The position numbers were made by a program, and so were the translations under genes. Shown piece after piece: positions 1 through 64,000 of a DNA stretch of 64,000 nucleotides. This DNA is from Entomortierella parvispora E1425 (taxonomy: Eukaryota > Fungi > Mortierellomycota): NCBI GenBank assembly GCA_020891255.1, contig BQFW01000001.1:186001-250000 (forward strand), written 5' to 3'. Numbering within the stretch: position 1 is the stretch's first letter; every line of letters begins with the position of its first letter. The notes under the pieces were generated by a model, which ran no database searches, was not told where the DNA came from, and saw nothing but the letters and a program-made list of their open reading frames with translations.

Positions 1-385
1 ACCCAAATCGCAAGGGCTAGCGAGACGAGAGTCAGCCAATGGATACTATCCAGCTGCTCGCATTCATCCATCCTAATTGGATGCAGGACCATTGGCGATC
101 AATTTGTCAGTCGCTATCATCAACACCAGAACCTCAACCTCAAGACTTGTAACGTGAAGGCCTAGCCACGGATACCACCCCACCATCCGTCATCCTGCCC
201 CCCGCATCCTCATCGGATATATGCGGAATCAGAGATTCTCCTGTTTCTCGATATCGTCAACGCAAAAATTTTGAAATCCAGTAAGAGGGCACCGCTCATT
301 CATCATACATTCAAGAAACATCATTAGATGCAAGAATCTGGGCGTCATCTTATTACAGTCGCCGCTCAGTCCCACTTAGCCGGGA
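1..385 (+). repeat. Paralog of the NLR 3' flank (matches ~48880-49270 and ~58820-59000)
   Basis: ccaaatcgcaaggg...cattcatcca(t/c)ctaattggat...cattggcgat and catcatacattca...gaatctgggcgtcat recur downstream of both NLR genes. Confidence 0.85.
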
Positions 386-1014
386 TCCGGCAACATAAGA
401 TCACCACAATGGATCCCACTCAAACATCAAACAACAGCCCTCTATACCTCGACATGGGACGAAAAGCCATCAATTGGGCCATTACCACCGTCACTAATCA
501 ACAATCATGAACGTACACGGTATGAAGTGCCGCTCCACGAGAGGTCTCGCTTTGAAATCAACTACCTTAATCTACAGCAGCTATCACTGTCTCTATACAA
601 TTGTGGATGGCTCTCCGACGACAATCATTAGACATTAAGGAATAGCCAGACAAAGCCCAAGTTAGACACTGCTGTTATTGTCTTGCCTTCATCTTTGTAT
701 ATACTGAAACATCAAATTGAGCTACTCCACCCACCGGCATTTTCACATTCTGTAGACACAGAGCGGACAACAAGATGCAGAGGTAAGGTCCCTCATCTGG
801 TATCAACGCATCAACGCTGCTTCCTCTACAGTTGAATTCTAGAAGCGCGATGAGAGCCGAGAAAGACCATAGAGGATACCATCTCTTCGGATAGGACAGC
901 CCACCCACAAGAAACGAAAACAAGGATCAGAACAAAAGAGATGCAAAAGAGAAAAAAAAATCAGCAGTCTGCCAACGGGGCTTTGATGTCTCGACAACTC
1001 TTCACTCTTTGTTT

Positions 1015-3742
1015 GCACACAGAGAACGGAATGGACTCTTTGCCTTCTAATCTTCAAACTCACTCTTGTCTCCCTAGCGATTGGGTCAATTGACACCATA
1101 CATTTGGTAAAACCATCAGGGCTTTATGAAAGATCTACAATAGATGATGAATGAAAAGATGATAAAGATTCTCTATCCCTCAAACTGATATGATCTGTCA
1201 GTTCGCACGGAAAGTGGCTGGCAATGGACAGATGATGTTTGCACGGGCACAGGTATAATGAAGGAGATGGGTCGGTGAAAGACAGAAAGAGACAGCTTTG
1301 AATCTGGGTGGCAGTTGTTGGCCCTTTCAGCGGCCCTTGCAGCCAATGGAAACCAGGCCAGTGGCACAACGATCTGCAATAGATGAAGTGGATCAGAGAG
1401 GAGGGGACAGGCAGGATGAACCATATTGTATGAAGATGATAGATGGATGCGTTGGCTCAGAAGAATGAGGGCCAGAGGTCCACAGGACCAGAAGGACAAA
1501 GAAGGACAAAGCAGGACAAAGAAGGCAAAAAAAAAAAACGGGCTCTTTTCTTTGATCTTTGGGCGAAGCGCGTCCTCTTTGGTGTTCATTCTCCCCATGC
1601 TTCCATTCCATCTCTGCATCCCTCCATCCTTCTTCCAGCATTCCATTCCTTCAAGCGCATGCATGCACATTTGATTTACATTCACTCCATCACTCCATCT
1701 CTCGGTCATTGACTCGATGCATCTCTAGATTCTCGTGCCCTGGCGCGTTTAACACTGGTGCAGACTACTGAGGTCCAAAAGAGCTGATCTCATTCACAGT
1801 GATTGCCTTGGATGACTTATTCCCTTTCAGACAAGATCATTCACACATGAGGTCAACTTTAGTAGCGGGACAAATGGTCTACTGTTTATTCATCACCAAC
1901 TTGTAAAGTAGTTCCCTTTTTTTTTTTTTTGAAGTCTTTTTTTTTTGGTCAGAATTAAAGAGAGAAAACAAGAATTTTAATAGAGAGCTATGAAAAGGAG
2001 TGCTATGGAAGTGAAGAGGGTGCTTTGGAGGAGGAAGAGAGTGACGAAAGTGCTATGGAAGTGGAAAAGAAGAGGAGAAGAGGATGCTTTGGAAAAGAAA
2101 AGGTAAGTTTCGAAGAAGAAAAATGGTTTGTGGAAGGGATAAAGTGAGTTGGCGTACCAAGTCCCCCGATGTTTGTTATAGATGCTGACGACTGCGTGCC
2201 ATCACCACATCCCATCGGGGATCAAGGATTTGTGGAAGAAACAAAAGAGCAGTACCAAGTCCCCGATGTTCGCTGACGACTCTGGGCCATCACCTCATCA
2301 CATCGGCATCATGGATTACCGCCCACTATCCTAACTACACTAGGGCTAAACTAACTAGTCTAGAAGCGAAGGAAGGGGGACGGAAGAAAAGGAAGTTTTC
2401 TCTCATGATTCTTGTTTCTTGATTTCTTGTTTCTTGTTTCTTGTTTCTTGGATGGGGGGCCCGAGACCAAAGAGGGCAAGGAGGCAACTGCGTTTGAGAG
2501 GCAGGCCATGCGGTCTGGAGGGCCAAGGTCAAGTCTGAAAGCGCTAGACGACCTTGAGGCCGAGGGAGGCCGAGGCTTGGGCCGGGGCAGGGAAGCGGAC
2601 AGGCGGTCTTGTGGCCGGGGCAGATTATGAGGGCCAAGGTCAAGCCATGAGAAGGCTGACAACTTTGCGGCCGAGGCTTGAGCTTGAAAAGGCAGGCAAC
2701 CTTGCGGCCCAAGACTTGAAAGTGCAGGCAGGTTTGCGGCCCAAGACTTGAAAGGGCAGGCAGATTTGCGGCCAAAGACTTGGAAGGGCAGGAGAGGTGG
2801 GCTGAGAGATCAAGACCATTGGGACCGGGGCCAAGGAGGGCAGGACCGAAGCTGAAGAGCCGATGTCGTTGGACCGGAGACACTTGTTGCTGGCCGAGGG
2901 AAGGATGGCAGCATGGTGGTGTGTGCTTTGTGTGCTTTGTGTGCTTTGTGTGTGTGGAAGGGGAGTGAAGAGGAAATTGAGGATGAGGAGCAAAAAAAAG
3001 AGGGGAATCATGGGGGGTATTTGTATGAAAAGTGGATTGTTCGGGTGGATTCTATCTGCTATCGGTTATCGACTGCGGTCTCAAATGCGATAGCAAAGTC
3101 GGCCGGTCCGCCATAGAGAAGACAGGAGAAAGGACATCGATTGGTCCGCCATCGGCTGCGGATCCAAGAAAGATGTGATAGCGCGATAGCGACATGGCGA
3201 CATGAAGGAGGAAGGAAATCGATTGGTCCGCCATGGAGAAAACAGTCCTTGCTATCTGCTGCGGCTCCAAGAAAGATGTGATAGCGAGATAGCGACATGG
3301 CGACATGAGGGAGGGAGGAAATCGATTGGTCCGCTGAGAGGGAAGGACGGAAGACGGATAAGAGAACAACAGTCATGAAGGACGGAAGGAACGCGATTGG
3401 TTCTCCATGGACAAGGAGGAAAGATAAGCGGTAAAATGCGACGACATGGGCAGGAGGAAATAAAGGAAATGGCGAGGAAATAAGGGAAATGGTCACGGGT
3501 TATGAGAATGGATGCCTGTGGGAGAAATCAATGTGGGTGGCGCGTGGTGGACTTTGCACGGTGGAGGGAACGCGGTGGATGGTGCACTGTGGACGGTTCG
3601 CCGTGGATGGTGCGTAAAGAATGGGGACGCGTTCTGAATGTTTATGATACTTAAAAAGAAAAAAAAACAGAAAAAAAAAAAGGAAAAAAACACACTCAAA
3701 TGTATCCTTCATGACAAAATAACGCGTCGGCCCTCGTCGCGT
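1015..3742 (+). repeat. Dispersed non-coding repeat block R, copy A (direct repeat of ~59068-61783)
   Basis: Long colinear near-identity with 59068-61783. Contains T tracts, a ~95-bp duplicated stem-loop unit, three copies of a 32-bp repeat (gcaggcaggtttgcggccaaagacttggaagg) and ~100-bp repeats with atcgattggtccgcc. Homology ends at ccctcgtcgcgtc. Confidence 0.9.
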
Positions 3743-3799
3743 CCCAAGGGGATTTGTCTTACCTCCTTCCATCCAAGTCGATAGGATAAGGTAGACACC

Positions 3800-4050
3800 T
3801 TGCAACTGGCCTTTCGTACAATTACCAATTTGATCCCGCGATACCAACTCTTCAAGCCTGATCCCGCTTCCTCCGGCCCAAGTCTCGGCTTCAAGTTGAA
3901 GTCCTTCCAAGATGTGACTTTGACCACCAGACTGCCTGCCTTTTCTGGCTCAAAACTCAGCGTCCTAAAGTTGTCTGACTTCTTAGACCTGACTTTGGCT
4001 ACAAGACCACCTGCCTCCTCTGATTTAAGCCCCAGTCTCAACTGCATCTG
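3800..4050 (+). repeat. Diverged, inverted partial copy of the R arm
   Basis: ctgcctgccttttctggctcaaaactcagcgtcctaaagttgtctgacttcttagacctgactttggc aligns by eye with the reverse complement of ~2630-2705 (ttgcctgccttttcaagctcaagcctcggccgcaaagttgtcagccttctcatggcttgaccttggc). Confidence 0.6.
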
Positions 4051-7000
4051 CCGCTCAAGACAGTGGGCACAAGGAGCATGGCGTCCCCCATGCCACGATC
4101 ACTTTCAATACTGAACCAGGGCGACTAGCAGGTGCAGAAGCAGACAATTCTGAAAGCCTTGGGCTATCTTGGCTTCTTTTCCTCTTCTTGCCATAATCGT
4201 ACGGATTTGTGGCCTTGATATCATTCTTGCGTCCTTCCTTGCCTCCTTCCTTGCCTCCTTCCTTCATTCTTCCCCCCACCTCTTTCGTTTCTTCGTCGCT
4301 TCCTCATCACCATGCCCTCCTTCCACGTTGATGGCCGCCAACGTTAGTGAGCGGACGCCCTCTCGTGTCTGCAATATAGGTGTACCTCTCTTTTTCGAGA
4401 AGGGTAGCCATGGACATGCAAGATTCCATTATGGGGTCGTCAACACTCATAACCTTTCCCCGAAGCACTTGAAATACACTCTTCATTTTCAGCATCCATT
4501 TTCCCTTTTCTTTTCCGTAGCACTCCACTTCTTTCTTCCCACAGCACAAGCGCTTTATAGGATAAATTTATACCCATAAATTAAGAGACAAAAGCTTTTA
4601 TTCTAGAATATTTATTCAAGTATTGTTATACAAGGTATTGTTGAGGGCTTCGGACATACCAGAGTGGAAACCTTGAACCAACCCTCTCTTCTTTGCTCTA
4701 AGAATCGATCCAGTCTTCTTTGTTCAGATACACTTTTAAGAGGTGGGAGTAGATCTCCTCTCTCTTGTGGACGGCGCCAGGGCGACCCTGCTGGCATACG
4801 AACACGTCATGCTGGTCCAGTTGCGATCATGGTCAAGTCTCGCATGAATTGTGGCGCACGGACATGCACGATCTAGGAAAGGGGATCCCTAACCGTCAGG
4901 CCACAGGCGTTGCTGCTCATGGCCTGACGGAAGTGAGCTTTTGAATCCGCCCTTGAGATTGGCTCAATTCTGGTACAGTTCACCCCTAACTCTAACGGCT
5001 GTGACACCTTGGCATCCCTTTTTTTTTTTTTTTCATGAACAAAAGTTCAACCGTCGTTGTGTCGAACGTCTGTCACACAGAAGAGGCACTGGCTGAGTAA
5101 AAGTACCAAGGGATCGCCACGGATAAAAGGCTCAGACTTGTGGACTGACAGGGGGGAGGGGGGTCGGAGGAGGAAGGACAGCGAGATGGGTAAACTGCCT
5201 CGTTCACTCCTTCACCAAAGTTCTACGCTGACTTGTGCACTTCTCAGGTAGGACCGCCACACTCGTTCCTGCAGTTCGGGCATTGTGCATATCATGCATG
5301 CACCGAAAATTCACTCCTTCCCGCGGGGGCTGTCCAGGGAAATGAAATTATGGGTCTTGCTTTCACCCCCCCAAAGACATCGAAGACATGGACCATGGGA
5401 GGACGAGCACAATCACAGAAAAATTATTTTTGAGCATTCGGGGGGGAAGAACAAATTGAACCTGCGCAGAACCCATTGACTTTTTGTAAACAATCCACTA
5501 TTGAAAACACAACAATGCAAAAAAAGAAGGAAAGGGCAACCACCATGCAACTCTCTTTTCTGTTGTTGTCGATGCTGTGTTCGTTCGATCGTTGTTGTTT
5601 TGTTGTTCGTTGGACCGTTCACCCCTGAACTTCCTCGCGAGCACTTTTTTTTTTTTTTTTTTTTCTTTCCTTCTCAATTGATCGACCAAAAAGAAGCAAA
5701 GAACCTAACAACAGGCCGGTAGTCCGGGTGTGGAGACTCTAGCAGGGGAAGGGGATTCAAGAGGGGAGAGACACTGAGAGGAGGTCCAAAGAAGTTTAGC
5801 CACGCGTGCGTTCTAGGAGAGGGGCGCGAGCAAAAAAAAAAAGAGAGAAGAGCGAGAGCTAAAAAGAAAAAGAAAAAAGAGTGGACTCTCCGTTCGAAAG
5901 GCACAAAGGCGCATGCACGCATGGACCTAGAGAGAAAAGAATCCATGTGAATTAGTGCAGGGATGTCCATGTACCTGGGCAAGATACTTCTCTCTTACCT
6001 TTGTGAAGTCCGAGGCAGTGTGCATCCTTTGGGGGGCGCATGCGACGCAAGAGAACAATTGCACAGAAGCATTTTGATTGTGCGACGGGGAGGCGGCAGA
6101 CATGGACCGAATATTGCACAGGGGAAAAAGGGGGAGAGGCGGGCAAGTGTAAACGTGAGAGTTGTGTCAACGGTGAAGGAAGAAAATACGGTCCTGGACT
6201 GATCTGTGGCTGAGGAGAATTGCAAAGGTGGTTCGAGAGGCAGTAGCGGCCCCAAGCCCAGAACCATCTTTAAGACAGTCGCCACTAGAGTGGAGAGCTG
6301 ATGATGGAGGATATAAAAGAGGGGTTGGAGGTCTGGAGTTTTATTGTCTTTGCTGTGTCGTTTTTAGCTAATACCACCCACACGGTCCATTGGGGCCCAC
6401 GGGCCTACTGTAGAGCTATAGACAGTAAAAGGAGGAAAATAAACAACTCAGGCACACAAATCACAACAGTCGACTCGACGGTGTTCCTGTTATTGTTGGA
6501 CGCGTCTCATTTCTCGGCCGTAACCTTGTAAAAGGTACTACTCCCGTAGCAGGATCATCGACATTCAAACTTGTCGCACCACACCTGTTCACCCCTGGAA
6601 ATATCGTCCTTCCGGGTTCGTGACAAAAGCAGAGGGAAAGCAGTGCAGCTGCCCACTGGCGGGAAGAAGAATGTGGGCTAGTGGTGGCAGGTGAGGGAGA
6701 GCGCGACCAAGGACGAGGGACGGGGGGGTTGAGAACGAGAGAAACAGAGAGAGAGGAAACGCAAACAAAGGAACAAAAGAAAAAAGGGGAACAAAGTGAT
6801 GAGAAGGAAGATCATGCACAATCTCTCTCGGTCCTGAAGTCGGAACAGGGACGACGGGGATCGGAAACGCCCTTTTTTTGATCGCCTTTGGCCAGCAGAG
6901 AAACGGATCCGTCGGGGGATAGATCGTTAGCAAAGAGAAACCGCACCATGCACTGTGGGCTGTAATTTGAGAAGAAGAGGATGAGGAAGAGGAGGTCATG

Positions 7001-7675
7001 GTGCATGGTGCATGGGTCGTTGAAAAGCCTGTTCGTTGGCATTTGTTGACACACACAGCGAGGACGCGTTTCAATGGGATTTGAAATGGCAATGAGCGAG
7101 GACCAAGCACATATCATCATATCATCCGTCTGTCTCCCTCCCTGCGCCTGGCGGGACACAGCGTCGGTCGTCGTACCAACCCTTGGGCTGCATGAACAAT
7201 GAAGACAGGACGCACGAGCAAGGGGCTGTTCCACTGAAGTTGATTTGTTTAATGGCCGCAAAGAAGGAAAGGCTGGAAGGGAGGCTCGAAAAGGGTGCCT
7301 GTGCATGAACCCCCCGATGGTGCCCCATGCCCATCCATCGCATGGACCCAAGTAGACGGATGGGCACGTTCCCATGGTCATCCATGGAGTGAGGGTGTGT
7401 GTGTGTGGTGTGTGTGTGTGTGTTTGTCTCCTCCCTTCCTCTTCCTCTTGCTCCCTCTCTTCTCTCTCCTCCACACCCATTCGTCCACCCACCCCCTCCT
7501 TCATTCTTTTTTTCTTTTCACTTTCTCGTCTCTCCCCTTTCCTTCCATCCCAACCCTCCCTCTCACTCCTCCCTTGCTCGTTAATGCTTTTCTACATCCT
7601 CATTCGTTTCGTCTAATCCTCATTCCTCTGACAATTCATTCCATTTTCTCGCTGACCTCGCATCCAATCCTCAGG

Positions 7676-10600
7676 ATGTCCCTTGAACACGCCTCTCACG
7701 ATGACGGTAACAGTAACGACCACAGCGGCAGCAACGACCAGGAGTACGATAGGAGTCAAGGGGAGGATGTTCAGCAGCAACTCAGTTCACTCACAGTCGA
7801 CGCAAGTCCCCCTCCCACCTCTTCGTCGTCGTCCTCCACGACCACAGCCGCGAACGAAAATAGCAGTAGGCTCGAGCACAACGAGCCAACAACGACCACG
7901 ACCACGACGACATCAACTCCAAAAGACGACGCGACAATAAAGCCCATGATGACCTCTTCAACTCCAACGACCCCTTACACTCGGTCTTACTCAAAGAGTC
8001 TTTCGACTCCATCACAACCACATCATCCTCGCTCATCTTCTTCTAGGGCGCACCACAACAGCAACAACAGTAGCGCCAGCAATAGCAACAACACTCACCC
8101 CACCCCGCATGCGCAAAACGTACGGAGGCTGAAGACATCCATGAGTGCCTTCACTAGTATCGACCCGTCAGGCCGATTGGTGCAGCATCTACTAGGAGGC
8201 AACCAGGTCTCGCACGACCCAAGTAGCAAAGTTGACGCGTCGCCCATCTCGGTGCATGTTCGATACGTGTCGCGGGACCTGTGGGTGCGTATAGATATAC
8301 CAAGAAATATCCCTGTCAACAAAGCTCGAGATCTCATCTTGAGGCGATGTCAACTTTCCATCGCAGCACCAACAACTGCCACCAAATCAGAGCCATTGAC
8401 CTTGACCGGAGTGGCAGCGGCAGCAGCAACAGCAGCAACGACATCAACATTCGTGGATGGAGATCGGACCCCGACTTCAAGTATCAATCGACGATCGGAC
8501 GATCAGGGCGACAAAACGCCAACTGGCCGCGCCTTTCAAAGTTTCCGCAACGATGGCTCTTCTGCTGCAGGATCTGGGTCCAGCACCAAAGGTAGCGCCC
8601 CGAACTTGAGCGATCTTCAGGTGGCTCCTACCGACAAACCAAAGTCGCGGTCTCTCCGCTCAATGACCAAGGACAAGGATAAAAGAAAAGACGGTGACCT
8701 CCACCATCGGACATTGAAACAGTCACTTGGCCTTCATAGTGTCGAAAGCATCGAGAGCGAAGAAGATGGGATCCACAAGCAAGTGAACGCGGACGCTTTG
8801 CTTGCACGATATGACCTATTTACGGACAGCATCAATGGCCCAGGAGAACTTGCTAGCATTAACTACATGAGACCCGAGGGCTTTCCACTTGCACTGCCAC
8901 CCCAACAGCACAACCACCACGACGAGGCTGAGGCGAGCTCATCGTCATTTGCCTCGTTCGCAGGGGCAGCGCAGCAAAAGACACAGCAGCAGCTGAAACG
9001 GTTACTGTCCAATTCAACCATGCAGAGTAATTCACACCAGCAGCAACAACAACAGTTGGACTCAAACTCACTGCAATTTGGGACCCCCTTTGTCGGATCC
9101 CTGCCTCCACTTTCACTCACCCCCCCCGAAAGAGGTGCCCTTGGTACAAATCTAGTGAGCCCTACATCGTCTACAGCCAGCCGGATAGGTTCTCACATTC
9201 CAGGATGGAATGCATGGCGTGAGCGACATAATAGTCAGTCAGGCAACAAATATGCGATGGAGCGTGATGGACCTTTTGTCATCTCAATGGACAACGCAGA
9301 AATGATGGCAGCCTGTTATGGAGTGGATGAAGGAGAGGATGGGCGTGGAGGGGCCGTTATCTCAGGGTCGGCCACAGCTATAGGCGGAGACGATGGGGGA
9401 GCAGCGCAAGGCTCTCCTGTTAGTAGTGGACGTATTGACTGTGAAGCCTGGAGATCATCATTTGGTCTGTTCTGGGTTGCAAATGTAAGAAATCGTAACG
9501 CTGAGCCGATGAAAATGACAAGCATACGATCCGTGTTCTGACCTTTGCTCAATATCTTCTTGTCGCCAATGATTAGGGACACTGGCTCGATGACTCACGT
9601 CTTTTGAGCTCATACAACTTGCAACCTCAGGACCTACTGGAACTCCAACTTCGAAACCATTACATCCAACTACCTCCTCCAGTTGGTCAATTAAGTTACT
9701 ACGACCACTATGCAGAGGGAGTTCTGTACAAACTGTCCAAGAAGAGCCGACCTTCTAGCTTGTTGACAGGCTATCACCAGTCTCAGCAACTAAGTGCTAA
9801 AGAGTCATCCGTGCTACTCACAGCAGGAGTTTGGAAAGAGAGATGGGTTGTCCTTCAAGGAACCAAGCTATTGATATATCACAAACGAAAGGTAAGGGGA
9901 GAAGACTTGCAAAAGACATGGGAACATGACCAAGAACTAACTGTTCGAGCTCATCGATATCTATCATAGGACTCGAACAAAAAGACCATTGACCTCCCAA
10001 CACCCCTGAATGTGCATTCCCGGATGCTAGTCGTGGATTCAGCTACTGGAAAACATGGAAATGGATATCATAGCAACGCCGGCTTTGCAGTTCAACAAGC
10101 GCCTGTATCTGGGCGAGGCAGTCATTCATTCATGTCAAATACGATGATAGCCCTTACTGGGGATGATCCATCCTCGCCAAGGATCTTTCTCCGGGGTACC
10201 AGCGAACATGTAGGTTTATATATTGGGCCCGATTACTCTTTCTTGGCCATCCTCTTACCGTGCATTTGTCTATATAGGACATTCTCCATTGGGTCAGAAT
10301 CTTCGAGTCTCTTAACAGCACAGCTGCGCCGCTCACCTCATCCTTGTTCGGACATGGCCCCTCAACCAACAATCATCGACATGCCAGCTCAGTCTCTTCC
10401 TCGTCAATAGATGGTAGCAATGGTGCAAATAGTTCTCATCAGTATGGCTCTTCTACGACGGTTAAGTTTCCTGGATCTTATTCTTCCGAGCGTAAGCGAA
10501 ACCATACAGCGCACAACTTGGGCGCGAGTCACTTCCAGCCGTCGCATGTTGGAGGAAACGAAGGTTCTACTACTGAGTCAGCATCTGCCACCATGATGTC

Positions 10601-13600
10601 TATGACTGTGCCGTCCATCAATCCAGTGACCATCTCCAATGCTGCTGCAGTTTTGTCCAGCTTTAGCTCCCACAATAACTACCTGCAGTCCAATAACAGC
10701 AATAACATTACCACCAATGCAACCAGCGCCGCCAGCATTGCTAGCATCAACAAACTCGCCCATGCCGGAAACGGCCACTACAATCACGGACATCCACTCA
10801 ACGCCCTCAACAACCATCTAAGGAACATTTGCCAGGCAACACCCATGACGCCGTCATTGTCTGCCTCTTCCACCGGGACGGTGACTCACCGCTCTGCTGG
10901 AGCTGGAGGATCCAGTGCAACTGGAGGAGTTGAACCTGTAGGCCTCTCTGGAGGGCTTCTATCCCTTACTAGCGACAGCAGCTCCAAACCCGGCGCAGAA
11001 GAAAGTCGCAGGAGGGCCATTACAGAGCCCAATCGGTTCTGGCTCAGCAACGCTCAGCAGATGGCTCTACAACAGAAAACAAAAGGCCATGCAAAGCAGG
11101 CATCAAAAGGCACGTGATACATTGGTGTCTCGCGAGCAACTGCGCTGAAATTTATCGCTTTGACCCTAATCTTTTTATTTTAACATCTATTGCAAGTAGT
11201 TTCAGCCCCTGATCTACTGGAGTCGGGTCTCGTGCGGCCCCTTGATCTCTCCAACGTGTCGGAGGCCCCATTCAAGCTGGACTCTCCCCCTGCCACCAAT
11301 GCTGCCATGGCTGCCGCTGCTGCTGCGGCGATAACATCTCCTGGAGCATCAAGTGCCGTGACCACATCTACAGGAACCAGCAAGTCATCGATGACGCGGA
11401 GACCAGTCTTGGGAACAGAATACCTGGACAATGCTAGTGAGCGATTATTGGCCACATCGAGTGCACGATCCTCTGTAGCGCCTGTCTATATCGGTTATAT
11501 TTGGCTTTTTGTTCCCAGCGAAGGACTAGTGCTCGAGGATGGATTCACACTACCAACTGACAATGAAACAGTGGCTAGTGCCGACGATGAGTGCGATAAT
11601 GGCAGGACGAAACAAGAAACCAAGTCCAAAGCACCCGGACGATTTGTGAAGTGTTTTGCGACTATCAACGACCAGGGCCACTTCCAGTGGGTCGAAGTCA
11701 AAAAGCAGAATGAAATTGAGTCTGAACAGGATGCAGCCCCTTCACCCACCTTCAACCCGAGGATGGGTTCAGCTTTCATGGGCTATTCTCGGGGAGCAAG
11801 TCTTACAGGAGGGATGCTTCCGCCTATGCCTGCTTCTCCAACCTCATCAGTTGCCTCATCTCATGGAGGCCCTTCATCCTCATCTCGACCCACCTATGGG
11901 GTCCAGTTACGACCTGCAACAAAGACTTCAAGCGGGTGGTCAGTTTCACCAATTGCTACTGACAGCGATGGAGGCCATCCATTGCAAATCTTGGTGGCTC
12001 GTACAAAGCGAATGTTCTGCTTTTGCATTAAGATCAAACCTTCGGCGCTGTCAGATGTCCTGCTCAATATGGAGCAAGCGAATGGTCAACGCGTCAAATC
12101 GGCTACAGTAGCAAGCGACAGCACATCCACTACAGCAACTGTAGGGCCTACGAGCATCCACCATCAACAACAATCTTCGCAGCAGCAACTCAACAGAAGG
12201 TCAGTCCCCTTGAGTCTTGCTGCATCCTCAGGCACATCTGCCGGTACTTCTGTTGCCAAGACAGTGAACAAAGTCCGGCACCGCCTATCATCATCACTCT
12301 CCACTTTGACCTCTGCAGCAGCCCTTCCACCGTTGCCTCACATGAAGTCACATTCACTCTCTGGTCCCTCAATGCTTGGTCCCAATAGCAACATCGGTAA
12401 TGGTGGCAACGTAGGTGACAGCAAAGCCCAAAGACATAGCGGGGGGCACTCCATTGAAAACACCATGCCCCTATCAAGCTCCGTGACGGATCGGACTATG
12501 AGTTCACCACCGCAATTGCCACCGATTTCTACAGTATCAATGTCTTTGTCGTTATCCACATCGTCCCTAGGGAGTGTAAATGAGGGAGCAGGAGGGGAGC
12601 GAGGAGCGGATTCAAGACGCCCACTCTTGGTTTCACACAAGGGATCGTCCCATTCACTGAAATCCATGACTCCCCCTGGAGCTTCAGAATCTTTGCACCA
12701 TTCTTTCAAGGAAGAGGAACCTTCTAGTTCATTCCACATAGCCCCGCCTTTGCCGACACGTATGACGCTCTCTGAGGTAATGGAAGCCAAGAAAGGATTA
12801 ATTCCAGATTCGGCAGCAACCATGGACCAATTCAAGCAGCGCGTACAGGAGAAGCAGGAACAGATTCATCAGCAGCAGCAAAGTCGCTATCCACAGCCCT
12901 CTCTAAGGACTCAGAACCAAAACCACAACCAACGGTCCTTGGACGACTCAGCTGGGCCTCTTTCTCCCTCTGGGAAGTCGTCACCAGTGTCCATGGAGGA
13001 ATCAAAGCCTCCAGCATACACCTGCCCGTTCTTGGAAGTCAATCACCAAGATTTCACGCAACACTCCTGCCAGGAAGACCAAGCAGACAAGGAAGGAGAT
13101 GAATATTATGTTACTCTGAAAGGGTATACTGAGACAGAAGAGGGATGGAGAATCCTGCAAAATGCGTTTGAGAGATTCTTAGGTAGGTCCCCCTGCAGAG
13201 ATTCACGTTGCGTATTCATTATATGTGGTATGTGGTACTGACCATTACCCTTGATGCTGGTGAAATAGTTGACAATCCGATCCAGAAGAACATATCGGCC
13301 CTTCCACCTGATGATACTTTGATTCCCTCGTATCATTCACTCGGTCCTCTTGCAGCCGAGCCTCATCTTTCAGAAAAGGCACAGCAGTACTTGGAGGCCA
13401 AGCAGTCACTTATCGATGAGGCTCATCTGGCAGCTGCCGTCGCAGCAGTTGATGCCGCCCGTGCGCCAACTCCAGATCTCCTGGGGGGTGCTCCGGCCGG
13501 TCCAATAAGCGGTGGTGCTGGCAACGCGGGCGATACTTCTGGAACAGGATCTATGGGTGCTGTGGCGCAGATCCGGGCAGTGAGTCTTAACCGATGGAAG

Positions 13601-15251
13601 AACCTGTCAGGCAGTGGAGACCGAGAAAAGAGCAAGTCGAAAGAGGTATGTTAAGAGGGAGATCATCCATAATGCAAAGTCAACATCGCATGCTAAGAGC
13701 TGACTCGATTTTGATTTGTGTTTGTATTTGTAGAAGAGCAATGCAGTTCACCGACATTCGCCGTCAGGATCTTCACTGTCGCTCCAAACTCCTGTTCCTG
13801 CTCAATACTCGGGAAATATTCTGTCCAGCACGGCTCCGTCCACCCCAGTTGTGCAATCAGGATTTGATAGTAGAGATGAGCAAGTTCAGGACTTTTCATT
13901 TTCTTCACTGACGTCGCCCTCAACACCAACAGCACTGGAGTTTTATCAACACGGTAGCGGTGGCAGCAATCTTAAGTGGGGGACGTCCTCGGCCTCGAAC
14001 CCAATGTCGTTGTCTGTTGGGTCAGGGTCCAATCTGTTTCGTCCCAGGACACGATTGAACCCTCAGCGATCCGCCGATGAACTCTCCAAGGCGTCGACGC
14101 AGACCCATCATACAGCTATACCGACCTCTTCAACGGCACCCTCGATCACTATTTCAGGAGGAGGTATGGGAAATGGAGCGTCAACTGGAGGATTGTACTC
14201 GACGGCAACTGCGATGATGCACCCACTTTCTCCAGCGTCTCCTGTGCAACACCAGCAACTGCCCTTGCCACTGCCTCAGATTCAGATCCACCCTCAGGGA
14301 CTATCATCTCAGCAGCAGCAACAGCAGAATAAGATCAGGTCTCTACTACAGGGGAGCCTGAGTCGGTCCTTTAGTGATGAGGATTCCTACATGGTGGCAA
14401 ATGCTCAAGCAGCAGCGGCTGCAGTGGCTGCCTACAATTTGGCCGCTTCTTCCACTCCTAGTCCGACAACCCCGACCTCGGCCACATCGCCAAAGACCCC
14501 CAAGAGCGCCAAGAGCCCATTGACTGGAAGTTCATCCGTGTTCATGTCGATGAAACCAAGTTCTTCCTCCTCTTCGTCTGCCAGGCCTCCGACCTCTTCA
14601 TCGTCGATTAAGTCATCATCGTCCAACTCCTCATCCTCATTAGCAGCCTCTCTTTCAAAATCACACTCTGGTCCAAGATCCATGTCCTTGACGGCGGCTA
14701 CAAACGGTGAGAAAGTCAGAACTATGGTCATGTCAACAACAAGTCATCTTGACCAGCAACAGCAGCAGCAGTACCCCTTGCTTCAACGAGAACAGGATTT
14801 AATGACACCACCGCCACCCTCGAAAAAAGATCGGCCTACCCGAAACAGCCTCAGCTCTTTGCAGTCTCTTGCTCATCTGACGGCATTGAAAGGATTAGGC
14901 GGTGGATCTCAATCTCAGTCGTCAAATCACGGATCCACAGCGGTTAACGGGAACAATGGCGGCCACTCCTTTTTCAGTCAGGAACATGATCAGAGTTTGT
15001 CCTCTGAGGAGCACCGTCACTCATTGCAGGGCCCTCGACGGTCGAGCGAAGGGGTGCTGTCGAGTACTGGGGTTGCAGGTAACGGTGGTTCCTCCGGACT
15101 CTTGGTCAACGGTGGGAAAGTGGGCATGCTGTCGGCAAACGGTTCTAGCAGCGGGATAGGACCGAGCAGTAAGAAACACCAGACAGTTCTAGGAGCGGGC
15201 AAAGCGGCCGTGAGTGGAGTCTTCGGCAAGTTTAGGAAAAGTGTCGGATAG
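7676..15251 (+). CDS. Large low-complexity protein (~2357 aa) with a split ubiquitin-like (RA/FERM-F0-like) domain, a PH domain and a second PH-like region; 7 exons
   Basis: Exons ~7676-9484, 9577-9891, 9970-10209, 10278-11109, ~11200-13182, 13269-13645, 13734-15251 join in frame. All introns are GT-AG except intron 4, which needs a GC donor and has an ambiguous acceptor. PH motifs: YAEGVLYKLSKK, WKERWVVLQGTKLLIYHKRK, SEHDILHWVRIFESLN. Confidence 0.75.
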
Positions 15252-17152
15252 GGGTTTTTTGATGGGTCCCTCTGTTCTGGACCCGACTTAATAAATTCAA
15301 CCCTTGAATGATATGAATGTATAATGTGAGGTACTCCTCCTGGACAAACGTGATTAAGCTAGATAGTCGCGATACTCCTCGCCTTCATCCCTCTCGCTAG
15401 ATCATGACTACTGGCCTTGGCAGGGGTGAAGGAGGAAGAATTAGGTACCGTCAGTGCGGAAATCAAGGACGTGGTCAGGGTGCACCAATTTCAGTAAGAT
15501 CATAGTCCTCCCACTCAAAAAAAAAAAGGGGGGGGGGGGACTCAATTTGCAAGACGCGTGCCTGCGCATGTGTGCATGGTGTGCCAAGAGACGCCTAGCC
15601 TGCTTTCCGGGTACCATTTATGGTCTACGGAGGTTGTGCTTGGCGTGGGTAGCGCACTCATCTTTAGCACCCCTTCACCATTACCCCCTGAGTCTTCTGA
15701 TCCCATCAAAGTTTTTGCACGCGAGATATACACGTTTGTTTCCCTCACAAAGCGTGGATTTTTTTTTCATGTTCGCAAAACGAGAAAGCATGCATGCATG
15801 CATGGGCTGCAACGGACGATGTGATTCGTTCTAGTAAATCGATCATGATTCCTCCCTCTATTCATCCACCACGTCTCCTTTTTCTGTCAGTGCGGATATA
15901 CTTTGCCATGGACGTGCATCCTTCATTTTTTTTTTTTTTTTTTGTGACAAGCTGAGGATAGTCTACTGCTCCCCCACTCTTGCCACAAACAACGAGACAC
16001 AAAGATTTGTTATCGTGCCTTGACCCTAGTCTTCATCGCATTCGTTACCAAGTACATGTACATTCTTGTACATGTACACGTTTAAGTTCAGGCGCGACGC
16101 TGTCTTTTTGTGCATGGGTAGACTATCCATGATTTTCTGCCGTCTTTTGCCGTCGTTCCTGAACGCTCTGATGCGAAAATCGGCGCTAGACTGAAGAATT
16201 TTATGATGCACACCTTTCTGTCGCTGATCGTGTGGCCACGATAAGAGAGAGCCCCCTCTCTCTTTTGTCCTGCAGACGGGTGTCTAGCAGGGGTACAAGG
16301 GTGAAATGCACACGATGTCGAAAGGTCATTGGACGATAACCAAATGTGGTGATGCAAGGGTTGGACAACCAAGAGCCCTTTTGCTGCACGGAGATGGTGA
16401 TAAAGAATGAGCATGACCAAGGTCGGACAAAAGAGACAGAAAGGCAGAAAGTGAGGAAAAGGAAAGAGGAAGGTCGGCGCCCAGTCTCTCGGCTATCAAT
16501 CCCGTTTCTTCCTTTGCGCGCGCGGCCAGACAGGTAACCGCCCATCAGCTCGTTAGCCATCATCCACTTTCAGAAACACAGAGGGACTCATAAAACAAAG
16601 AATGAACTCTGCCCTGAACGAGATTGCAATCGCGGGGTGTTTACCCCTGGACAGGGTCTCTCAGCCAATCAGCGGCACAGATCACTTCAAATTCACCGTT
16701 GGGATAATTACCAGCAGAGGGCTCAATGCGTAAATTCATCGTTTGATTACTTTTTGTTGATTTGTTTGTTTGTTGCCACGGAGGCATTAAAACTCAAAAA
16801 GTCCTGATGCGTCCCTCGATGGACAGGCAGGATAAATCCACAGAAGTCTTCAGACAGGAACTAGTCTGCCATTGGCAGAGAACAGTACATACTTTTTTCT
16901 ATCGTTGCGATCGAGTAGCCGATAACAGAAGATGTAAGCGGACTCTTTCTCTCCCCCACGGTCCTTCTTCCTTCAGGTACCATCATAGAACAGACCTTAA
17001 TTTTCTTAATGGTTCGATCAAGAGTATAAAGACCCAAGGGTCGCGCCCTCCGATTTTTTTCCTCAGGACATCCTCTTCCTTCCTCCCCTCCCTCCTATTC
17101 TCCTCGTTGACGCCCCTTCCTCAGCCTTCAGCTGACCCTCTTCTTCTTTACC

Positions 17153-18883
17153 ATGTTTTTCAACACTCGAACAGCACTTTGTGCTCTCCTTGGCCTCGCC
17201 GCTGTCAGCCGGACTGCAGTGGCATTCAACGCGCTTTCCCACACTAACGTTGTCAACTATTGGGGACAAAAGTATGCCTCAGTTCCGTCCACTGTACCTT
17301 GTTACATTTCTCGTTCAAAGAAGATCCGACATGCCTAACATCCTTCTATCTTTTCAAATAGCTCTGTTTCGGCCACTGGCGGCAATGAGTCCTCTTTGGC
17401 CACCTACTGCCAGGGTGACACCATTGATGTCTTTGCAATTGCATTCATCTCGCAGATTGTCAATGGAGAACCCATCCTCAACTTGTCCGACCACTGTGGC
17501 AACACGTTCGCCAATTCTTCTCTCCTTGACTGCCCTCAAGTTGGTGAAGACATCAAGACCTGTCAGGCTAATGGCAAGGCCCTCGTGATCTCCATTGGTG
17601 GTGCTTCAGGCTCCTATTCCATTGACACTGCCTCTGCAGGAACTGCTTTTGCAGAGCAGGTCTGGGATACCTTCCTCGGAGGATCTTCCTCCACTCGTCC
17701 CTTCGGTGATGCTGTCCTTGACGGAGTTGATCTGGATCTCGAAGCGGGCACCAATGAGGGTTACATTGCCTTCATCCAGACCCTTCGTACCAAGTTTACC
17801 GCCTCCTCCAAAAGCTACTACATTACCGCTGCTCCTCAATGCCCTTACCCCGATCTGGCTACCTCGGCCGCTCTGGACGCTGCCTGGTTCGATTTGGTCT
17901 GGGTTCAATTCTACAACAACTACTGCGGTGTGAATACCTATGGCACCAGCAACTTCAACTTTGATCAGTGGGATACCTGGGCCAGCACTGTCTCGATCAA
18001 CAAGGATGTTCGCGTCCTTCTTGGAGTTCCAGGTGGCCCTGGTGCCGCCGGCTCTGGTGTGGTCTCGGCTTCTCAGTTGAACACGGTCTTGGCAGGTGTA
18101 AAGTCCTACGCCAGCTTTGGTGGTGTCATGATGTGGGATGCTGGTATTGCTGCTCAGTCTGGCCTCGCTGCCTCTGCTGCCAGTTACTTGCACAGCTTGC
18201 CTAGCGGTGGTAGTGGCGGTGGTTCCTCACCTTCCGCTCAACCTTCCGCTCAACCATCGCCCACAACCACTACGACCACTAAATCCGCATCCAAAACCAC
18301 CGCCCCCTCGACCATGACTTCCCCAGCCCAGGCTTCCCCAACCCCCACTCAGGGCGGTGGTGGCGGCAGCGAATCCTGCTCTGCTGCTGCCTGGAACTCG
18401 GCTACTGCCTACAATGGTGGTGCGGTTGTCTCTTACAACGGACATACCTACACCGCCCAATGGTGGACCCAGGGCAACGTCCCCACAAGCGGTGCACCTT
18501 GGACCGACAATGGAGCCTGCAGTGGCACTGGATCTACACCCACACCTTCTGTTGGCTGCGCTGGCGCTCCGGCTTGGAGCTCTGGCACGGCTTACAGCAG
18601 CGGCGCCAAGGTCACCTACAACGGAAACTTGTACACGGCTCAATGGTGGACTCAGGGCGACACTCCTGGAACCAACTCTGTCTGGGTTCAGGGAGCAGCT
18701 TGCACCTCTAGTGACAGCGAGGTCAATACCTCTAAGAGTACCACTAAGACCACCAAGACCTCCAAGAGCACGACCAAGACCTCCAAGAGCGCGGTCAAGA
18801 CATCGAAGGCACCCACCAAAAAGGCCAGGAACGGCAAGAGACGACTCTATTCGCCCGAGAAGTTCGAGAGCTGGCGACTGTAA
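17153..18883 (+). CDS. Secreted GH18 class III chitinase (~546 aa) with Ser/Thr linker, two CBM5/12-type chitin-binding modules and a basic C-terminal tail
   Basis: Signal peptide; exons 17153-17271 and 17362-18883 give YWGQNS; catalytic LDGVDLDLE (DxxDxDxE); AAPQCPYPD; two AW..TAY..GA.V(S/T)YNG..YTAQWWTQG..P modules. Confidence 0.93.
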
Positions 18884-19621
18884 ATGACCCGAAAAGGAAT
18901 AGCGTCTGGAAAGACTGGTTTTTGAGTTGAGCTCATCCACCACAAAACCCTGGCGTTTATTGAGCCTTTCCCAATAACTCGAGGACTGGATCCTCGCAAA
19001 CCTTCAAGAACCGAAACAAACAAAAAAAGCAAACACAAAAATTCCTCCCAGGACTGGATCCTGGTTGTACGACACCTTCCACACACACAATTGTATTTAT
19101 CTACTTTGATATTTATTTCACCTCTACGCACACATTCAACTACGAGCGCCGCTCTTTCTTCTGTTTCCTCTTGGCTGGTCCCATGAATAAAACCTTTTTT
19201 TTTTTTTTTTTTCCTCCGAAGTATATCCAAAAAGGTACCTTTGAATCGCGTGGATGACCTGGTTCCTTTGTATGTACGCGTCAATCTCGCGCAAAAAAGA
19301 ATTTTTTTTTTCATTCTTTCAAAGCTCACATCTTCCTCCACAAGTTTTTTTGCCCTGAATTGGGTTTGAAATGGGCTCGGATCAATATGGAAAGCTCTCT
19401 AGAAGAAGGCTCAGTCGTAGAACTCTTTACTCGAGTCCAATATTCATTATGAAGAGTAAAAGGCTCTTTATCGTGGGAGAAAATGTGGGTTGATCCGGAA
19501 GTTTTTCTATCCGGCGTCGATTCGACTGACAGATCACGTGTCCATTCAGAGCCTTGTTGCGCCTTGCATGTTTGCTGTCTGCCTCATTCAGCCTTCTCAT
19601 TGCCCATTCATCCTGCGGAAC

Positions 19622-21484
19622 ATGTTCTCAATAAGTGAACTCGATGACCTTGTCTGCATGAAACTGGAACCAGTGGACCTTCTTCAATGCATTCAAGTTT
19701 GCAAGAAATGGGCCGACAACATTCTTCCGTACCTCTGGCGCGACTTGTCGGAGCTGCCGCGCTCAACTCTTCGGAAGCTATGGATGGACGACTTCATATA
19801 TACTTTGGAAGCGTCCTCGTCCTCAACCAACGGATCAAATTCATCCGCTTTTACTTCAATTGGATATTTGACAACGGCGATCCCCCCTCTCACAAAATAT
19901 GGCCGTTTTGTGCAGGTTCTCCCGTCCCCCACCAATATCTTGTTCATGCTGCGCGGCGATCATGAGGATGGGTATCCGTCGAGGATCAAGGAGGCCATGT
20001 CCACAGCAGGGCTACCGTACAGTTCAAGCGACCGACGTTTCTTGAATCATCTGCTGAAGACACGTTGCCCTCAAGCAGTGCGGAACCACACTGTCCTGAG
20101 TATTACCGCCATTATCGTCTCTTCGGATTATTGCGACCTCATCGTTGACTGCTATGTCCCCCATGCCACAAGTATAACCTTTGGGAACGGTCAGTACGGG
20201 GCGCTGACGATACGACTCTCACTGGTCATGGAGATTCTTTCAAAGTGTTCCGATGCCTTGGAACGACTCGCGTTTCATCTTCGATACAGTCCAGAGCGGA
20301 GAGGAGAGGTTCAGGATGACGATGAAGTCGATAGCGACAGCGGAGACGACACAGGGGGGCAGTTGTGTTTTGATGACAGGGCACATCCCGACTCTGAAGC
20401 GGGCCTTGCTTTCAGACTCAAGTCGTTGGAGTTTCAGGGGATTGGCAACGAAAACCCTAGCTCATTCAGGATCTGGAGGTCACTGGCTCCTTGCTGTGAA
20501 CAGCTAGAGCATATCCAGTTAGGCAACGATCCCAGAATCGTCTCTCACTTGATCAAGGGCTTTCGATCTGGACTTTATTCGCGACTAAGCAGCATTACCT
20601 TTGAAGGCGCCTTTATAGCATCTGTTTTGAGCAGCCGTCGCCGTGCCCATTCAAGCGGTACCGACAGAGGCTTCTGGAGGCACCTTCGCATTCTGGACAC
20701 CTGTGAATATGGACTGGAAATGAAGGAGGCTTTGATCGACTGTGAGCCACATCTCGAGTCCTTTGTGCTGGAGGGGTTTTTGGACGACAACATCGACAGC
20801 ACGTTGGTGAAGCTTTTGGCTGGTCAACCCAACCTTGTCCAATTCTCGACCGTGGATGTGATGTCGTCGGTGGACGATATTTTTTCACAGCAGACCGTGA
20901 GGGCCACAGCGTTTATTGATTACCAGGATTGGAACCTGAAGATTCTGCGTCCATGGTCCTGCACGGTGACCCTGACGACCCTACGCCTCTCAATTTCTGG
21001 AATCCCTCGGCCGGACCGGATGGATTTAGCAGCAGTAGAGTGGGTTAGAGAGGAGTTTTCAGGAGAGGGTCGGGCAATGCAACGGGAGGTTCATCGTCGC
21101 CTCGGAACGCTGGTGAACCTCGAAAGCCTCTGGTTGGGCCTGGATCCGGCCTTGTCCGACTCTCGAGAGGCGACGTTTTATAGGACGCGGAGCGATGGCT
21201 TGGAGATGACACTCGACACTGGACTGGGAGCCCTGAGGGATTTGAAGAGGCTGAGGGAGCTCAACGTGCTCTCGATGGGTCATCGGATAGGTGTTGATGA
21301 GGTATGCTGGATGACGGAGCAGTGGCCGCTGTTACATACGATTTATGGACTGGACAATAGAGAAAATGAGGCAGACGAAGATCAGGATGTAGACTCTGTC
21401 GAGGACGAGGAGGACGGCGCGACTGATGTCAAGACTGTGGCATGGCTCAAGGAGCGCTGTCCGTGGATCGATGCCAGCGGATAG
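19622..21484 (+). CDS. F-box-like / LRR (RNI-like) protein, 620 aa, single exon
   Basis: N-terminal ISELDDLVCMKLEPVDLLQCIQVCKKW F-box-like motif; C-terminal RPWSC..TLTTLRLSISGIPRPD...RLGTLVNLESLWLG...LRELNV..MGHRIG. Confidence 0.85.
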   Translation: MFSISELDDLVCMKLEPVDLLQCIQVCKKWADNILPYLWRDLSELPRSTLRKLWMDDFIYTLEASSSSTNGSNSSAFTSIGYLTTAIPPLTKYGRFVQVLPSPTNILFMLRGDHEDGYPSRIKEAMSTAGLPYSSSDRRFLNHLLKTRCPQAVRNHTVLSITAIIVSSDYCDLIVDCYVPHATSITFGNGQYGALTIRLSLVMEILSKCSDALERLAFHLRYSPERRGEVQDDDEVDSDSGDDTGGQLCFDDRAHPDSEAGLAFRLKSLEFQGIGNENPSSFRIWRSLAPCCEQLEHIQLGNDPRIVSHLIKGFRSGLYSRLSSITFEGAFIASVLSSRRRAHSSGTDRGFWRHLRILDTCEYGLEMKEALIDCEPHLESFVLEGFLDDNIDSTLVKLLAGQPNLVQFSTVDVMSSVDDIFSQQTVRATAFIDYQDWNLKILRPWSCTVTLTTLRLSISGIPRPDRMDLAAVEWVREEFSGEGRAMQREVHRRLGTLVNLESLWLGLDPALSDSREATFYRTRSDGLEMTLDTGLGALRDLKRLRELNVLSMGHRIGVDEVCWMTEQWPLLHTIYGLDNRENEADEDQDVDSVEDEEDGATDVKTVAWLKERCPWIDASG

Positions 21485-21588
21485 ATCACACGAAGCAAAA
21501 AATTAAAAAAAATGAACAGTCACAAAAAAAAAGACCGTGTCAGGGCCGTTGAACCCAAAAAAAAACACCATCCCACCATCTATTTCCC

Positions 21589-24011
21589 ATGCTCGACATT
21601 CCAGAGCTGGACACCATCATCTGCCGGCAGCTCAGTCGGCAAGATCTCGCGCAATGCGTCCAAGTCTGCAAGAAATGGTCCACAAGTGTTCATCCCTACC
21701 TTTGGCATGATCTCTCGGACCTGTCATTCGAGCATTTTTACCACTTGTGGATGACCGACTACATCTTCACCAGGAACAGGCGTTCAGAGACTGTATTGGA
21801 GCGCGCCTCAGGCATGGACAGCAACAAGAACAAAAACAACAGGAGCCACAGCACTGACAAACCATTAGGAATCGAGGGTTCAGAGGCACCCCTGTTGACG
21901 AAATACGGCCATCTGGTTCAGCTTCTCCCCCCTCCTGAAAAACTCTTGCAGTTTCTGAACCGGGCCGCAGAGGAATGTCAAAGGTGGAGAGCCATACAAG
22001 GATTGCGGGATTCAGACTCATCCTCCTCAGACGAATCCAGCAGCAACCGTCGTCCTTGCTTTGCAAGAAGGGGAAGAATTCCTGGCGCCTCGAATATACC
22101 AATCTTTGCCGTTCCCGCGACAGCTAGACGGGGCACGGCAAGTCGCGCCAGGGCTAGTCGTGGCAGGGGCGCAGGTCGCGGTGGCAAAGGTCGAAGCTCG
22201 AATACAATTCCCTCGCCGCCTTTCTACATGACACAGGATGTGATCTCACGGAAGCACTATCCCAACAACAGTCGGATGTTGATCCACCTGCTCAAGGTCA
22301 GGTGTCCAGTGGCCGTCAGGAACCAGAAGCACTTGACCATTTGCTCAACTATTGTCGGAGCATCTGCCTCCGCGTCCAGATTGCTCATGCAGCTGTATGC
22401 ACCTCACGCAAGGAGTATCACCTTTGGAGATGACGAATCGGGCGACGCGGCCGTGGCTGTGAAGGCGCCGTTCATAAGGCTCGTTCTGGATCTTTGTGCC
22501 AAACCGCTTGAACGCCTGATATTCAACGTCCGCAGTAAGTTTTCCTTTTTTTTAGTATGATGTGGGAAGGAATGCTGTCCCAACTATCGCAGTTTGTCCT
22601 TACAATTTTCGCCTCTTGCTCAAAAAAAAAAAAAAAAAAAAAAAATATAGTGATTGACCACAGAAAAAATTGGGGGCCTCGCTGTGCATGGAAACCTGAG
22701 TCTGAGCCAGAGCGGAGCGACTCCTTGGACGATGATTCTAGCGACGAAGAGGCTGATTCCGGAGACGAGAATATTCGTTCCGACGGGGACATGAAGATCG
22801 AGGACGGTACAGACGACAAGGTGTTGACGGAGATCGAATCTGATAGTGACGGTGGAAAACAAACGGATGATATTGACGACAGGAGCATTCACAGTGGCGG
22901 GAAAGAGGAACTGAAGATGGGTGAGGAGGAAGAGGAGGAAGAGGAGGAAGAGGAGGAAGAGGAGGAAGAGGAGGAAGAACCGAACTTTACTCTAAAGTCG
23001 CTGGAGTTCAGGGGATATAGTGGGCCACAAACTTCGTGGTGGATATGGGATAAGCTACAACTCAACTGCCTGTATCGCTTGGAGCATATCCAACTTTGTG
23101 ATATGGCCGTGGTCAAGACCCTGTTGGAGGAAGACGAGTCTTTTTTGGAGGACATGCTTCCGTACTTGAGCTCTATCAGTTTCGACGGAGGGGACATGTA
23201 CAAGAATCCAAAGCTTTCGGATCCATTGGTCGCCAAGATTTTGGTGTATGGCCGTGATAGCCCAATTGTAGCTGGTAACGGTGAGAAGGAGCCAGCCGAA
23301 TGGAAACAGGTCACTTTTGGGAAGGACGCTAAAGTTTCACTGGAAGCAAGGTGCTTGCTGACTACCGATTCCTTTATTCTGGACGAATTTCGCGAGAGCG
23401 ATCTTGACGAGAGCCTGGTCCAAATCTTACGAATTCAACCTCGACTGAAAACCTTCGAATTGGCGGATGTTTCGGATTCTCCCAGGTTTTACACTGACCA
23501 ACAAAAGTTTAGAGCCTCTGTCTTTGTTGACTACCTGGATCCAAGTCTGAAAACATTCCGACCATGGCCCTGTGCTGTAACTCTTACATTTCTGCAAGTT
23601 CGCATCTCGGGCATTCCTCGTCCTGATCTAGACGAGGATTGCTGCTACGAATGGACACCGGAGGAGCACCCTGGTCAAGGACGTATTCTGCAGCAGCAGG
23701 TGTGCGAGCGACTGGGCACGCTGGTAAATTTGGAGCGGCTCTGGCTGGGGGTCAATCCGACGTTCAAATTTCACCCTGATGTCTACATTCGTCCCAAGCG
23801 AGATGGTCTTGAGTTGACATTGGAGACTGGATTGAAGTCGCTCGGAAATTTGAAAAAGTTGCGCGAAATCAATGTCCGAAGCACTGAGCATCGCATTGGA
23901 GACGAGGAGGTTCGATGGATGAAAGAAAATTGGCCCCTGTTGGAAACCATCCATGGACTAGAACGTGAAGATGGGCTTGTGTACAACAACGAAACAGGCC
24001 TTTATTGGTGA
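21589..24011 (+). CDS. Tandem paralog F-box-like / LRR protein (~768 aa), 2 exons, poly-Glu tract
   Basis: MLDIPELDTIICRQLSRQDLAQCVQVCKKW; exons 21589-22534 (donor gtaagt) and 22651-24011 join in frame; same C-terminal motifs as the upstream paralog; (GAGGAGGAA)6 at ~22922-22978. Confidence 0.82.
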
Positions 24012-24820
24012 TGAAGAACCCTCGTAGCTGCGCCTTCCTTACCTGGTATAAAGAACGCTGTGGCGAATGTCAGTTGTTTACCTGGGTTCGCTCGGTTCGG
24101 TTATAAAAAGATATGGGAGCTCCTCCTTCTCATCCGGGTGCACGGGTTCCCTGATCTGCTGTTCCTTTGTTTCTGACCTGTTACTCGGAATCCGTGCCGC
24201 CGATCGGCTGTGCCTGCAAAAAGGAAGACAAGAGTTTTTTTTGCCAAGCTCTGGCAATTGAACAAACACTGCCGCAGAGCCTATAGGTGATCGATCTAAT
24301 GGGTCGACAGGGTAATATAGTTTGTAAACCAACATGCCTGAGGGTCGATTGAGGCAACTAGTCCATCTAACAGCCCCACAGGTCCGACTCTGGATGAACG
24401 GCGTTTCGATCAGTAAAAAAAAAGATGGTCTCTGAGCTTCCAATTCGATACACTGCCACATCACGTCCTTTCTGGAGAGCCATTCAGTGGCGCGGACTCA
24501 TCGCGGCGAAGCATGCGGTCTTTGCCAGCGGTCCTTTTTTGTGTTGTGCTCAGTTGGCTCTCAAAATGCGGCGTGTGCCCAGCGTACAGTACCAGCAATT
24601 GCTTATTTTAGTGCCACACTTTAGCGTCCTTGTGTCCCCTGTTTGCCACCACCAGCGAGGATGGTGTCTGATGGTGTCATGCCTGTTCCGTTGACAGGCA
24701 TGCCTTTGACACATATAAATAATCGGCCGTGTCTCTTCCGTTATTCGACTTGTCCCTCATCTCACCCATACCCTCTTCACTCTTTCACCCACACCGCTAC
24801 TTTTACACTCTCTCTAAGCC

Positions 24821-25619
24821 ATGAAGTTCTCCACCATCCTTTCCATCGCCGCGGTCTTTGTTGTCGCTGTCGCCGCTGGCCCCACTCCTGTTGAGGAGAA
24901 CACCGTTGCTGCCGTTCCCGAGGTTTACGAAGAGCTCTCTCCCTTCCTGGGAGCACCAATCGAGGGAGGTGTTGACAAGAGAGAAGGTACGTACCTTTAG
25001 AAGTTCGTGTGCTGTTTGTTACTCGTACCTTTTGTGCAACACTGCAGATTTTTTTTTGTTGTTACTGACTGCATTGGGCCTGTCGATCTTGTTTCTTGTC
25101 TATCAGACACCAAAACTGCAGAGCTTGTTGCTGCTGCATCCCTCATCTTTGAAGATGTTGGTCCCCTCGCCGAGGATGTCGAAATCGAGACCCGATCTCT
25201 TGAGAAGAGAGGACGTAAGTTTTTTTAAAGCTCATCGAAAGAGCGTGCTCGATGCAATGGCTCCCTGTCCGTCTGTCCAGCTGTTTGTCTGTTTGCCTGC
25301 TCCTTCAAACTTATACGTTCCTTTGTGTTTTGTAAACCCAGTCCAATGCAAAAAGGGCTATGGTCTTTGCCCCAAGTCCAAGAACAAGTGCTGCCAGCTC
25401 GGTGGTGACTGCTGCAAGAAGGGCTGCTGCAATGCCGGTTCCTGGTGCTATGCTGGCGGCTGCTGCAAGAACAACCAGATGGGTTGCGATAACAAGTCTT
25501 GCTGCCCCCGTAACTCGCGCTGCTGCAAGGGTGGCGGATGCTGCGCCTCGAACCAGAACTGCTGGATCTCAGCCAAGGGCAAGAAGGGCTGCTGCCCCGT
25601 TGGCAAGATTTGCGCCTAA
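24821..25619 (+). CDS. Secreted prepro-peptide (183 aa): signal, acidic pro-region with two Kex2 sites, 93-aa basic mature peptide with 22 Cys
   Basis: Exons 24821-24986, 25107-25214, 25342-25619 with gtacgt/gtaagt donors and cag acceptors join in frame; MKFSTILSIAAVFVVAVAA; VDKR and LEKR; mature GLQCKKGYGLC...CCPVGKICA. Confidence 0.88.
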
Positions 25620-25792
25620 AATGCCTCCTTCTCACTCGAGAGGATAGAGCGACTCTTCTGTCTGGATTTCACTGTTGCCAACTATATATAATAAACCCGC
25701 ATTCTTGTACTGTACATCAAGTTACTCTGGTCTATTTGCGTAAATATGAGCCCCAGGGACTTTATTCATAAATATTGTAAGGGTCGCGGCAT

Positions 25793-27718
25793 CTATCCAG
25801 GTGGATAACTGTAGATATGATTGACCTTTGAGCCAGTATGGGCATACAATCCCGCTCGAGTCATATCGTCTGTTTTGTAATACATTACCCTCCCGTACTC
25901 CAACTTCTGGTATAAGTTCACAGCAACTCTGTATACATCCTCTTGATCCTGATAATCATAAGTATATACGATGATAACACCCGCCTTTGAGTTTTTCGCA
26001 TTAGGATTTTCCTTTGCTGTGGAACACTTTGCCAAGCCTCCTAGTTCATCCTGCTCTGTAAGATGTTTCACTATAGCCCACTTTTCATCAAGGGCAGCCT
26101 TGCTGTAAAACAGCATCCATTTTCCTACACGTGGACCGCTTCTATATTCCTTCGATAGCGATTGTGCCCAAACCCAATAGTCGTTGAATATCTGGGTAGG
26201 ATTCTGTATGTTGGACATTTGCGGGTTCTTGAGACTGTTTGGAAGGCTCGGTGGGTTGAGGCGATTTGGGCCGTCATCCACCAATCGCTGCAACTGATAA
26301 ACAATATGCCCGAAAACTTGAGTAGCCTTTGTTGCCCAGTCGCCAAATTCATTTGAAAAATGAAGCAGAACTGGAGACGTACTCAACGAAAATGTCGGAT
26401 CGTTGTAGCCAGATTCATGCAATACGTCTGTTTTGCACTCCAAGAAAGTCCAGGTAGTGGCATCGGTGACAATTCCATACGAGAATACAGGCGAGGCGTT
26501 GTCACCATCGCGACTATCGTCCTGGAATTTCCGTTTTTGTCCTGTTAACGCACTACCATGCTGGTCATTAGCGTCCTGAAGCTTCCATTTCCGTCCTGAA
26601 GTTATCGTGTCCAGTTGCACCATGTTTCTGGATACTGAGTTACATTCCGTTGGTCCACGAATGGTAACGGCTAGCATCCGTGATGGATCATCCTTTGATA
26701 CAATAGCGTAGTCGAGACATCCGCTCCCTCGCCTTCCTGATATAGCTTTGTTCGGGCACATTGTCAACTCGGGGAAAAGCCCGACCGCATGTATCAGAAA
26801 CACAGCAACATACAGGGAACTTCCAGCCTCAGATGACATAGATTCACCCGTCCACATGGCCATGACAGTGGATTTCAGTGTTCTTAGCAAGTCGTCAACA
26901 GCTTGAAGGTGTGCAGGCGAGGTCAATGGAGTGGATCCAGCAGATCCGAGCTCTTTCAGATTTTGGTCGCCATATATTCTGTCAGAATCAGACAACGTAA
27001 ACTCAGGAAACGGCCGTGGTCGACCCTCGAGACGGATGGAGATTTGTCGATCACCGTTAGTTTGGAGATAAGAGCGCAGGTCCTGGTCCGATTCGGGATA
27101 TATGACCTCCTTGCAATTGGGTTGCTCTATCACAACGCTTCCCTCGGTCCAGACCTTGCTGTTCCATTGCTGCTGGTTGTATACGATATCTCGCAGTTCT
27201 TTTAGAGTAGCTGTTGCGGTATCAGCGGCCCATTGAAAAATAAGTGGTGTCCTGCCTTTGACCTTGACGGTGAACGTGGCGCCTGTAGTAATTTCCGAAA
27301 CTTGGGGAAAGCAGAGTTAATTGCCTGCAAGAGATTAACAAATGACAGCGGATGAAAACATTGATGAAGAGCACATTTATGTTGTACCTCGATGGGGTTG
27401 CTGGACAATGATGTACAATGTTGAGTTGGGTAGTTGATCTTCCAAGACATCGACAAGATCTTCAACGGGACTGAGCTTTGTCGCCGATTGAATCTCTGTC
27501 ACGGCGATTGGTTTGTGTTTGAAAGATGAAAACACAGGACAGGAGACGCGCCAAAGGGTGAGCTCTCCTGCCAGCACTTCGTTGAACCGATGAGTCTTCT
27601 CGGCTTTGATGAGTTTCCGGAGGTGAGCCACAGAACGCAATGAATAGGTCTTGATCGCAAATGCTTTTGACGTGGGATCGCCGTTGACAACACAATTGAC
27701 ACTGATGGCGATGTCCAT
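25793..27718 (-). CDS. Crinkler (CRN)-family protein (~612 aa): Ubl header, REase-like domain, C-terminal DUF1917/Bles03-like domain
   Basis: Exon 1 27718-27388 is a CRN header (ISVNCVVNGDPTSKAF...LRKLIKAEK..RFNEVLAGELTLWRVS...TLYIIVQQP). Exon 2 27300-25793 is in frame using the aag acceptor after branch-like attaac. REase-like GCLDYAI...VQLD...YGIVTDATTWTFLEC, then GKWMLF..LDEKW..LGGLAKCST..VIIVYTYDY.D.EDV.RV..YYKTD..T.AG.Y. Confidence 0.78.
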
Positions 27719-27789
27719 TACGGGGGAGGGGCACTGGTGATGGATGGATGGAGCAAAATGGTTGGAGTGAGGAAGTGAGGAGCGAGAGA

Positions 27790-28595
27790 GGAGGGTGAAA
27801 CCTCCATGCACTCGCGGTCCACCTCTGGCGGGTGTGGGACAAAGTCGAGGCGAAGTCAAGGCGGAGAACCATTTGCTTTGCCTTTGGCCAAATGTGACGT
27901 GCTGAACTTGACAACAGACACTTCTCGCGTTTAATCTCCGCTCGGTAGGCCTCTGGGCTGACCAAAGGACGAAGTGCGTCCTTCTTGGGGAGACTCTTGT
28001 CCTGCCTGAGTAGCTCCACTCGCTGGTCATTGATCTGGGCTGCCAGATCCCCCAACGCGCGTAGCATGACTGCCCCGAAAGAAGAGACCGCTTCTCTGAT
28101 GATGTCGGGAGCGTCGTCATTTTTGAGTACGGCATACAGGAGAAGGTCAACTGGACGGGTGGCGTTGGCCACCGCTTCCTGTAGTTTGACGAGAATCTTG
28201 TCTGTGGATTGACAATTCTTGGAGACAGAGAAAGATTGTGGGATGGTCTTGGGCGTGTAGAGGCGGCCATGAGTGTTTGGATAACCCCGTTGGAACTCTT
28301 TGGTTTCTTCATCGGAACGTCTCTCCGTAAAGAATAGTTCTGGGTCAGAGGGGAGGATCTCTGGGCAGAGATCCACGAGCCATCCTGGAGGGTAAGAGTC
28401 AGGGCGTTGTTCCGAAAGCCTGAAGTTTGGATCATCGTCCCAGAAGGAGATCCGTTCAGGAGCGGAAGCCGTGACCGTAGGGGAAGGAGAGGAAGGTGTG
28501 TGCTCAGCAGCTGGGGCAGGGGCCGCAGCTGCAACAGCCTGGAGAAGTTGAATGAGAAGTGCATTGGTGGTGTTGTGGCTAGGCGGTGTAGACAT
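27790..28595 (-). mobile_element. Truncated, decayed gag-like ORF of a DIRS/tyrosine-recombinase-type retrotransposon
   Basis: ATG at 28595. The string RGYPNTHGRLYTPK..TDKILVKLQEAVANATRPVD..MLRALGDLAAQINDQRVE resembles fungal DIRS gag. An RGG-type tail is in a shifted frame. No RT, RNaseH or YR was found in the window. Confidence 0.6.
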
Positions 28596-28702
28596 AGGAA
28601 GGAGTGAACTCAAGAGGTTGCAGAATGGTGAGCCTGGCGAACGAAAAGAAGATAAAGAGCTAGATAGAGCGCACAAAGTATAATAGTTTTATGGACAAAC
28701 GA

Positions 28703-29298
28703 ATTCTACACACCCCCCGTGAAATCGAGCAGTCACGGGGGGCACACATTTTTGGTTTCCGACCTCTTTCAATCCCACTGAGAATACCTCTTCAGGCTTC
28801 TCGTTGCTTATTCTGCACCCCCCCTGGAAAGTTGTGTTGTCCTATGAGTCCCATTGCCTCGTGAAGCTCCCAGAGAGCATCAGTCAAGGTCCCCTGTTAC
28901 CACTTCACACCCATCGTTGAAAATCTTCTGAGTTCTTTAAGCGGGATCCACGCTACTGACGAGAGTGTCGGTAAAAGACCCCACCCAGTTGATATTCAGC
29001 ACCTCAGACCTTGCGTCTTTATGTGGGGAAGATGGAAGAAGTTCGCGTGAGACAACGTCAGACTTGATATTCACTGGGGGATGATCAGCTCTGAGTTCTT
29101 ATGAGGTAGTGAAAGTTCAAAGGGTTGGTCATTCTCACTGGGGGTGAGTAAAGACATTGTTTTTCAATCTCACGGGTATGGGAGAGTGAGAATAGGCCGT
29201 GGAGACAAGCTTGACGGGGTCCAAGGGGGGTGAGATTGTGCGGAGATGAAAAGTTGTGCACCCAGTGAACATGCGATTTCACGGGGGGTGTTGAGAAT
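28703..29298. mobile_element. ~0.6-kb non-autonomous TIR element (MITE-like)
   Basis: Perfect 18-bp inverted repeat acaccccccgtgaaatcg (28710-28727 / 29274-29291), 23/25 when extended; internal repeated tcac(t)ggggg motifs; no clear TSD. Confidence 0.6.
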
Positions 29299-30463
29299 AC
29301 TATAGTCCTAGTTTTATTCAAAGAATTTTCATTTAGGGGCTTTGAAGTTCGAACGAAAATAAAAGAAGATACACACATATCTGGGTCCAGTCCGACGGAA
29401 GAATAACTCGCGTGCATGTCATTTTTTGCAGTGCCTTCCCATTGAAGGAGCAGGCACAGGTTTGCTCGGGTTCGCTTTACTGATCTTGGTAGCTGAACAC
29501 AGTTTCGTCGTGTGTGAAATCAGAGGAGGAAGTTGGGGCATCAATTGACACGCTCCTTGCTCCATCGTCCGTAGGTCTGTGAATAGCTTTATCTGACGAT
29601 GTAGGCTTGCTCCGGGAGAGTCGGTCAGCAGGCCATGTTACTTGTGACCATTAGAGGAGATAAATATCACCTTAGAGGGCAAGGGCTTGTACTTTGATGG
29701 ATTGGGATCATGCTTAGAGCATCCTGTGGGTCAAGTTGCGGCGGGCATGTTGGGTACGAATTGGTCGCCTCAGTCCATTCATTTTAGGACCATGTACCTT
29801 TAGCGACACACGTTCCTAGTACCCCGACTATAAGTCCCCGATGGGTTCTATGGAACATCTACACCATGGAGCCCAAGACCCTACTTCATGTTGTGTCAGA
29901 TCCAGCCCCAGTATCAGATCCAGCTCCATGTTGTGTCAGCCCCATCACAAGCCCTTTCGATTCAAGATAAATAGTTGGTGTTCTTCCCCTTTGTCACGAT
30001 CAGACAAGACAGGAACAAGGAGGAAAGGACAAGGTGAGGTTTATTGTGAATTGCAGACTGAGGAACACGTAAGATATTCAGGGGGGTTATGTAGTGGAAA
30101 GTAGGGGCAAGCCTGGGACCAGCCTAGACCAGGTTCAGGCCCGCATCAAGCAGAGTCAGGGAAGTAGCTCGCCATTCAAATGGTATTGATCGTAATTCTA
30201 GGCCTATGGACAGAGTCCCCGATGGCGACAGAGGAGGGCCTTGTAGGTGTAATTGAGAGCCACACCTTGGCCCAAGAAGGGTGTTTGCCTGAGCCCGGTG
30301 CCATAAGCTTCGCTACTCGATCCAGGACGAGGGACTTGCGAGACGCGTCAAGTCCGATCCGGATTAAGGGCTGTTCGTGACCAACGTGGAGAGGATGCTG
30401 ATATGTCTTGATCAAGAACTTGGTTTGCTGACTTTTTTTTTAATGCTGCATGATAGCAATAAA

Positions 30464-30616
30464 AAAGAACGAAAGGTGGGGTGAATGAACAAAAGGTGGG
30501 GTGAAAGAACGAAAGGTGGGGTGAAGGAACGAAAGGAGGGGTGAAGGAACGAAAGGAGGGGTGAAGGAACGAAAGGAGGGGTGAAGGAACGAAAGGAGGG
30601 GTGAAGGAACGAAAGG
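30464..30616. repeat. 20-bp minisatellite (aaggaacgaaaggaggggtg), ~7.6 units
   Basis: Direct reading of tandem units. Confidence 0.95.
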
Positions 30617-30617
30617 C

Positions 30618-31151
30618 TTATCCACATCCATAGTTAGAATTGATAAGGTAACAACACTCCCCATCAAAAAAACTCCATTCACCGCAGCATCTAGAGACTG
30701 CAGTAACATTGCCAGCAATCAACGTATTGTTGTGAGATTTGTTTCTGAGCAATCTGGAATTCTTGAGTTCACCTCTATCTTGCGGATTCTGACTTCTGCC
30801 AGAATTAAATGCGGACCATGCACTCAAATTTGAACCAAAATAAACACGGGGATTTGTGGTGGGAGCTCCAGCACTACAAAGCTCAGGGGCCTCCTGAGGA
30901 TTGTTCCTGGCAACTACCGTAACAGCAGTTGCCATCAAGCTTGAAATTGGAGCCAATTGACCGCAAATGTTTTGCACACATGCGTAGCCCAAGCCTGCCA
31001 CACAAGCAGCCCGAAGATAGTCGTTCCCTGCGAAAGTGGCGTAGCAGAAAGCATAATCGGTTGCTAGGCAGAAGGCCCATTCTCTGTATGTGCACCTAGC
31101 CGCAGCGCACACAGAAATGAATGCCAATACAGATATTTTATAAAGATGCAT
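30618..31151 (-). CDS. Putative small secreted Cys-rich protein, 177 aa, single exon, unknown function
   Basis: MHLYKISVLAFISVCAAA signal-like start; six regularly spaced Cys in CTYREWAFC..C..C..C..C; C-terminal CCGEW..ECC..GCG; uninterrupted ORF. Confidence 0.6.
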   Translation of the reverse strand: MHLYKISVLAFISVCAAARCTYREWAFCLATDYAFCYATFAGNDYLRAACVAGLGYACVQNICGQLAPISSLMATAVTVVARNNPQEAPELCSAGAPTTNPRVYFGSNLSAWSAFNSGRSQNPQDRGELKNSRLLRNKSHNNTLIAGNVTAVSRCCGEWSFFDGECCYLINSNYGCG

Positions 31152-31155
31152 GTCC

Positions 31156-31326
31156 AAGAAAAGTGGCAGAAGAAAAGAAAAGTGGCAGAAGAAAAGAAAA
31201 GTGGCAGAAGAAAAGAAAAGTGGCAGAAGAAAAGAAAAGTGGCAGAAGAAAAGAAAAGTGGCAGAAGAAAAGAAAAGTGGCAGAAGAAAAGAAAAGTGGC
31301 AGAAGAAAAGAAAAGTACAGGAAAAG
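31156..31326. repeat. 19-bp minisatellite (aagaaaagtggcagaagaa), 8 perfect units plus 1 variant
   Basis: Direct reading of tandem units. Confidence 0.95.
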
Positions 31327-32063
31327 AAAAAAAAAATATTTATATAATTATGAAAGATGGTTTGAGATGATGGGGGCAGCGTAAGAGAACTCAGAATAAG
31401 AAAGCACAAATGGTAAAAGGCGCACTGCACAAAAGCAGGGCGTACATGCTGCAGGTCTGGTTTTCTTTGTTGTTGTCCACAAACCTTCCGCGTGTCTCTA
31501 CATTTCATGGGAACCGTCAAGCACAACACGTTGTGACAATTTTGAAATTTACAGGTGGAACCACATCGAGTCCAACTACGTCGCGAGGGGACAACGAGGA
31601 CAACCGTCTCATTGACTTGCGATATTCAAGCCAAAGAGGAAATGTGCGCACAAACATTGAGCAAACTGCCAGGGTGTGCTCCGTTGCCCTCGAAGTTTGT
31701 GGATACTTCTACTGCACATGCACATTTAGATCGAGATGGTGAGAAAACTACACGCAGCTTGTGCTCACATAAACTTCCTTTCTCCTTGATCAACCTTAAT
31801 TATTGAGTTTTGAGGTCCTAGCTAACAAAGAAACACCAATGGAAAGCAGACAACACAGAAAAGGGCCCTCTGGACAACAATGTCGGATGGCGCCATGGTC
31901 ATGCGCCGCAAAATGTCTTGTTTGGGGACCTCTCCATATAACCATAGCGCCCTGCATGACTAGCAAGGCGGGGACTTCGCAGGCACTAGGGCGCGGTGAA
32001 AACCCCGGAAAACCAATGAGAAAGCATTGGACAACAAATACGAGGGAAGGTGGCCTCTCTTTG

Positions 32064-32264
32064 AAGTGAAGTTCGCGCGTTTAAAGTTCATATGGGATTT
32101 GTGCACAAAAATTATCCATGGCTAGGGAATGGATACGGTCAAAACGGTTGACCGAACCGGTGGTAACTTCTCTGAACCTCTATTTAACCGGTATCAAGTC
32201 ATTGCGGATGGATATTTTTTTATACACAAATCCCATATGAACTTCAAACGCGCGAACTTCACTT
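32064..32264. mobile_element. 201-bp MITE with ~40-bp terminal inverted repeats
   Basis: aagtgaagttcgcgcgtttaaagttcatatgggatttgtg versus cacaaatcccatatgaacttcaaacgcgcgaacttcactt (39/40 complementary), extending imperfectly to ~55 bp; TSD not evident. Confidence 0.8.
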
Positions 32265-32502
32265 GTTATTTGTCGTCCAATAATTCTGTCTAGTTGTTCT
32301 TCTGAGCCGCCTTCATCCACATCTGTCGCTTATTGTCCAAAGCTAGGATTGGCAGAACACAAGCATTGTCGTGCAGGTTTGTGGTCAAAAATCGAGGATT
32401 TTTCACGACTTTTGTTAACAAAGAATACCTTTGAACAAAGATTGGCTAGGCGAAGGATGCGCACTGGGGTGGATGAGGACGGCTCTGGGGTTTTCACCGC
32501 AC

Positions 32503-32580
32503 CCTGGTCAGGCACCGCGCCCTGGTCATGCACCGCGCCCTCGTCATGCACCGCGCCCTTGTCATGCACCAGCGCCCTGG
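32503..32580. repeat. 18-bp tandem repeat (cctggtcatgcaccgcgc), ~4 units
   Basis: Direct reading. Confidence 0.85.
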
Positions 32581-33379
32581 GGAGTGTTCACATGTAATAG
32601 GCACAGAGGAGGGGGTACAAGGACAGGGAAGAGGCAGAGTTGAAGAAGCGAATGCTGTTTAATGAGTTGGAGGGAGGGGGTATATATTGTTTATCTGGCT
32701 ATGGTAACTATGTTGGGTTTGGAATGCTGGAGTGGTAGGGGTTGGAATAGTTGAAGTGGAGTGATAGGATCAGAGAGGCTGCAGACACGCGTTGCACCAC
32801 ACCATGTCGCTGCGAACGAGCCCATATGCCTCTGAACTTCACATTGAACTTTACTGCTGAGCCTTGTTGTACGAGCTATGTGGAGCACTGGTGGACGACA
32901 AATATGGAACTGTTGGGCCAGCCAACAAAGAGAAACCTCCATCAATGAGGATGAGGAGGGCGATTATTCATTTGTTGTAATGACCATACTGGGGTTCCGT
33001 ATAAAATTGAACTTTTATTCATATCTTTCGCAAAATCCTTCAGTTTCATCCCAACGCCAAAATGTTTGCTCGTGTTAACATCTCCATTCTTCTTCTGACA
33101 CTCTTGGTGGTCATTATTCCTTTGACAAGCGCAGTCTTGTCACCGGTGAAGAACACCAAGATGCAGTCCCTGATCATCTCGGCCCTGCCAGTGGCTGTCA
33201 ATGGGCCGTCGATCCTTACAGCTATCCTTGGACTTAGAAATAACTCGAGCAAACATGGATCGAGCAGGCCACGTTACCATTGAATCAAGACTACAAGCTA
33301 TCATCATCCTATCACCTTCCCCCAGAAAAACAAAAAAAAAAACACAGAAAAAGAACTAGTTATAATAAAGTCTCTTTTC

Positions 33380-35210
33380 ATTGGGACTGTCGGGAGAGGA
33401 AGATCTTGGGAGGGAAGATGGCAGGAGGAAAGAGGGACAAGAGGCAAGAAAAGAGGAGCAAGAGAAGAGAAGGGACAAGAGGGAAGAGAGGAGGCAACAA
33501 AGAGGGAAAAGAGACGGACAAGAGGCGTTTGCTGCTGGGAGCCAACAGAGGATTCAACAACAACTGAGAGGGGAAACAAAAAACATCGAAAAATATTGGT
33601 GCCAGCAGCCACAACGCGCATCCAAATTTTTCAGCAACAACTTCAGATCATTCCTCCCTTGGGTGGTCATGCAAGACAGGCTTGTCATAGAGGAAGAGCG
33701 AGAAAGACAAGAGGGGAGAAATCAAACAGACAAGTGCAAGACAGAAGAAGACGACAAGGAAGGAAGAAAAGAAACGATCAAGACTGACAATCAAGAGGGA
33801 AGAGAAGAAAGGCAAGAAGGGTGAGAGAGGAAGAGAGTTACAGTTGAATGCAAAAAACGAAAGAGTGACGCAAGAGAGGGGGGGACCAGACAAAAGAAGA
33901 AGACATCGGGTCCGAAGACATCAGAGAAGGAAAAGAGGAGAGAGACTGACGAATAAGAGAAGACAGGGAAGAGAGGAGAGGAACAAGATGGAAGAGAAGA
34001 AAAGAGAAGAGAGGGGAAAGAGGAGAGGGACAAGATGGAAGAAGAGAAAAGACGAGCAAGAGGGAAGAGAGGTAGTTCCGAAAAGAGAGACTACCAAAAG
34101 AGAAAAGAGGAGACGAACAAGAGGAAAAACAAGAAAAGAGACGATCGTCAAGAGCAAGGAGCAAGGGAGAAAGACGACGATCAATCCACACGACAACAAA
34201 CAAAAACAGGAGCAGGGTTCTTGGTGTTTTTTTTTGCCAGCAGCCGAAAACTGTTCCTCCAAGAATTACTCTTCCCTTGGATGGACATGTCCACCCTGAT
34301 GCGGAGACAGTTGCCACAGTCGGCAGCGGAACATCTTCCAGATCTCATAACATGAGGACATTTGTAGACGTGATTTTTTTTTTTTTTGTTTGAAGTTTCT
34401 TCCGCTGCTGGAGCTCAAGGACATTTGTTTCCAACAAATCAAGGTCAAGTTAGCACCTATCAGTCTGGCCATGAGCAAATGCTGTAAATGGAAGAGAAAA
34501 GAGGATTGGAAGAGATGAGAGGAATTGAAGAGGCAAGAGGGATAGAAGAGAGGATATGGCAAGCTCAAGAAGGCAGGAGACAAAGAGAGATGGAGGGGAG
34601 AGAAAAAAAAGAGACTGGTTTAGGGACGATCAGTCCCAACGGCAACTAACAACAAAGCACGTTTCTCCCCCTCGAGAATGGTCTTGGGATGATCGTCGAT
34701 AGCGAAGGGAAGAGAACATGGGTACTGTACAAGAGGAAGAGAAGAGAGGGACAAGAGGGAGGAGTAGAGTGGAGCGGGTCAAGAGGGAAGAGAAGAGAGG
34801 GACGAAAGAGGAGAGATCGAAGAGACAAGCTCAAAAGGGAAGACAAGAGGGAAGAAAGAGAAGAGAAACAAGAGCAAGGGCAAGAAGAGAGGGAGGAAAG
34901 AGCAGAGAGAAAGTGGGAGAGAGTTCAGGAACGATCAGTCCATACGATGCGAGCAACAAACAAAAAAAAACGGTGCAAGGTTTTTTTGGTGCCAGCAGCA
35001 GAGAAGCGCGCCTCCATGTCTACTTTCTTGGGTGGACATGTGCAGTCTGTTGTAGGCACGCGGAGAGCGTTGCCACACCATTTTGTTGCGCTTTGGCAGA
35101 GAGGACTGGACTCAAGCGCGTCAAAACCGCAGTTTTTTTTTTGACTTTTCCTCATACCAGTTTTTTCTGCAGCCAGCGAGAATTTGTTTCCAAGACATCA
35201 ACAATCAATA
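33380..35210. repeat. Purine-rich low-complexity tract built from three highly diverged ~0.65-0.75 kb units
   Basis: Strong A/G strand bias; anchor (g/t)tgccagcagc at ~33598, ~34234 and ~34988; similar downstream text after the last two anchors (ggacatgt..., gttgccaca..., atttgtttcca). Confidence 0.55.
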
Positions 35211-35452
35211 CTGTAAACCGTAAATAAGCGGCCGAGCCTGGATCAATCGATCGGTATGTGGTTCTTATATCTACTTAGTTGGCGACTGAGATGAAAGGGA
35301 AGGGGAAGAGAATAACGATAAAGTGACGCCAGAGGAAAAAGCTGCTGCCATTCCCGAGACGCGCTGTCTCGTTTTGTTTTTCCCATGACTTATATGAAGT
35401 GCAAGGGAGACAAGTCATAATGTTGATCGATGTTGGCCATGACTGAGTACTG

Positions 35453-36126
35453 AAAAGCATCCCAGTCCAGGGACGAGCAGGCATCGAAAAATCGACATTG
35501 TGCAAGAGAATCGTTCATGCACACCAGAATGGACTGTGGAGGGATCGGTTCGAAATCGTGCTCTGGATTCCACTGCGCCATCTCAATGGACTCAAGAGTC
35601 GCACCTTGGATGGATTGTTTATCGAGAAGGTTTTCGTCTCTCAGTACTTGAGCCAAGAACAGGCGGCGTTAGCCAGCGCTCTTGTCACCTATGCTCAGCA
35701 GGGCAAGGTTCTTTTCATCTTTGACGGCCTGGATGAGATTGTCGCAGAGGCTGGAGACGAAGGTAACACCTTCAGAACATTCTTGAAGGTGTTGCTTAGA
35801 CAACAAAATGTCATCATCACCTCAAGACCTTCTGGACTGGACGTCGGGCTATTACCGAAAATTGATCTCGAGCTGGAAACTATTGGATTCATTCAGCAGA
35901 ATGTCGAAGACTTTGTGATTAAGGTACTCGATCCTGATTTAGCGAGGATAGTCCGAGAGTTCATTCAACGAACACCATTGATTCAAGGACTGGCCAATAT
36001 CCCTGTGCAACTCGACGTGATCTGCTTCAGCTGGACTTCGCTCCCAACAGAAGGCGTGACAGTCACGATGACCGGACTGTATCAATTGATGGTGCGGAAA
36101 CTTTGGTGCAAGGGTGCATTTCGGCT
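35453..36126 (+). pseudogene. NACHT-domain fragment of a third NLR paralog, truncated at both ends
   Basis: KSIPVQGRAGIEKSTLCK (Walker A G->E), VLFIFDGLDEI; in-frame stop just upstream and no usable start; ends at ...cttcggct where block R begins. Confidence 0.88.
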
Positions 36127-39100
36127 GGCGCGTTTAACAGCACTGGTGCAGACCACTGAGGTCCAAAAGGGCTAATCTTCTTCACAATTGCTGCCTTGGC
36201 TGGCTTATTCCCTTTCAAATAAGATCATTCACACACGAGGCCAAATTTAGTAGCGTGACAAATGGTCTATTAATGTTTATTCATCACCAACTTTGTACAG
36301 CAGTTTTTTTTTGAAGTTCTTTTTTTTTTTGGTCAGAATTAAAGAGAGAAAACAAGAATTTTAATAATAGAGTGCCTTGAAAGGGAGTGGAAGTGGAAGA
36401 GAGTACTTTGGGAAGGGAAGAGAGCGCTATGGAAGTGGGAAAGAAGAGGAGAAAAAGGTAAGTTTCGAAGAAAAAAAACGGCTTGTGGAAGGGATAAAGT
36501 GAGTTGGCGTACCAAGTCCCCCGATGTTTGTTATAGATGCTGACGACTGCGTGCCATCACCACATCCCATCGGGATCATGGATTTGTGGAAGAAACAAAG
36601 AGCAGTACCAAGTCCCCGATGTTCGCTGACGACTCTGGGCCATCACCTCATCACATCGGCATCATGGATTACGGCCCACTATCCTAACTACACTAGGGCT
36701 AAACTAACTAGTCTAGAAGCGAAGGAAGGGGGACGGAAGAAAAGGAAGTTTTCTCTCTTAATCTTGATTTCTTATTTCTTGTTTCTTGTTTCTTGGATGG
36801 GCGGGGGCCTAGACCAAAGAGGGCAGGGAGGCAACTGCATTTGAGAGGCAGGCCATGCGGTCTTGAGGGCCAAGGTCAAGTCTGAAAGTGCTAGACGACT
36901 TTGAGGCCGAGGGAGGCCGAGGCTTGGGCCAGGGCAGGCCAGCGGGCAGGCGGTTTTGTGGCCGAGACAGGTCTTGAGGGCCAATGTCAAGCCATGAGAA
37001 GGCAGACAACTTTGAGGCCGAGGCTTGAGCTTGAAAGAGCAGGCAAGCTTGCGGCCAAAGACTTGGAAGGGCAGGCAGGCTTGCGGCCAAAGTCTTGAAA
37101 GGGCAGGCAGGTTTGCGGCCAAAGACTTGGAAGGGCAGGCAGGCTTGCGGCCAAAGACTTGGAAGGGCAGGCAGGTTTTGCGGCCAGAGCCTTGGAAGGG
37201 TAGGAAAGGTGGGCCAGGAGATCAAGACCATTGGGACCGGGGCCAAGGAGGGCAGGACCGAAGCTGAAGAGCCGATGTCGTTGGACCGGAGACACTTATT
37301 GCTGGCCGAGGGGAGGATGGCAGCATGGTGGTGTGTGCTTTGTGTGCTTTGTGTGCTTTGTGTGAGTGTGGAAAGGGAGTGAAGAAGAAATGAAGGATGA
37401 GGAGCAAAAAAAAGAGGGGAATTAGGGGGGGTATTTGTATGAAAAGTGGATTGTTCGGGTGGATTCTATCTGCTTTCGCTTGTCGACTGCGGTCTCAGAT
37501 GCGATAGCAAAGTCGGCCGGTCCGCCATGGACTTTGGTCCAAGAAAGATGTGATAGCGAGACAGCGACATGGCGACATGAGGAAGGGAGGAAATCGATTG
37601 GTCCGCCATGGAGAAGAGAGTCCTTTCTATCTGCTGCGGCTCCGAGAAAGATGTGATAGCGAGATAGCGACATGGCGACATGGGGGAGGGAGGAAATCGA
37701 TTGGTCCGCCGTGAGGGAAGGACGGAAGACGGATAAGAGAACAACAGTCATGAGGGACGGAAGGAAGGCGATTGGTCCGCCATCGCCAAAGGGAGGAAAG
37801 ATAAGTAAACAGACGCGTTGATTTTGGATGAAAGGAGGAAATAAGGGCAATGGATGAAAGCCACACAGGCGACGACGCGTTTGTTTTCTTTTTTTTTTTG
37901 TCAAATTTGAAAAAACCAAAAAAAAAAAGGCTGAAATTCATCTTTCATGGCAAAATGTCGCGTCTGTTTTCACTTAACTTCTCTCATCGCGTCCCATGGG
38001 GACCAATCGACCTCAGTTCCCTTGTCCCTGTGGGAGAGACTGCTGCTTTTTCATACAAATACCCACCTTGACCCTCCACTTTTGCTCCTCATCCTTCTTC
38101 CTCCCCACTCAAATCCGCTTCCACACACACAAAGCACACAAAGCACACACCACCATGCTGCCATCCTCCCCTCGGCCAGCAACAACTGTCTCCGGTCCAA
38201 CGACATCGGCTCTTCAGCTTCGGTCCTGCCCTCCTTAGCCCCGGCCCCAATGGTCTTGATCTCCTGGCCCACCTCTCCTGCCCTTCCAAGACTCTGGCCG
38301 CAAACCTGCCTGCCCTTCCAAGTCTTTGGCCGCAAACCTGCCTGCCCTTCCAAGTCTTTGGCCGCAAGCTTGCCTGCCCTTTCAAGTTCAAGCCTCGGCC
38401 TCAAAGTTGTCTGCCTTCTCATGGCTTGACATTGGCCCTCAAGACCTGCCTCGGCCACAAAACCGCCTGCCCGCTGGCCTGCCCTGGCCCAAGCCTCGGC
38501 CTCCCTCGGCCTCAACGTCGTCTAGCGCTTTCAGACTTGACCTTGGCCCTCAAGACCGCATGGCCTGCCTCTCAAATGCAGTTGCCTCCCTGCCCTCTTT
38601 GGTCTAGGCCCCCGCCCATCCAAGAAACAAGAAACAAGAAATAAGAAATCAAGATTAAGAGAGAAAACTTCCTTTTCTTCCGTCCCCCTTCCTTCGCTTC
38701 TAGACTAGTTAGTTTAGCCCTAGTGTAGTTAGGATAGTGGGCCGTAATCCATGATGCCGATGTGATGAGGTGATGGCCCAGAGTCGTCAGCGAACATCGG
38801 GGACTTGGTACTGCTCTTTGTTTCTTCCACAAATCCATGATCCCCGATGGGATGTGGTGATGGCACGCAGTCGTCAGCATCTATAACAAACATCGGGGGA
38901 CTTGGTACGCCAACTCACTTTATCCCTTCCACAAGCCATTTTTTTCTTCGAAACTTAACTTTTTTAATCTTCTTTTCCACTTCCAAAGCACTCTCTTCCC
39001 TTCCAAAGTACTCTCTTCCCTTCCATAGTCTCCCTTTCAAAGCAATCTATTAAAATTCTTGTTTTCTCTCTTTAATTCTGACCAAAAAAAAAAATGGACT

Positions 39101-39302
39101 TGCAAAAAAGAACTTCAAAAAAAAAACTACTACTTTACAAAGTTGGTGAATAAACATTAGACCATTTGTCCCGCTACTAAAGTTGACCTCATGTGAGAAT
39201 GATCTTGTTTGAAAGGGAGTAAGTCAGCCAAGGCAACCATTGTGAAGGAGATCAGGTCTTTTGGACCTCAACAGTCTGCACAAGTGCTGTTAAACCTCGC
39301 CA
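36126..39302. repeat. Large inverted repeat (foldback): arms ~36126-37446 and ~38047-39302, 600-bp spacer; the right arm continues to ~39520
   Basis: The right arm is the reverse complement of the left arm throughout (e.g. gtaccaagtcccccgatg / catcgggggacttggtac; gtatttgtatgaaaag / ttttcatacaaatac); 32-bp repeat copy number is 5 versus 3. Confidence 0.92.
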
Positions 39303-39629
39303 TGCCAAGAGAATAGAGAGATGCATCGTGTCAATGACTGAGAGATGGAGTGAATGGAGGCTAATGTGCATGAATGAAAGAGCGGTGATGGAGAAAGGAT
39401 GGTGGAATGGGGCGATGCAGGCAGGGCATGGAGAGATGGAGACATGAGAAGTCGATGAGAGGAGAGCAGACGGGAGAGACGCCAAGGGGGAAAAGCGCGC
39501 TTCGCCCAATTGGAGCCCGCTGTTTTGATCTGTCCTCTTGTGCACGGTCCAAGTCTGATCTCATTTCTGTTTTCGTTTTTTTTTTTTTTTTTTTCATTAT
39601 CCAACAAAGGACGGACGACGATATACTAC

Positions 39630-40095
39630 ATTGCGTGCGCCCTGCTGGCAGGGCTCCTAGATAATGGGCATCTTCAATTTGTGTAGGACAGGCACACTGG
39701 CCAGATTCAAGGATTGCACCGTAACTTACAGGTGTGGACCCAGCATGAGCTGCAGTGAAGATGGCTCTGGGGGAGAGGCAGTGGGGCTTGGAAACACCAG
39801 CGCTTTTGTCCTTGCCGTTGTCCTCGCCCCAAACAGCCGTCAACAGAGGTTGTTGCTTGATGCATCGGCCGCTGTCCCAGGGGGGTTTATTTGGCAAGAG
39901 CTGACGATTAGTCTGTGCTGACCTCAACCTGGCAACGTTTGGATCTGGCACGAATCGGCGGTCCGGAGACTACCAATGGATCCTTCAGCCGCCGTTCAAC
40001 AATTGGCTTGGCCAGAACCCGCGCTTTGTCTTTACTGACCTTAACTTGGTAAGCTCTGGATCTGGTTCGGGTCGGTGGTTCTTCCTCCTCCTCCT
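39630..40095 (-). pseudogene. Decayed gene fragments: an exon-like acidic/basic segment and a degenerate RING-like Cys motif (copy at ~49335-49805)
   Basis: After acceptor attaac...cttag: EEEEEPPTRTRSRAYQVKV...; the second copy has a 9-nt in-frame indel. Further 3': CSSC...CNP*IWPVC...RCPLSR, which resembles C3HC4 spacing with substitutions. Confidence 0.35.
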
Positions 40096-40377
40096 AAGCG
40101 ATCAGAACATCAATGTTAATTTCCACGTGCTCTTTTGCAAAGGGCGTAACTGAAGCCGACGATTGTTGTTGGGTCATATAATCCAACGATTGGAGTACAA
40201 TGGAGATGACGTGACACCTTCAACAGAAAAGTTTGGTCCAAGGTCCCTCAATGAGGTTCTTGGAGGTGAGAAAACAGAGGACCAGAACAAAACTAAATGT
40301 ACAAAGCGAGTTTTTGATTTTGATTTTTTTTTATTTTTCTTCTCATGTGGAACTTGCCGTTCTCCTTCTTTCCCCAC

Positions 40378-41450
40378 TTATCCCTCCTGCTTGATCACCA
40401 GCTCGGACAAGCTGTCTGTTCCTTCATTCATCCTTCAATCATCACAGGTTCTTCTCGTTGGCCAGATGCAGCAGATAAATGAAGCAGAGCGGCACAGAGA
40501 TATCCCTCAGCTTCTGCTCCAGATACATCTTGCTCAGTCCCCCAAAGATCTCTATAAACCCTTACTCCTTCTTGACGTAGTCCCCGCTTGGATCCTCCAC
40601 ATCATCATTGTTGTCATCCTTGTTTTCGTCTTTACCGTCCCCTGCCTCTGTGCCATCCTCCTCTTCCCTTTCCTTGCGACTCTTCTTGCGCTCGCCATCG
40701 TCCCGACTGCCAGGTTGGCCATCTCCTTCCAGGTGTTGTCCTTCAGTTTCTTCACGCCCACCTTCTTGGCTGTCTTGGAGAAACTGATATACGCCGCCTT
40801 GACCCTCTTGGGCTCAGAGACCAACTGACTGGCATAGTCGTTTCCATCGCCCTGACTCTCCAGTCCAAATCCAAGTCCGAGCAGCGTCTTGCTGGCAGCA
40901 GCCTCCGCTCCTCCTGGTCCAAAGAATCCTTGCTGCTGGAATCCATACTCGACATCGTCGTCCTTACAATGAACGACGGTCTCACAAACATCTACATCTT
41001 ATAGTTGCTTGGACGAAAAGTAAACATCATCGGAGAAGGACGTATTTCCTGTTGCTCATGTCGGATTCCCGAGCTGGTGTCGTTGATGGCGTCGATTACC
41101 TTCTGCTGGTGCAAACAAGTCGTCCTCGTCTCCCCGTCTGCTTCACCCGCGCTCAAGAAATCAATGACGATCGCAGGCTTTTCTCTGCATTTCGTTGATC
41201 CTAGTGCCTCGCCTTCTTCTGTAGGTACCTCCTCATCCGTACAGGTGTAGGTTTTCTCTAGAGTGAAAAAAAAAAAAAAAAAAAAAAAAAAGGGAATCAA
41301 TAGTCAGTCCTCTGCACCCCTCGGAAATGACAAGTAGATTCTAACTGAGAAGTACACCAAATATCCTCCCTCACCTTTGGGGACACGCCTTAATTCCATA
41401 TGTTCTATGTTCTGGTCCAGCATGGTTGCATATCGGAGCTCCATAAAATC
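40378..41450 (-). pseudogene. BRN1: Frameshifted 3' half of condensin kleisin subunit (Barren/CAP-H/Cnd2), intron retained
   Basis: Motifs across frames: N(H)AGPEH..LRRVPK, then intron 41374-41258, KPAIVIDF, DDLFAP, DDVYFSSKQL..MFVRP, SQLVSEPKRVKAAYISFSKTAKKVGVKKLKDNTWKEM, LRDISVPLCFIYLLHLANEKNL, SLSELVIKQEG*. Confidence 0.82.
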
Positions 41451-42563
41451 TTGGCCTGATCCCATCTGTCCACATCAAGAGATCCAGGTCTTAGGCCTCT
41501 AAATCCAAATCCTTGAATGAATCCACTTTTCCACCCATACAGGATGGTATCCGGACTGATGCTGTTGTTGCTGTTCAGATTCCTTGGATGATTGTTGTTT
41601 TCGGGCATGGACAGAGGCGAATGACCTCCTTGCATCGCGTACATGCAAAGGGGAAGGATGCCGCTCTGCTCATCGTACTTCCTGTAGTAACACCCAGGGA
41701 GAGTGTCCATGAGCATGATTTGCAAGAGGGGAAGAAGCATTCATGAGCCATCTAGTCCTGCCTTGGTCTTCGGATTCATGTCTTATCTTCTTGGTCATCC
41801 ATCAGTAGGGTAGGGGCCATGTTGGAGTACAGTTGGAGAGAAAAAAGGTGCGCGCACGTGATCTGTCTGATCGATGGACCCATGTTTCGCACCTCTGCCT
41901 TTCTCTCCCTCGGCCCCCACCTCGTCCTCTCTCTCCCTCAGTTCTTCACATCGATACCTTCGTTAGCATCCACCTTGAAGGAGACGGAGAGACCATGTGC
42001 ACCACAGGAACAGAACCAATCCATCCCATGTGTTCGGGAGAGGGAGAGAGTCCGCTCCACGGGAGAGAGAGAGAGAGACTCGTACCTCGTTCTCGACGCC
42101 ACCAAACACAACTTGGCGCTCTGCATCCTCAATGCATCCTCAACGCATCCTCAATGCACATTCATTCATTCATTTATTCATTCAGGCTCCATTCTTGACT
42201 GCAAAGGGAGAACAAACTCCCCATGGGCGCGCAATGCTGCTGCAAAACAAAGAGGAGGGCGCACAGTCTGTTTGCCTTCGCTTGTGCTTCGCCAACATGC
42301 GTCAATGCTCACAACAACCACAAGGGGAAAGCAACTCTGTTCTTGCTTCTTTTCATTCGTTCCCACCCTCACTCTTATTCACCCCGCCGCCCTTTTCAAG
42401 ATCGACCTTTTCTTTTCGTCCCAGCTTCAAAGACCTGTGCTTGTCCACAACAAGGGTACCAAACGGTTCTCCCAAGGTACAAGCACCGCATCTACAACAG
42501 TCGAGACCTCCATCCTTTGGTCGGCCTCTAATTCTTGTCGCGTATAGCTTGCAGGAACCCAAC

Positions 42564-45500
42564 ATGCCGCATCTTTCCACACAAGAGGTTCTACTGCAAG
42601 CAAAGGCCAGTACGGAGGAGGCTCGAAAAGCCATAGGTTCCGAACGCAAGGTCATAAAGCATTATCAGAACGCAAAGAACACCCTTGCCAAAGTGGATGT
42701 CACGAGGACCAATTCTAAGGATCTGGGAGAGGTCATTGCTGCGTTCGAAAACCTTGCCACGGTGCTGGACCTCTCTGGAGAACTGCCGAAGGAAAAAGCA
42801 GCCAAGTGCAGAAAGAGAGCATGTGCTCTGAGGTAGCCAACCCTTGTTCCCCATTGAGGAAACGGCATCTTGGAAGCACTCTACTTACACTGAACACATG
42901 ATATTGCACATCTACTAGGCAAGAACTCAACGAGAGAATGAGGATCCATGCTGCTGTTATCGCCCCATCTTTGATGGGACCAGGTTTCTCGCCGACAATC
43001 GCCCAAGGAGTCACTCATTGGAGCTTTTCAGCATCGACAGGCAGCACTTCTCCCTCTACGACATTTTTCGCCTCTTCTACTGTCGTAGCAACTAATCCTG
43101 CTTTCACCCATCGGCAGTTGCCTCCCCCCTTTTCCCCTTCAACAATCTCAATTTCGGCGTCTGCTACTATCTCGGGGTGTCCGTCCTTATTTACCAAGAA
43201 TGTCAATCCCAAACCCAATATCTACCCGTTACCTGATCCAGGAGAACTATTGAGATCCACTCAGCAGCTGTCCTACTGCCTTGCACTGTTGCATCCTTCA
43301 GTTCAAGAAGACCAACTCTCCTCTGAAGCCCTCAAGTGGCGATGCGAGACCCTGAAAGATATGGACGAGAAGGATCGCCTGGAAACCTTGGCTGCTCATG
43401 TCTTGGAGGTGTTTACCGCAGATATCAGGAAGGATGCGGCTGCAGTTGCAGAGGTAGTACAGATATCCCCTGTACTCAATAGCGACGATTCTCGGTTTCT
43501 CATCAAAACATTCATCGACACTGTCAACAAGTCGGAGATTCTGGATCTGCATTCACTGGATGGGATGGCCAAGGTGATTCAAGGAGCTGCTCCTGGGTCC
43601 ATCGACTCGGACGACCTTGTGACCATTCTTCGGTGTCTGCACGTACGGCTTCGCCCAACTCACTCAACCGGCCACCAATACCACCTGCTGCTTGCAGCGT
43701 CCCGGGTTTTGGATGCAATGGTGATCTCCCATATCGGAGATGTAGACCGCATCAACCTCCATGAGCCGCTGACGGATTTCCTTCGAGAGTCTGAGTCAAG
43801 CAAGGATCCTTATTTGGCGTTCCAAGCCAAGTACGCCACACAGGCGCTACTCTATGTCTCCGATGATGATAATATCTGGCATGCAGGATTCAGACGAGTT
43901 TGGCTTGTACTGAAAATCGGCGCAGGATTGGCCAAAGTGCTTGACCCCACGGAACTAAAGGACACGCTCGAGAGTATTGAGCAACTATATGACATTGGCA
44001 AGGGAGCGACCAGGATGCTCAAAATCGCTTTGAAGGCCCACAGAGTTGGTGAAGGATATACATTTACGAAGAGGGAGGGCCTCAAGTTCAAGAGAGCCTG
44101 GTACCGTTCCGTTCGCATGGCAGAGTGGCTTATTTCGACTGGCAGGCTGGTGCAGTTCAAGGCTGTGGTTGTTTCCTCGAAATGCCGGCACCAGCTCATG
44201 TTTCAATGGGGAATCTGCCAATTACTTGGACAGTTTATAGCGGATACCCAATGGAGTCTGGAGGCACACCAGGAAGCAGTTGAATTGCTTGGGGCACTAT
44301 ACAAGGACACTACAATTTGGGATCGGCAGAACGCAGTTGATCAAGTCATTTTTGACGTGCTCACCAACATCGCATCCAGTAATGATGCACATTCTGAAGG
44401 TATGCCAATCCCGTATTTCCATTTCCAGATTCATATTCACCAATCAATACAAACCAAGGATACTCGACCGACTCTGACACTTTTATTTTCGCTCTCCATA
44501 TCAATAACATCACACTGTAGCTGCAAAGTTGCTGGAAGAGATACGAAAGGTGAATCCTACTATAAAGCCGATAGCCGACCCACTGTCACCCCTTTGGAAC
44601 ACCATTAAATATGCAGATCCAGCTGGACACTCCATTCCAAGCATTAGATTGCTTAAGGTTGTTCAGGATCGGAGACGTCGGCATGCAAAGTTGGAGAACC
44701 TACCAGACGTCCGTCGAGTCGCAACTTTGAGTGACATCCAGTCGGGTCTTAAGACTTATCACGAACCCACCCTGTATATCCTCAGAGTTTCAGGGGAAAA
44801 GTTGGATCTGGGATCATGCTTTGTCAATCTCGCGATTGTGGAGGCACCAGAACATCGGCAAAAGGAAAAGGAGAACCTTAAAACACAGGCGACTACATTT
44901 CTTCGGATGCCCAGTGGCGAGGGGGTTAGAAATACAAACACCGACTCGTTAATTCCTCTGGATCAGCTCTTCAACAAGCGCAAGCTGCGGGATGGTAAGG
45001 AGGGCATGCCTAAAAGCATCCTAGTCCAAGGGCGGGCAGGCATTGGCAAATCGACATTGTGCAAGAAACTCGTTCATGCACATCAGAATGGACTGTGGAG
45101 GGATCGGTTCGAAATCGTGCTCTGGATTCCACTGCGACATCTCAGGGGACTCAAGAGTCGCACCCTGGACGGATTGTTTATCGAGAGAGTTTTCGTCTCC
45201 CAGGGCTTGAGCCAAGAACAGTCGGCGTTAGCCAGCGCTCTTGTCACCTACGCTCAACAGGGCAAGGTTCTTTTCATCTTTGACGGCCTGGATGAGATTG
45301 TGGCAGAGGCTGGAGGAGACGAAAGCAACACCTTCAGAACATTCTTGAAGATGTTGCTTAGGCAGCAGCATGTCATCATCACCTCAAGACCTTCTGGAGT
45401 TGACATCGGGCTATTACCGAAAATTGATCTCGAGCTGGAAACTATTGGATTCAGTCCGCAGAATGTCAAAGATTTTGTGGTCAAGGTACTCGATCCTGAT

Positions 45501-48332
45501 CCAGCGAGGACAGTCCAAGAGTTCATCCAACGAACACCATTGATTCAAGGACTCGCCAATACCCCTGTGCAACTCGACGTGATCTGCTTCAGCTGGAATT
45601 CGCTCCCAACAGAAGACTTGGCAGTCACGATGACCGGACTGTATCGATTGATGGTGCGGAAACTCTGGTGCAAGGATGCACTTCGGCTCAACAAGACTGA
45701 TGGTGGAATACCGCTGACTGAGCGACAAATTCACGATTATGAACCAGAAGAAATCGACGACTTGATGGCGACTGAGCTGCAGTATCTTGGATATCTTGCC
45801 TTTAAAGGGATGATCAACCATCACCAAATTGAATTTGAGGAAAAAGACCTACGATCTACATTTCGAGATCTCAAGAGCTTTGCAGCAAATAACCAACAGC
45901 TTTCACCTGCCCATCTCGTCGAAGTCATAAAAATGACGTCATTTTTGCATTCAGCTGACTCAGACATGGATCCCAAGAAGGGCAGTGTTCGGCAAGCCTG
46001 GCATTTTTTGCATCTGACGTTCCAAGAATACTTCGCGGCAACATGGATAGTGCGCCATTTTCGACCTCGGAAACCATGCTCCTCGTCTGGAATGATGACT
46101 ACAGAGGAGATGACAGCCTTTGTTCACCAACACAAATACAACCCTCAGTATGAAATTGTATGGTCGATGGTGGCAGGGTTGTTAGATGGAAACCCATTGG
46201 ACAAGTTTTTTGAACTTTTGCAAGGAGAGCCACGGGATTTGATTGGAGGACGCCACCAGCAGATCCTGGTCTCTTGCCTTCATGAGGCGCGAGCCCGATT
46301 GGACCCGTTAGTCGTGGCTTCGTACGATTCAGAGCTTGCAAGGTGGCTGCAATTGGAGATATGTACGCGTGATGATAACTTCTCTGGAAGCATTCTAGGG
46401 AGTCATCTGTCGTTCCCTGAGAACCTTCTAGTTGAAGCTATAAGTGTCGGGCATTCCAACAAAGCCTCCTTCATACGCACTTTAGGATCACGATCTGTAT
46501 TGTCGCAATCTGCCCTCCAGTCACTCGTCATCGCACTTAAGGATGACGATAGAGATGTCAGGATGTCAGCAGCATCAGCATTACGCAACCAGTCATCGCT
46601 GACGGAATCAGCCGTCCAGTCCCTCATCGCCACACTCAAGGATAACGATAACAATGTCAGGTCTTCAGCAGCATCGACATTAGGCAACCAGCCTTCGTTG
46701 CCGGAATCAGCTGTCCAGTCTCTCATCGCCACACTCAAGAATGACAATAAAAATGTCAGATCCTCAGCAGCATCAGCATTGGGCATGCAGTGTTCGTTGC
46801 CGGAATCGGCCATCCAGCCTCTCATCGCCACACTCAAGGATGACAATAAAAATGTCAGGTCTTCAACAGCATCAGCATTAGGCAACCAGCCTTCGTTGCC
46901 GGAATCTGCTATCCAGTCTCTCATCGCCACACTCAAGGATGACAATTGGAGTGTCAGGTCTTCAGCAGCATTTGCATTAGGCAAGCAGTCTTCGTTGCCG
47001 GAATCAGCCATCCAATCTCTCTTCGCCACACTCAAGGATGACGATATAAATGTCAGGTCTTCAGCAGCATTTGCATTAGGCAAGCAGTCATCATTGCCGG
47101 AATCGGTCGTCCAGTCTCTCATCTCCGCACTCAAGGATGACGATGAAAATTTCAGGTCTTCAGCAGCATCAGCATTAGGTATGCAGTCTTCATTGCCTGA
47201 ACCAGTTATTCTTTCCCTCACCGCCACACTCAAGGATGACGATGGCAATGCCAGGTCTTCAGCAGCATTTGCATTAGGCAACCAGCTTTCGTTGCCGGAA
47301 TCAGCTATCCAGTCTCTCATCGCCACACTCAAGGATGACGAATGGCTTGTCAGGTCTTCAGCAGCATCAGCGTTAGGCAGGCAATCTTTGTTGCCTGAAT
47401 CGGCCGTCCAGTCGCTCTTCGCCACACTCAAGGATGACGATATAAATGTCAGGTCTTCAGCAGTATCAGCATTAGGCTGGCGGGCTTCGTTGCCGGAATC
47501 AGCCATCCAATCTCTCTTCGCCACACTCAAGGATGACGATATAAATGTCAGGTCTTCAGCAGTATCAGCATTAGGCTGGCAGTCTTCGTTGCCGGAATCG
47601 GTCGTCCAGTCTCTCATCTCCGCACTCAAGGATGACGATGAAAATTTCAGGTATTCAGCGGCATCAGCATTAGGCAGTCAGTCTTTGTTGCCGGAATCAG
47701 CCATCCAGTCTCTCATTGCCGCACTCAAGGATGACAATTGGATTGTCAGGTTTTCAGCAGTATCAGCATTAGGCAACCAGTCTCCGTTGCCGGATTCAGC
47801 TATCCAATCTCTCATCACCGCACTCAAGGATGAAGATAGCTATGTCAGGATGTCAGCAGCGTCAGCATTAGGCAAGCAGTCCTCATTGCCTGAATTAGCC
47901 ATCCAGTCTCTCACTGCCACACTCAAGGATGAGGATAGTGATGTCAAGTCTTCAGCATCATCAGCATTAGGCAAGCAGCCTTCGTTGTCGGAATCGGCCA
48001 TCCGATCTCTTATCGCAGCACTTGAAGATGGCAGTGGGATGGTTACAAGTCCTATTTTAGGAGCTCTTGAAAGCCATAGTCCCTCGGTATTCAGTGCACT
48101 GCTGTTCCTATCAGAAGATGAGATAGATCGTCTTTTTAAGTATCACCTGCTTCTCTACAGCCTCGGTCATGTCATTTCCTTGCAGGTTTATGACAACGGA
48201 CTGCATTGCTGCACGGAGCAAGGCGCGCTGAAAGTACAGATCTCTCCCAGTGGTAGCTCCAGGCTGGATACTATATCAGCAGTCTTTAAGGTGGCTCAAC
48301 AGAAGGCGTTGGATTTTTCAAATTCCACTTGA
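42564..48332 (+). CDS. NLR-like STAND protein 1 (1853 aa): TPR-like N-terminal helices, Ser/Thr linker, ARM-like domain, NACHT, 15 x 33-aa HEAT repeats plus cap
   Basis: Exons 42564-42832, 42919-44399, 44521-48332 join in frame (5562 nt); Walker A GRAGIGKST; Walker B VLFIFDGLDEI; HFLHLTFQEYFAA; repeats SLPESAIQSLIATLKDDxxxVRxSAAxALGxQS at ~46490-48080. Confidence 0.92.
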
Positions 48333-50089
48333 AAAATAAAAAATAGACTCCCCCTTTTACTTTTGAAAACACCCTTATAAACGTTGGTCAAAGAGAAAGC
48401 TGCTCACAAACCCTCCGATCATTCACCTACATCCGACTTGGACTTGGCTCTTGGGAAGACCAAGGAAATGAGAGATCTTGTTAGAGGGTTGAGAAGATGA
48501 GAAGCGGGGATCAATGGGGGAGAAACTAAGTGGGGTCTGCTTTGCCCATTTTGAGATTTTTTTTTGTTCTCTCTGTGCACGTTCCAAGTCGGGTTCATTG
48601 TTGAAACCAGCAAACTTGCCCCTGAATATATCCTCGAGCCATGTCGGGGGGGAACTGCAGCCCTGATCAACGGCTAACGAATGGAAATACTCAGTCAGGG
48701 CAAGTGTCTCCCCAAGAAGGACGTACCGCGTCCCTCGGTCAGCCCTATAGCTTACGACCACAAAAAACGTCCCCCAACAACTTCTAGAACCAGAAGTCAT
48801 GATCTGGTCCAAACAAAGGAGGCAATAATTCCAACTCTGGCGGCAGCATCCATCCAATCTGCCCCTTGTCAACATCATCGTCCAAATCGCAAGGGCCGGC
48901 AAGACGAGATTCTGTCAATGCATAACGTCCACCTATCTTGCATTCATCCATTCTAATTGGATACACGGCCATTGGCGATTAGTTTATCAGTCGCCATCAT
49001 CAACACCACAGCCCCAAGTCTTGTAACGTGAAAGGAAAGCACAGCTTTGGATACCACCCCGTCATCCGTCATTCCTGTACCCACCCATCCTCATCAGATA
49101 CGCAGAATCAAAGCTTTTCCTGTTTCTGGACATCATCAACGCCACGACTTGAAATCCATTTACGAAGGAGCCCGACAACAGATACTGCGTACCGCTTATT
49201 CATCATACATTCAGCAACATGTCTGGATGCGGGAATCTGGGCGTCATGTTATCACTCGTCGCCGCTCATTCCTACGTAACCATTATTAATAAACTTAATC
49301 AACAAACAAAGGATGGATGAGGATATACTACATTGCGTGCGTCCTGTTGGCAGGGCTCCTAGATAATGGGCATCTTCATTTCTGTAGGAGAGGCACACTG
49401 GCCAGATTCAAGGATTGCACCGTAACTTACAGGTGTGGACCTAGCATGAGCTGCAGTGAAGATGGCTCTGGGGGAGAGGCAGTGGGGCTTGGAAACACCA
49501 GCGCTTTTGTCCTTGCCGTTGTCCTCGCCCCAAACAGCCGTCAACAGAGGTTGTTGCTTGATGCATCGGCTGCTGTCCGAGGGGGGTTTATTTGGCAAGA
49601 GCTGACGATTAGTCTGTGCTGACCTCAACCTGGCAACGTTTGGATCTGGCACGAATCGGCGGTCCGGAGACTACCAATGGATCCTTCAGCCGCCGTTCAA
49701 CAATTGGCTTGGCCAGAACCCGCGCTTTGTCTTTACTGACCTTAACTTGGTAAGCTCTGGATCTGGTTCGGGTCGGTGGTCCGTCTTCATCTTCCTCCTC
49801 CTCCTAAGCGATCAGAACATCAATGTTAATTTCCACGTGCTCTTTCGAAATGGGCGTAACTGAAGCCGACGATTGTTTGTTGGGTCATATAATCCAACGG
49901 TTGGAGTACAATGGAGATGACGTGGCACATTCAACAGAAATGTTTGGTCCAAGATCCCTCAGTGAGGGCTCTTGGAGGTGAGAAAACAGAGGACCAGAAC
50001 AAAACTAAATGTACAAAGCGAGTTTTTGATTTTGATTTTTTTTTATTTTTCTTCTCATGTGGAACTTGCCGTTCTCCTTCTTTCCCCAC

Positions 50090-51150
50090 TTATCCCTCCT
50101 GCTTGATCACCAGCTCGGACAAGCTGTCTGTTCCTTCATTCATCCTTCAATCATCACAGGTTCTTCTCGTTGGCCAGATGCAGCAGATAAATGAAGCAGA
50201 GCGGCACAGAGATATCCCTCAGCTTCTGCTCTAGATATATCTTGCTTAGTCCCCTAAAGATCTCTATAAATCCTTACTCCTTCTTGACGTAGTCCCCGCT
50301 TGGATCCTCCACATCATCATTGTTGTCATCCTTGTTTTCGTCTTTACCGTCCCCTGCCTCTGTGCCATCCTCCTCTTCCCTTTCCTTGCGACTCTTCTTG
50401 CGCTCGCCATCGTCCCGACTGCCAGGTTGGCCATCTCCTTCCAGGTGTTGTCCTTCAGTTTCTTCACGCCCACCTTCTTGGCTGTCTTGGAGAAACTGAT
50501 ATACGCCGCCTTGACCCTCTTGGGCTCAGAGACCAACTGACTGGCATAGTCGTTTCCATCGCCCTGACTCTCCAGTCCAAATCCAAGTCCGAGCAGCGTC
50601 TTGCTGGCAGCAGCCTCCGCTCCTCCTGGTCCAAAGAATCCTTGCTGCTGGAATCCATACTCGACATCGTCGTCCTTACAATGAACGACGGTCTCATAAA
50701 CATCTACATCTTATAGTTGCTTGGACGAAAAGCAGACATCATCGGAGAAGGACGTATTTCCTGTTGCTCATGTCGGCTTCCCGAGATGGTGTCGTTGATG
50801 GCGTCGATTACCTTCTGCTGGTGCAAACAAGTCGTCCTCGTCTCCCCGTCTACTCCACCCGCGTTCAAGAAATCAATGACGATCGCAGTCTTTTCTCCGC
50901 ATTTCATTGGTCCTAGTGCCCCGCCTTCTTCTGCAGGTGTCTCCTCATCCGCACAGGTGTAGGTTTTCTCTAGAGTGAAAAAAAAAAAAAGAAAATCAAT
51001 AGTCAGTCCTCTGCACCCCTTGGAAATGACAAGTAAATAGATTCAAATACACCAAATACCCTCCCTCACCTTTGGGGATGCGCCTTAATTTCATGTGTTC
51101 TATGTTCTGGCCCAGCATAGTTGCATATCAGAGTTCCATAAAATCTGGGT
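50090..51150 (-). pseudogene. BRN1: Second copy of the decayed condensin kleisin fragment
   Basis: Near-identical to 40378-41450 with largely the same lesions; N(Y)AGPEH..KLRRIPK followed by donor gtgagg. Confidence 0.82.
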
Positions 51151-51756
51151 CATGATCCCATCTGCATCATGAGGTCCAGGTCTCGGGCCTAAATCCAAAT
51201 CCTCGAATGCATCCACTTTTCCACCCATGCACGATGGTATTCGGATTGATGCTGTTGTTGCTGTTTAGATTCCTTGGACGATTGTTGTTTTCGGGCATGG
51301 ACAGAAACGAACGACCTCCCTGCATCGCGTACATCCAATGGGGAAGGATGCCGCTCTGCTCACCGTACAATCCTGTAGTAACACCCAGGGAGAGAGTCCA
51401 TGAGCATGAAATGAAGAGAGGAAGGAGCATGAAATGAAGAGAGGAAGGAGCATTCATGAGTCACTTAGTCCTGCCTTGGTCTTTGGATTCATGTCTTGTC
51501 TGCTCGGTCATCCATCAGTAGGGTAGGGGCCATGTTGGAGTACAGTTGGTGGTCAGGAGCAGGGGGAACAAAAAGAGAGAAAAAAGGTGCACACACGTGA
51601 TCTGTCTGATCGATGGACCCATGGTTCGCACCTCGGCCTCTCTCTCTCCCTCCTTCGCATCGATAACCTTGAAGGAGACGGAGAGGCCATGTGCACCACA
51701 GGAACAGAACCAATCCATCCCATGTGTTCGGGAGAGGGAGAGAGGCCGCTCAACGG

Positions 51757-51802
<46 letters not shown>

Positions 51803-52278
51803 AGGTACTCGTACTTCGTTTTTGACGCCACCAAACACAACTCGGCCCTCTGCATCCTCAATGCATCCTCAATGTACATTCATTCATGCAGGCTCCATTC
51901 CTGACAGCAAAGGGAGAACAACTCCCCATGGGCACCCAATGCTGCAGTCAACTGCAGTGACCACAACGGAGGGCGCACAGTTTGTTTGCCCTTGCTTGTG
52001 CTTCGCCAACATGCATTAATGCTCACAACAGCCACAGGGGGAAAGCAACTCTGCTCTTGCTTCTTTCCATCCGTTCCCACCCTCACTCTTATTCACCCCA
52101 CCACCCTTTTCAAAATCGACCTTTTCTTTTCGTCCCAGCTTCAAAGACCTGTGCTTGTCCACAACAAGGGTATCCAAACGGCTCTCCCAAGGTACAAGCA
52201 CCGCATCTACAACAGTCGAGACCTCCACCCTGAGGTCGGCCTCTAATTCTTGTTGCGCATAGCTTGTAGAAACCCAGC

Positions 52279-55200
52279 ATGCCGCATCCTTCCACGCAAG
52301 AGGCTCTACTGGAAGCAAAGGCCAGTACGGAGGAGGCTCGAAAAGCCATGGGATCCGAACGCAAGGTCATTAAGCATTATCGGAATGCAAAGAATACCCT
52401 CGCCAAAGTGGATGTCACGAGGACCAATTCTAAGGATCTGGGAGAGATCATTGCTGCGTTCGAAGACCTTGCCGCGGTGCTAGACCTCTCAGGAGAACTG
52501 CTGAAGGAAAAAGCAGCCAAGTGCAGAAAGAGAGCAGGTGCTCTGAGGTAGCTAACCCTTGTTCCCTATTGAGGAAACGGGTTGAAGCACTCTACTTATA
52601 CTAAGCACATGATATTGCACAACTACTAGGCAAGAACTCAACGAGAGAATGAGGCTACATGCTGCAGCTCTCGCACCGTCTTTAGTGGGGCCAGGGTTCT
52701 CTCCAACAATTGCTCAAGGAGGAGTCACTCCTTGCAGCTCTTCAGCATTGACAAACAACACCACCTCCAGCCCCCCTTTTATCGCCACTACCGCCGCAAC
52801 TGCTGTCAACACTACCTCAACGCTTCACCCATCGTCTCATCTTCTCTCTCAGCCAGCGATCTCGGTTATGGTGGCTAGTTCAGCCTTAGGATCACCATCG
52901 TTCTTTGGTACGAATGTTGCTCCCAAGCCCAACATACATCGGCTGCCTAATCCAGGAGAGCAACTGGAATCCACTCGGCAACTCGCCTATTGTCTCGCAC
53001 TTTTGCAGCCGTCAGTTCAACATAACGATCTTTCGCAGGATTATCTCAGGTGGCGACTTGACACCTTGAATAACTCGGGAGAGAAGGATCGCTTGGAGAC
53101 TATAGCCGACGATGTCATCCAGGCAGTTACCAAGGACAATATGAAGGATGCGGCTAATGTTGCTGAGGTTGTCCAACTGGCCCCTGTGCTCAGTGAAGAG
53201 CACTCTCGGTCCCTCATCGCGACCTTGATCGACGCTGTGAACGAGTCAGAGATTCTACATTTGCATCCATTGAATGGCTTGGCAATTGCGATTCAAGGAG
53301 CCTCTCCAGGAACCCTCAATGTGGACGACCTTGAGAGTATCCTTCGGTGCCTGCTCAAGCGACTCAAGCTTACTCGCTCACCAGAGTATCGATATCCCCT
53401 GCTACTTGCTGTTTCGCGTGTTTTGGATGCAATGGTGAGCGCCAATATCAAGGATGTCGACCGCGTCAACCTTCATGGACCATTAACAGAGTTCCTTCGA
53501 GATGTGGAGTCAAATGAAGACCCATACTTGACATTCCAAGTCCAGTATGCCACGCAGGCTCTGCTCAATGTGCCTGATGATGACGATATTTGGCATGCTG
53601 GATTCAGACGATTCTGGTTTTTATTGAATGTTGGAGCAGGACTGGCCAATGTGCCTGACCCAACGGACCTGAAGGACACGCTCGAAAACCTGGAAAAACT
53701 TTACAAAGCCGGCAAAGCCGGCATCAGTAATCTCAAGGCTATCTTGAATGATGCAATCAAAGGCGCTGATGGCAGTCTAACATTCACTGTCAAGGAGGGC
53801 CTGAAGTTCAAGAGCGCATGGTACCCTGCCATTCGTGAAGCCAAATCATATATCGAGACTGGAAGGCTAGTGGAGTTCAAGATGTTGGTCACCACTACAC
53901 CGTGCCGACACGAACCCATGTTTCAATGGGGCATCTGCCAGTTGCTTGGACAGTTTGCACTTGATAACCGATGGAGTCTGGAGATGCAGCAACAGGCAAT
54001 TACCTTCATCGAAATGCTCTACAAGGACACTACACTTTGGGATCGTCAAAAGGAAGTTGATCAGGTCATCCTTGACGTACTCACCAACGTGGCTTCCCGA
54101 AATGACACGCACTTCGAGGGTATGTGAATGTGGAGTGACGGTCCTGTACCCATTACTGTTACCCAATAACCTACCAAATGCTTCCTAAACTAATGCAAAT
54201 GCTTTCCACCGCCCCCTCTATAGCCGCCAAGTCCATATTGGAAGAAATGGGAAGGCATAATACAAAGTTAAACCCTTTTGCCGATCTACATTCGCCTATT
54301 TGGATCAGCTTCAAATTTGCGGATCCGGACACGCACCCCACCTCAAAGTTTAGACTGTTGAAGACTGTTCAGAATCAACACCGTAGGGATGCAAAGTTGG
54401 AGAACCTACCAGACGCCTATCGAGTCACAACCTTGAGTGACATTCAGTCGGCTCTCAAGAACTATCACGAACCCATCCTGCATATCCTCCGAGTTTCAGG
54501 GGAGAAGCTGGATCTGGAATCATGCTTTGTCAATCTCGCAATTGTGGAGGCACCACAGCATCGGCAAAAGGAAAAGGAAGACCTTAAAATACAGGCGGCT
54601 ATGTTCCACCGGATGCCCAGTGGCGAAGGCGTGCGAAATACAAACACCGATTCATTAATCCCTCTGGATCAGCTTTTCAACAAGCGCCGGTTACGTGATG
54701 GTAAGAGGGATGTTCCTAAAAGGATCTTGGTCCAAGGACGAGCAGGCATTGGCAAATCGACATTGTGCAAGAAACTCGTTCATGCGCACCAGAATGGACT
54801 GTGGAGAGATCTGTTCGAAATAGTGCTCTGGATTCCACTGCGACATCTCAGGGGACTCGAGAGTCGCACCCTGGAAGGGCTCCTTCGCGATAGAGTTTTC
54901 ATCTCTCAATACCTCGATCACGAACAGGCAGATTTGGCCAAGGCTCTTGCTATCTGCGCTCAGAAAGGCACCGTTCTATTCATCTTGGACGGCCTGGATG
55001 AGATTGTCGCAGAGGCTGGAGACGAAAGTAACACCTTCAGAACATTCTTGAAGGTGTTGCTTGGGCAGCAACATGTCATCATCACCTCAAGACCTTCTGG
55101 AGTTGACATCGGGCTATTACCGAAAATTGATCTCGAATTGGAAACTGTTGGATTCAGTTCACAAAATGTCAAAGACTTTGTGGTCAAGGTACTCGATCCT

Positions 55201-58200
55201 GATCCAGCGAGGACAGTTCAAGAGTTCATTCAACGGACTCCATTGATTCAAGGACTCGCCAATATCCCTGTCCAACTGGATGTGATCTGCTTCAGCTGGA
55301 ATTCACTCCCAACAGAAGGCATGACAGTCACGATGACCGGACTGTATCAATTGATGGTGCGGAAACTCTGGTGCAAGGATGCACTTCGGCTCAACAAGAC
55401 TGATGATGGAATACCGCTGACTGCGCGACAAATTCACGATTATGAACCAGAAGAAATCGACAAATTGATGGAGACTGAGCTGCAGTATCTTGGATATCTC
55501 GCGTTCAAAGGGATGACCAACCATCACCAGATTGAATTTGAGGAAAGAGACCTACGATCCACATTTCAAGATCTCAAGAGCTCTGCAGCAAATAACCAAC
55601 AGCCTTCACCTACCCATCTCGTCGAAGTCATGAAAAAGACGTCATTTTTGCATTCAGCTGACTCAGACATGGATCCCAAGAAGGGCAGTGTTCGGCAAGC
55701 CTGGCATTTTTTGCATCTGACGTTCCAAGAATATTTCGCAGCAACATGGATAGTGCGCCATTTTCAACCTCAGCAACCATGCTCCACGGCTAGAATGATG
55801 ACTACAGAGGAAATGACAGCCTTTGTTCACCGGCACAAATATAACCCTCAGTATGAAATTGTATGGTCAATGGTGGCAGGGTTGTTAGACGGAAACCCGT
55901 TGGACAACTTTTTCGAACTTCTGCAAGGAGAGCCACGGGATTTGATTGGAGGACGCCACCAGCAGATCCTGGTCTCTTGTCTTAATGAGGCGCGGGCTCG
56001 ATTGGACCCAACAGTCATGGCAGCATACGACACAGAGCTTGCAAGGTGGCTGCAATTGGAGATACGTAGGCTTCAAGTTCGGTTCGCCGGAAGAATAGGG
56101 ATTACAAGCATTCGAAGCATTTTAGGGAGTCAGCTGTCGTTCCCTGAAGGACTTCTAGTTGAAGCTATAAGTTCCGGGCATTCGAACAAAGCCTCTGTCA
56201 TACGCACTTTAGGATCGCGATCTGTATTGTCAAAATCAGCCATCCAGTCTCTCATCGCCACACTTAAGGATGACGATAGTGAAGTCAAGTCTTCAGCAGC
56301 GTCAGCATTAGGCAAGCAGTCTTCGTTGCCGGAATCAGCCATCCAGACTCTCATCGCCACACTCAAGGATGACGATAGTGGCGTCAGGTCTTCAGCAGCG
56401 TCAGCATTAGGCAAGCAGTCTTTGTTGCCGGAATCAGCCATCCAGTCTCTCATCGCCACACTCAAGGATTACAATTGGAGTATCAGGTCTTCAGCAGCAG
56501 AGGTATTAAGCAAGCTGTCTTCGTTGCCGGAGTCAGCCATCCAGTCTCTCATCACCATGCTTGAAGATGACGATGAAGATGTCAGGGATTCAGCAGCAGA
56601 GGTATTCGGCAAGCGGTCTTCGTTGCCGGAATCAGCCATCCAGTCTCTCATCACCTCACTCAAAGACGACTATTGTGGTGTTAGGTTTTCAGCAGCAGAG
56701 GCATTAGGCAAGCAGTCTTCGTTGCCTGAACCAGCTATTCTTTCCCTCGCCGCCACACTCAAGGATGACGATGAAAATGTCAGGTCTTCAGCAGCAGAAG
56801 CATTAGGTAACCAGTCTTCGTTGCCGGAATCGGCCGTCCAGTCTCTCGTCACCTCACTCAAAGATGACGATTGGGATGTCGTGTCTTCAGCAGCATTTGC
56901 ATTAGATAAGCAGTCTTCGTTGCCGGAATCAGCCTTCCAGTCTCTCGTCACCGCACTCAAGGATGACGATAAAAATGTCAGGTCTTCAGCAGCAGAGGCA
57001 TTAGGCAATGTGTCTTTGTTGCCAGAATCAGAAATCCAGTCTCTCATCGCAACACTCAAGGATGACGATAGTGATGTCAGGTCTTCAGCAGCAGAGGCAT
57101 TAGGCAAGCAGTATTTTTTGCCGAAATCAGCCATCCAGTCTCTCGTCACCGCACTCAAGGATGACGATAGTGATGTCAGGTCTTCAGCAGCAGAGGCATT
57201 TGGCCAGCTGTCTTCATCAGCAGCTGAAGTAGGCGAGTTGTTTTTGTTGCCGGAATCAGCCATCCAGTCTCTCATCGCAACACTCAAAGATGACTATTGG
57301 GGTGTCAGATATTCAGCAGCATCAGCATTTGGCAATATGTCTTCCTTGCCGGAATCAGCCATCCAGTCTCTCATCACCGCACTCAAGGATGACGATAGTA
57401 ATGTCGGGTCACGGGCAGCATCAGCATTAGGCAGTCGGTCTTGGTTGCCTGAATCAGCTATCCAGTCTCTCATCGCTGCACTCAAGGATAACGATTGGCA
57501 TGTCAGGACTTCAGCAGCAGAGGTATTAAGGAAGCACCGTTCGTTGCCTGAATCAGCAATCAACTCCCTCATCGCCGCACTCAAGGATGACAATAGGAAT
57601 GTCAGGTCTTCAGCAGCTGAGGCATTAGGCAAGCAGTCTTCATTGCCTGGACCAGCTATTCTTTCCCTCACCGCCACACTCAAGGATGACAATGGCAACG
57701 TCAGGTCTTCAGCAGCTGAGGCATTAGGCAGGCAGTCTTCGTTGCCTGAATCGGTCATCCTGACTCTCATCGCCACACTAAAGGATGACGATAAAAATGT
57801 CAGATCTTCAGCAGCAAAGGCATTAGACAATCTGTCTTTGTTGCCGGAATCAGCCATCCAGTCTCTCATCGCCGTATTCAAAGATGACGATTGGGATGTC
57901 ATGTCTTCAACATCATCAGCATTAAACAAGCAGCCTTCGATGCCGGAATCGGCCATCCGATCTCTTATCGCAGCACTTGAGGATGACAGTGGAGGATTTA
58001 ATTTTTTTGTTTCAGAAACCCTTGAAAGCCATATTCCCTCGGTATTCAGTGCACTGCTATTCCTGTCAGAAGATGAGATAGGTCGTATTTTTAACCACCT
58101 GCTTCTCTACAGTTTCAGTCATGTCATGTCCTTACAGGTATATGACAACGGACTGCATTGCTGCGCGGAGCAAGGCGGGCAACAAGTACAGATATCTCCT

Positions 58201-58284
58201 AGTGGTAGCTCGAGGCTGGATACTATATCAGCAGTCTTTAAGGCAGCTCAGCAGAAGGCATTGGATTTCTCTAATTCCACTTGA
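52279..58284 (+). CDS. NLR-like STAND protein 2 (1939 aa): same architecture, 17 x 33-aa HEAT repeats plus cap
   Basis: Exons 52279-52547, 52630-54119, 54224-58284 join in frame (5820 nt); intact Walker A/B; HEAT array ~56218-58030 with a 10-aa partial-repeat insertion after repeat 10. Confidence 0.92.
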
Positions 58285-59067
58285 GAAAATAAAGAAAAGA
58301 CAAAACTGGTTGATCACAAACACTCCCCCTTTTACTTTTGAAAACACCCTTATAAACATAATTCAAAGAAAAAACTGTTCACAAACCCTCCGATCATTCA
58401 CATACATCCAACTTGGAATTGGCTCTTGGGAAGACCGGAATGAAAGATCCTGTTAGAGAGTTGAGAAGATGAGAAGCGGGGATTAATGGGGGAAAAACCA
58501 CGTGGGATGTGCTTTGCTCATTTTGAGTTTTTTTTTTTTTGTCCTCTTTGTGCACGGTCCAACTCGGGTTCATTTGTTGAAACTTGCAAACTTACTCCTG
58601 ACTATCCCCTCGAACCACGTCGGGGGCACCCGGCAGCCCTGATCAACGGTCAACGAATGAAACTGCTCAGGCAAGGCAAGTGTCTCCCCAAAAAGGATGT
58701 ACCCCATCCCTCGGTCAGCCCTAGGGCTTACGACCACAAAAAACGTCTTCCATCAAAGGAGGCAATAATTCCAAGTCTGGCGGCAGCATCCATTCAATCT
58801 GCCCCTTGTCGAAACCATCATCCAAATCGCAAGGGCCGGCGAGACGAGATTCTGTCAAGGCATACTATCCAGCTATCTTGCATTCATCCATTCTAATTGG
58901 ATACAGGACCATTGGCGATTAGCTTATCAGTCGCCAATCATCAACACCACAGCCCCAAGTCTTGCAACGTGAAAGAACAGCTATGGATACCACCCCATTG
59001 TGGTGTAGTGGATTTGCTCAGATCTTTGCCCAGGAAACAACTAGAGTTCATAGTGATATTTATTTTT

Positions 59068-61783
59068 ACATAGAGAACTGAATGAACTCCTTGTCTTATA
59101 ATCTTAATCTTCAAACCCTCGTCGTCCTTAACAATTGCGTCAATGGACTCCCTTCAATATGGTAAAACCATCAGGGCTTTATGAAAGATCTACAATAGAT
59201 GATGAATGAAAAGATAATAAAGACACACCATCATTTGCGAACCGACAGATCATGTTAGTTTGAGGGCCGCAGGAAATTGGGTGTCCATGGTTGGATGTTG
59301 CAGCGCACAGATAGACGGTTGGGTCAAAGACAGGAAGAGACAACCTTGAATCTATGTGGCAATTGCTGGCCGTTGCAGCTATTAGAGATCAGGCCAGTGC
59401 CAAAACGATGGGCAATACAAAAGTTCATCAGAAAGTGGGAGCAGGCAGGATGAACTGAGACCATGTTCTATGGAGATGATAGATGGATGCGTTGGCTCAG
59501 AAGAATGAGGGCCAAAGGTCCACAGGACCAGAAGGACAAAGGACAAAGAAGGACAAAGAAGGACAAAGCAGGACAAAGAAGGACAAAAAAAAAAATGGGC
59601 TCTTTTCTTTGATCTTTGGGCGAAGCGCGTCCAGTTTGGTCTTTCTCCCCATGCCACCATTCCATCTCTCCATCTCTCCATCCTTCTTCCAGCATTCCAT
59701 TCCTTCAAGTGCATGCATGCACATTTGATTTACATTCACTCCATCACTCCAGCTCTCAGTCATTGACTTGAGGCATCTCTCGATTCTCTTGCCCTGGCGC
59801 GTTTAACACTGGTGCAGACTACTGAGGTCCAAAAGAGTTCATCTCATTCACAGTGATTGCCTTGGATGACTTATTCCCTTTCAAACTTAATCATTCACAC
59901 ATGAGGTCAACTTTAGTAGCGGGACAAATGGTCTACTGTTTATTCATCACCAACTTGTAAAGTAGTTCCCTTTTTTTTTTTTTGAAGTCTTTTTTTTTTT
60001 GGTCAGAATTAAAGAGAGAAAACAAGGATTTAATAGAGAGCTATGAAAAGGAGTGCTATGGAAGTGAAGAGGGTGCTTTGGAGGAGGAAGAGAGTGACGA
60101 AAGTGCTATGGAAGTGGAAAAGAAGAGGAGAAGAGGGTGCTTTGGAAAAGAAAAGGTAAGTTTCGAAGAAAAAAAATGGTTTGAGGAAGGGATAAAGTGA
60201 GTTGGCGTACCAAGTCCCCCGATGTTTGTTATAGATGCTGACGACTGCGTGCCATCACCACATCCCATCGGGGATCAAGGATTTGTGGAAGAAACAAAGA
60301 GCAGTACCAAGTCCCCGATGTTCGCTGACGACTCTGAGCCATCACCTCATCACATCGGCATCATGGATTACCGCCCACTATCCTAACTACACTAGGGCTA
60401 AACTAACTAGACTAGAAGCGAAGGAAGGGGGACGGAAGAAAAGGAAGTTTTCTCTCTTGATTCTTGATTTTTGATTCTTGTTTCTTGTTTCTTGTTTCTT
60501 GGATGGGGCCCTAGACCAAAGAGGGCAGGGAGGCAACTGCGTTTGAGAGGCAGGCCATGCGGTCTTGAGGGCCAAGGTCAAGTCTGAAAGCGCTAGACGA
60601 CGTTGAGGCCGAGGGAGGCCGAGGCTTGGGCCGGGGCAGGCAAGCGGGCAGGCGGTCTTGTGGCCGGGGCAGATTTCGAGGGCCAAGGTCAAGCCATGAG
60701 AAGGCAGACAACTTTTAGGCCGAGGCTTGAGCTTGAAAAGGCAGGCGACCTTGCGGCCCAAGACTTGAAAGTGCAGGCAGGTTTGCAGGTTTGCGGCCAG
60801 AGACTTGGAAAGGCAGGCAGATTTGCGGCCAAAGACTTAAAAGGGCAGGCAGGTTTGCGGCCAGAGTCTTGGAAGGGCAGGAGAGGTGGGCTGAGAGATC
60901 AAGACCGTTGGGACCGAGGCCAAGGAGGGCAGGACCGAAGCTGAAGAGCCGATGTCGTTAGGCCGGAGACACTTGTTGCTGGCCGAGGGGAGGATGGCAG
61001 CATGGTGGTGTGTGCTTTGTGTGCTTTGTGTGCTTTGTGTGTGTGGAAAGGGAGTGAAGAAGAAATGAAGGATGAGGAGCAAAAAAAAGAGGGGAATCAT
61101 GGGGGGTATTTGTATGAAAAGTGGATTGTTCTATCTGCTATCGGTTATCGACTGCGGTCTCAGATGCGATAGCAAAGTCGGCCGGTCCGCCATGGACTTT
61201 GGTCCAAGAAAGATGTGATAGCGAGTTAGCGACATGATGACATGAAGGAGGAAGGAAATCGATTGGTCCGCCATGGAGAAGACAGTCCTTTCTATCTGCT
61301 GCGGCTCCAAGAAAGATGTGATAGCGAGATAGCGACATGGCGACATGAGGGAGGGAGCAAATCGATTGGTCCGCCGTGAGGGAAGGACGGAAGACGGATA
61401 AGAGAACAACAGTCATGAAGGACGGAAGGAAGGCGATTGGTTCTCCATGGACAATGAGGAAAGATAGGCGGCCGAATGCGATGACATGGGCAGGAGGAAA
61501 TAAAGGAAATGGCGAGGAAATAAGGGAAATGGTCACGGGTTATGAGAATGGATGCCTGTGGGAAGAAATCAATGTGGGTGGCGCGTGGTGGACTTTGCAC
61601 GGTGGATGGAACGCGGTGGATGGTGCACTGTGGACGGTTCGCGGTGGATGGTGCGTAAAGAATGGGATCGCGTTCTGAATGTTTATGATACTTGAAAAGA
61701 TAAACAAACAGAAAAAAAAAAAGGAAAAAAACACACTCAAATGTATCCTTCATGACAAAATAACGCGTCCGCCCTCGTCGCGT
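59068..61783 (+). repeat. Dispersed repeat block R, copy B
   Basis: Colinear with 1015-3742; 4 copies of the 32-bp repeat. Confidence 0.9.
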
Positions 61784-62742
61784 CGGAAGTGTACCGTCGC
61801 CTTGTTCTCCATCCTTCTCTCCGCAAAGTGTCAATTGAAGCAAACACCTTTCAGCGGCCCTTTCATACAAACACTAACTCGATTCTCCACCTTTGATCAT
61901 CATCTTTCTCCTCCTCATTGTCTTCCACACACAAAGCACACATATAGCACCAAAGCGCTCCACAATGCTGCCCTTCCGCTCTCCCTTCCGGCCAGTAACA
62001 ATCGCGCCTTCATGAACCTCTTTCTTGCCTAACCTCATCTTTAACCTCGGTCTTTCCGATCCGACGATATCAAATCTTCAAGCACGATCTCGACTCCACC
62101 GGCTCAAGACTTGTTTTCGAGGTTGATAGTCCGCTAGGATTGATTTTGGCTGCAAGACTCCCTGTCCAGCTAACTCAAGCGTCGATCCCAAACGCTTCTG
62201 CTTCTCAACACAGCGGGAACAACGGCTGAGGTAGCCCTCTCGCACGGCCATTTCAATCACGAGCCCCGGCGACCAGCAGGCTCGAAATCGGGCAAGTTTG
62301 AAGGTCTTGAGCGGTCTCTTTGACTTTTCTGAACAGCTTTGCTTGGCAACAGATATTAATGAGGTTTTTCTTCTTCCCCTTCTTTTTCTTCCTCTTCCTG
62401 TTTCTCTTTTTCCTCTTCCCCTTCCCCTTCTTCTTTTTCTTCTTCTTGCTATTGTCGTGCAGATCTTTGACTTTGATGTACTTCTTCTTTCCTTCCCTTC
62501 CCTCCCTCCTTCCTTCCTTCGTCGCTGCATCATCATCCCACTCTGATGGTTGCCAAGGTTATGTGAGCAGACGCCTTGGGATGTCTGAGAACATGGGGTG
62601 TCTCGTCTCTTTCGAGGAACCGTACGCAATGGCCACGTAAAGATGCCACCATGGATGGGGCCATCAAAACTCCCCGCCTCTCTCCAAGGGCTCCAAATAC
62701 ACTTTTCACACGTTCCTTCATTAATTAGTGAGTGGGATGGAC

Positions 62743-62775
<33 letters not shown>

Positions 62776-63734
62776 ATGCAATAGAGGGATGCGACGGGGA
62801 GATCAAAGTGGACGCGTTTCACCTAAAAATCAAAAAAAGCCCTAGGGGATGCTGTTGCCTGGTCCATGAAGAGCCTGTCTGCACCAACTTGTTTCTCCTT
62901 GACCTGATGACTCCAATCACTTCAAGGTCTAATACCTTGCAGCTTGCGGTATAGTTTGCGAGGAGGATATGCAACTCCTACTCTGTTTCTGTGTAAAATA
63001 TGAATGACTAGAGATCAGAGAAAGTGGGCAGACAAGCAATCATATAGCGAGTCAAAGATGTTTTCTTACCTGGGTCTAGCATCCGCCACAGCTCTCTTTG
63101 AGAAAGTGGTATGGCAGCTACTGGCGGGCACTGGATGCGCTCAAGAAGATCATTGGGAGGCCAAAAGAAAACGGAATGGAGAGTACAACGGTTTACATGC
63201 ACAGCTACTCCTGCAGGGGGAGCAGACGCGAACAAACAAACAGGGTCAAAATTCTCGACTAGTTGACAGATTAATCGAGATATTTTATCAACGCAAAAAA
63301 ATCCACAAAAAACAAAACAAAAAAAAAATAAAATAAAAAAAAAGAAAGCTTGTTGCCCAATCGAGCAAAAGATCATCGGGCAAAAGAACAAAAGCGGAGC
63401 GGAGCAACAACGGCAGCAGGGTCCGCAGAAGGGACGCTTCCCACCTTCCCCACCTTCCCCACGCTCGCGCGAGGGAACAGATCTTAGATCCGGGCTCGAT
63501 CTGCCGCGTCGGTTCCCTCCCCCGTCGTCGTCGTCGTCTGGGTCTGGATCTCTGTCCTTGTCGGGGTGTGCATGTGCCGCCGTGCGACGTGCAAATAAGC
63601 AATTATTCAATATTCAATACAACCAACCCAGTCAGCGTGCGAGAAGGGTGTGTGTCCAATCGTGGCCATCATGCACAGGTGAGCCAAAAAGGAAGACTGA
63701 AGAAAAAAGGTCGTTTCTGTGGTCCCAATGCCTG

Positions 63735-63860
63735 CGCTCCTTCCTTCCTTCCTTTCGTCCTTCCTTCCTTCCTTTTGTCCTTTTGTCCTTCCTTTTGTCC
63801 TTCCTCCTGTCCTTCCCTCTGTCCCTCCGTCCTTCCTTCCTTCCTTCCTTCCTTCCCTCC
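63735..63860. repeat. (CCTT)n-like pyrimidine microsatellite, possibly in the 5' region of a gene beyond the window
   Basis: ttccttccttcc runs. Confidence 0.8.
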
Positions 63861-64000
63861 ATCCTCTCGTCCACTCCAAAGTCAACCACTCGCCCCATCA
63901 TTCGCTCTCCTCCATCCGCCTCCTTCCCCCCGTCATTGCCTCCCGTCACTACTCAAAACATTCTTTCCTTCCACTAGCATTCATTCTTCTCGTCTTCATT

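Follow-up and report, generated by a model that had tools for sequence, protein, structure and literature searches.

In fungi, NLRs that combine an N-NACHT domain with C-terminal HEAT repeats have been described (PMC12258605). The accessible parts of that study give a HETHS consensus, FLHLT[FY]QEYFAA, that separates N-NACHT from T-NACHT, and count 26 N-NACHT/HEAT NLRs in Entomortierella parvispora E1425; repeat-level variation in the family is not described in these parts. NLRs with internally conserved HEAT repeats have also been published for Podospora (PMC4986451, PMC13449251), in which the HET-E/D/R WD40, ANK, and TPR genes and the HEAT gene Pa_6_7270 carry near-identical tandem units that are hypervariable at a small number of binding-face positions and that are gained, lost, and shuffled. 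Positive selection and repeat-number polymorphism have been demonstrated there. The tree-of-life survey of internally conserved repeats in PMC13449251 does not include HEAT and lumps the non-Dikarya fungi. The N-terminal domain and the sharing of NLRs with the endosymbiont Mycoavidus are already published, and the question of a host-endosymbiont role has been raised (PMC9815663, PMC11291939). A further relative is artificial. The alphaRep proteins (PDB 3ltj, 6fsq, 6bzx) are engineered repeats of the MTH187-type PBS-lyase HEAT-like family, whose variable positions 18, 19, 22, 23, 26, and 30 are on the concave face used for binding; both the choice of these positions and the residue frequencies at them follow those of the natural repeats (PMC3754942). 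Site-specific variation, alphaRep equivalence, and an endosymbiont mirror image of such fungal receptors were not found in the literature searched.

Here, we analyzed a window of 64,000 nucleotides of the soil fungus E. parvispora (contig BQFW01000001.1, positions 186,001 to 250,000), which holds two intact neighbouring NLR-type genes, A (42564-48332) and B (52279-58284). Each has three exons, and the HEAT array forms the 3' part of the gene. The original prediction placed the feature at 46490-58030; these coordinates are right, but they cover only the arrays and the spacer between them. The encoded proteins share one layout, consisting of an N-terminal helical bundle, a disordered linker, an ARM_5 domain, a NAIP-like NACHT, a HEAT array, and a conserved tail. 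The features are as follows (window coordinates).

42564..42832, + strand: gene A exon 1, N-terminal helical bundle of ~90 residues (exact match to annotated protein P0001; GT..AG intron)
42919..44399, + strand: gene A exon 2, disordered Ser/Thr/Pro-rich linker, then ARM_5 (PF23948) at ~43352-44362 (Pfam ARM_5 E 1.9e-55)
44521..48332, + strand: gene A exon 3, NACHT, helical domains, HEAT array, C-terminal tail, and stop codon (open frame, 1267 codons)
45018..45491, + strand: gene A NACHT (Pfam NACHT E 1.8e-19)
45030-45053, + strand: gene A Walker A, GRAGIGKS (motif search)
45270-45296, + strand: gene A Walker B, LFIFDGLDE (motif search)
46005..46040, + strand: gene A HETHS motif FLHLTFQEYFAA, diagnostic of NAIP-like N-NACHT (motif search)
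46497..48080, + strand: gene A HEAT array, 16 units of 33 residues, of which 15 are canonical and one is a degenerate C-cap (HEAT_2 E 6.9e-126)
48081..48329, + strand: gene A conserved C-terminal tail, ~83 residues, 3' of the array (A versus B omega 0.21)
52279..52547, + strand: gene B exon 1, N-terminal helical bundle (match to P0003)
52630..54119, + strand: gene B exon 2, linker and ARM_5 at ~53045-54079 (Pfam ARM_5 E 3.8e-51)
54224..58284, + strand: gene B exon 3, NACHT, HEAT array, tail, and stop codon (Pfam, motif search, exon boundary match)
54721-55194, + strand: gene B NACHT (Pfam)
54736-54759, + strand: gene B Walker A (motif search)
54976-55002, + strand: gene B Walker B (motif search)
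55708-55743, + strand: gene B HETHS (motif search)
56224..58035, + strand: gene B HEAT array, 18 units, of which 17 are canonical and one is a cap (HEAT_2 E 1.3e-95)
57214..57243, + strand: gene B in-frame 10-residue partial duplication of helix B between units 10 and 11 (spacing 43 instead of 33 residues; TRF periods 129 and 228)

Crinkler and F-box genes are located within the same window.

Both genes match the Pfam NACHT model (E ~2e-19) with intact Walker A and B ATPase motifs, the former GRAGIGKS and the latter LFIFDGLDE in A and LFILDGLDE in B. The HETHS motif FLHLTFQEYFAA is exactly the same in the two genes, and we assign them to the NAIP-like N-NACHT subtype because it fits the published N-NACHT consensus. 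Genes A and B thus belong to the Mortierellaceae N-NACHT/HEAT NLR family as intact tandem paralogs, bearing out the predicted NLR-type architecture with a C-terminal HEAT solenoid, and are very probably among the 26 published genes. They share the NACHT subtype and the C-terminal repeat class with the proteins described in PMC12258605; relative to these, A and B have an N-terminus made of a helical bundle and ARM_5, in a family of ~30 arrays. Like animal NAIP/NLRC4-type NLRs, they possess a NAIP-like NACHT, give a weak NLRC4_HD2 match in the domain search, and presumably oligomerize upon ligand binding, but their sensor is a HEAT solenoid instead of an LRR, and they have no CARD, BIR, or PYD.

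The N-terminus of protein A is predicted by AlphaFold to form helices at residues 6-22, 27-42, 51-70, and 75-107 (pLDDT ~85-92). The ARM_5 model consists of helical repeats and fits the "NLR_Helical" domain as described in PMC9815663, a match made by description. Domain and fold searches of the N-terminus returned only generic helical or importin-like matches (importin-alpha-like for the ARM_5 fold) and no recognisable death, enzymatic, or pore-forming effector family; the domain search detected no HET or HeLo domain. A profile of the exon-1 bundle matched 67 of 120 fungal relatives. The C-terminal tail, modelled by AlphaFold with low confidence, was found in 36 of the 120 relatives, and 25 of these matches end within 10 residues of the C-terminus. 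Between A and B, dS is 1.07 in exon 2 (linker and ARM_5) and 0.30 in the NACHT region, for which omega is 0.32.

The HEAT period is 33 residues (99 bp) throughout both arrays. Tandem Repeats Finder reported 15.3 copies with a 99-bp period in gene A (46500-48016, score 1865) and 9.9 plus 7.9 copies in gene B (56234-57987). As originally counted, 15 and 17 canonical units lie in register, each set followed by one cap. The predicted scaffold was found together with all of the listed variants (NWS, DIN, DEN, EWL, DSY, YCG, DWD, YWG, and DWH), S/M/Y/F/D/T after VR, S/F/E/K after SAA, and N/M/K/R/W/S after ALG. Across the 32 canonical units of A and B, position 19 has the highest entropy (2.86 bits), then 20 (2.34) and 31 (2.19), followed by positions 1, 11, 13, 27, and 33 (1.5-1.6 bits), 32 (1.45), and 23 (1.37); positions 2 and 10 are invariant. 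Entropy peaks at the alphaRep-equivalent sites were also observed in 458 units from 30 arrays of the E. parvispora genome, and the five most variable positions in 758 units from other Mortierellaceae were 23, 19, 20, 27, and 31. AlphaFold predicts a solenoid for gene A with a mean pLDDT of 80. Mapped by alphaRep homology and helix periodicity rather than by coordinates, the five sites 19, 20, 23, 27, and 31 form a stripe on one face of helix B, equivalent to the concave binding face seen in crystal complexes of alphaRep, with a significant helical moment of entropy (permutation p = 0.0018), in agreement with the expectation that variation would be confined to one face of the solenoid.

A phmmer search of the PDB retrieved many alphaReps (E 7e-70 to 1e-13) and MTH187 (7e-6), and Foldseek on the array model gave 6fsq as the top match and 6bzx with a TM score (TMt) of 0.75 at 41% identity. 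Judged by these PDB matches, no natural repeats stand closer to alphaRep than those of A and B. The alphaRep positions 18, 19, 22, 23, 26, and 30 align to unit positions 19, 20, 23, 24, 27, and 31, and the variable sites coincide with five of the six randomised positions (18, 19, 22, 26, and 30). The sixth, alphaRep position 23, is mostly a small residue in both systems (Ser/Ala at unit position 24), as noted for alphaRep by PMC3754942. Identity to alphaRep is ~40%, and both share the helix-B pattern KD(D/E)D-xx-VR-x-(S/A)A-x-ALG-x and a similar C-cap. The period is 31 residues in alphaRep and 33 here because the linker between units (QSSLPES) is two residues longer; here, moreover, the repeats are natural and fused to a NACHT ATPase. 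The description of the arrays as a natural alphaRep library therefore holds for the positions and the PDB matches, but the resemblance in variable sites is partly built in, since the alphaRep design itself took over the variability of natural repeats.

The two arrays differ in unit number and show no collinearity. A recent block duplication links units A6-A7 with A11-A12 (93 of 99 nt), and identical units occur within other arrays of the genome, where the ~30 arrays are clustered. Since the A/B gene duplication, duplication and shuffling of units have remodelled the arrays. Units are ~78% identical pairwise at the nucleotide level on average and 87-89% identical to the unit consensus, lower than the 80-100% quoted for Podospora WD40. 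A Psim-like score, defined as identity to the unit consensus and distinct from T-REKS itself, was 0.80 for A and 0.78 for B, and at least 0.70 in 11 of the 23 arrays with at least eight units (the threshold of PMC13449251 is Psim >= 0.7). Other samples labelled as the same species contained 0-6% of the words of the locus, in pieces ~80-89% alike, values that come from short-read contigs, are confounded by paralogs, and stand without a genome-wide baseline. Among RNA runs, none was found to contain the locus.

Selection was estimated at the alphaRep-equivalent sites, chosen a priori. Over 92 independent pairs from the E. parvispora genome, omega was 1.27 (CI 1.03-1.55), compared with 0.55 for the scaffold. 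The predicted excess of non-synonymous change is marginal in this set and was not significant in the C1-only subset (1.21, 0.95-1.56) or the closest pairs (1.12, 0.80-1.53). Tree-based counting gave 1.05-1.2, and the corresponding sites in Mycoavidus gave 1.02. With omega at ~1.0-1.3 and a marginal excess, evidence for positive selection is weak. The likeness to Podospora foreseen earlier covers 33-residue HEAT units, internal conservation, site-restricted variability, and shuffling, whereas the demonstrated positive selection there contrasts with the omega values here.

As anticipated, homologs of the whole architecture are numerous in Mycoavidus, with no fewer than 15 loci in a single 3-Mb genome. 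They are uninterrupted ORFs without introns on the bacterial chromosome, and an IS3 transposase adjoins one of them. Over the 520 residues of the NACHT-helical region, fungal and Mycoavidus proteins share 42-47% identity. Both of two ORFs scanned contain NACHT and HEAT, and one also contains ARM_5. The ARM_5-NACHT-HEAT proteins of Mycoavidus cysteinexigens have the same domains, 33-residue unit, and variable sites but give no match to the fungal exon-1 bundle, whose profile matched none of 67 Mycoavidus ORFs. The scaffold and variable sites are as in the fungus across 533 Mycoavidus units, and one array consists of 22 units with 75% identity. The fungi form a single clade (SH-aLRT 100), and a monophyletic Mycoavidus could not be rejected (AU p 0.785). 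The tree fits a single old transfer, after which the two sides expanded separately, and gives no sign of ongoing exchange.

We consider it probable that the array of these N-NACHT/HEAT NLR paralogs binds ligands through its variable concave face and that unit turnover yields specificities. Candidate ligands are proteins of the endosymbiont, of an antagonist, or of a conspecific. By analogy with other STAND/NLR proteins, binding may lift the autoinhibition of NACHT, which with ATP would oligomerize, gather the N-terminal domains, and signal. Turnover of units and free change at the five sites could then create new specificities across the ~30 paralogs. Much of the pattern would also be explained by relaxed constraint, given an omega of ~1 at the variable sites. 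Exposed helix-B sites of any PBS-type HEAT solenoid might drift, and the arrays might be scaffolds or regulators whose surface residues are immaterial. Confidence intervals that touch 1 in the fungus and the value in Mycoavidus are consistent with this, as are the high omega of the scaffold itself (~0.5) and the choice of alphaRep positions for being variable across the natural PBS-HEAT family generally. Yet Trp makes up 18.6% of residues at position 19, compared with 0.18% at non-variable positions, and Tyr/Phe are enriched at position 23, far from neutral expectation. This usage of Trp favours selected binding residues rather than drift alone. The NW-type motif moreover appears again in other genera and in Mycoavidus, known diversity-generating NLRs show similar paralog expansion, clustering, and unit turnover, and averaging over many pairs can mask episodic selection behind an omega near 1. 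Relaxed constraint as the main cause seems rather unlikely.

Regarding function, we infer that A and B could take part in endosymbiont sensing or allorecognition, as originally proposed. That the family acts mainly in the host-endosymbiont relationship, with host copies sensing or restraining Mycoavidus and bacterial copies serving as decoys, antagonists, or bacterial defence, seems unlikely. The identity of the NACHT-helical region, the many uninterrupted bacterial loci, the adjoining transposase, the shared scaffold and variable sites, and the single fungal clade would suit such a role, and the published sharing has led to the same question (PMC11291939, PMC9815663). However, the tree fits separate expansions after the transfer. 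Endobacteria are also absent from many Mortierellaceae isolates. A role as allorecognition determinants of the heterokaryon-incompatibility type, like HET-E/D/R, appears improbable; the tandem paralogs and the internally conserved, site-variable repeats follow the logic of Podospora NLRs, but HET and HeLo domains were not detected. Mortierellaceae are moreover largely coenocytic, and we know of no established vegetative incompatibility among them. It is a long shot that both repertoires, dozens of genes each, derived from one ancient transfer and diversified on the same binding face, act on each other. For instance, Mycoavidus might introduce its copies into the hypha, where they would act as decoys or enter host NLR assemblies as poison subunits; alternatively, the arrays of each partner might recognise proteins of the other. 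If true, the symbiosis of fungus and bacterium would harbour a mirrored arms race of receptors.

On our preferred reading, ligand binding by the variable face, positions 19, 20, 23, 27, and 31 of the unit provide a testable map of the presumed binding face. The repeats are a natural counterpart of the alphaRep scaffold and could guide binder engineering, while the biological pay-off hinges on finding ligands. The pattern of near-identical repeats with few free sites is extended from the WD40, ANK, and TPR repeats of Dikarya to a large HEAT family in an early-diverging fungus and its endosymbiont lineage. Given their shared repertoire, Mortierellaceae and Mycoavidus are an attractive system for asking what fungal NLRs do.

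Genes A and B, neighbouring paralogs that encode 1853-residue P0001 and 1939-residue P0003, carry C-terminal arrays of a 33-residue HEAT unit (99 bp; positions numbered 1-33). No RNA run was found to cover the locus, and the splice structure of both genes is based on the public annotation plus GT..AG consistency only. Both genes are intact, and the interval 46490-58030 takes in both C-terminal arrays, the spacer and the 5' portion of gene B. The features are as follows.

Gene models and repeat features in the window
42564-42832, 42919-44399, 44521-48332: exons of gene A, GT..AG introns, from P0001 mapped back to DNA
52279-52547, 52630-54119, 54224-58284: exons of gene B, GT..AG introns, from P0003 mapped back to DNA
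46497-48080: array A in register, 16 units (15 canonical plus a degenerate cap)
56224-58035: array B in register, 18 units
57214-57243: helix B partly duplicated in array B (10 residues, in frame)

The public annotation labels both genes "bilin biosynthesis protein", a wrong name presumably traced to PBS-lyase-type HEAT repeats. Minus-strand ORFs within the arrays (46403-47629, 56670-57287, and 57294-57956) were rejected as unsupported by-products of a repeat that lacks stops on the other strand. Nearby, at 17396-28564, lie two F-box-like genes and, besides these, a CBM_5_12 gene, a gene with a Crinkler N-terminal domain, and one encoding a Bles03-domain protein; the setting, 186-250 kb from a contig end, is a variable region with many conflict-type genes.

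With Tandem Repeats Finder, both arrays have a period of 99 bp, at 15.3 copies for array A and at 9.9 plus 7.9 copies for array B. Among the 32 canonical units of both genes, positions 2 and 10 are invariant and entropy is maximal at positions 19, 20, and 31, followed by 1, 11, 13, 27, and 33 (1.5-1.6 bits), then 32 and 23. The original prediction had listed residue variants at defined surface positions of these repeats; every one of them was found in the units of A and B, confirming the observation.

We compared the arrays with known structures. The best PDB sequence matches of the array are all alphaReps, the engineered HEAT-repeat binders (E 7e-70 to 1e-13), and MTH187, the natural alphaRep template, matches at E 7e-6. 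Single-sequence AlphaFold modelled the array as a regular two-helix solenoid (mean pLDDT 80), for which the top Foldseek match is the alphaRep 6fsq; 6bzx matches with a TMt of 0.75 and 41% identity. In alphaRep, a 31-residue module is randomised at positions 18, 19, 22, 23, 26, and 30, which form a concave binding face in co-crystals (PMC3754942). By sequence alignment these correspond to unit positions 19, 20, 23, 24, 27, and 31. Here, five of these sites show the highest variability on helix B, and the sixth, position 24, is mostly Ser/Ala, just as small residues occupy alphaRep 23 (PMC3754942). The unit differs from alphaRep in having 33 rather than 31 residues, with a longer linker. Because the variable sites and residue frequencies of alphaRep were themselves taken over from the natural repeat family (PMC3754942), the resemblance is partly built in. 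Equivalence to alphaRep predicts a five-site variable stripe on the concave face.

The pattern extends across the family. From the source genome (38.9 Mb, 20 contigs), we collected 30 arrays, the longest with 43 units, for a total of 458 units; they lie on contigs C1, C2, C6, C7, and C13, the statistics being drawn from array loci of ~4 kb and 13 stretches from C13, C2, and C1. Entropy over the 458 units peaks at positions 20, 19, 1, 27, and 23; among 758 units taken from other genera of Mortierellaceae, the top five variable positions are exactly 23, 19, 20, 27, and 31. Along helix B, entropy is strongly periodic at 100 degrees (helical moment, permutation p 0.0018), with positions 19, 20, 23, 27, 30, and 31 on one arc and 21, 22, 25, 28, and 29 on the other. 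Tryptophan accounts for 18.6% of residues at position 19 versus 0.18% at non-variable positions. The ~30 arrays are clustered and mostly distal on contigs (C1 230-665 kb, C6 154-334 kb, C7, and C2), with a further cluster at 2.15-2.36 Mb of the 2.66-Mb C13; one open frame on C7 (2758686-2763767) contains 43 units.

Selection was measured with phylogenetically independent closest pairs and tree-based counting. A per-site pairwise Nei-Gojobori calculation over all 32 units was dropped, since multiple hits inflate pS at variable codons. In 92 independent closest unit pairs from this genome, omega was 1.27 (bootstrap CI 1.03-1.55) at the six sites fixed a priori from alphaRep and 0.55 in the scaffold, and tree-based counting gave 1.05-1.2 at positions 1, 19, 20, 23, and 27. 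Between A and B, omega was 0.32 for the NACHT region and 0.26 for the ARM exon. The variable sites clearly escape the constraint seen elsewhere in the protein. The surplus of non-synonymous substitutions that the original prediction had anticipated was found in the full set of pairs, but the interval includes 1 in C1-only pairs (1.21, 0.95-1.56) and in closest pairs only (1.12, 0.80-1.53), and the excess is only marginal. Among Logan short-read contigs, the source sample matched exactly; pieces from other samples were ~80-89% alike, from fragmented contigs with paralogs mixed in.

The arrays also turn over. The NACHT regions of A and B are 85% identical, but the two arrays have different numbers of units, and comparing them reveals no diagonal of orthologous units. 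Within array A, units A6-A7 and A11-A12 represent a block duplication (93/99 nt), and some other arrays in the genome contain identical units. The 10-residue duplication in array B probably marks a past event of unequal recombination and could kink the solenoid of gene B locally. A Podospora NACHT gene is known to carry internally conserved 33-residue HEAT repeats with repeat-number polymorphism (PMC4986451, PMC13449251). PMC13449251, whose cross-kingdom survey excluded HEAT, sets its cut-off for high internal conservation at 0.7 with T-REKS; arrays A and B, scored by protein identity to the unit consensus rather than by T-REKS, reach 0.78-0.80 and exceed that threshold.

By Pfam, both genes encode an ARM_5 domain (PF23948, E about 1e-51 to 1e-55) and a NACHT domain (E about 2e-19), along with a weak match to NLRC4_HD2 and very strong matches to HEAT families. 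Walker A (GRAGIGKS) and Walker B (LFIFDGLDE / LFILDGLDE) are intact in both, as is the motif FLHLTFQEYFAA, by which NAIP-like "N-NACHT" domains are diagnosed in PMC12258605. Residues 1-600, modelled by AlphaFold from an alignment, comprise a four-helix bundle of high confidence (residues 1-107, mostly encoded by exon 1), a disordered segment at 101-177, and an ARM-like solenoid. Searches for an N-terminal effector family (Pfam, Foldseek PDB, and VIA-align wide) returned only generic ARM/importin and helical-bundle/TPR-like matches, with Z values typical of helical noise, and an ESM Atlas search with the N-terminus gave no usable match. The ~100-residue exon-1 bundle (42564-42832 and 52279-52547) is a candidate signalling module without a recognisable family. 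Between A and B, dS is 1.07 in the ARM_5 exon (42919-44399 versus 52630-54119), 0.13 in exon 1, and 0.30 in the NACHT region; the much stronger divergence of the ARM_5 exon would be compatible with cassette exchange. The arrays are followed by a tail of ~83 residues (48081-48329 and 58036-58281), which has an omega of 0.21 between A and B and is under purifying selection; relatives from several genera end in a similar tail. Its low-confidence model has three short strands and one helix.

A profile of the NACHT region was scanned against one genome per prokaryotic species, yielding 168 stretches, the best 80 of which represent 71 distinct loci. Nearly all of these lie in MAGs of Mycoavidus cysteinexigens (L044-L105), Burkholderia-related endosymbionts of Mortierellaceae, with 42-47% identity over about 520 residues. 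A single 3-Mb Mycoavidus genome carries at least 15 loci. The ORFs are uninterrupted and 1100-2500 residues long (for example, L054:4225 onward); both of the two scanned contain NACHT and HEAT, and one of them ARM_5. An IS3 transposase adjoins one locus, which rules out fungal contamination. MAGs of Parachlamydiaceae and Gammaproteobacteria (L106-L114), likely further intracellular bacteria, contain more distant relatives with 26-29% identity; these echo the Rickettsiales cases cited in PMC12258605.

A tree of 87 sequences united the fungal proteins in a single clade (SH-aLRT 100). The quick tree nested the fungi in a Mycoavidus grade, but monophyly of Mycoavidus is not rejected by the AU test (p 0.785), in which a tree with that grouping scored better. 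We accordingly claim no donor. The comparison with bacterial homologs proposed in the original prediction fits one old transfer followed by separate expansions. The exon-1 bundle, present in 67/120 fungal relatives and 0/67 Mycoavidus ORFs, looks like a fungal addition after the transfer. Mycoavidus arrays share the 33-residue scaffold and the variable sites of the fungal ones; one has 22 units with 75% mean identity. Their a priori sites have an omega of 1.02 (0.84-1.22), compared with 0.49 for the remaining positions.

Several elements of this system have been reported. N-NACHT/HEAT NLRs were defined, and 26 counted in E. parvispora E1425, in PMC12258605; a long helical N-terminal NLR domain is common to Mortierellomycetes and Mycoavidus (PMC9815663); and NLRs held in common with Mycoavidus at about 45-50% identity have raised the question of a role in symbiosis (PMC11291939). 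Our literature search found no paper that relates these arrays to alphaRep or reports how they vary at specific sites. The new elements here are descriptive: a five-site variable stripe equivalent to that of alphaRep, turnover of the arrays, and the same design in endosymbiont paralogs. The repeats behind the original prediction of an NLR sensor are real, and NLR sensors, a role suggested by analogy, are the best available reading of genes A and B.
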